From positions 248,001 through 312,000 of the forward strand of contig JAIVFI010000001.1 of the NCBI GenBank assembly GCA_025558095.1: a stretch of 64,000 nucleotides of DNA, written 5' to 3'. A model generated the notes under the pieces. It ran no database searches and was not told where the DNA came from. It saw only the letters and a list, made by a program, of their open reading frames with translations. Made by a program: the position numbers and the translations under genes. Positions 1-64,000 of this stretch are shown here, piece after piece. The DNA comes from Hyaloraphidium curvatum SAG 235-1 (taxonomy: Eukaryota > Fungi > Monoblepharomycota). How positions within the stretch are numbered: the stretch's first letter is position 1; the number at the start of each line of letters is the position of its first letter.

Positions 1-26850: not shown

Positions 26851-27516
26851 CCCGGTAACTCGGTCCGAGACCCCAAGCAGCCCGCGTCCGCAGCGAGAGC
26901 CGTTGACTTGGGGCACCATTCCGTGCGGGCCTTCACGCTCGCCCGCTCGCACGACGGGCGACGCTCCGGCGCCCGCGAGCCCCCACATCCAAAGCCATCC
27001 ACCGCCTCTCACCCCGCTGGAGCGGAGGAGCAGGATCCTGAACAGATCCGGCCACGCGCCGTCCCCCCATGAGCTCGAATGGCCAAGCATTTCGGAAACT
27101 GGGACCCGCAATCAACACGTGGCTGCATAGCAAACGCAACAGGCCCGTCCCCGGCATCCTTGGTAAGCCAACGGTCGTGTGACAGGTGTTGTAGTGTTCG
27201 CAGCGCGAGAGCTCCCTGCAAAGGCGGCACGTCGACCGCGATGCCCAACGGCGCGGTTCTTGCCGAGCCGCGTCCCCGCCCGACGATCCCGCCGCCGCGG
27301 CTGCCAGCTCCAGAAGTCTCCGCACAGTAAGTTCGCGAGGGAGGAGAAGGGGGAATCCGAACACAGCCTCAGCGGGCCCGGGAATGGGAGACAACGATTG
27401 TGCCAACGTTATGCGGGGAGCTGCGGATGCCCACGCGTCCCTCGGCTCGGTCACCGACTCTCCGACTCCCCTCGGGCCACCACTGGAACGGCGCGATACA
27501 CGAAACAGACTCGCCG

Positions 27517-29037
27517 ATGAGAGCCGACGACGGGGCCGACGGGGCCGACGTGCCCGACGCGCTCCTCCCCGCCGCGGCCTGGCTTGCGCTGCTCCCCGGA
27601 CGGACGTTCCCCGCGCCGCCGCTGTCGCCCGACGAGCCGCGGGGCGAATGGGACCCCGCGGCCGACGCCAGAACCGCGCGTCCCCTGACCAGGGAGGATT
27701 TCGACCGCGCGTTCGCCGGCTCGCCCGTTCACCGCGTTCTGCTCGCCGGGCAGCGCGTCTTCCCGCCCATGAACGCCTACTTCTGGCCGCGTTTGCTCGG
27801 GTACACGCTGCCCGCCATCGTCGCATTCTGCTCGCCAATCGGCGACATGCTCTCGTCGGGCACCTTCGACGCCAAGGGGACAGCCGCCGGGGCCGCCGCC
27901 TACATCCTCGTCGTCCTTGCGCACGCCGTGGTGATTCCGCGGTTCGTCGGCCCGGCGGTGAGGGCGCAAAGGGTGCTCGACGACCATCCCTGGGCTTTTT
28001 TCGTCAGGCTTGATGCCCTCCGTCGGGGAACGTCGGCGGCCGGCACGAAACCAGACCTGGGGGAAGCTCCTCCGCCCGAAGCCTTCCTCATCCGCGACGC
28101 CCAGCTCCTGCACCACGAGGAGGGCGACGCCATGTGCCCTTGCGCGGGACCGGCGTGTGCCGGGTCGGTGCTCCGCCGGTCGGCCGCGCTCCAGTCACTC
28201 GTCGTCGCTCTCTGGCTCATCACGGGCAATCTGAGCTACAGCCTGTTCAACCACTGGACCCCCGCCGTGACCTTTGCGAGCCAGACGTGGTCGTCACCCT
28301 GGAAAGCGCTGTTCGTTGCGTATTCGATCGCGGCCAACTTCGCGGACTTTGTCAGCGGTGTGCTCGAGGTGCTCTCGACGGACGCCGCCATGCTCGACCT
28401 CGAAGCACGCCTGCGGCAGCGGGCGGTCGGGCTGGCGCTCTCGGACTTTGTCTCGCGTTGCTCGCGCGCCTGCCGCGGCGGAGCCACTGCCGGAGCCCCG
28501 CAATGGCCCGAAACGGAGCCGTACGTCGCCCTCCACGGCGCCCTGGCACCCTCCTGGCGCACGTCCAGGATCGTCACGGAGGCCACCTTTCGCGCCATGT
28601 CGCTCATTTTGCTGCTGGTCGCGACTCTCGCGCTCATTCCCCTCTTGGCCTCGGGCTGCGTCCCAGCGTACATGATCGCCTCGTGCGGCGGCTCCGTCGT
28701 CATCATCTTCCGCTACCTCATGGACGCCGTCTACTCCAACGCCGGCGTCGCGTCCACCGCGGCGCTGTACCGCCGCGCCCGCCTTTCGCTCTCCACCCTC
28801 CTCGCCTCGCACCCGGATTCCCCCACGGCCGCGCGGCTGCGTTCCCACGTGAGCCTGCTGGCCCGCTTCGAGACCGATTGCAACGAGGACCGCGCGAAAC
28901 TGGCCGGGTTCCAGGCGGGGTGGGGGACGGTCAGGGGCGCTTTCGCGACGGGGCTGACGCTGGGCGTGGGCTTGTTTGGGATATTGAGGGGAGCGGGGGC
29001 GAGGGCGACGCTGGAGGGGTATTGCCCGGTGACGTAG
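27517..29037 (+). CDS. Intronless multi-pass membrane protein; candidate 7TM chemoreceptor/ion-channel-like (GRL/DUF3537-like)
   Basis: In-frame ATG at 27517; about seven hydrophobic segments and no signal peptide; C-terminal AKLAGF…TVRGAFATGLTLGVGLFGIL resembles a 7TMIC TM7. The CDS is secure; the family call is tentative. Confidence 0.7.
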   Translation: MRADDGADGADVPDALLPAAAWLALLPGRTFPAPPLSPDEPRGEWDPAADARTARPLTREDFDRAFAGSPVHRVLLAGQRVFPPMNAYFWPRLLGYTLPAIVAFCSPIGDMLSSGTFDAKGTAAGAAAYILVVLAHAVVIPRFVGPAVRAQRVLDDHPWAFFVRLDALRRGTSAAGTKPDLGEAPPPEAFLIRDAQLLHHEEGDAMCPCAGPACAGSVLRRSAALQSLVVALWLITGNLSYSLFNHWTPAVTFASQTWSSPWKALFVAYSIAANFADFVSGVLEVLSTDAAMLDLEARLRQRAVGLALSDFVSRCSRACRGGATAGAPQWPETEPYVALHGALAPSWRTSRIVTEATFRAMSLILLLVATLALIPLLASGCVPAYMIASCGGSVVIIFRYLMDAVYSNAGVASTAALYRRARLSLSTLLASHPDSPTAARLRSHVSLLARFETDCNEDRAKLAGFQAGWGTVRGAFATGLTLGVGLFGILRGAGARATLEGYCPVT

Positions 29038-29156
29038 GGGCGAATCTGTCGATCCGGTGTGGAATTCAATGATGACGTGCAAGGTGCGATGGAACCGCGA
29101 CGGCGACAAATCGGGCTCGGTTCGCACCGCCCTTTTTCCCCCACGCGAGCCCCAAA

Positions 29157-29621
29157 ATGAGCTTCTGGTTCGACGAGCGCCGCTTCGAGAAGGTCAAGGA
29201 GCTACACGAGATCAACGCGCGGGAGTAGGCGGAGCAGGCCGAGCTCGCTCGCAGGCCCTCTTCCCGGCCTCCCTCCGCTCCCGGCTCCCCCGCGCGCCCG
29301 CCCCCCGCCGCTGCCGCCCCGCCTGCTGCCGCCACCGGACACGGCGCGCCGGCGCCCATGGAGCAGCAGGGCAGCGCGGAGACCCTCATCCCCGACGCCG
29401 CCGCCCCCTCCATGCCCGCTCCCGCGATCTCCCGCAAGGCCCGCAAGGCGCGCGTCCGCGTCGTCTCGCACTCGGCCGCGGACGAGAAGGAGTTCGATCT
29501 CGAGGAGGCCATCGGGGACGTGCCGACGCCGGGCCGCGACGCGTCGCCCACGAAGCCGAACCTGCGCGCCGCGGCCAGCCCTGTCAAGAAGCCGATCTCG
29601 GGTTCGCGCGGCTCCGAGTGA
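29157..29621 (+). pseudogene. Small ORF interrupted by one in-frame TAG (29226-29228)
   Basis: AAAATG start; MSFWFDERRFEKVKELHEINARE*AEQAELARRP… continues in frame to TGA 29621 with host-like codon bias. Confidence 0.5.
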
Positions 29622-29827
29622 GCTGCTCCTGGGCGATAGACCATGTGGTGGGCTTGGGAGCGTAGTTGCGTGCCCTTTGCACTACTCATGCCTCTATGCC
29701 CTCCTGCCAGCGAGCACGATCGACACGTCATCGATCGACCACGTCTCCGACACCGCGGGGGCTCGCAAACGCCGCTGCTTCGATTATGTAGTAGGATGAA
29801 TCTATTCCCCATCTGATCCACCTCGGC

Positions 29828-30838
29828 TCAAAGCTTTCCCGGCGTCGTCGGCGCGCCCTCGACCCCCACCGCCGCTGTCGCCCCCGCATCCACCGGCACG
29901 ATCGTCCCCGTCATCCACCTCGAGTTTCCCGAGCAGAGGAACACGACGGCGGCCCCGACATCCCATCCGGATCCTTCCGTCTTGAGCACCGAGCGGTTCT
30001 TGCGGGCTTCCCGCACTGCGGGCCTGCTAGCGCCGAGCCCCTGCTGCACCATCGGCGTGTACACCATCTGCAGCGAGAGCGGCGTGTCAGAAACGGCTTT
30101 TGCGGGCACGGGAAGGAACGTACACCAGGGCACACGCAGTTCACGCGTATCTTGTCCGGTGCGTGGTGAACGGCCTGAGAAAACCATTGATCAGAGCTCC
30201 AGGCCCAGCAGCTTTTCTAGCAGGTCCTACCATGGCTCTGGTCATGTTCACGACCGCCCCTTTGGACGTGGGGTCTGGAAACCAAAACAAGGCGTCTCCG
30301 TGAGCACATTTGGCTTCCCCGGTCAAAAGGACCCACAGAGAAGATGCGGGTAGCCACCCTTGAGCCCGGCAACGCTGGAAATGTTGACGATAGCGCCGCC
30401 GCCGCTCTTGCGCATAGCCGGGACCGCGAACCGACTCATGAGGACCATTCCCGTCACGTTGATCTGCAGACCCCTGCTCCACGCCTCCAGGTCGACGGTC
30501 TCGGCCGTCCCCTTGGGTCCTCCGATCCCGACGTTGTTCACGAGCGCGTCCAGACGGCCCCAGCGTGACATGCACGCGTCCACCGCGGCCTTGCAGTCTT
30601 CCAAGATGGTCACATCGCATTTGACGGCAATCGCCTCGCCCCCGTTCGCCTCAATCATCCTCTTGGTCTCCTCGGCTCGCTCCAGGATGGCGTCCGCGAC
30701 GCAGACTCTCGCTCCCGCGCGGGCGAATAGGAGGCACGCGGCGCGCCCATTGCCGACGCCCTCGCCGGGCTGCGCGCCGCCGCCGGCCACCAGCGCGACC
30801 TTGCCGGCCAGATCTTCGCCGACGGGAATGTCCGCCAT
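29828..30838 (-). CDS. Short-chain dehydrogenase/reductase (classical SDR), spliced
   Basis: LAGKVALVAGGG…GNG, LVNNVG, IVNISS. The catalytic YPTSK is rebuilt across the intron at ~30275-30336. The C-terminus reads TGTIVPVDAG. Confidence 0.92.
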
Positions 30839-31088
30839 GGCAGCTCGGGTTTTCGGGGCGCTGAACGCCGATCCCGTGGCGGGAGACAAATGTCGCATCA
30901 ACTCCCGGGCCTACACATACCTCCACTCACCCCACACCATCAGATCTCTAATTTCACAGGCGCTGATGATCCTCATCTCTGTGCGCACCATCAAGTGCTC
31001 GCCATGACATCCACTGCCACGATACCAAAGCCAAACCATGCATACAACTCGATGCTCCTTCAAACTATGTGGACCGCGATCCCGACCA

Positions 31089-33030
31089 CTAGTAGACGAC
31101 TCGTGCAGGCTTCGGCACAGCGGAAGCCGCCGCGGCCGCCATCGAGGGCACGTACTCGGCGCTCGACGACACCGCCCCCCTCCGTCTCGCATCCCCTGCC
31201 AACGCCCTCGCCTGGGCCAGGTCCATCTCCAAGCTCCTTCTGTCGATCCTGTCTCGCTCCGTCCGTCCCGTCGAAACCTCGACAACCACCTCCTCGTCCG
31301 CCTTGCCGTCCCCGTCCAGGTCCACGAGCATCTTCTTGAGCGCCCTCTCGCCGGGCACGGTGATCTTCAGCGCGCGGAACGCCGAGTCCGTCGTCCGCAG
31401 GACGAAGTCGTGGAGCCAGCGCTTGAACGAGCCCGGCTCGCCGATGTCGGCGCTGCCGGCGAGGTATTCGCCGAACTCGTCGAGCTTCTCGGCGCCGTAT
31501 GCCGACTTTTCGAGCTGCAACCGCATCTCGTAGCGCTTCCACACGTAGTAGGCGAGCAGCCAAAGGTTGATCACGAGCAGCAGGAACATGAGGATCCCGC
31601 ACAGCACCCATAACCACGGGAACGAGCCGGCGGGCAGCTGGACGAGCATGGCGACGTTGAAGAGCGCCCAGAAGGGCAGGACAGCCCGGCGGCAGAAGAA
31701 GTCGAGCTCGGTGGCTGTCGGATGGTTTGGATCGTCAGCGAATGAGCGTGAGAAGGCACATGAGGGGACCGACCAAGGATGTGGTTGCTCTCGCGCTTGA
31801 CGAAATGGTGGATCAAGGCGATCTCGAAGAGGGAAAAGAAACTGACGAGAAATGCGACGAACACGTACCTGTTTGCGGCAGGTTAGCAGGATCCACTTTG
31901 TGCAGACGCCAATGAACTCACCAGTCCATCAATGTCGCGTAGTTCACCATCGGTAGCCCCTGGGTGACGGAGCTGTAGAACGACACTGTCCCGGCACGCG
32001 AATCAGCGCAGATTGGGCCGCACGCGTCGCCTGACCCACCGATCGTGAGCACGAGCGTGATGCTCAGACCGAGGCGCTCTGGCACCGCATCCACGGAGAA
32101 CCAGTAGCTGACGGTCGTCAGGGCGACGAGGATCATCAAAGGCAGGAAAGTTTTGATATACGCGCTCCCGGTCTTCCTCGCGACCACGAGATTGAAGATT
32201 AGGGCTTCGTGCGGCGGCCTGTCCGCAAACGGCTGGTACGTGGTCCGGGAGGTCGAGAAGCTCTCGTACGTCCAGGCCACCTGGGTGAACTGCTCGCCCG
32301 AAATGGGCGGATAGACTGGATCTGTGTCCCATTCCAGCGAGACCTGCCGCGAGTTGAACGAATACGAGGCGACTTTGATCATCAACGTCTGGCGGTCGAA
32401 AGGGAAGTTCGCGAGGTTGTACACGCTCGTCATTTGCGCCAGGAAATGGCGCGCCCAAAACACGCCGCCGACGTAGGGCTGGACCTTCACGATGTCGTCG
32501 AGCGGCTCGACGACGACCTCATTAGCAAAGTAAACGTCCGGCGTCCAGACCGAGTGCGAGGGCCCGATGCCGTTGCCCATGCCCTGCGACCCCAGGAAAC
32601 GGTAGTCCGACCCGTTTGTGGCCGGAAACTCTGCAGGCGAGACGACGAGACGCGGGTCTGTCCATCTGAGCTTGATGGAGATGTCCACGGTGAAGGTACT
32701 CGACACGGGCTCGACCGCGTAGAGGTTGTTGATATCCAGCTGGACGACGAGGCGGTCGGGCGGTCCGCCGAACGATGGGCGCGTGGACGCATCGTACGAC
32801 GACCCGGGCCCGATGAGCACGTTCTGCAGCTGCGCCGTGGCATTCAGCGGCGAGTACCCGCGTGCTTCGAAGTCCGAGTCGGCTTCGCGTTCAACGAGGA
32901 GCCGCAAGCCTCTCCGCGGCGCGCCGTCCCCGCGCCGGGCGCCCGCTTGCCGCGGTCCGTCGGGAAAGCAAGCCGCGAGCGGCCAGAAGGCCGCCGCCCC
33001 GAGCAGCAGCGCTCCAACGCGGGCCCACAT
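31089..33030 (-). CDS. Pentameric ligand-gated ion channel subunit A (Cys-less Pro-loop), spliced
   Basis: Signal peptide; WTDPRL, WTPDVYFANE, YNLANFPFDRQ; M1 YIKTFLPLMILVALTTVSYW; M2 PERLGLSITLVLT; M2-M3 LPMVNYATLMDW; M4 LDFFCRRAVLP. Confidence 0.92.
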
Positions 33031-33338
33031 TTGCTATGTCCGTCGGTTTTGCGAAGCTCATCGGGCTTCCCGATGCCATCGGGGCTCCACCGGTGCCCTT
33101 GCGCAGGGCGTGCAGCCCGAAGATCGCCCGTGGATCGCGCTCAAGGAATCCCGCGCTAGGCCAGCGACATCTGGTCAATCCTGGACGAAAACACGTCGCC
33201 ATGGGCTCCAAGCTAAGTTTCCTTGGATTTCGGGCGGTATCGAGCAGGATGCCAAGCAGTTCGACGCAACCCGAACAAGGGACTTAATGACCGACAACGC
33301 GGGGCCACCAGCCGAGCCCCGGCTCGCGCAGCGGCAGC

Positions 33339-35293
33339 ATGAGGCCCCATGCCGTCCTGGTGGCCGCCGCGGCCTGCGTCGCGGCGGCATGGCCTTTCGC
33401 TGCGGCCTTTCCAGATAAACCCTCTTCGCGAATCGGGGCGCCCAAACCCAGCCGGCGAGACCGCCGGCTGCTCCTCCCGCGAGCTTTCTCTGATACCAAC
33501 GCCACGCTGGAACTGATTGACGTCCTGACGGGACCGGGGTCCGGGTACGATGCCTGTGGGTCCCGCGAACCGCCGTCCGGGACGATCCTCACCCGCCTCC
33601 GCCTCTGCCCCCAGCGACACGCCCGTCGTTCGGCGGCCCCCCCGACCTCATCTGGGTCCGCTTCGACATCAACAACCTCTACGCCGTGGACCCGCTCACG
33701 AGCACGTTCACCGTGGACGCTTCCGTACTGCTCTGGTGGACCGACCCGCGGCTCGTCGCGCCGCCGGGCGAGTTCCCGCCCACCAACGGGAGCGAGTACC
33801 GCTTTCTGGGGTACCAGGACCTGGGGCAGGGCATCGGGCCGTCGCACCTCGTGTGGACGCCGGACATTTACTTCGTGAACGAGGTCGTCGTCGAGCCTTT
33901 GGACGACATCATCAAAGTGCAGCCGGACACGGGCCGCGTATTCTGGTCGCGGCACATGCTCGCCGACGTGACGACCAAGTACGACTTGGCGGCGTTCCCC
34001 TTCGACAGGCAGAACCTGACGATGGAGCTGGCCTCGTATTCGTACAACGAGCGGCAAATCCTGCTGGAATGGGACCCCGTGCCCGTATACCCCCCGATCC
34101 ACCCGGACACCTTCACCCAAGTGGCGTGGGACTACGTCTCGTTCACGACCGGGGAGAAAGAGTACATCCCTTTCCGCGACCAACCCCCGCACCAGATGCT
34201 CGTGTTCGGGATGCTCGTCTCCCGCAAGACGGGATCCTACTACATCAAGAGCTTTGTCCCTCTGATGGTTCTCGTCGCCCTGACCACGGTCAGCTACTGG
34301 TTCTCCGTCGACGCGGTGCCGGAGCGATTGGGCCTGAGCATCACGCTCGTGCTCACCATCGGTGCGTCGAGCGCTCCATGCAGGCCGACCCGAGCTGACT
34401 GCCCCGCAAACAGTTTCTTTCTACAGCTCCGTCACGCAGGGCCTCCCGCTGGTCAACTACGCGACCACGATGGACTGGTGGGTCCGACATGTGTGCTTGC
34501 GGTTCGATTGCAGCTCATTGCGCGTCCCGCGCGCCCCGGCAGGTACGTCTTCGTCGCGTTCATCGTCTCCTTCTTCTCCCTCTTCGAGATCGCCCTCATC
34601 CACCACTTCATCAAGCGCGAGAGCAACCACATCCTCGGTCGGTCCCCTCGCGTACCTCCACGCGGACGACCGGCGTGCTCACACACCAGCCTGGCAGCCA
34701 CCGAGCTCGACTTCTTCTGCCGCCGCACGGTCCTCCCCTTCTGGGCCTTTTTCAACGTCGCCATCCTCGTGCAGCTCCCCCCCGGCTCCTTCCCCTGGTT
34801 GTGGTTGGCGTTCGGCATCGTGGTGCCCTTATGGCTGCTGCTGAACCTTTGGCTTCTCGCCTACTACGTGTGGAAGCGGTCGGACATGCGGGAGCAGCTC
34901 GAAAGGTCGGTCTACGGCCGCGAGCACCTCGAGGACTTTGGCGAGTACCTCGCCGGCAGCGCCGACATTGGCGAGCCGGGGACGTTCAGGCGCCGGGTGC
35001 ACGACACAGTGATCCGCACGACCGACGGGGTGTTCAGGGCGCTGGGGATCCGGGTGCCGGGGGAGAAGGCGCTGAAGAAGATCCTGGTGGACTTGGACGG
35101 GGACGGCAAGCCGGAGGAGGTGGTGGTGGAGGAGGCCGGACCGTCGACGGAAAGGGAGCGGATCGACAGGCGGAGCATGGAGCTGGACCTCGCCAAGGCG
35201 AGGGCGTTGACGGGAGATGCGAGGAGGAGGGGGACGGGGGACAAGCCGGACAGATCGGCGGACGGGACGGGCGAGGGGGGCGGGTTCTGGTAG
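33339..35293 (+). CDS. Pentameric ligand-gated ion channel subunit B (paralog of A), spliced; first intron 33556-33614
   Basis: Same motifs: WTPDIYFVNE, YDLAAFPFDRQ, PERLGLSITLVLT, LPLVNYATTMDW. Three further short introns lie near 34362, 34478 and 34638. Confidence 0.92.
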
Positions 35294-35980
35294 TCTTTTG
35301 GTGTTGGCCGGGCCGATACAGGTCATCATTCCGGAGCGAGCGGCACCGTTCTCCGCCGTCGAACCACCGTCGTTTTCCTCCCCGCCGATCCCCCGACTTG
35401 CCGTCGCCGCCCTGGGGAAGGGGGAACCCACCCTGAAGCGGTCCAGACCGCGACGCTTCGTCATCGGCGGCGGCGAGTCGCTTTCGTCGGTGCTTCGTCC
35501 ACTTGCTCCAGCCCGGTGCGCGACACCGCTCCCCGGACCGGTGGATCCTACATTTGGAGGACGCAGGGTGGGATCGTCCTCTCTGACGTCGTTGATGTGG
35601 TGTTGCGTTCGACGGAAGTCCCATCTGATTCTCGATGCTCACGTAATCATCTTGGGTTCTTCCGTGCGCGGTCCCAACACCCAACGGACGCACGGCGAGC
35701 AAAATAGACCACCAGGTAATGATTAGCGAGGCTCTCCGACTGGAGAGCGCAGGTTGGAGTTGCATGGAGCGGGGGGGAAGCCGGAAGTGATCAACGCGTG
35801 CACGAATTTTGAGGGACAGACCGTCAGCCCCGCGAGGGCTGGGCATTCAAGGGAAAAGCAGGACGTCGAGCAGTCACATTTTACACCGCCGCTTCGCGAT
35901 CCGCGCCGTCACCTCCGCCGCAACCGCCGCCTCGCCTCCGGGCCCCTCAGCCGCCCCGCCCCGACCCGCGCCCGCCCGCC

Positions 35981-37120
35981 ATGAGCCTCGTCGCACCCGC
36001 CGCGGCGCCCGCGCCCCCCGCCGGCGACGCGCACTCCGCCGCCGCCGCCATCGCCGCGGCCCTCCGCGCCTCGCAGCCGCCGCCGCCGCCGATCGATGCG
36101 GCGTACCTCGCCGCGCTGCTCGGCGCCCCGCCGCACGCCGGCCAGCCCGCCCACACCGCGCCGTCGTACTTTACGCAGGCGGCCCCCGCGCCGCTGCTGT
36201 TCGCCTACGGCATGCCGTCGCCCGCCCCGTCGCCCGAGCTCGCGTGCGCCGGTCAGCCGCTGCACCCCGCCGAGTACTGGGGCGCCGTGGACACCTCGCT
36301 GGCCGCACTCGGCGGCCTCCAATCCTGGGGCGCCCCCGCCCTCGCTGGCTGGCCAGGCGATCTGTCGGCGGACTTTGACGCGTACTTTGACTGCGGCGAC
36401 GACGCCCAGCCCGCCATCCAGCCCCACACCATCGACCCCCGCCTGATCGACGACTCGGCCGCATCGCTCGCCACGCTGTTCGACCCCGCGTGGGGCGACG
36501 CGATGCCCGCAGACATCGACGAGGCCCTGCGCTTCATCCTCGCCGGCAGCGCCGACGCCACGATCGCCCCGCAGTCCCTCGCCTCGCCCCCCCTCTCGCC
36601 CGTCTTCGACAAGCCGCAGCTCCCGGCACGCTCGTCCAGCGCAGACACCGTCGTCGGCGACCGCCTCCCCGGCGACGACGCCCCCGCCTCGCCCGCCGAA
36701 TCGTCGTCCGGCTCCGAGTACCGCTCCGCCGGCACCCGCTCGCGCCCCGCCCGCCAGCGCAAGCAGCCGCAGAGCCCGGTGCGCTCCCGCGGGGGCGGCA
36801 TCGCGAGGCACAAGAAGCACGCCTGCCCGACCTGCGGCGCCGCCTTCTTCTCCTCCGGGGTGAGCACCATTGATCGACTGTCCGATCACCGTGATTGAGG
36901 CTGACGCTCGCTCCCCTTCATCCAGCACCTCTCGCGGCACAAGTACATCCACGAGCCCGCCGAGAAGAAGCCGCACCCGTGCCCGATCCCCGGCTGCGGC
37001 CGCCGCTTCGCCCGCTCCGACAACATGAAAGTGCATTACAAATCGCACCTGCTCCGCGTGACCGCGGCGGCGGGGGGCGCGGCGCCGGCGGCCGAGGAGG
37101 CCGATTTCGGGGAGGAGTGA
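35981..37120 (+). CDS. C2H2 zinc-finger transcription factor (two fingers), intron ~36860-36925
   Basis: HACPTCGAAFFSSG|HLSRHKYIH and KPHPCPIPGCGRRFARSDNMKVHYKSH. Confidence 0.9.
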
Positions 37121-37481
37121 TCTGTGATCTGGGGTATTGGAAGCATCACGCGGCGCCGCCGCCGATCGCGTCTGGGGAATGTCATCGTGTTGATGGACCA
37201 CGAGCGGGTGTACATATCTATCTATAAAGTAGTCTGCGTCATTTTCCCGCCGTTCTTGGTGTGCGAGGAGTCGTGGGGGCATGTTTAGTAAGCCCGATCG
37301 ATCTGGGCCGTGTCCCTCTCGGGCTCGGTGTCCCTCTACCGCGCGTCCGCCCTATCGCGGCGGCTCCCCGTCGACACTGCCTTTCAAAGGACTACGTCAC
37401 ACTCGTCGCCCGGAACGCTTCGATTAGTGACCGTCCTACATCGTCGGTCTTTTCGCCAGCGGCCTTGCCGGCCCGCCCCTT

Positions 37482-39750
37482 TCACCCAAACAGCGCCCTC
37501 CGCGCCTCGCTCAGCGCCGCCCGCACGCCCTTCTCCGAGCAGTCCCTCCTGAACCTGGTCAGCGCGGCCCTTACCGCCGCCACCGCGCCCTCCCCCCCCT
37601 CCGCCTCCGGCTTCCCGATCCCCAGCGCCTCGTCCACCTCGTCCTGCGCGATCGGGTGATAGCTCCCCCTCGTGCGCCCGTACGTCTCGCGCGCGAGCTT
37701 CTCGCCCTCCGGGGAGGCGGCGCGCAGCGCGGCAAACACGGGGGCGACGTAGGCGATGCGCCCGTGCGAGGCGAGGAAGTCGAGCGCCTCGGGGTAGGCG
37801 CGGCGGAGGTCGGACTTGAGGGCCAGGCGCAGCCAGCGGTACCGGATCTCGGCGTTGCGGACCGCCGTGAAGTTGTCTGAACGCGGGGGAAGGAAGCAGC
37901 AAGGAAACAACGGTCAGCACCTCGGCATCAGCCGAACCGCCGCGGGGTGCCACCCACAAAGCGCATCCATCTCCTCGAGCACCTCGGCCGGCAGCGGCTC
38001 GTCGCGGGCCAGCAGCGAGTCCAGGAAGCGCATCTTCTGCGCCGGCGTCATCCCCTGGACGTCGTTGCCCGCGAACGCCTGCGCCGACACCTCCTGCTTG
38101 CCGTCGGCCTTGGCCAGCCAACGCGCCGCGAGCCCGTCGGCCTGCTCCGCGAGGGTGCGGTCGAACTCGTTGCGGTCCGGGCCGACGCCGACGCCGTACA
38201 ACCACGCCTGCCAGTCGATGGCGTCGAGCTTGGCGATGGTCTCGGGGCCGCCGCCGACGTGCGAGGGGTCCGAGAACCACTCGTAGAGGAAGGCCTTCCA
38301 GTCCTTGTTGGTGATCGATTTGCCTGCAAGTGCCTGTCAGCGGACGGACGACTGGCCCGCGCACAGGGGCCACCCACCGGAAAAGTGCTGGATGTGCGCC
38401 TTCATGTACGGGTCGAACGCCTCGGGCCCGCCGACCTTGGTCTCGATCAGGTACAGGAAGTTGTACGCCTTCTCGTACGGGATCGAGCTGAACGCGTCGT
38501 CCGGATTCCGGTTGGCCAGGTCCGCCTCGAGCGCCGTGAACGGGTTCTCGGCGCCCAGGTCCTCAACCGTGCGCTCGAGGTCCTCCTGGCCCAGCAGCGC
38601 CGACAGCTGCTGCGCGGGTTTGCCGTACCGCGCGCCGACGATCTTGCGCTCCATCATCATGGTGAAGCCCTCGTTGAGCCAGAAGGAGGGCCAGTCGAAG
38701 TTGGTCACGAGGTTGCCGGTCCAGCTGTGCGCGATCTCGTGGGCGACGACGTCGACGAGGGAGCGGTCGCCGGCGACGAGGGCGGGGGTGACGAAGGTGA
38801 GGCACGGGTTCTCCATGCCGCCGTAGGGGAACGAGGTGGGGAGGACGAGCATGTCGTAGCGGCCCCAGACGTAGGGGCCGCCAAGCCCCTCGGCTATCTT
38901 GAGGAACTGCACGATGGCGTCGAGGTGAGACTCTGTAATGCAGTAGCCGAGCAATGCAGCCCACCTCCTCGGTCTCGGCGAACTCATAGGCGACCTTGGA
39001 CAGGAACTCGGGCTCGGTCCACACCCTGCACCTCGGGGAGAGGTCCGCCGAGGCGAGGTGCCCCACGGCCAGCGCGAGGAGGTACGACGGGATCGGGATA
39101 GCCTGCTTCCACTTGGACACCGCCTTGCCATCCTCCGTGGCCACCTCGCCCTCCTGGACGGCCGACATGAGCGCCACCAGGCCCTCGGGCACCCGCACCG
39201 CGGCGTCGTAGGTCGACTTGACGCTGGGCGTGTCCATGCAGGGCACCAGCGCCCGGGCAAAGATGGGCTGGCACTGCGTGAAGAGGTAGGGGTGCTTCTT
39301 GCCCACGGTGAGCTCGGGGCCGAGCCAGCCCGCGGCGGCGCATTCGGGGCGGGTCGCGTAGTCGATCCTCAGCTCGGCCGTGGCGTCCTTGTCGAGGGGC
39401 CCCGGGAGCCGGATTTCGAGACGCTGGCCAAAGGCAAAGTGCTCCGGGTGCAGGGTGTGTTTGGCCGGAACGAGCTTGCCGCCTTCGACGAAGCGCACGG
39501 CCGAGATGTCGAGCTCCCGGGCGTCGAGGACCACCTGCTCGACGCCGTCCTTGAGGGCGCGAAGGCGGTGCACGACGTGGCCGGAGATGGTTTGGGCGTC
39601 GAAATCGATGGTCCAGTCGAGCGAGTAGTGCTCCGAGACGATTTCGTTGGCGTTCGCGTAGCTAGAAACTTCGACCGGGTGCCACTCGGCCTGGTCGACG
39701 TGGTCGGGCCCAGCGGCGTCGGCCGCGGGGGTTTTGGGGGGAACGGCCAT
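37482..39750 (-). CDS. LTA4H: Leukotriene A4 hydrolase-like M1 aminopeptidase, spliced
   Basis: PYLFTQCQ, IPSYL, SFPYGGMENP, VAHEIAHSWTGNLVTN, WLNEG, PYEK, NAEIRYRW. Confidence 0.95.
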
Positions 39751-40096
39751 TCCGGAATGTTGTCCGCGGGATGTGGAACGGAATTCCCTGGCAGACTAAG
39801 TTTTCTTCGAGGAGGCGGAGTCGAAGGACCCTGGGGGGGGACAGTTTGTTTGTTTCGTCGGCCGTCGGCTTCAGGGACCATTTTCATCGCGTTTTCCAAC
39901 CAAGCACGTGATGATGCTGCTTGCATCATTCGGTCTCCAAGGCTGGCGAGCTCGGCCGTGTGTTTTTTTTTGGGTCGACCGATGGCAGGAGGTGTTGAGA
40001 CGAGAAGAACGGTGACGTGTCATGCCCGACCGCCCGATCATCGGTGAGCACTTCAACCATACCTACGCTTCCGCACCCAAGCCCACCGTTCCGGGC

Positions 40097-40985
40097 ATGC
40101 AGCTACACGGTTTCACCGTCCACCTCCTTGGCGACAACGGCCCGCTGCCCGAGTACGGCGAGGAGCTGGTCGTCGGGCGCATCGAGTCCTGGGTGCCGTC
40201 CACTACGGGCCAACGGTTCCGGGTCTCGATGAAAGCCGCCGGGAACCCTACACATGGGTACTTTGCCTGCTCCTTGTATGTCGACGAGGTGGAGGCCGGG
40301 TGTTGGCTGTTGAGCGCGGCGCACAAGGAGTTCGTTGCCGCAGGCGCCCTCGCAGACGACGGGAAGGTCGGGCGATCTCCGGGCCCACAATATTCCCTCT
40401 GATTTCCGATGCCCTGCTTCTCAGCACCACGAGCTGAAGGTCGCCAAGGCCAAGTTCGTGGCAGGCGACGATCCGTACGCGGACGCGCTGCTGCGTGTGC
40501 AGGACGCCGCCGGCATCCCGACGGGCAAGATCCGCGTCGACATCCACCACTTCCGGAAGCTCGGCACCTGCGTACCGTCGTCCACCGGCTGGAAGGGCGC
40601 CGATCGCGCCGTCCACGAGGCGGCGAAGAAGGGGCAGCGGTTTACCCACCGAACCGGTGAGTGCGAAAGCCTGTTGCAATGCAGGCTCGGAACAGAGCAA
40701 CTGAGTGTCTCTTCAGCCGTTGGAAAGGCCCTCGCGGAGAAAGTCACCCCCTTTGCCGACGGAGAGACCGTAGGGCCCTTGATCATGGGCAAGACCAGGG
40801 AGCCCGGAGCTTTGGAAGAGGTGCCGGCGTACCGCGAGGCCGAGATCGACGGGGTGCTCACGGTTTTCATCGACGAGGAGGACGGGCCGAAGCCGCAGCC
40901 GCGCAAGGACAGCGCGGTCGATCTCGGGTCCGAGGAAGGCCAAGGGGTGATCGATCTCACGGGTGACGACGTCGAATGGGACTAG
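40097..40985 (+). CDS. Hypothetical protein, spliced; exon structure approximate
   Basis: ATG at 40097 (LPEY…IESWVPSTTGQRF); GT-AG introns near 40367-40425 and 40657-40716; acidic C-terminus VIDLTGDD. Confidence 0.55.
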
Positions 40986-41086
40986 TCGTTGTGGCTGCAC
41001 AATCTGTCTTGGGGCTGGCGTATGAGTGGATGTTTTGCCTGCGTGCGGCCTCGCGGCTCGTCCCACCGTCCGCACCCACCTTCACC

Positions 41087-42821
41087 ATGCCGGCGGGCGC
41101 CTTTTTGCCCCTCCGCCCACCTCCACCCCTTCGAATCTCTTTGCTGAACTTGAGCCGCGGCGCGGACCGGACATTTTCCGGGGATGCCGGGCTCCAGGGC
41201 GCGCCGCGGGCGGCGGCACCACCACGGGCCGCCGCCCGTCCCGCAGGGCATTTCGCGCGGCTTGCCGGACCGATTCCCCCTCCATTGATCCGGACAAATG
41301 TTCCACCGCGGATTTCGCCCGTCGGCCGGGGCGAGTTGGCCGGATTCCGCGCCTTCCGTGCCTCCCCCTTCCGGCTGGACATGCCGAAGCCGGTCGAGCG
41401 CGCGAACCCCGTTCCGATCCCCTCCGCACCCGCGCCGCCCGCTCCGACGCCCGAGATCGTCGAGGCCGACCGCCTTCCGGACTCGGTTCCCGCCGCGGCC
41501 GCGAAGGATCCCGACAAGATCGATCCCCGCGTCTGGCCGATAGCGGTGTCTTCGGCGCTCATGGGCCTCGCCATCGGCGTCGTGATCCCGCTCCTTCCCC
41601 TGTTTTCCAAGGAGCTGGGATTGACGACGTCGCAGTTCGGGATGCTGATCAGCTCCATGGGCCTGGCACGGCTGGTGCTCAACATCCCGGCCGCGACTCT
41701 GGTGGACCGAATCGGCAGGAAGCCGTTGCTGGTCGGCGGCCCCTTGATCACCAGCCTGAGCATGGTCGGGACTGGGCTCGCCCACGGGCTCAACGAGCTG
41801 ATCCTGTGGAGGATGATGACCGGCGCCGGCGGCTCCCTCCAAATGAGCGGCGCGCAATCCTACCTCTCCGACATCAGCACCACCGCCAACCGCGCGCGGA
41901 CCATCGCCCCGACCTCGATCGCCTTCCAGATCGGCTTCTCCATCGGCCCCTCCGTCTCGGGCCTCCTCGCCGAGGCGTACGGCCTCCGCCCGCCCTTCTT
42001 TTTCGTCGGCGCCGCCATCGCCCTCGTCGCCCTCAACAACCACCTCATGCTCCCCGAAACCCTCCCCCGCCGCCGCGAGGCGCCCCCCTCGGCCGACATC
42101 GTCCACGCCGACGGCCGCGTCACGCCTGCCCCGCCCTCTCACGCCGCCAAGCCGTCGGTGTTTTCGACCTGGCTGTCGCTGCTCCGCGAGCCCGACGTGC
42201 GGAGGGTGTCGCTGCTCCACTGTATCTTCTGGATCACGCAGTCGGGGTCGCTGATCACGCTGTTTCCCCTGCTGGCGTCGACCCAGTTCGGCCTGGGGGT
42301 CTCGGCGATCGGGACCATCTGTGGGTTGGCTTTCACAGGCGCTCGTTTCGTTGGCTAACCGCAATTTCGATCCAGTCACCGTCCACGCGCTCATCGGCGC
42401 CCTAGGCGCCCAGCCGGCCTCATGGTTCTCGGACAAGTTTGGTCGCAAGTCCGCCCTCGTCCCCGCCATGGCCTTGATCAGCGCCGGCGTCATGCTAACC
42501 CCCTTTGCGACGACCGCGACGCAGCTCTACATGTGCGCGGGGCTGTGGTCCCTCGGCTCCTCCCTCGTCGGCTCGTCGACGACGGCGTACGTGGCGGACC
42601 TGGTGCCGCGGCAGGACATGCGCGGGCAGGCGCTGGGGCTGCTCCGGTCGTTCGGCGACCTGGGCCTGATGCTGGGCGCGGCGACGCTGGGGTGGATCGC
42701 GGAGGGGTGGGGGATCGGGACGGCGTTCACGGTCAACGGGGTCGTTTTGCTCGCAATGGTGGCCAGGTTCGGCTGGGCGGCGAGGGAGACGGCGGGCAGA
42801 TGGGCCAAGAAGGCGCCGTGA
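41087..42821 (+). CDS. MFS transporter (12-TM, DHA1/TetA-like); intron ~42321-42375; start may instead be 41381
   Basis: Motif A in both halves (LVDRIGRKP, FSDKFGRKS); RMMTGAGG; regularly spaced TM helices. Confidence 0.9.
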
Positions 42822-42872
42822 TGGGAATCGATTTGCCGGCCCGTGCTTTGGCGCACCGCGACTTGACACGCC

Positions 42873-43801
42873 TCACTGGGGATCGATCTCGCCGATGCAG
42901 AACCCGTGCTTGCCCGAGGGCACCCTGTACTCCATGTTGCACTCGATCTCCCTCACCCACCCCTCCTTCTTTGCCCCGTCCCACGCCTTCTGCACCCCCT
43001 TGGACCAGTCCCCGTACCCTTGCAGGTCGTCCATCAGGAGGAAGTTCCTCCGCGCGGCGAGTCTGCGCATGTTCTTCAGGTCCGCCGACGCCGCGGCCTC
43101 GTCGTGCCCACCGTCGACGATCACCACGTCGCACCGCACCTCCGGGTGTGCGGCGGCGAACTCCGGCACCGTCCGCCGCGAGTCGCCGTCGTGCACCTCC
43201 ACCCGGCCGGGGAACAGCTCCTTCAGCGTCGCCCGCGCGGCGGGGCCGTAATCTTTATGTGGGAGGTCGAAAGCGATGTACCGCGATATGGGCGGGTGCG
43301 CCGACAGGAAGGCAGTGGCGGAATGGCCGCCTGTCCGCCGCGGGACGCGTCAGCCGGGACTGGCGAGGGCCGCGGAGCGGGATGGGGCCCACCGTTGAAC
43401 CCCGTCTCGCACACCGTCCTGATCCACGGGTTCTGCGACACCAGCTGCACGTAAAAGGCCGTCTGCGCGGGGAACCAGCCCGTGTGGCCCTCCATCTTCT
43501 TGATCAGCTCGTCCTGCGCGACGCCGAGGGCCGCGGCGAGCGCGGCGTTGAGCCGCGAGACGGCCGAGGGGTACATCGGCACGCGTTTTTCGACGGCGTC
43601 GGGCGGTGCGACGGCAGGCCGGGGCGCGGGAGAGGGCGGGGCGGAGGTGTCCCCGGAAAGGTCCAGAGAGACCGCCCCGTTGCCAGGCACGGCGGGCGCG
43701 GTCCCCGGCTGCCAGAGCGACGCGCTCAGGAAAACGATAAAGACGCCCGCAACCCCCGCAAAAAGCAGGTTCTGCCGCCGGGCAGCAAGCGGCGTGGACA
43801 T
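42873..43801 (-). CDS. Membrane-anchored class I SAM-dependent methyltransferase (Methyltransf_24-like), one intron
   Basis: N-terminal signal anchor LLFAGVAGVFIVFLSASLW; VCETGFNG|GHSA; GDS; VIVDGGH; MDD. Confidence 0.85.
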
Positions 43802-43890
43802 GCTGGGGATGTTTATTCGCGCCCACTGCGTCCCTGACACATCCCCTCGCGTACCCTTCGGTTCCCAGCAACCGCATGGCACGATGGAGG

Positions 43891-44908
43891 ATGATCCCCG
43901 CCGCGACCGCGTTGTTTTTCCTCTTGGGCGCGGGGACGCGGTTGTCGGCGCCCTCCTCTCCCCCCGGCACCGACAAGCGCGAGCTGGAGACGCAGCTGGA
44001 GGAAGCAGCCGCGTCGAACCCTTTCCTCCGCTGTGCCCTCGGGATTTTCAATCGCCGGCCGTGGGACGGGGTGTTTGTCCCCCTGTTCCCGGAAGAGGAC
44101 CGGCCAGAGAGTTCCCCTTGGCCGGAGGCCATCTACCTGATCCAATACTCCCCGCTGAAGCAGCGGCGGGACTATCTGCGGACGCTGCTGGCCGGGATGC
44201 GGCCGTCCCTGAAGCTGGTCGTCGGGTTCGACAGGGAGGCCCTGTCGCCCGAAGACCAGGCGTGCCTCCCCCCGGGGCCGAACGCGGACGATCCCCGGAC
44301 GAAGGAGATTCCTCCCCGGCGGACGTGGATGCAGCTCGCACCGGGGGAAGTCTCCCTCGGCGCCAAGCACTACGCCGTCTACCTCGACGTCTTGCGGCGG
44401 GGGCTGCAGAACGCCCTCGTGCTCGAAGACGACGTGGCGCTCGACCCGGAGCTGGCGGCGCTGGAGCCCGCCGTGGACTTTGCTGCCGCTTTGGCCGCCG
44501 TATCGAGCGCCGCGGCGCAGCTCCCGGAGAACTACTCCGTCTTCGCCCCCGGGTCGTGCTACGAGTTCCACGGCGCCGGGCCGCGAACCGCTGCGCGTGC
44601 CCCTGGCAAGGGCGCTCGCGCAGCTCAACGCCTCCCTAACCCACCCCCGCGTTTTCCCGGCGCACAGATCGCGGTGCACCCACGCGTACGCCGTCTCGGC
44701 TTTGGGCGCGGCGCGGATGCTGCAACGGCTGCCGATGTCGTGCGCGGTGGATTGGATGATGAACGACGAGACGCGACCGTACAACGTCGCGATCGGAAAC
44801 GGGCGCGGGCCGGGGGTATGGTGGATGGAGCCGCCGGTTTTCGCGCAGGCGGACGACGCGGCGCTGGGGCGGAGCGCGATACGGGCGGGGACGGAGAAGG
44901 GCGACTAG
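43891..44908 (+). CDS. Glycosyltransferase family 25-like, with an apparent frameshift near 44560-44600
   Basis: Hydrophobic N-terminus, GEVSLGAKH and ALVLEDDV lie in one frame; SRCTHAYAVSALGAARML…VDW lies in another frame ending at TAG 44908. Confidence 0.75.
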
Positions 44909-45493
44909 CGGGGACGGGGGATTCGATGGGGGAGGGGGCTGCTAAGATCCGGCACTACCAGCGCCACTACCTGATCGGGACCAACACTCCGACCTCTCTC
45001 GTTCCCGCAGTGATGGAATCTCCAGGGACGTTCCATCCCGAGTTCGAGCGGCTTCTTCAACAGCTCTCTCTCCTCGCCTTCCCCCGCGGCCCTGACCCTG
45101 ACGGCCCCGGGGATGACATCGATGGGCTGAGGGCCCTCTTCATGACTTCCGCACGCCAGCGGCTTACGGCGGCCCTGGTGCGCGGCACAGAACCCATATT
45201 CCGACGCCGGGTCAATCTTTGCGTTCGCGGCAACGGCGGCGGCTCTGCTGGAGGTTCTTCGGACGGTCAGGATTCAGGATCGGGGTCGCTGCAGGGGGCG
45301 TCCACGGCGGCTGGGAGGGCGGCCGGTGAGGTAAGTCGTCGGGTGGAGGGCACGGCTCAGTGGCTCTACGAGATGGAAAGGTAAATTTCGGGGGGCAGGG
45401 CTTCGCTTTTCGTGTATAAGGACCGCCCGCGCAAATGGACCCGTTGATATTGTTTGTGCGTCACACTGATTCGACGGTGTCCCCGCCCGAGCG

Positions 45494-46642
45494 ATGCACC
45501 TCGAGCGCGCGTGGCCCGCGCTGGCGGCCGGCGTGCTGATCTCGCTGGCGGCGGTTCTCGCGTGCTTCAGCGCCGCGGGCGGCGACGTGGGCTGGCGGCC
45601 CGCGCCCGCAGGCCCGCCATCGCCGTCACCGCGCTCCGCGGACGACATCGTCCCCCGGGCGGACGGCGCCGCGCTGCTCGCGGCCTTCAGGGAGCGCGCA
45701 CGGCGGCTGGACCTGCCCTTAAATGCCCCGCCGAGCCCGGCGTGGTGGGAGCGCGCCGCGGCCCACGACGGATCCCCAAAGTGCGACTTTGCCCCCGGCG
45801 CTGGCGACGCGCACGAGTGGCAGGCAATGCGGAGGGACGCCGGCGGGGGACAATCGCCCGACGTGTTCGACGTGGCGATGTTCAACAGCGAGATGGACGT
45901 GCTGGAGGTGCGCGTCAGGGAGCTGCACCCCGTCGTGAAGCGCTTCGTGCTCCTCGACTGCCGGGTGACCTTCACCGGCCGCCCGAAGCCCGCCGGAGAG
46001 GTCGCCCCGCCCGGCTTCTTCGCCAACGATCCGCGGTTCGCCCCCTTCGCCGCCAAAATCCTGCACCTCGTCGTCGACGCCTTCCCGGACACGGTGGAAA
46101 ACATCACCTGGAAGAGGGAGGGCTACCTCCGCCGGGAGGCCCTGCGGCGCGCCGTGGAGCACCTGAAGCCGCTGCCGGGGGACCTCTTCGTCACCGCGGA
46201 CCTGGACGAGATACCCAGGGGGTCGGCGCTGAACCGCCTCCGCCGCTGCCCGGGGTGGGCTTCCCCCGCAATGCTTACGGCCGTGGGCGGATACTACTCC
46301 TACGACGTGGAGGGCGACGAGTGGCCGTACCCGCACGTGTGGCGCTACATGCCCGGGATCCCTGTTCCCGACCCGGGCATGCTGCGCGGGGGGCGACCCC
46401 CCTCCCCCACGCGGATCCGGATGGCCGCGTGGCACTGCTCGTGGTGCTTGGGCCGCGTCGAGGAGTTCCTCAGGAAGATGGGGGACTACTCCCACACGGA
46501 GCTCGACACGCCGCGGGCGCGGGGCGTGCGCAGGCTGCTGCACTCGGTGCTCACGCGGACGGACATATACGACCGCGCGGTGGTGAAATTCAGGACGTCG
46601 AGGGTGAGGACGGGGCCGGGGGACATGATCTGCCTCCGCTAA
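45494..46642 (+). CDS. Glycosyltransferase family 17 (MGAT3/GnT-III-like), intronless
   Basis: Signal anchor; FNSEMDVLEVRVREL…VKRFVL…TFTGRPKP, ADLDEIP, WHCSWC, YSH. Confidence 0.9.
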   Translation: MHLERAWPALAAGVLISLAAVLACFSAAGGDVGWRPAPAGPPSPSPRSADDIVPRADGAALLAAFRERARRLDLPLNAPPSPAWWERAAAHDGSPKCDFAPGAGDAHEWQAMRRDAGGGQSPDVFDVAMFNSEMDVLEVRVRELHPVVKRFVLLDCRVTFTGRPKPAGEVAPPGFFANDPRFAPFAAKILHLVVDAFPDTVENITWKREGYLRREALRRAVEHLKPLPGDLFVTADLDEIPRGSALNRLRRCPGWASPAMLTAVGGYYSYDVEGDEWPYPHVWRYMPGIPVPDPGMLRGGRPPSPTRIRMAAWHCSWCLGRVEEFLRKMGDYSHTELDTPRARGVRRLLHSVLTRTDIYDRAVVKFRTSRVRTGPGDMICLR

Positions 46643-46665
46643 ATCGCGGCGCCCGGCGGGACACG

Positions 46666-47865
46666 ATGACTGTGATCGCGGCTGCGGCCGGGCGGGCGCT
46701 GGCCCTCGCTGCTGCGGCGATGGCGGTCGCGCTCGCCGTCTTCGCCGTGGCTGTCGGCCGGCCGGGGGCGGGGACTGTGGGAGCCGGCGCCCGTGCCGCA
46801 TGCCCGCTTGCGCCGCCGGACTGCGAGCGCGTGCCGCCGTGCGCGGGCGCCGCCTTGCAATGCGGCGTCGACGTCCTCGGCGCCGCGTGGCTCGCCGGCG
46901 GCCCGCCGCCGCTTCCCTGCCAGGCGGCGGCGTGCGCGCTCCATTCGCGCGGCGGCGGCAATGTGTCGCTCAGCATCGTCGTCACGGCGTTCAGGTCGGC
47001 GCCGTTCGTCGGCCGCACCATCCGCGCCGTCGTCGCCGCCGCCGTCTCGCCCGCGTGGGAGCTGATCGTCGTGATCGACGGCAAACACGAACCCACCGAG
47101 GCCGCCGTGCTCGACGCCGTGCGCGCCGCCGCCCACCCGGGCCTGCGCCGCGCCGCAGTGCTGCTCTCCCCGACCCCCGTCTTCGAGACCGCCTCAAACA
47201 ACCTCGGCCTGCGCGCCGCACGCGGGCAGCTGGCCGTGCTGTTCCAGGACGACATCTTCATGCGCACGAAAGGCTTCGACGCCATCCTCGCGCTGCCCTT
47301 CCAGCTGTGGGACGACGTGGCGGTCGTCTCGGGCCGCTGCGCGCACGGCCTCCGCGGCGGCCACTACGTTGGCCGCTGCGGCGTCGACGTCAACCTCCCG
47401 CTCTCCATGGGCCCCGCAGACCGCGCAAAGTTCCACGTGCGCGACACGGTCAACCGCGGGCCGTACGCCCTGCGCACCGACCGCGCCCGCGAGCTTGGGT
47501 TCTTCGACGAGCTCAACTTCCACCTCGGCGACGACGACCACGACCTCGCCTGCCGCGCATACGCCACGCGCGGGTGGGTCGCCGGCTCCGTCGCGATCGA
47601 CTTCGACTCGCCGCTGGCGCTGGGCGCCACCCGCCGCCCCAAGGAGGCCGAATCCGCGGCGGACGCCGCCTGCGCGGCCGACAGGAAGGCGCGCAGGAGG
47701 CCCGGCGGGGGGTTCCTGCACCGCGTGTGCCACGGCGGCGCGATGGCGCGGGGGGCGGGGGTGAAGGTGCACGACGAGGAGAGGGACATGTGCGCTCGGC
47801 CGGCGACAGGCTGCGAGTACATCGCGAAGCCGATGCTGGACTTGCCGGATGCGGGCGGGGGATGA
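46666..47865 (+). CDS. Glycosyltransferase family 2-like, intronless
   Basis: Signal anchor after ATG 46666; SIVVTAF, ELIVVIDG, NLGLRAARG, FQDD, GFFDE, DDHDL. Confidence 0.85.
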   Translation: MTVIAAAAGRALALAAAAMAVALAVFAVAVGRPGAGTVGAGARAACPLAPPDCERVPPCAGAALQCGVDVLGAAWLAGGPPPLPCQAAACALHSRGGGNVSLSIVVTAFRSAPFVGRTIRAVVAAAVSPAWELIVVIDGKHEPTEAAVLDAVRAAAHPGLRRAAVLLSPTPVFETASNNLGLRAARGQLAVLFQDDIFMRTKGFDAILALPFQLWDDVAVVSGRCAHGLRGGHYVGRCGVDVNLPLSMGPADRAKFHVRDTVNRGPYALRTDRARELGFFDELNFHLGDDDHDLACRAYATRGWVAGSVAIDFDSPLALGATRRPKEAESAADAACAADRKARRRPGGGFLHRVCHGGAMARGAGVKVHDEERDMCARPATGCEYIAKPMLDLPDAGGG

Positions 47866-48003
47866 CGACGGGGCGGATTGGTTGTTGTGCAACCTCCTCG
47901 GGAAACATGGCTCGATACCCATCCATTGTTCCGTGCAGGTAGTACGCGAGTCGACGCGCCCTCGTCCTGCCAGGTCATGAAGACATCCCATTCCGCCCGT
48001 AGA

Positions 48004-48957
48004 TCAGATCTCCCCCTTCTTGTCCCTCAGCACGGACGAGTACTCCTTTGCGCTCCCCTGCCGCGTCACCCTGGGCTTTGTCCAGAACGTCGTCACGTTG
48101 CGCAGCCCGTACGTGATCTCCCAATCGATCGGCAGGCTGAAGGGCGGCACCGCCCCCAGCAGGCACCGCGCCGCCGCGGCGTTTATCAAATAGGTGTCTC
48201 CGTAGTGGGCTCGCCGCAGGTTATGCTTCATCAGGTTGGCCGAGTAGCCCACCGCGCCCCGCGTCGAGAGCATCTGCGGGCCGGCGCCGGCCCAGACGCT
48301 CCACGGGCCCGCGGCGTCCTCGGGCCGCATCTGGCCGAGCCAGGAATCGAGCACCCGGACGGTGTCGTTGGCGAGGAAGATGACGTCGTCCTCGAGCACC
48401 AGCGCCGCGTCCAGGTCGAGGTCCGCGACCGCCTCCCAAATGAGGATGTGCTTCAGCGCCAGGGAAAAGATGCCGGAGGTCACGTTCAGCATCGGGACAA
48501 CTTTCGAGGCCGGCCAGTCGGGATTCTCCATCCTCGACGTGAGCAGCGACCGCGAAACGTACTGCTCCGGGTCCTTGGAATGGTACGCCCGCAAAATGTC
48601 GGGCGGCAGCGCGTCTCGCGGGAAATCCGTCACGTAAAACACCGGCACGTCCATGCCCCAGCTCGCAAACGCCCCGTCGAGGTACGCCCGCCTCTCTTTG
48701 AGCGCCGGCACGTGGATCACAAAGACGGCCTGCACGCCGAAGGGAGGGCGCCTGCGGGCGCGGATCCGGCGCTCCTTGAATTCCAGGATCTGCAGGCTGA
48801 GGTTCGACCGCGGGAGCAAGGGCGGGAGCGGAGCGGAGGGGTCTTCCGGGCGGGATTCGGGGGCCGCGGGGCACCCGCACGAGTTCAGGAGGTGGTGGCC
48901 GGCGGCGAGGAGCAGCAGCGCCGCGAGCACCGTCAGGATGCGGCCGCGCGAGACCAT
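48004..48957 (-). CDS. Glycosyltransferase family 25-like, intronless
   Basis: Signal anchor; VFVIHV…ERR, SLALKHILIW, ALVLEDDV, YLINAAAARCLL, PIDW. Confidence 0.85.
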   Translation of the reverse strand: MVSRGRILTVLAALLLLAAGHHLLNSCGCPAAPESRPEDPSAPLPPLLPRSNLSLQILEFKERRIRARRRPPFGVQAVFVIHVPALKERRAYLDGAFASWGMDVPVFYVTDFPRDALPPDILRAYHSKDPEQYVSRSLLTSRMENPDWPASKVVPMLNVTSGIFSLALKHILIWEAVADLDLDAALVLEDDVIFLANDTVRVLDSWLGQMRPEDAAGPWSVWAGAGPQMLSTRGAVGYSANLMKHNLRRAHYGDTYLINAAAARCLLGAVPPFSLPIDWEITYGLRNVTTFWTKPRVTRQGSAKEYSSVLRDKKGEI

Positions 48958-50149
48958 GGCTCATCTAGACGTGCGGAATGGCATGGATAATGAGGCAGTG
49001 GCGGGGTCTAAGGAGGGGATCCCTGGTGAGGGATCGCGGTCACAAGGACTTGCGTTGGTGCTCAATCGCGGCGGGATCGTGCACGCCGGTTCAGCGTCAG
49101 ATGCCTGCCGTGCCGCAAACCACTGGGCGCCGCGTTCGAGGCGGCGGGGTTGCAAAGGACGCGTCGAGAAACGCGCATTCGCTCCCCCGGACGATACGCG
49201 CTACCGCAGCCCGGCACGGGCGATGGAACACGCGGGCCGTTCCCGGACGATCTTTGGAGCGCGGTTGCCGGAAGGCCGCGCCTTGAGACTTGGACGCGCT
49301 CAACGCCGACGCGTCGGTCCTCAGTCGCTCTCGTGACGAACCACGGCTCGAACTGTCTCGCCGGGCGCGACGGGAGCACCAGATTCTTCGCCAACATATC
49401 TGTGTCAGTGATGGCGAGAACGAGCCGGACTCTGAGGACAAGTCGTTTTCGCCTTCGCCCAGTCCTCTCGTCCTGGCTTCGCCGCCCATTCAATCCACAA
49501 CGTGCCCCGCCTCCTCGTCAACCTGCCCGCGGCGGACCTGATCAAGCACACGGTGCTTCAACTCTCCTCCCTTAGAGCCCCGGCGCCATGCTCGCGGACC
49601 CCAGAAATCGCATCGCTCACCGGCCCTTCGTCCTCGAAATCCGCCTCGGCCTTTCGACTCCCTCGGATCCGCACCATGCTCCACTTTCCCGACTTCTGCC
49701 CGCGCCTGCTGACCCTGGACCTGCTGGGCGCGCGGGACTGGAGCAATGTCCTCCTTGCCGAGCTCCGGCGGCGGAGCGGACAGGGCCCGCCGTGATACTT
49801 GGCCGCGTACACGGACCGACCGGACCGCAGGCCACGGTTTCCCTGGACGCCGATGCGGAAGGCTTATGGATCGGCGAGCCGAGGCCGCTGAGGTGCAGAT
49901 ACAGGGAGCTTCTGACTATCCGTTGGCGCCGACGGCGTCCAGGGACAATCCGATCTGCTGTTCCTGCTGGTCGTTGTCGATGACGAGGACAGATATGCGG
50001 GCCTCGAATCCCGGCGCAACCCGCGACGCAGATTGGGAAAAGAGACTCTTTCTTTGCGGACAATTGGCCAAATCCCCAACTCCGGGACCCGGATAACCGA
50101 TTGCATGAAGCGCCAAGCCACCAAGGCAGGATTCATCGGAGGACAAAGT

Positions 50150-53100
50150 TGCAGAACAAATGAAGTTCATTATGTCGATTGCAAACAAGGTCAACTGTAC
50201 AAATCGGTCTCATCTACAACCTCTTCTTTCATGCCCAGCGTTCATTTCAGTTCCAGATTCCGATCGGCCGCTCAGGCCACGACGCGCGAGGTCGTGGTCT
50301 TGGAGAGCTTGGCCTGCGCGAGCATCTTGTCCGCCGATGCGGCCGCAGCCTCGGCGTCGGCCTTGGCCTCGGCGTTGCGCTTCGAGCGCCGGGCCAGGAG
50401 CACGCCGAGGGCGACGAGGGCGGCCGCCACCACGGCAGCGACGACGGCGATGCCGGCGATGGCCCCGGGCGAGAGCGACGAAGAGGAGGTGCTGAGCACG
50501 GTGACCGAGCCGTCGCTGGAGACCTGGATGTTCTCCGGCACCCGGATCGCGACAGGCTTGGTGACCAGCTCGGCGTCCTGGATCGACGAGGCCGTCTCGA
50601 TGTTCTGCACCTCGACGTCGCGGTAGAGGAGGCGGCGGCGGCGCTGGCCGGCGAAGTTCTGCCTCTGGTCGGCGTACATCCTGATGAGCATGGTGATGGT
50701 GTACGAGAGCTGCTTGTTGCGGTCGTTGGGCAGAAGGATCATGGCGTCAAGGCTGTCGTCCACGCTGTCGAAGCCGCTCAGCTCGGACGACCGAAGCCGG
50801 ATGTTGGGCGTGAACGAGGTGCGGATGGTCCACTGCTTGCCGGAGTCGGCCGAGTCGATGTCGCTGACGAAGTTGACGTTGGTGCCGATCGTCGTGATGG
50901 TGCCAGTAGAGGCACCGGAAAGGGCAGTGGGGTCAGCCGCAGTCCACAGGCTCCAGTAGCCCGAGAGGCCGTTCGCGCCCGTGCGGGCGACGCGGTACTC
51001 TTTGATCGCCACGGCGTCGAGCTGCTTGTTGGTGGTGAAGACGCCGTTGGCCTCGACGGTCTGGCCGATCGTGCGCGAGGTCCTGCGAGGAAACCAAACG
51101 TCAGAAGCTGCTCCATGGGCCACGTCGCCGCCAAACTCACTGAAGAACGTCGAACTGGGTGGTCCACGAGATGGGGAAGTCGGTCTGCGCGCTCTTGCAG
51201 AAGTCGATGTTGCCCGTGAACTTGAAGGCGCCGAGGTTGGTCAGCTGGAGCGCATCGCGCATCGTGACGTTGCCGCATTGGAAGTTCTGGGTGCCGTTGT
51301 AGGTCGAGTTGCAGTCCAGGTAGAAGTCGAACTGGTAGGCAGTTTCCGACGAGATCGAGCACGATGCCGCGATGGAGAGCGTCGGCGTCCACGTGTACGT
51401 GAGGACACCCTCGACCCGGCACTCTTCTCCAATGCTGTCGCATGCGGTGCCCCCGCTGGTGTGGTAGCCGTCCCGGTTGTTGGTGAACAGGTTGGAGAAG
51501 ACGCCGCCGGGGTAGACGGTGTTGTCCGTCAGGTCCTTGCCGGCGTACGTGTTGCTGCCGTCGTTCACGAGGAAGTTGTTGGCGTTGGCGGCGTAGATAG
51601 GCAGCTTGGCGAAGTAGGGGAATAACGTCGTGAGCTGGTAAGAGATGTGGGCCTTGACGACGCCGGCCTCGCTCTTCTCGTACGTGACGCCGGTGACCGT
51701 GAAGTCATCCTTGTCTGCAGGGAAGGACGCGTCAGATGGTGGGAGGCAGGACCGTGGCGAGGCAACTTACACATGTCTTCGGTGCTCGAGGTAGCGTTGG
51801 TCGTGTCGTTGTACTCGCTCTGCACCTGGATGATGACGTCGTACCAGGTCGACATGGCCGCGCGGGGCATGCCGGTGACGCTGCCGTTGACGCCGACCAA
51901 GTCGTTGTCCTGCCACTGCACGTGGATGCGGCCCTTGTAGTTGCGGTAGGTGCCGTTGGTCAGGGCCGACTCGTTGGCCGAGATGGTGAAGCCGCAGTTG
52001 GCGACCCCCGAGCCGCGGAAGGTCTCCCAGGCCATGGTCCATAGGTGGTTGAAGTAGCAGGTGGAGCCGGAGCTGGCCGCAGTCAGGGAGTTCGCCGCGT
52101 CGCTGATGATCACGTTCGTGGCCGGGGTGGCGACGTTGGCGAAGCGTTCGAAGGTCTGCTTGCATTGAGCGTTCCCGCCGGAAATGAGGGCATCGGCGGC
52201 CGCGAAGGTGGTGACCGAGGGGCCGGAGAGGGCAATGTCGAGTTTCCTGGAGAAGGGGTCAGCGCCGGCCCGCGTTGCGACGCCCGCGAGGTGCCCACCT
52301 AAAGTAGCCAGTGCCGTCGCCGGGCGCCGGAGGGCCGGTCTGCACCCAGAACTCGAGGGCGTCGGTGCCCGAGTTGACGACGTAGGTGTACGAGCTCGAG
52401 TCGCCGGCGGCGACCAGGCGGGGGCCAGCGGGGATGTAGCCAGGCTGCGGGACGGAACGTCAGCGCGGCATAGAGACCGCAGGCGAAGGAGGCTCACGTC
52501 GGTGTCGTTGCCGAGGGTGGGAAGCTGCATGGTGCAAGAGAGCGCGGCCTCGGCGGGCGCCGCGAGGGCCGCGAGGGCGAAGGCCCCGGCGAGGAGCAGC
52601 CTATTGCTGCGCGAGAGCATGTTGAGGTGGTGTCGTTGCGTGGGTGATGAGGTTCTGCGGGCGGGGGCGTCGGACCTATATAGCGCGCCGGGTGCGTCCT
52701 GGATGACGACAGAGGATCGAGGGCGAAAACAGGACATGACTAACTCACCCTGACTCAACCGGGTCGCCGCCCCAGGCCGCAAAAGACCACCGGAAAACCA
52801 GCAAACACGCCACCAGAGTCCGGCAGAGTATTTGAGACCTGATGCTTGCGCATCCGCAGCGTTTTGCGCTGCCCGGGGCGTCGTCCGAATCGCCGCCCTC
52901 GAAATCCTCGATTTGCTGATGTAAGCAAGGGCGTGGCGAATTGACTCAACCCAGTGGCGCTCGTCAGCAAGGGGCCCTCCCAGTGAGAACCAGGGATCCC
53001 GAGGCGCGGGATGGCCCGGGTGCTCCGGATTATCCGCCAGCCCCTCGAGTGGGTGGGGTTGGGCGGCCTCACGCGCCAGCGCCACCGGAGGCCGGTCGCT

Positions 53101-53370
53101 CGGCGGCCGAGCATCCGAGGCAAGCTGCCGCTCGAGAACCGGGCAACGGCGAGCAAGCAAGCGTTTGCCGGTGGATGGCCGCCCCGGAGGTCCTGCCCTG
53201 AAGATGTCGTAGGCCGGACATGGGCATCCGCGCTCACGTCCCCGCGGATGGCGGGTTCAACGCCATTCCTGCACTGCCGCTCCCGCGTAGGATATTGCCG
53301 GAGTCCGGAGTCGCATGCAAAGCTACAGCTCGGATGTCAAGCGCGGGCTCCCTCGCCCACAGGCGTAGGG
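50150..53370 (+). repeat. Direct duplication, copy 1 (offset 7582 bp to copy 2)
   Basis: All ORF translations from 50272 to 52753 recur unchanged at +7582. The flanks are similar but diverged. Confidence 0.95.
50272..52620 (-). CDS. Type I membrane/cell-surface glycoprotein, copy 1 (four short introns)
   Basis: Signal peptide MLSRSNRLLLAGAFALAALAAPAEA; Cys- and Thr-rich beta-like ectodomain with many N-x-S/T sequons; RRRRLL; TM GAIAGIAVVAAVVAAALVALGVLL; short basic tail; TATA at ~52677-52682. Confidence 0.85.
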
Positions 53371-54672
53371 CCACCAACCGCCGCCAGCCTCCGCGTGTGC
53401 TCCTCCAGCGCCGCCCGCAGCCTCCCCTCCCACGCCCGCATGCCGACCGGATCCCACGGCGCCTCGACGTCTTCCTTCGCGTCCCTGTCGGTCTTGTAGT
53501 GCAGCATCTTCAGCTCCGTGTTCGGATCCAGGTACCTCGGCCGCCGCGGCGGCGAATCCACAACGTGGACCGAGTGCGTGCCGACGTCGGGTGGGCGGAA
53601 GAAGACCTTGTGGCGGCCGGCGAGGTCGAAGGCCGGGTAGCGGAAGCGGGCGGAGGTGACCAGCGGCCGCGAACTCTGCGGGTCGACGGCGGTGATGTTG
53701 ACCGATCCAGGACCGCGCGAATAGAACCAGCTGTACGCGGTAAAGTGCGTCCTCCTGCCCGGTTTCGCGGCCGCCTCGATGCGCCGGAGCAGCGCAGGCA
53801 CCATCCGCTCCCCGATGGGCAGCATGTACTCGTCCTTGTCGTGGACGGTCATCCACTCGGCCAGCGCGCCGTACCGCCGGATGCAGTGGTTGTTGGCGGT
53901 GATCTGCTGCAGGACCCACGTCCGGCCGAGCTCGGGCTGCTTTCCGAGCTCGAAGCGGGGCCATGGCACCACGGTGACCAAGCCGTCGGCCACAAAAGGG
54001 CCGAGCGCGCGGGCCAGGTCGGCCGGGAAGGCCGAGTGCGGCTCGTGGTGCGCGTAGATGAAGAAGTGCGAGTAGCCAACGAGCCGGTGGAACGAAATCC
54101 ATTCCGGCAGTCCCTCGTCGCTATTGACCATAGTGCACACCGCGAGTTCGAAGGAGGGCGGTGCTTCCGGGCCGCAGCGAGAAGGATGGGGTTCAAGCCG
54201 GTAGAATCTGGCCGGAGACGCTCCGCGGGGCACTACGCCAACTCGAACAGTTCGCCCGCTGTCCAGCAGGGTTCGTGCGCTCGTAGGTATGGGGCAACGC
54301 CGGGCGAAGATGTGCTCGCTCGCATTGAGGTACTCTGAAGGTTGGACCACGGAGCGATGCCTGCCCTCGAACACGCAGTCCAATGGTGTGCGCTTCGCAC
54401 GGGACAGCGAAACAGTGCCTCCGTCAACACCGCCCAGCAGGGTCGCGTTCTGGTGCAGGGCGTCCGCGAGAAGCGCGAAACCGGGCGGCAGTGAGACAGC
54501 CGACAAATCGACATCGACGCTCCCCGGGGTGTGCAGGCCGGCAATACGCCCGTTTGTCGCGGGGTGACGAGTCCATTGCGTCCGACAAGATGAGCTTCGA
54601 CGTTCCGGCAGTGAGTGCGGCGTAAACGAGCAGGAGCGCCGGGAACCTGGGGACCCCGAGTCCGACGGGCAT
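53337..54672 (-). CDS. Glycosyltransferase family 92 / DUF23-like; 5' signal anchor lies in a different frame
   Basis: LAVCTMV…LPEWISFHRLVGYSHFFIY, NHCIRRY, WMTVHDKDEYM, HSVH, LHY. The ATG at 54672 (MPVGLGVPRFPALLLVYAALTAG) is out of frame with the catalytic ORF. Confidence 0.8.
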
Positions 54673-55012
54673 CGCACACTCCGATCAAGCCTTCAGTCCG
54701 ACCACGGCGATGCGTGCGAAGCTAGTTCGAATCCCCATGCTCGGCGTAGTTTCGAGAGAGAGATGAAGAGGCGCAAATGCGCTCCGAACCGTCGTACACT
54801 CCGCGTGCCTCGTTGATGACCTCGACGAAATCGGCCCCTCGAAAGACGCAGGATGGCCGCGAAACCAGCCGAAAAGATTGAAGAGCCGCGATATCTGTTG
54901 CCGATAGGCCCCGACATGTTGTCGCGCTGCAAGGACGCCATGCCCGCGATTTTTCGTATTCGCGTCCTAGGCGAGGCCCCCATATTCAACCGCTGGCGTC
55001 AGGCTCCCCGAA

Positions 55013-57639
55013 ATGCAGGCCACGGGGGCCGGCGGAGCGCCTTTCATGGGTACCGCTGGCCTTAGCGGGTCGGCCGAGTTGTCTTTCGGCCTCGGCGGTC
55101 CGGGTTCAGGCCAGATGGCGCTCTTCGATGAGCCACTGGGAGCCGCTCCGAACTCGGCCGGCACCAACGGCGCGACGTCGCCGGGAAATACTCTTCCACC
55201 GAGAGGCAGCGAAAAGCTGCATCCTCCGCGGGCACGGAAGGCGCGAGTTTCAGGCGGGGCTTCGCCGTACCCCGCAGAGCGCGACCGCCGCCTTTTGGGG
55301 ACCCATGCTGGCGCTGCCGTGGAAGATGGGATGGCTCAACATCACCAAACTCAGCTTTCACGGCAATCCCATGTGTCGCAATTGCCGACGGCGCCCGGCG
55401 CAAAGACTCCGGACGCGGTGCCTGCTCAGGAGGGCAATCGGGTCCTCGCCCTGTTTGCGGACCTGCCACAACTGCCGTCGCAGGCGGTTTACAATGAGCT
55501 GATCGGGCTTTACTTTGAGAAGCTTCCTCCGACGCTTGCCATAATTCACCGAGATCAGTTTTTGGGCTCGCTGGCCATCACCCCGTCGACCCCCGGCACT
55601 GAACAGCAGCCAGCCAACCGTGGCGGACGGCCACCGGCTTCGTTAGTGTTTTCCATGATTGCCCTGTCGTCCCGCTATCATCCTGCTTTCAAAGATTCTC
55701 CCGAACTGTGCCGGACAATGTGGTACGAACGTGCCAAGCGACTGCTGCTCCCGCGACTCGCCGATCGTGGCACGGCGGACATAGCGACGCTGAAGACCGT
55801 GCTGCACTTGTGCGTTTTTGCGCTGGGGCTTAGCATGTGGCAGGCGGCGTATTTCTGGCTCGGCACTGCCGTGAGCATGTCTCGAATGCTCGGCTTGTAC
55901 GTGGAGAACAGCGCGAACGCTGTCGGAGATTCAGAAGACGGCCTGCTTAAGGGGGCGGAACAGTTTCCGGAGCGTTGGATGCTGGACGCCGATGGCACCA
56001 GCGGGGATGTCCTGGCCAGTTCTGGCGACCAAGATCCTGTCGGAAAGGAGGAAAAACGGCGCTGCTATTGGGCGATTCGCAATCTCGACGTGTGAGTCGC
56101 TGTTGTTGGGCATTCGAGCTCGCAGGCAATGACGTTCGACGCCTTTTCGCAGCCATTTCGCCTTTGCGCTCAAGCGCCCGGCCATGTTCTCGTCTCGCGA
56201 GCATTTCTTCACGCTGCACATCCCCATTCCCGATGCCACCTTCTACGGCATCTTTGGCATATCTCCCACGGCGCTTTCGAAGGATCTGCCGCTGTTGGCG
56301 ACTACGGCGGTAACGATGGAGATGCTGTTTCGTCCCGTTGCGGGCAATCCGCTTCTCTTGAGCGAGAGCACTCTCGGTCCCTCGAGCTACATTGCCGCTC
56401 TCATGGACGTGCTCGCTTCCGTCGTGGAGTTTCGGCAACACTGCCATCGCCTGGGTTTTCTTGCCTTCCGCCCGACCTCGGAGAACCAGGCTTTCTATGT
56501 CAACAACGAAGCGGAGCGGATCGAGCTCAAGATGCGGACGTGGTGGCAACGTCTGCCAGAGACTGTCCGAGCAGTGCTTGCCGAGACGGACGCCGGGGGC
56601 GATCCGGATATGTTGTCTTCGGGCGTTCCTGGAGCTCTGGGATTCTCCGGAAGTCGGCTTCCCGTTGATCCAATCGTGCCGAGCAGTGGCTGGTGGTGGG
56701 GAGGGGAGGCAGAAGAGTACGACTTTATCTGCGCGGGCATGGCCTTCTTCGTCATCGGAGCCACTTTGTTTGGTGGGTTATCGTGCGCCCCCTTGCTTTG
56801 TCCGCCATCTAACGTTGGACGCAGCGCCCGAGTATAATCTCACTGCCACTGCCATGCGGCTTGCCTGCAAGGACAACGTTGTGCTCCATCCAGCCGCTGA
56901 TGGTTCGGTCCACGCGGATACCTTCTCAAGGGCGCAGACGGAAATTCGTCAGGTCGACGCGGCCTTGAGCGCCTGGCAGTCGTCTTCATGGTTTGCCCGC
57001 AGTGTAGACTACGCTTCTCGAGGATCTCGCCTCTTGCGCGTCATTGAGCAAATGTCAGGCAACGAAACGCGGCGGGACACCCCACTCTTTGCGTTCTGTG
57101 CCTACCAGCTGGGGCTTCTCAACCTAATCGCCGCGCGACAGCTGACTGTCGACCCTGGACTTTCCGCGAGCATGTTTACATCATCGGGCTCCGATGCAGG
57201 CCTTCTCGGAGGCGTTGCTCCCGGCCAGTTCTCCGCGGCGCTCTTGACCGTGTTTCGGAACAATCTCTTAGACCTCGCTGGCGTTTCGGCGCGACTGCTA
57301 GCTCAGCCGACCATTTTCAGCGGGCATTACGCTGCGTTCCCCGCCGATTCACCTGGGTCGCCCGTCTCGCGCGATCAAGTGCTGAATCCGAACGGCCATT
57401 TACTGAACCGCTTGCTTGGGGCTATCGGCGGAACCGGAGCGATACCTGTGCAGGTTGCCGGTGTCCACGGACTGTCTCGTGCGTCTGTATCTGCTCTTGC
57501 GACACCGATCGGGAACCCTGTAAGCGGGCAGGTCACGACAGCGCTGATGACGAACGGGCAGCTTGTTCTTGGACCTGGTTCTGGTGGAATTCTGGGATCT
57601 GGAGCCTCGGGAAGTTGGACTGGGGGCGCGTTTGGTTAG
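55013..57639 (+). CDS. Fungal-specific transcription factor domain protein (middle homology region), introns ~56092-56152 and ~56773-56826
   Basis: LIGLYFE…IIHRDQFL, AYFWLGTAVSMSRMLGL, EEKRRCYWAIRNLDV|HFAFALKRP. Confidence 0.82.
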
Positions 57640-57729
57640 GACAGCAGTGTATGTGGCGCGAAGACTTGTTCAGACCTGCACGCCTGTCCAGATGAGGCCG
57701 GACAGCGCGTACAAACGGGTGAAGCCGCC

Positions 57730-60700
57730 AGAACGAATATCAAGGTCATCAATCTCGATTGCGCACAAAGTCAACTGTACAAATCGGTCTCATCTACAAG
57801 CTTCTCCCTTCATGCCCAGCGTTCAGTTCAGTTCCAGAGTACGGATCGGCCGCTCAGGCCACGACGCGCGAGGTCGTGGTCTTGGAGAGCTTGGCCTGCG
57901 CGAGCATCTTGTCCGCCGATGCGGCCGCAGCCTCGGCGTCGGCCTTGGCCTCGGCGTTGCGCTTCGAGCGCCGGGCCAGGAGCACGCCGAGGGCGACGAG
58001 GGCGGCCGCCACCACGGCAGCGACGACGGCGATGCCGGCGATGGCCCCGGGCGAGAGCGACGAAGAGGAGGTGCTGAGCACGGTGACCGAGCCGTCGCTG
58101 GAGACCTGGATGTTCTCCGGCACCCGGATCGCGACAGGCTTGGTGACCAGCTCGGCGTCCTGGATCGACGAGGCCGTCTCGATGTTCTGCACCTCGACGT
58201 CGCGGTAGAGGAGGCGGCGGCGGCGCTGGCCGGCGAAGTTCTGCCTCTGGTCGGCGTACATCCTGATGAGCATGGTGATGGTGTACGAGAGCTGCTTGTT
58301 GCGGTCGTTGGGCAGAAGGATCATGGCGTCAAGGCTGTCGTCCACGCTGTCGAAGCCGCTCAGCTCGGACGACCGAAGCCGGATGTTGGGCGTGAACGAG
58401 GTGCGGATGGTCCACTGCTTGCCGGAGTCGGCCGAGTCGATGTCGCTGACGAAGTTGACGTTGGTGCCGATCGTCGTGATGGTGCCAGTAGAGGCACCGG
58501 AAAGGGCAGTGGGGTCAGCCGCAGTCCACAGGCTCCAGTAGCCCGAGAGGCCGTTCGCGCCCGTGCGGGCGACGCGGTACTCTTTGATCGCCACGGCGTC
58601 GAGCTGCTTGTTGGTGGTGAAGACGCCGTTGGCCTCGACGGTCTGGCCGATCGTGCGCGAGGTCCTGCGAGGAAACCAAACGTCAGAAGCTGCTCCATGG
58701 GCCACGTCGCCGCCAAACTCACTGAAGAACGTCGAACTGGGTGGTCCACGAGATGGGGAAGTCGGTCTGCGCGCTCTTGCAGAAGTCGATGTTGCCCGTG
58801 AACTTGAAGGCGCCGAGGTTGGTCAGCTGGAGCGCATCGCGCATCGTGACGTTGCCGCATTGGAAGTTCTGGGTGCCGTTGTAGGTCGAGTTGCAGTCCA
58901 GGTAGAAGTCGAACTGGTAGGCAGTTTCCGACGAGATCGAGCACGATGCCGCGATGGAGAGCGTCGGCGTCCACGTGTACGTGAGGACACCCTCGACCCG
59001 GCACTCTTCTCCAATGCTGTCGCATGCGGTGCCCCCGCTGGTGTGGTAGCCGTCCCGGTTGTTGGTGAACAGGTTGGAGAAGACGCCGCCGGGGTAGACG
59101 GTGTTGTCCGTCAGGTCCTTGCCGGCGTACGTGTTGCTGCCGTCGTTCACGAGGAAGTTGTTGGCGTTGGCGGCGTAGATAGGCAGCTTGGCGAAGTAGG
59201 GGAATAACGTCGTGAGCTGGTAAGAGATGTGGGCCTTGACGACGCCGGCCTCGCTCTTCTCGTACGTGACGCCGGTGACCGTGAAGTCATCCTTGTCTGC
59301 AGGGAAGGACGCGTCAGATGGTGGGAGGCAGGACCGTGGCGAGGCAACTTACACATGTCTTCGGTGCTCGAGGTAGCGTTGGTCGTGTCGTTGTACTCGC
59401 TCTGCACCTGGATGATGACGTCGTACCAGGTCGACATGGCCGCGCGGGGCATGCCGGTGACGCTGCCGTTGACGCCGACCAAGTCGTTGTCCTGCCACTG
59501 CACGTGGATGCGGCCCTTGTAGTTGCGGTAGGTGCCGTTGGTCAGGGCCGACTCGTTGGCCGAGATGGTGAAGCCGCAGTTGGCGACCCCCGAGCCGCGG
59601 AAGGTCTCCCAGGCCATGGTCCATAGGTGGTTGAAGTAGCAGGTGGAGCCGGAGCTGGCCGCAGTCAGGGAGTTCGCCGCGTCGCTGATGATCACGTTCG
59701 TGGCCGGGGTGGCGACGTTGGCGAAGCGTTCGAAGGTCTGCTTGCATTGAGCGTTCCCGCCGGAAATGAGGGCATCGGCGGCCGCGAAGGTGGTGACCGA
59801 GGGGCCGGAGAGGGCAATGTCGAGTTTCCTGGAGAAGGGGTCAGCGCCGGCCCGCGTTGCGACGCCCGCGAGGTGCCCACCTAAAGTAGCCAGTGCCGTC
59901 GCCGGGCGCCGGAGGGCCGGTCTGCACCCAGAACTCGAGGGCGTCGGTGCCCGAGTTGACGACGTAGGTGTACGAGCTCGAGTCGCCGGCGGCGACCAGG
60001 CGGGGGCCAGCGGGGATGTAGCCAGGCTGCGGGACGGAACGTCAGCGCGGCATAGAGACCGCAGGCGAAGGAGGCTCACGTCGGTGTCGTTGCCGAGGGT
60101 GGGAAGCTGCATGGTGCAAGAGAGCGCGGCCTCGGCGGGCGCCGCGAGGGCCGCGAGGGCGAAGGCCCCGGCGAGGAGCAGCCTATTGCTGCGCGAGAGC
60201 ATGTTGAGGTGGTGTCGTTGCGTGGGTGATGAGGTTCTGCGGGCGGGGGCGTCGGACCTATATAGCGCGCCGGGTGCGTCCTGGATGACGACAGAGGATC
60301 GAGGGCGAAAACAGGACATGACTAACTCACCCTGACTCAACCGGGTCGCCGCCCCAGGCCGCAAAAGACCACCGGAAAACCAGCAAACACGCCACCAGAG
60401 TCCGGCAGAGTATTTGAGACCTGATGCTTGCGCATCCGCAGCGTTTTGCGCTGCCCGGGGCGTCGTCCGAATCGCCGCCCTCGAAATCCTCGATTTGCTG
60501 ATGTAAGCAAGGGCGTGGCGAATTGACTCAACCCAGTGGCGCTCGTCAGCAAGGGGCCCTCCCAGTGAGAACCAGGGATCCCGAGGCGCGGGATGGCCCG
60601 GGTGCTCCGGATTATCCGCCAGCCCCTCGAGTGGGTGGGGTTGGGCGGCCTCACGCGCCAGCGCCACCGGAGGCCAGCCGGTCGGCGTTGGCTGAGGTCC

Positions 60701-60962
60701 GACGATCCGACGCAAGCTGGCGCTCGAAAACCGGAACAGAGCGCAAGCACGCGTTTGTCGGTGGATGGCCGCCCGGAGGTTCCCCGCTGAAGATGTCGTA
60801 GGCGAACAGGGGCATCCACGCTCACGTCGCCAGTGGGATGGTGAGCCGAATGCCATTCCTGCACTGCCGCTCCGCACGACGCCGTGTAGGATATTGCCGG
60901 AGTCGCATGGAAATCTACAGCTCGGATGTCAAGCGCGGGCTCCCTCTCCCACAGGCGTAGGG
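57730..60962 (+). repeat. Direct duplication, copy 2, interrupted at 60962 by a retrotransposon
   Basis: Matches 50150-53370 up to …acaggcgtaggg, after which TGTCAGG begins. Confidence 0.95.
57854..60202 (-). CDS. Type I membrane/cell-surface glycoprotein, copy 2
   Basis: Translations are identical to copy 1 in every listed ORF. Confidence 0.85.
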
Positions 60963-61093
60963 TGTCAGGACGGGGCGCGGGGGACCCGTAAAGACCTGTG
61001 TTGACGACGTTGAGGAGTCACTACACAGCACTGCGCCTAGTCTTCCCTCGCCGGGGACCACCGTCCCCCTTGCCCCGACGCCGGCGCGTTACA
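60963..61093 (-). repeat. 3' LTR (131 bp, TGTAAC…CTGACA) preceded by a G-run polypurine tract
   Basis: The minus strand reads GGTT-(G-run)-TGA|TGTAACGCG…CCTGACA. Host homology resumes exactly at 60962. Confidence 0.8.
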
Positions 61094-64000
61094 TCACCCC
61101 CCCCCAACCGCCGCGTAGGACCCGGCTTGTCCGGAAAGCGGCGGTGAAAGTCGGCAACGGCGTCGGGGGCGTGCTGGAGGTGCTCCCACGGTTCCCATGA
61201 GCGCTCCGATGGAGGAAAGTCCTTCCAGTCCACCAAGTACTGCAAGTGATTGCGGAATCGGCGGGAATCCAGGATCTGGTTAACCTCGTACTCGGGTTCG
61301 CCGTCAATGATGTCCGGGGGTGGAGTCTCTGCGACGCGGCCGGGAAAATCGGCGGTGTCCGAGGGAGTATAGGGTTCGAGAAGCGAGACGTGAAAAACGT
61401 CATGAATGCCCATCGTGGGCGGAAGATCCAATCGAAACGCAACGGGATTGATCTGCTCCTTAATGCGGTAGGGCCCGAGGTAGCGAACGTCGAGCTTGCG
61501 AGACGGTCGACGCGTACGAATATTGCGCGCCGATAGCCAAGCACGGTCGCCGACGCGGAAAACGGGAGCATCCTCACGACTGACGTCTGCGGAGTCTTTG
61601 TAGCGTTCCTGGGCCCGCTGGAGGTTCTCGCGAAGGACGTCGTGGAGGGCGCGAAGCTCCCGGATGCGTTCCTCGGCGGCGGGAACGCGCGGCGCGTCGG
61701 GTGCTAAAACGTCGGCTCGCGGGTCGTAACCGTAGTTGGCGCGGAAAGGCGACATGCCAATGCTGGCGTGCACCGAGTTGTTGTACGCGAACTCGGCGAG
61801 CGGGAGCTGATTGAACCAGTCGTCCTGGGCGTAATTGACGTAGGTCCGGAGGTACTGCTCCAAAATCTGATTGATGCGCTCCGTCTGGCCGTCCGACTCG
61901 GGGTGCGCGGCCGAGGAGCGGTAAAGCTTGATGTCCATGAGTCCAAGAAGCCTTTCCCAGAATTTGGCGATGAATTGCGGTCCGCGGTCGCTGACGATGT
62001 CGAAGGGGAAGCCGTGGAGGCGGAATATTTCGCGAAGGAAGAGCCGAGCGGTGTCGTCGGCGGAGAAGTCCTTCCGCGCGCCAGCGAAATGAGCCTGCTT
62101 GGTCGACCGATCGGCCACGACGAGCACGGCGTCGAATCCCTCGGACTGGGGCAGGTCGGTGACGAAGTCCATACTGATCGAACGCCAAGGTCCGTCCGGG
62201 ATTGGAAGTGGCTGGAGAAGGCCGTGCGGGGCATGGCGCGGGGCCTTGGTTCGCGTGCACGTCTCGCAGCTCCGAATGTAGCGGGCGACGGTGTCCCAAA
62301 CACGCGGCCACCAAAAATCTCGCAATATGAGCTCCACAGTCTTGCGAATTCCGAAGTGGCCGGCAGTAACGGCATCGTGACGGGTTCGGAGAAGCTCCGT
62401 CCGAGACTTGCCGACCGGCACGAAGATGAGACCGTCGCGGTAGAGAACGCCATCGAGAAGATGGAAACGAGAAACGGACGCGTCGTGAGCCTCCAGAAGA
62501 GCGATAATGCGACGGGCGAATGGGTCCTTGGCCGTATCGCGACGGATCATGTCCAGGAAATCCAACGAAGTCGCGTGGAGCGCGGCGACCAGGTGCGGCC
62601 CGAGGAGCGTGACGCGCTGTTGCGTAGAGACATCGTCGAAGTTGCCCGGAACGTAGTCGGAGCGGCGAGAAAGCGCGTCGGCGACGACTTGATCGGTGCC
62701 GGGTCGATGCTTCAAAACAAAGTCGTAGCCCGCGAGGGTCATGGCCCATCGAGCCTGACGGCGATTGAGCATCTGCTGCTTCATGAAGTACTCCAGGTTC
62801 TTGTGGTCCGTGAAGACGTCGACTTTATGCGGGCTACCCTCGAGGTATCGCCGCCACGCCTTGAACGCGTCGACAACTGCGAGTAGCTCCTTGTCGTAGA
62901 TCGGGTAGTTGATCTCCGCCGGCTGGAACTTCCGGGAATGAAACGCCACGGGATGCATAAGCCCGTCGTTGGGGGCGGGCTGCGACAGCACGGCTCCGAG
63001 GGCGAAGTCGGAAGCATCTGCCTCAACTGTGTACGGAACGGCTGGATCGGCGTTACGCAGGAACGGAGCCGAAGTGAAAGCGGATTTGAGCGCATCGAAG
63101 GCTGCGCGAGCTTCCGGCGTGAAACGGAACGGATCGCCCGGCTTGAGCTTAGTGAGGTCCGTGAGCGGAAGTGTGATCTGCGCGTAGTCCTTGATGAAGC
63201 AGCGGTAGAAGTTGGCAAAGCCGAGGAAGCTTTGGAGCTGGCGAAGGGTCGCAGGCTCGGGCCATGAGGTGATGGACTCGACCTTGGAGGGGTCCATGAT
63301 GACCTTGCCGTCGCCCACGATGAACCCGGCGTACTCGACGGTCGTAACATCGAACGAACACTTGGAGAGCTTCGCGTACAGGTGGTTGTCCCGGAGGCGC
63401 TGCAGAACCTGGCGCACATGCCCCGCGTGATCGGCTTCGTTCTCTGAGAAGATCAAGATGTCGTCGAGGTAGATCGCGACGAAGATGTCGAGTACGTCAT
63501 GGAAGATGCTGTGCATGAAGCGCTGGAAGATGGCCGGCGCATTCATGAGGCCCATGGGCATGACGAGGTACTCGAACTGGCCGTAGCGGGTGCGGAAAGC
63601 CGTCTTCCACTCGTCTCCTTCGCGGACGCGAATCTGACGGTAGGCTTCGCGGAGATCCAGCTTGGTGAAGATCTTGGCACGGGAGAGGCGGTCCAGAAGG
63701 TCGGAAATGAGCGGGATCGGGTAGCGGTCTCGCTTCGTGATCCGGTTGAGACCGCGGTAATCCTCGCAGACGCGAAGCCCGCCGTCCTTCTTCTTTGCAA
63801 AGATGACTGGAACCCCGCTCGGAGAATCCGAAGGGCGGAGACGCCCCGATGCGGAAAGCTCTTCGATGTGCTTCCGGAGTGCCTCGGATTCGACTTCGGA
63901 GAGGCCGTGGAGACGTCCAGAAGGAGGGACTGCCCCTTCTTCGAGTTCGATTGCGCAATCGAAACCGGGACGATGCGGCGGCAGTGACGATGCAGGCTTG
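61021..64000 (-). CDS. pol: Pol polyprotein (RT, RNase H, integrase, chromodomain), open to the window edge
   Basis: LPPHRP, LRVCEDYRGLN, KTAFRTRYG, YLDD, DASDFALGAVL, H…GH…CETC, SMDFVTDLP, SDRGPQF, DGQTER, YLGPY, YEVNQILDSR…YLVDWKD. Confidence 0.96.
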   Translation of the reverse strand, partial: KPASSLPPHRPGFDCAIELEEGAVPPSGRLHGLSEVESEALRKHIEELSASGRLRPSDSPSGVPVIFAKKKDGGLRVCEDYRGLNRITKRDRYPIPLISDLLDRLSRAKIFTKLDLREAYRQIRVREGDEWKTAFRTRYGQFEYLVMPMGLMNAPAIFQRFMHSIFHDVLDIFVAIYLDDILIFSENEADHAGHVRQVLQRLRDNHLYAKLSKCSFDVTTVEYAGFIVGDGKVIMDPSKVESITSWPEPATLRQLQSFLGFANFYRCFIKDYAQITLPLTDLTKLKPGDPFRFTPEARAAFDALKSAFTSAPFLRNADPAVPYTVEADASDFALGAVLSQPAPNDGLMHPVAFHSRKFQPAEINYPIYDKELLAVVDAFKAWRRYLEGSPHKVDVFTDHKNLEYFMKQQMLNRRQARWAMTLAGYDFVLKHRPGTDQVVADALSRRSDYVPGNFDDVSTQQRVTLLGPHLVAALHATSLDFLDMIRRDTAKDPFARRIIALLEAHDASVSRFHLLDGVLYRDGLIFVPVGKSRTELLRTRHDAVTAGHFGIRKTVELILRDFWWPRVWDTVARYIRSCETCTRTKAPRHAPHGLLQPLPIPDGPWRSISMDFVTDLPQSEGFDAVLVVADRSTKQAHFAGARKDFSADDTARLFLREIFRLHGFPFDIVSDRGPQFIAKFWERLLGLMDIKLYRSSAAHPESDGQTERINQILEQYLRTYVNYAQDDWFNQLPLAEFAYNNSVHASIGMSPFRANYGYDPRADVLAPDAPRVPAAEERIRELRALHDVLRENLQRAQERYKDSADVSREDAPVFRVGDRAWLSARNIRTRRPSRKLDVRYLGPYRIKEQINPVAFRLDLPPTMGIHDVFHVSLLEPYTPSDTADFPGRVAETPPPDIIDGEPEYEVNQILDSRRFRNHLQYLVDWKDFPPSERSWEPWEHLQHAPDAVADFHRRFPDKPGPTRRLGGGDVTRRRRGKGDGGPRRGKTRRSAV

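What the first reader, a model, noticed from the sequence alone, without database searches (positions are those of the whole stretch)
31089..35293. Head-to-head pair of Cys-less pentameric ligand-gated ion channel genes in a fungal-type genome
Seen: two paralogous pLGIC genes diverge from a ~310-bp spacer (ATGs at 33030 and 33339). Both keep WxPD, the FPFD Pro-loop without flanking cysteines, and M1-M4. Known: pLGICs are the animal neurotransmitter-receptor superfamily, with Cys-less relatives in prokaryotes and some protists; they are generally regarded as absent from fungi. Inference: a bidirectional promoter co-expresses two subunits of a heteropentameric chemosensory channel.
Basis: partly seen in the sequence, partly recalled or inferred. 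Interest (0 to 1): 0.82.

Follow-up and report, generated by a model that had tools for sequence, protein, structure and literature searches.

The report
Fungal nerve-receptor-type ion channel gene pair
An aquatic fungus has two intact, expressed, back-to-back genes for the five-subunit ligand-opened ion channels best known as animal neurotransmitter receptors, a family that reviews list as absent from fungi; related chytrid fungi have them too, with an extra membrane helix.

Summary
Observation confirmed. The genome is Hyaloraphidium curvatum (Monoblepharidomycota, Fungi). [quoted passage not shown] They are two of nine paralogues; six sit in head-to-head pairs. Such pairs recur in metagenomic relatives and, independently, in Zopfochytrium. 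At least seven Chytridiomycete genera have homologues in GenBank under automatic names, but no searched paper reports fungal pLGICs; 2016 and 2021 papers state absence. A shared promoter is likely. The heteropentamer is plausible but untested (about 50%): this pair joins two sister subunits, unlike the conserved type I/type II pairs. Ligand unknown; the fungus is described as non-flagellated, so zoospore chemotaxis is unlikely here. The scan noted this family on other pieces of this genome. Verdict: new variant of a known kind.

The parts
31089..33030 (-). Gene A: Cys-less pLGIC subunit, 591 aa, 4 exons (33030-32040, 31985-31922, 31868-31774, 31714-31089)
   Evidence: Pfam E 1.3e-21; identical to NCBI H. 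curvatum protein P0001; three RNA splice joints; AF2 model matches glycine receptor, TM-score 0.88 over the target
33339..35293 (+). Gene B: paralogous Cys-less pLGIC subunit, 572 aa, 5 exons (33339-33555, 33615-34361, 34414-34477, 34543-34637, 34698-35293)
   Evidence: Pfam E 5.8e-19; spliced model open to stop; RNA joints for introns 1-3, loose end for intron 4; 66% (extracellular) and 86% (membrane) identical to A
33031..33338 (.). 308-nt divergent spacer holding both 5' UTRs; candidate bidirectional promoter
   Evidence: RNA contigs end at 33264 (A) and 33311 (B), 46 nt apart; contigs cannot show true starts. No sequence conservation with the spacers of other pairs
32383..32424 (-). Gene A Pro-loop (FPFD) with no flanking cysteines
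33995..34006 (+). Gene B FPFD Pro-loop core, no flanking cysteines
32074..32082 (-). Gene A selectivity-filter triplet Pro(-2') Glu(-1') Arg(0')
   Evidence: aligned to the Pro-Ala-Arg triplet of glycine receptors
34319..34327 (+). Gene B selectivity-filter triplet Pro-Glu-Arg; M2 pore-lining positions identical to A
31536..31619 (-). Gene A extra hydrophobic helix M5 (aa 416-443), followed by basic residues
   Evidence: highest hydropathy peak 2.7; helix 416-453 with pLDDT about 94; present in 8 of 9 paralogues by alignment plus hydropathy in all, and in chytrid and choanoflagellate relatives
34790..34873 (+). Gene B extra hydrophobic helix M5
31092..31535 (-). Gene A C-terminal tail (aa 444-591), inferred cytoplasmic, helical, with an Asp-x-Asp-Gly-Asp-Gly loop
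   Evidence: conserved across type I subunits of several organisms; no Pfam match under E 0.01 (FG-GAP only E 0.29); no atlas hit; isolated fold low confidence, pLDDT 53.7
34874..35290 (+). Gene B C-terminal tail with the same Asp-x-Asp-Gly-Asp-Gly loop (35090-35113)

Best explanation
A and B encode secreted-pathway subunits of a native fungal pentameric ligand-gated ion channel. SHOWN: intact, spliced, transcribed genes of a fungus; pLGIC fold; old duplicates under purifying selection; nine-member family with repeated head-to-head pairing. INFERRED: (1) a shared bidirectional promoter co-expresses them (about 75%); (2) the subunits, whose pore helices are identical but whose complementary ligand faces differ, co-assemble into mixed pentamers, possibly alongside homomers (about 50%); (3) an extracellular small molecule binds between subunits and opens a cation-selective pore (Glu at -1'; about 70%), depolarising the cell or admitting Ca2+; (4) the ligand of A/B is probably not a plain amino acid such as glycine, GABA or glutamate but a less acidic or basic solute, or protons or metal, because the pocket lost the amino-acid-agonist motif and gained Asp on strand beta1 and His in loop C (about 55%); (5) M5 returns the C-terminus to the cytoplasm, where a conserved helical tail replaces the very short M3-M4 loop as the regulatory or clustering domain (topology about 85%, role about 40%). 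The family is most simply an old opisthokont Cys-less clade kept in some early fungi and lost in most (about 60%).
For: Pfam, PDB sequence and fold matches to glycine/GABA-A receptors. Both genes spliced, RNA contig ends 46 nt apart. Four-fold sites 55% identical against 41% by chance while the membrane domain is 86% identical. Six of nine paralogues lie head-to-head with 200-310-nt spacers, against one divergent pair among three close pairs in about 60 P450 loci (counted by eye, lower bound). Type I/type II head-to-head pair conserved in metagenome contig L015 and probably L018, a type I/type I pair in L014, and an independent pair in Zopfochytrium 282 nt apart. PER against PAR in most chytrids; -1' and 0' form the charge filter (PMC3590989). 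Amino-acid-agonist motif (PMC4338433) is complete in Blyttiomyces P0015, nearly complete in paralogue C37-minus, broken in A and B. Chytrid clade is sister to a protist clade holding the choanoflagellate Mylnosiga; fungal monophyly not rejected, AU p 0.108.
Against: No assembly, current or ligand data. A and B are sisters together with a singleton (C39) that has no neighbouring partner, so this subclade may work as homomers or pair in trans. L014 is syntenic with another locus (C6), so the A/B pairing itself is not shown to be conserved. Inverted duplications occur elsewhere in this window. Jaiteh et al. warn that the M2 triplet does not reliably predict selectivity outside animals. One RNA run from one study; contigs give no start sites or levels. 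In the best tree the monoblepharid and chytridiomycete genes are not sisters.
Confidence: 0.55

Rival explanations
1. A and B are independent homopentameric channels with different ligand preferences; the head-to-head layout is the trace of an old inverted duplication and gives co-regulation at most.
For: Both keep the same principal-face residues, so each could form its own site. Sister gene C39 stands alone. The pair is not orthologous to the L014 pair. Another inverted duplication lies at 15284-17415 / 23125-25223.
Against: Head-to-head pairing arose or was kept repeatedly in this family, including independently in Zopfochytrium, and lasted while synonymous sites nearly saturated; pore helices are identical.
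Confidence: 0.3
2. The channel is anion-selective or non-selective like its closest solved relatives (glycine and GABA-A receptors) and like the PAR-bearing chytrid homologues.
For: Pro at -2' and Arg at 0' are kept; best sequence and fold matches are chloride channels; triplet is an unreliable predictor outside animals.
Against: Glu at -1' (Asp in one paralogue) in all monoblepharid subunits with this region; from general knowledge, not a paper read here, an Ala-to-Glu change at -1' makes glycine receptors cation-selective.
Confidence: 0.2
3. Origin rival: the monoblepharid and chytridiomycete genes came in by one or two lateral transfers from aquatic protists rather than by descent.
For: Patchy distribution; no Gonapodya or other non-chytrid fungal hit among named proteins; the two fungal groups are not sisters in the best tree; most sister-clade sequences are unidentified.
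Against: Present in two fungal classes and at least seven Chytridiomycete genera; the one named sister sequence is a choanoflagellate; monophyly of the fungal genes is not rejected; introns and GC3 are native.
Confidence: 0.35
4. Contamination, mis-assembly or pseudogenes.
For: None found; a family unexpected for fungi invites the check.
Against: 1.6-Mb contig with an rDNA unit and ordinary eukaryotic neighbours; nine copies on four contigs; native introns and GC3; spliced RNA with no sequence differences; homologues in other fungi.
Confidence: 0.01

Closest known systems
Eukaryotic Cys-less Pro-loop receptors of protists and invertebrates (Jaiteh et al. 2016, PMC4795631)
   Same: Pro-loop without cysteines, conserved interface residues, unicellular host, no known ligand; groups with a choanoflagellate sequence (Mylnosiga) in the tree.
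   Different: Host kingdom stated there to lack pLGICs; fifth helix and C-terminal tail not mentioned in the passages read; head-to-head gene pairs not reported in what was searched.
Glycine / GABA-A / GluCl anion-selective Cys-loop receptors
   Same: Best PDB matches (E 6e-33, TM-score 0.88); N-terminal helix and Tyr-Asp...Arg-Pro motif; same M1-M2 linker length with Pro(-2') and Arg(0'); relatives keep the amino-acid-agonist motif.
   Different: About 25% identity; no disulphide; Glu instead of Ala at -1'; very short M3-M4 loop; extra M5 and tail; A and B lack the agonist motif; grouping with them rejected (AU p 0.0035).
Bacterial ELIC / GLIC-type channels
   Same: Cys-less loop, short M3-M4 loop, acidic residue at the inner mouth of the pore.
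   Different: Has the eukaryote-type N-terminal helix, introns and a glycosylation motif; falls on the eukaryotic side of the tree (100/97 against Prochlorothrix and Binataceae proteins).
Automatically annotated chytrid proteins (e.g. KAJ3331454 Blyttiomyces, KAI8896906 Globomyces, KAJ3309495 Boothiomyces, KAI9320274 Zopfochytrium, KAJ3072204 Podochytrium)
   Same: Cys-less, M5-bearing; Zopfochytrium also has a head-to-head pair.
   Different: 28-36% identity; mostly PAR filter; intact agonist motif in some; short tails; separate clade (100/98).

Membership tests
pLGIC (Pro-loop) superfamily | Extracellular beta-sandwich ligand-binding domain | tested here: met
   PF02931 over cut-off for both genes; AF2 strands and Foldseek E 1e-26 to glycine receptor
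pLGIC (Pro-loop) superfamily | Invariant Pro-loop proline in [F/Y]PxD, WxPD, pre-M1 Arg, M1 Pro, M2 0' Arg and 9' Leu | tested here: met
   W162 P164 D165, F209 P210 D212, R285, P297, R319, 9' Leu
pLGIC (Pro-loop) superfamily | Four membrane helices M1-M4 | tested here: met
   Helices 287-310, 316-338, 349-376, 381-409; a fifth helix follows
pLGIC (Pro-loop) superfamily | Pentameric assembly and ligand-gated ion flux | not testable with these tools
   No multimer prediction or electrophysiology available
Cys-loop receptors (animal type) | Cys-x13-Cys disulphide around the Pro-loop | tested here: not met
   No Cys in the mature extracellular domain of A or B; clade with Cys-loop rows rejected, AU p 0.0035
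Anion-selective glycine/GABA-A/GluCl receptors | Pro-Ala-Arg filter | tested here: not met
   Pro-Glu-Arg in A and B
Anion-selective glycine/GABA-A/GluCl receptors | Amino-acid-agonist motif: aromatics in loops A, B, C, loop C Thr, loop D Arg, loop E Ser (PMC4338433) | tested here: not met
   A: Tyr, Tyr, His, Arg, Lys, Ala; B: Tyr, Tyr, His, Gln, Leu, Ser. Loop C register is approximate
Prokaryotic ELIC/GLIC-type channels | No N-terminal helix; prokaryotic branch of the tree | tested here: not met
   Helix 64-73 predicted; eukaryotic side of tree
Eukaryotic Cys-less clade of Jaiteh et al. 2016 | Monophyly with the protist and lophotrochozoan Cys-less reference sequences | tested here: inconclusive
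   Falls in a Cys-less eukaryote group (98/94) with a choanoflagellate, but the paper's reference sequences were not in the tree
Co-regulated heteromeric subunit gene pair | Both genes transcribed from a short shared upstream region | tested here: inconclusive
   Both spliced in one run, contig ends 46 nt apart; start sites and co-regulation cannot be read from contigs

The most novel reading that the evidence does not exclude
Early-diverging fungi keep an ancient opisthokont branch of neurotransmitter-receptor-type channels with a five-helix membrane domain and a cytoplasmic C-terminal domain. They are used as heteromeric chemoreceptors whose subunit genes were paired head-to-head more than once, and the monoblepharid line switched from anion to cation selectivity and changed ligand independently of animals.
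Probability: 0.3. Interest if true: 0.9.

Novelty: new variant of a known kind. Interest (0 to 1): 0.76.

Why it matters
It overturns the cited statement that fungi lack pLGICs and supplies outgroup-side evidence for what these receptors did before synapses, a question Jaiteh et al. note has no answer for any unicellular member. The genes come from culturable fungi and can be expressed in oocytes, so ligand, selectivity and heteromer formation are directly testable. A fifth helix with an intracellular C-terminus would be a topology not found in the papers searched. The PAR (chytridiomycete) against PER (monoblepharid) contrast is a natural test of the selectivity rule.

Tried and rejected
Recent inverted duplication: rejected; introns barely align and four-fold sites are near saturation. 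Prokaryotic transfer or contamination: rejected (introns, GC3, tree). One ancient pair shared by monoblepharids and Zopfochytrium: rejected; the Zopfochytrium partner P0060 has 0 of 13 type II diagnostic residues and stays with chytrids in the membrane-domain tree. Orthology of the A/B pair to the L014 pair: not supported (tree; L014 neighbour maps to contig C6). GluCl-type loop G arginine: the arginine of chytrid and ancestral type I subunits aligns two residues before the GluCl position, so it is not the same site. Conserved promoter motif among spacers: none. Tail identity: Pfam, atlas and a separate fold gave nothing usable, so no fold search was run on that model. Literature: ten searches, none reporting fungal pLGICs or a fifth helix; two key papers on selectivity and GluCl structure were not held. 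As the operators asked, spliced genes were sent to search tools exon by exon by reference, or as the database protein P0001; the joined gene B protein was never searched and was used only in local scripts. The large representative search was run once because the claim rests on which relatives exist.

Full report
Host. The window carries a eukaryotic rDNA unit at 8170-13949. The first exon of gene A is 100% identical to an NCBI protein of Hyaloraphidium curvatum on a 1.6-Mb contig. The rDNA itself was not placed on a tree; the identification rests on this protein match. H. curvatum is a non-flagellated fungus of the Monoblepharidomycota (PMC8371127). Neighbours are ordinary: a short-chain dehydrogenase, an M1 peptidase, an MFS transporter, glycosyltransferases.

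Observation. Gene A (minus, 591 aa, four exons) equals the database protein P0001. Gene B (plus, 572 aa, five exons) is open to its stop; NCBI's model of B skips intron 3 and ends in a wrong frame. Both match PF02931 above the cut-off. The best solved relatives are glycine receptors by sequence (E 6e-33) and by fold (AF2 pLDDT 77.7; TM-score 0.88 over the target). Neither mature extracellular domain holds a cysteine. One public run shows splice joints for all three introns of A and three of B, a loose end for the fourth, and contig ends at 33264 and 33311. So both genes are transcribed. Contig depth (about 190 for A, 750 for B) cannot rank them.

After M4 comes a further strongly hydrophobic helix (aa 416-443 of A, hydropathy 2.7, pLDDT about 94) closed by basic residues, then a tail of about 150 residues. 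With the N-terminus outside, an odd fifth helix puts the tail inside (inference). The M3-M4 loop is only a few residues. The tail is conserved among type I subunits of several organisms and includes an Asp-x-Asp-Gly-Asp-Gly loop in some, but matches nothing known. The pore entrance reads Pro-Glu-Arg where glycine receptors and most chytrid homologues read Pro-Ala-Arg. Positions -1' and 0' form the charge filter (PMC3590989), which suggests cation selectivity, with the caveat of Jaiteh et al. that the rule is weak outside animals. The amino-acid-agonist motif (PMC4338433) is complete in the Blyttiomyces protein and nearly so in paralogue C37-minus. A, B and their sister C39 replace the loop C aromatic with His, the loop D Phe with Ser and the beta1 Arg with Asp; A and B also differ from each other on the complementary face (Lys/Ala against Leu/Ser).

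Family in the genome. Nine genes on four contigs: head-to-head pairs on C1 (this one), C6 (862 kb) and C37, a tandem pair on C6 (45 kb) and a singleton on C39. Start-to-start spacers are about 200-310 nt. The tree splits them into type I and type II. The C6 and C37 pairs are type I plus type II; that layout recurs in metagenome contig L015 and probably L018, whose minus-strand partner is cut off after its signal peptide. The window pair is type I plus type I: A, B and C39 form one subclade (100/100). A and B are 66% identical outside and 86% in the membrane, with four-fold sites at 55% against 41% by chance, so the duplication is old and both are under selection. Contig L014, from an organism whose nearest named relative is H. 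curvatum, has another type I/type I pair, but it is syntenic with a different locus. Zopfochytrium polystomum has a head-to-head pair 282 nt apart that arose separately. As a rough control, about 60 P450 loci give three close pairs, one divergent.

Wider distribution. The exhaustive representative search and name look-ups show Cys-less, M5-bearing homologues in Blyttiomyces, Globomyces, Boothiomyces, Terramyces, Zopfochytrium, Podochytrium and Obelidium. They form a clade (100/98) sister to mostly unidentified sequences that include the choanoflagellate Mylnosiga fluctuans (95/91). The monoblepharid clade (100/100) branches next to these at an unresolved fork. Holding all fungal genes together is not rejected (AU p 0.108); joining the monoblepharid genes to Cys-loop receptors is (p 0.0035). 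No Gonapodya or non-chytrid fungal protein appeared among named hits; many hits were not named, so absence is not shown.

Literature. Jaiteh et al. 2016 detect no pLGIC in Fungi (PMC4795631), and a 2021 review repeats this (PMC8634148). Searches for chytrid with Cys-loop, pLGIC with Chytridiomycota, Hyaloraphidium with pLGIC, and pLGIC with a fifth transmembrane helix returned nothing. The library lacks most subscription papers. The proteins are visible in GenBank under automatic Pfam-derived names, so they are annotated but apparently undiscussed.

Mechanism. Most likely a plasma-membrane, ligand-opened, cation-selective pentamer. A shared promoter co-expresses A and B, and mixed pentamers are about as likely as separate homomers. 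Repeated pairing, identical pores and differing complementary faces favour mixing; the partnerless sister C39 and the lack of a conserved A/B orthologous pair argue for caution. The ligand is unknown and probably not a simple amino acid for this subclade. Since the species is described without flagella, sensing of nutrients, pH or neighbours by vegetative cells or spores is likelier than steering of zoospores (inference).

Verdict. A real, expressed and apparently unreported fungal branch of a well-known superfamily, with a variant topology. New variant of a known kind; interest 0.76. Earlier notes of this scan flag other members in the same genome; I found those loci independently first, and the notes are not used as support. 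The joined gene B protein was not sent to any search tool.

Noticed in passing
window 8170-13949 (minus): A single assembled rDNA unit (18S, 5.8S, 28S) lies inside the contig, right next to a retroelement.
   Followed up: partly
window 24-4475 and 5579-7159 (plus); 61021-63900 (minus): Ty3/gypsy-like pol reading frames (protease, reverse transcriptase, integrase motifs seen by eye) at both ends of the window, with a possible gag at 5.6-7.1 kb.
   Followed up: no
window 50152-53370 and 57729-60962: 3.2-kb direct duplication, 97.6% identical, 7.58 kb apart, holding a multi-exon gene with no significant Pfam match in the two exons scanned.
   Followed up: partly
window 15284-17415 and 23125-25223: A second inverted duplication, about 2.1 kb and 87% identical; content not identified.
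   Followed up: no
window 37488-39705 (minus): M1 aminopeptidase, leukotriene A4 hydrolase-like by eye, 2 kb downstream of gene B.
   Followed up: partly
window 43800-48960 and 53400-54150: Cluster of membrane-anchored glycosyltransferase-like genes (GT25, GT92) and a methyltransferase-like gene.
   Followed up: no
NCBI models P0002, P0004, P0012, P0014: Four database models of these paralogues are mis-spliced (retained or missed introns near M2-M4), which hides the M5 helix and tail in some records.
   Followed up: yes
L019:3901-12301 (Zopfochytrium polystomum): Three pLGIC genes in 8.4 kb: one tandem and one head-to-head arrangement, next to a P450.
   Followed up: partly
P0016, P0019, P0027, P0030, P0033, P0039, P0044 (loci L016, L021): An unidentified eukaryote clade of M5-bearing Cys-less pLGICs has a different conserved cysteine pair (after loop A and before the Pro-loop), a possible alternative disulphide.
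   Followed up: no
L012:5091-6700 (paralogue C6b-plus): The only paralogue with Thr-Asp-Arg instead of Pro-Glu-Arg at the filter and the longest branch of the family.
   Followed up: no

What the first reader, a model, noticed from the sequence alone, without database searches (positions are those of the whole stretch)
41087..57639. Compact glycan-biosynthesis gene cluster next to a candidate glycoprotein substrate, a transporter and a TF
Seen: within ~12 kb (42.9-54.7 kb) lie five glycosyltransferase genes from four families (GT25 x2, GT17, GT2, GT92) and a SAM methyltransferase. Each has an N-terminal hydrophobic anchor or signal. The GTs show no evident introns, while most other genes in the window are spliced. 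An MFS transporter, a sequon-rich type I surface protein and a fungal TF flank or interrupt the run. Known: clustering of unrelated GT families is typical of bacterial O-antigen/capsule loci and giant viruses, not eukaryotic secretory pathways. Inference: a co-regulated pathway making a methylated surface glycan, possibly decorating the neighbouring surface protein and possibly acquired horizontally.
Basis: partly seen in the sequence, partly recalled or inferred. Interest (0 to 1): 0.85.

Follow-up and report, generated by a model that had tools for sequence, protein, structure and literature searches.

The report
Clustered Golgi-type glycosyltransferase genes
A GC-rich, fungus-like eukaryote keeps at least eight sugar-adding enzymes of six unrelated families, plus a sugar methyltransferase, side by side in about 32 kb, and this is one of several such clusters in its genome, so gene position may predict which enzymes build one surface glycan together.

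Summary
Pfam confirms a Methyltransf_24 methyltransferase, GT25 x2, GT17, GT2 and GT92 at 42.9-54.7 kb. Just beyond the window lie a second GT92, a GT10 fucosyltransferase and a third copy of the surface-protein gene. These families are small here (GT25 3 loci, GT17 5, GT92 9). Of 80 loci from eight families, 23 have a neighbour of another family within 10 kb, against 3.3 expected (0 of 2000 random placements). Mixed clusters also lie on contigs C2, C4, C5, C21 and C22.

Corrections:
- GT25-1 and GT92-A carry frame disruptions relative to intact paralogues.
- The surface protein is not sequon-rich (9 sequons, 8.7 expected).
- The 'TF' has no Zn2Cys6 motif.
- Surface-protein paralogues elsewhere are not next to glycosyltransferases.

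Horizontal transfer is not supported. The proteins have type II membrane anchors and host-like codon bias. The methyltransferase has a canonical intron. Most families are eukaryotic Golgi families. Viral GT25 relatives are at most 31% identical.

Linkage is not conserved around the nearest database homologues, but these are distant (33-45% identity).

Best reading: a native, lineage-specific Golgi glycan-tailoring cluster that grows by tandem duplication. A similar pattern was noted in passing in C. elegans.

The parts
41381..42818 (+). MFS_1-type transporter, at least two exons; start uncertain. Its stop lies 57 nt from the methyltransferase stop (tail-to-tail).
   Evidence: Pfam MFS_1 126 and 70 bits on two ORF pieces. 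No MFS_5 (Golgi SAM-transporter family) match was listed for either ORF piece at E<=0.01.
42873..43801 (-). Type II membrane SAM-dependent methyltransferase (Methyltransf_24). Two exons and one 62-nt GT..AG intron that splits SAM motif I.
   Evidence: Pfam 32 bits and 46.6 bits in the genome search. TM segment at residues 10-31. Intron with a CTGAC branch site.
43876..44908 (+). GT25-1, head-to-head with the methyltransferase (74 nt between the ATGs). +1 frame change near 44575-44590, so either a pseudogene or an assembly indel.
   Evidence: Pfam 18.8 bits. 57-61% identity to the intact C10 paralogue, in two frames. Second frame is ORF 44480-44908.
44941..45186 (+). Short relic similar to the C-terminus of a repeated ORF, probably from a mobile element.
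   Evidence: tblastn 37% identity over 82 aa to L019:7641-8837, which also matches a 1318-aa ORF in L006.
45494..46642 (+). GT17 (MGAT3-type family), single ORF with an N-terminal anchor.
   Evidence: Pfam 109 bits. TM segment at residues 5-33. Best non-self homologue 35% identical.
46666..47865 (+). GT2, single ORF with an N-terminal anchor. Its ATG is only 23 nt after the GT17 stop codon.
   Evidence: Pfam PF00535 and PF13641. Start and spacing. The database gene call has the same 399-aa product.
48004..48957 (-). GT25-2, single ORF with an N-terminal anchor and a conserved LEDDV motif. Tail-to-tail with GT2 (138 nt).
   Evidence: Pfam 33.6 bits. Alignment with its four eukaryote-type relatives. 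Exhaustive search found only 174 hits.
50272..52620 (-). Surface protein A. Type I membrane protein of at least three exons, from a lineage-specific family of about 9 paralogues.
   Evidence: Signal peptide, TM segment and tail. Paralogue counts. Ka/Ks 0.07-0.58 between copies. No Pfam or Atlas family.
50152..53370 (.). Copy 1 of a 3.2-kb tandem segmental duplication. Copy 2 is 57729-60962. Copy 3 lies beyond the window at extended coordinates 69967-73152.
   Evidence: Self-blastn 97.6%. Third copy 89% and 78%.
53337..54677 (-). GT92-A. The catalytic domain keeps the DxDE motif, but the ATG and anchor at about 54672 are in another frame (2-nt deletion relative to GT92-B).
   Evidence: Pfam 58.9 bits. 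Frames. DNA alignment. Invariant DxDE. Ka/Ks 0.45 against GT92-B.
55013..57639 (+). Fungal_trans-domain protein (putative regulator) of about three exons, divergent from GT92-A. No Zn2Cys6 motif found.
   Evidence: Pfam PF04082 41.7 bits. Pattern search in three frames.
57854..60202 (-). Surface protein B, identical to A in the two exons compared.
60963..64000 (-). Ty3/Gypsy LTR retrotransposon with a chromodomain. It runs to extended coordinate 66441 and separates surface B from GT92-B. Recent insertion.
   Evidence: Pol ORF. Identical 132-bp LTRs. TG..CA ends and a 5-bp target-site duplication TAGGG.

Best explanation
This is a native, lineage-specific glycosylation gene cluster of a GC-rich, fungus-like eukaryote. 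It spans about 42.9-74.5 kb in extended coordinates.

Gene order:
- a methyltransferase
- GT25-1, GT17, GT2, GT25-2
- three tandem units built around a surface-protein gene: the first two carry a full GT92 gene; of the third only a short GT92 remnant is left
- a Fungal_trans regulator
- a GT10 fucosyltransferase
- a further anchored ORF of unknown family

Every enzyme has a short cytosolic N-terminus, one hydrophobic anchor and a luminal catalytic domain. That is the Golgi type II layout.

Inferred mechanism: the enzymes act in sequence in the Golgi lumen on secreted or surface glycoconjugates. The GT25, GT17, GT2 and GT92 families add beta-linked Gal, Glc or GlcNAc. GT10 adds fucose. The Methyltransf_24 enzyme O-methylates the product, using SAM brought in by the MFS_5 transporter encoded on contig C2.

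The cluster is evolving quickly. It shows tandem duplication with gene conversion, a recent Gypsy insertion and two frame-disrupted members. It is the largest of several mixed clusters in this genome.

Shown: gene identities, topology, non-random clustering and duplication history. Inferred: shared pathway, sugar specificities, methylated product and regulation by the adjacent Fungal_trans protein.
For: - Pfam assignments.
- N-terminal hydrophobic anchors on the cluster enzymes and on most enzymes of the other clusters (anchors of shorter hydrophobic stretches, as in GT25-1, are read from the sequence).
- Conserved DxD-type motifs in GT25 and GT92.
- Small family sizes.
- Genome-wide test: 23 of 80 loci have a neighbour of a different family within 10 kb, against 3.3 expected; 0 of 2000 permutations reach this.
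- Independent mixed clusters: C4 with GT47, MT24, GT92, GT61, MT24 and GDSL; C5 with FkbM-MT, GT17 and an MT; C2 with Fungal_trans, pyruvyltransferase, GT14 and GT92.
- Very short spacers: 23 nt between GT17 and GT2, and 74 nt between the head-to-head ATGs of MT and GT25-1.
- An MFS_5 (GoSAMT/SAMT-1 type) gene at C2:30.5-32.1 kb, 217 bits. Its role as a Golgi SAM importer comes from 10.1101/2021.07.06.451061.
- Purifying selection on the duplicated genes.
Against:
- Two of the five glycosyltransferases in the window are frame-disrupted in this assembly.
- The nearest database homologues of GT25-2, GT17 and GT2 (33-45% identity) are not next to other cluster families.
- No nucleotide-sugar synthesis gene or nucleotide-sugar transporter was found in the cluster.
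- Surface-protein paralogues elsewhere are unlinked to glycosyltransferases.
- Sugar specificities are inferred from family membership alone.
Confidence: 0.55

Rival explanations
1. Birth-and-death hotspot without pathway coupling. Lineage-specific, dispensable glycosyltransferase genes pile up in fast-evolving, transposon-visited regions through local duplication and insertion. Physical proximity then says little about shared function.
For: - Tandem triplication of the surface-protein gene (two units with a full GT92) with signs of gene conversion.
- A recent Gypsy insertion and a mobile-element relic between GT25-1 and GT17.
- Two frame-disrupted glycosyltransferases.
- Relaxed Ka/Ks of 0.45 for the GT92 pair.
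- No conserved linkage around the nearest homologues.
Against: - Most neighbours in the cluster belong to different families, which duplication cannot produce.
- The same kinds of partners recur in independent clusters: glycosyltransferase with methyltransferase, pyruvyltransferase or esterase, twice with a Fungal_trans gene.
- Spacers of 23-140 nt suggest shared transcriptional control.
Confidence: 0.3
2. Horizontally acquired island: a bacterial polysaccharide locus or a giant-virus glycosylation block inserted into the nuclear genome.
For: - GT25 and GT2 are mainly bacterial families. Beyond four eukaryote-type relatives, the GT25-2 hits are mostly short proteins of about 230 aa, a length typical of bacterial GT25 enzymes; no taxon labels were available.
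- GT25 relatives exist in giant-virus MAGs, and one viral contig (L051) has GT25 next to a Methyltransf_24-like gene.
- The glycosyltransferase ORFs are uninterrupted.
Against: - The codon-position GC pattern matches neighbouring genes.
- Every enzyme carries a eukaryotic type II anchor.
- The methyltransferase has a canonical GT..AG intron with a branch site.
- GT17, GT92 and GT10, and the GT14, GT47 and GT61 genes of the sister clusters, gave no hits (GT17, GT92, GT10) or only one or two (GT14, GT47, GT61) in the 14 prokaryotic control genomes.
- Paralogues are spread over many contigs.
- No NCBIfam bacterial family matches.
- Viral identities are at most 31%, and no viral locus carries two of the cluster's GT families. 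No close viral GT17 was found.
- No Wzx/Wzy, initiating transferase or sugar-nucleotide genes are present.
Confidence: 0.04
3. Secondary-metabolite-type cluster for a secreted glycolipid or glycoside, like the fungal MEL or cellobiose-lipid clusters, with the MFS as exporter and the Fungal_trans protein as pathway regulator.
For: An MFS transporter and a Fungal_trans protein flank or interrupt the enzymes. That is the usual architecture of fungal metabolite clusters, from general knowledge.
Against: - No acyltransferase, P450, fatty-acid synthase or polyketide synthase gene lies between 40 and 75 kb.
- The transferases are luminal type II enzymes of Golgi families, not cytosolic GT1 enzymes.
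Confidence: 0.06

Closest known systems
Clusters of glycosylation-related genes in Caenorhabditis elegans (e.g. C13A2.1-12, K06H6.1-6, T15D6.1-12; PMC7614267)
   Same: Both are neighbouring genes for putative glycosyltransferases of different CAZy families, mixed with putative methyltransferases and proteins of unknown function, in a eukaryotic nuclear genome. In both cases the functional coupling is unproven.
   Different: The organism here is a GC-rich, fungus-like eukaryote with other families (GT25, GT17, GT92, GT10). This cluster contains a Fungal_trans regulator and a repeated surface-protein gene. The clustering is shown statistically across the genome. No nucleotide-sugar transporter lies in this cluster.
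Galactosaminogalactan five-gene cluster of Aspergillus and Metarhizium (PMC8224951, PMC7229062)
   Same: It is a co-located set of fungal genes that make one extracellular glycan.
   Different: The GAG cluster has a single large synthase-type transferase plus an epimerase, hydrolases and a deacetylase, and it is conserved across genera. Here there are at least eight Golgi-type transferases of six families and a methyltransferase, with no conservation detectable so far.
Bacterial O-antigen and capsule loci
   Same: Both hold several unrelated glycosyltransferase families and a tailoring methyltransferase within a few kilobases with very short spacers.
   Different: There is no flippase, polymerase, ABC exporter, initiating phosphoglycosyltransferase or sugar-nucleotide synthesis gene. 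The enzymes have eukaryotic membrane anchors. Gene orientation is mixed, and one gene has an intron.
Plant Golgi polysaccharide methylation system (GoSAMT MFS_5 transporters with luminal methyltransferases; 10.1101/2021.07.06.451061)
   Same: Both involve luminal, membrane-anchored methyltransferases that need a Golgi SAM importer, and this genome has an MFS_5 gene. The C4 sister cluster holds a weak GXM-like hit along with GT47 and GT61.
   Different: The methyltransferase here is Methyltransf_24, not DUF579 or the QUA2 type. The MFS inside the cluster is MFS_1, not MFS_5. The plant genes are not clustered, from general knowledge.
Giant-virus glycosylation gene blocks
   Same: GT25-like genes, and in one case (L051) an adjacent Methyltransf_24-like gene, occur on giant-virus contigs.
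   Different: Identity is only 21-31%. No viral locus carries two of the cluster's GT families. The viral proteins align only from about residue 75 of the query onwards, that is, without its N-terminal anchor region.

Membership tests
CAZy GT25 (Pfam PF01755) | Profile match above the curated cut-off | tested here: met
   GT25-2 scores 33.6 bits against 24. GT25-1 alone scores 18.8, below cut-off, but it is 57-61% identical to the C10 paralogue, which scores 32.8.
CAZy GT25 (Pfam PF01755) | Conserved acidic DxD-type motif of the GT-A fold | tested here: met
   The LEDDV block is conserved in GT25-2, the C10 paralogue and three of the four eukaryote-type relatives; the fourth (P0005) reads VENDV.
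CAZy GT25 (Pfam PF01755) | Intact reading frame (GT25-1) | tested here: not met
   +1 frame change near 44575-44590 relative to the paralogue. A real mutation and an assembly error could not be told apart.
CAZy GT17 (PF04724) | Profile match above cut-off with a type II anchor | tested here: met
   109 bits against 26. TM segment at residues 5-33.
CAZy GT2 (PF00535 / PF13641) | Profile match above cut-off | tested here: met
   29.2 bits against 23.3 and 30.9 against 27. No solved-structure relative by sequence.
CAZy GT92 (PF01697) | Profile match above cut-off and a conserved DxDE motif | tested here: met
   58.9 bits for GT92-A and 60.1 for GT92-B, against 23. D-x-D-E is invariant in 8 paralogues.
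CAZy GT92 (PF01697) | Anchor in frame with the catalytic domain (GT92-A) | tested here: not met
   A 2-nt deletion relative to GT92-B puts the ATG and anchor in another frame. GT92-B is intact.
CAZy GT10 fucosyltransferase (PF00852) | Profile match above cut-off | tested here: met
   43.6 bits against 23.9 for L001:4082-5800, just outside the window.
Methyltransf_24 class I SAM methyltransferase (PF13578) | Profile match above cut-off and SAM motif I | tested here: met
   32 bits against 26.3 and 46.6 bits. The motif E-T-G-F-N-G-G-H-S is restored across the intron. The exons were searched separately.
Fungal Zn2Cys6 transcription factor | Fungal_trans middle-homology domain | tested here: met
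   PF04082, 41.7 bits against 23.
Fungal Zn2Cys6 transcription factor | Zn2Cys6 binuclear cluster DNA-binding motif | tested here: not met
   No six-cysteine pattern in any + frame of 54650-57750 and no Zn_clus Pfam hit. An unrecognised upstream exon is not excluded.
Golgi SAM transporter (MFS_5, GoSAMT/SAMT-1) | The cluster's MFS belongs to PF05631 | tested here: not met
   The cluster MFS matches MFS_1, Sugar_tr and MFS_3 only. The genome's single MFS_5 gene is on C2.
Bacterial polysaccharide (O-antigen/capsule) locus | Flippase/polymerase or ABC exporter, initiating transferase and sugar-nucleotide genes | tested here: not met
   None found among the ORFs scanned between 40 and 75 kb. No NCBIfam match.
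Conserved (syntenic) biosynthetic gene cluster | Linkage retained in other genomes | tested here: inconclusive
   The nearest homologues of GT25-2 (two contigs of 29 and 74 kb), GT17 and GT2 (contigs of 2-5 kb) have no other cluster family beside them. These relatives are only 33-45% identical, and no close relative's genome was reachable.
Co-regulated gene cluster | Co-expression of the members | not testable with these tools

The most novel reading that the evidence does not exclude
This eukaryote arranges a large share of its Golgi glycan-tailoring machinery in operon-like clusters. These mix glycosyltransferases of many families with methyl-, pyruvyl- and acyl-modifying enzymes. Spacers are as short as 23 nt, and some clusters carry their own Fungal_trans regulator. 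The clusters may be transcribed as shared or polycistronic units. If so, each cluster would specify one glycan, as a bacterial polysaccharide locus does, and eukaryotic glycan structures could be predicted from genome position.
Probability: 0.25. Interest if true: 0.8.

Novelty: new variant of a known kind. Interest (0 to 1): 0.6.

Why it matters
In eukaryotes, Golgi glycosyltransferases are usually scattered across the genome. Working out which enzymes cooperate on one glycan is therefore slow biochemical work. Here about 29% of the loci from eight glycan-enzyme families sit beside a partner of a different family. That would give ready-made pathway hypotheses, including candidates for the poorly known eukaryotic glycan O-methyltransferases. 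It would also give a system for studying how metabolic gene clusters arise by recruitment and tandem duplication. The frame-disrupted members and the recent retrotransposon insertion show the process under way.

Tried and rejected
I did not seek the same data by another route.
- Word-based homologue searches were nearly blank. GT25-2 found only itself, GT17 one hit and GT2 one hit. These proteins are too divergent for that index.
- Solved structures by sequence: nothing for GT2, GT25-2 or GT92.
- AlphaFold on the unknown anchored ORF (L012:2351-3499), without an alignment, gave pLDDT 37. I did not use the model for a fold search.
- The Atlas lead for that ORF (GT34/DUF1647-like) is unconfirmed, and Pfam found nothing even at E=5.
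- The Atlas gave no lead for the surface protein.
The single-protein GT17 scan found nothing, but it is insensitive.
- I could not name the organism. Records of the window's own genome are masked. A paper search for the run that holds the nearest GT25 relatives found nothing. The size and GC content recalled Fonticula alba to me, but papers read neither confirmed nor excluded this, so I make no claim.
- I rejected the idea that the cluster's MFS is the Golgi SAM importer, because it is not MFS_5.
- I rejected 'sequon-rich'.
- Spliced or frame-shifted genes (methyltransferase, surface protein, GT25-1, GT92-A, TF, MFS) were searched exon by exon or piece by piece, by reference.

Full report
**Setting.** The window is G000:C1:248001-312000 of a 31.9-Mb, 55-contig assembly with about 65% GC. 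It is eukaryotic. It has spliced genes, a Ty3/Gypsy element with a chromodomain and a Fungal_trans-domain gene. I could not name the organism. High GC produces many spurious ORFs, so I picked coding frames by codon-position GC (GC3 > GC1 > GC2). Spliced or frame-shifted genes were searched piece by piece, by reference.

**Observation.**
- MFS_1 transporter, about 41381-42818 (+).
- Methyltransf_24 methyltransferase, 42873-43801 (-).
- GT25-1, 43876-44908 (+).
- GT17, 45494-46642 (+), 109 bits.
- GT2, 46666-47865 (+).
- GT25-2, 48004-48957 (-), 33.6 bits.
- A type I surface protein, 50272-52620 (-).
- GT92-A, 53337-54677 (-), 58.9 bits.
- A Fungal_trans protein, 55013-57639 (+).

GT25-1 alone is below the Pfam cut-off (18.8 bits). 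It is 57-61% identical to an intact paralogue on contig C10 that scores 32.8 bits. All the enzymes start with a short N-terminus followed by one hydrophobic segment. This is the type II layout of Golgi enzymes. GT25 keeps its LEDDV motif and GT92 its DxDE motif.

**Corrections to the observation.**
1. Relative to its paralogue, GT25-1 changes frame (+1) near 44575-44590. Its C-terminal third lies in ORF 44480-44908. There is no room for an intron there.
2. In GT92-A the ATG and anchor (about 54672) are out of frame with the catalytic domain, because of a 2-nt deletion relative to GT92-B. Whether these two changes are mutations or assembly indels could not be settled. The GT92 pair has Ka/Ks 0.45 at Ks 0.11.
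3. The methyltransferase has a 62-nt GT..AG intron with a CTGAC branch site that splits SAM motif I.
4. The surface protein carries 9 sequons against 8.7 expected from its composition. It is Ser/Thr-rich but not sequon-rich.
5. No Zn2Cys6 motif was found at the TF locus.

**The cluster is larger than reported.** Self-comparison of the window joined to the next 30 kb shows a tandem array:
- Unit A is surface protein A (50152-53370) plus GT92-A.
- Unit B is surface protein B (57729-60962, 97.6% identical to A) plus GT92-B (extended coordinates 66442-67761, 91% identical).
- Unit B is split by a Gypsy element (60963-66441). The element has identical 132-bp LTRs, TG..CA ends and a 5-bp TAGGG target duplication.
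- Unit C is surface protein C (69967-73152), followed by a short GT92 remnant.
- Between units B and C lies a GT10 fucosyltransferase (L001:4082-5800, 43.6 bits).
- After unit C comes an anchored 383-aa ORF with no Pfam family. It has a weak Atlas lead to GT34/DUF1647-like proteins.

Surface copies A and B are identical in the two exons compared, and the other copy pairs show Ka/Ks of 0.07-0.58. The gene is therefore real and under constraint, and the mosaic divergence suggests gene conversion. Upstream, the cluster ends at the MFS gene. The next genes are a leukotriene-A4-hydrolase homologue and two Cys-loop channel genes.

**Is it chance?** No. Genome-wide six-frame profile searches gave these locus counts:

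| Family | Loci |
|---|---|
| GT25 | 3 (two here) |
| GT17 | 5 |
| GT92 | 9 |
| Methyltransf_24 | 13 |
| GT10 | 5 |
| GT14 | 12 |
| GT47 | 10 |
| GT61 | 23 |

Of these 80 loci, 23 have a neighbour of a different family within 10 kb. Uniform placement predicts 3.3, and 0 of 2000 permutations reached the observed value. The C1 cluster is the largest, with 7 of the 80 loci plus the GT2 gene.

Other mixed clusters, checked by Pfam on their ORFs:
- C4:716-746 kb: GT47, Methyltransf_24, GT92, a weak GXM-like hit, GT61, Methyltransf_24 and a GDSL esterase.
- C5: an FkbM-type methyltransferase, GT17 and a second methyltransferase.
- C2:321-331 kb: Fungal_trans, polysaccharide pyruvyltransferase, GT14 and GT92, inside a 35-kb stretch with six of the 80 loci.
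- By coordinates alone: C21 (GT61 with Methyltransf_24) and C22 (GT14 with Methyltransf_24).

First-stage notes on other pieces of this genome also mention glycosyltransferase modules. I treat them only as leads.

**Spacing.**
- The GT2 ATG follows the GT17 stop by 23 nt.
- The methyltransferase and GT25-1 start codons are 74 nt apart, head to head.
- The MFS and methyltransferase genes are tail to tail at 57 nt, and GT2 and GT25-2 at 138 nt.

Such spacers imply overlapping or shared transcription units. I could not test this.

**Horizontal transfer.** It is not supported.
- Codon-position GC of the cluster genes (GC3 0.80-0.92) lies within the range of their neighbours.
- The enzymes carry eukaryotic anchors.
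- The methyltransferase has a spliceosomal intron.
- Paralogues lie on many contigs.
- GT17, GT92 and GT10 gave no hit in 14 prokaryotic control genomes.
- No curated bacterial family fits any member.
- An exhaustive search with GT25-2 found only 174 relatives. The four best (30-45% identity) are eukaryote-style proteins with N-terminal extensions and a shared C-terminal motif; three of them are full length with an N-terminal hydrophobic segment. The rest are mostly about 230 aa long, the usual length of bacterial GT25 enzymes.
- Thirty-eight viral contigs carry GT25 relatives at 21-31% identity. None carries a second glycosyltransferase family of this cluster, though one (L051) has a Methyltransf_24-like neighbour.

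An ancient bacterial origin of the eukaryotic GT25 and GT2 lineages is not excluded. A recent shared donor for the cluster is very unlikely.

**Conserved linkage.** The only reachable relatives are distant.
- The two best GT25-2 homologues lie on 29-kb and 74-kb contigs of a single sequencing run. Their neighbours are kinases, an aldehyde dehydrogenase, a GST and a chitinase, with no other cluster family.
- The best GT17 and GT2 homologues sit on 2-5 kb metagenome contigs, without the partner gene.

At this phylogenetic distance linkage is not conserved. Together with the duplications and the transposon, this points to a young, lineage-specific arrangement.

**Surface protein as substrate.** The family has about nine members. 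The copies on C33, C40 and C14 are flanked by housekeeping genes: a proteasome activator, a dienelactone hydrolase, an enoyl-CoA hydratase, a P-type ATPase and a VWA-RING protein. The association with GT92 is therefore explained by one local tandem duplication. The substrate idea remains untested speculation.

**Methylation.** The methyltransferase is predicted to face the lumen. Luminal methylation needs SAM import. The genome has one MFS_5 gene (C2:30.5-32.1 kb, 217 bits). This is the family of C. elegans SAMT-1 and the Arabidopsis GoSAMTs (10.1101/2021.07.06.451061; PMC4539729). The MFS inside the cluster is MFS_1 and is not that transporter.

**Comparison with what is known.**
- The closest precedent is a passage in a C. 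elegans N-glycome paper. It reports clusters of putative glycosyltransferases of different CAZy families mixed with methyltransferases, sugar-nucleotide transporters and DUF proteins, with functional meaning unknown (PMC7614267).
- Fungi have the five-gene galactosaminogalactan cluster (PMC8224951 and PMC7229062), which contains a single synthase-type transferase.
- Bacterial polysaccharide loci look alike in layout only. None of their defining export, initiation or precursor genes is present.

**Verdict.** The best reading (0.55) is a native Golgi glycan-tailoring cluster that makes a beta-linked, fucosylated, O-methylated glycan. The main rival (0.30) is a duplication and insertion hotspot without pathway coupling. 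Horizontal transfer (0.04) and a glycolipid-type metabolite cluster (0.06) are unlikely. I class it as a new variant of a known kind, with interest 0.6.

Noticed in passing
window:31092-33033 (-) and 33521-35290 (+): Two Cys-loop (pentameric ligand-gated ion channel) genes form an inverted duplicate pair of about 75% identity. Pfam gives Neur_chan_LBD 77 and 66 bits plus the start of the membrane domain. This is unusual for a genome that otherwise looks fungus-like.
   Followed up: partly
window:14000-26000: GC-rich stretch (about 69%) with no codon-position signal. It contains inverted repeats (15284-17415 against 25214-23125 at 87%, and several shorter pairs). It is probably non-coding repeat structure of unknown nature.
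   Followed up: partly
window:8000-14000: GC drops to 49-55% against about 65% elsewhere in the window. I did not examine the content.
   Followed up: no
window:46640-46668: Only 23 nt separate the GT17 stop codon from the GT2 start codon. This is a candidate bicistronic or overlapping transcription unit in a eukaryote.
   Followed up: partly
G000:C4:716001-746000 (L002-L004): Second mixed cluster: GT47, Methyltransf_24, GT92, a weak GXM/IRX15-like hit, GT61, Methyltransf_24 and a GDSL esterase. Several of these are families best known from plant cell-wall synthesis.
   Followed up: partly
G000:C2:321001-331000 (L019) and C2:297-332 kb: Third cluster: a Fungal_trans gene, a polysaccharide pyruvyltransferase, GT14 and GT92. 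Further GT14 and GT61 loci lie within 35 kb.
   Followed up: partly
G000:C5:654001-664000 (L016): A GT17 gene is flanked on both sides by methyltransferase genes: FkbM-type Methyltransf_21, and a weak Methyltransf_23 hit.
   Followed up: partly
G000:C2:30510-32082: Single MFS_5 gene, up to 217 bits over four exon-like pieces. It is the family of the proposed Golgi SAM transporters SAMT-1 and GoSAMT.
   Followed up: partly
L051:8871-9949 (IMG/VR GVMAG-S-1101162-73): A giant-virus MAG contig has a GT25-like gene tail-to-tail with a Methyltransf_24-like gene. Identities to the window's genes are 21-26%. The same pairing occurs at window 42.9-44.9 kb.
   Followed up: no
window:3-4472 and L006:3769-7722: Long ORFs (901, 588 and 1318 aa), and an identical 168-bp segment shared between window 7365-7532 and L006:7772-7939. 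The 1318-aa ORF shares a C-terminal motif region with L019:7641-8837 and with the relic at window 44941-45186. It is probably a repeated mobile-element protein.
   Followed up: partly
window:50152-53370 vs 57729-60962 vs C1:317967-321152 vs C33:90.7-92.3 kb: Divergence among the surface-protein copies is mosaic. For A against C, Ks is 0.06 in the middle exon and 0.27 in the last exon. A and B are identical in both exons. This suggests ongoing gene conversion.
   Followed up: partly
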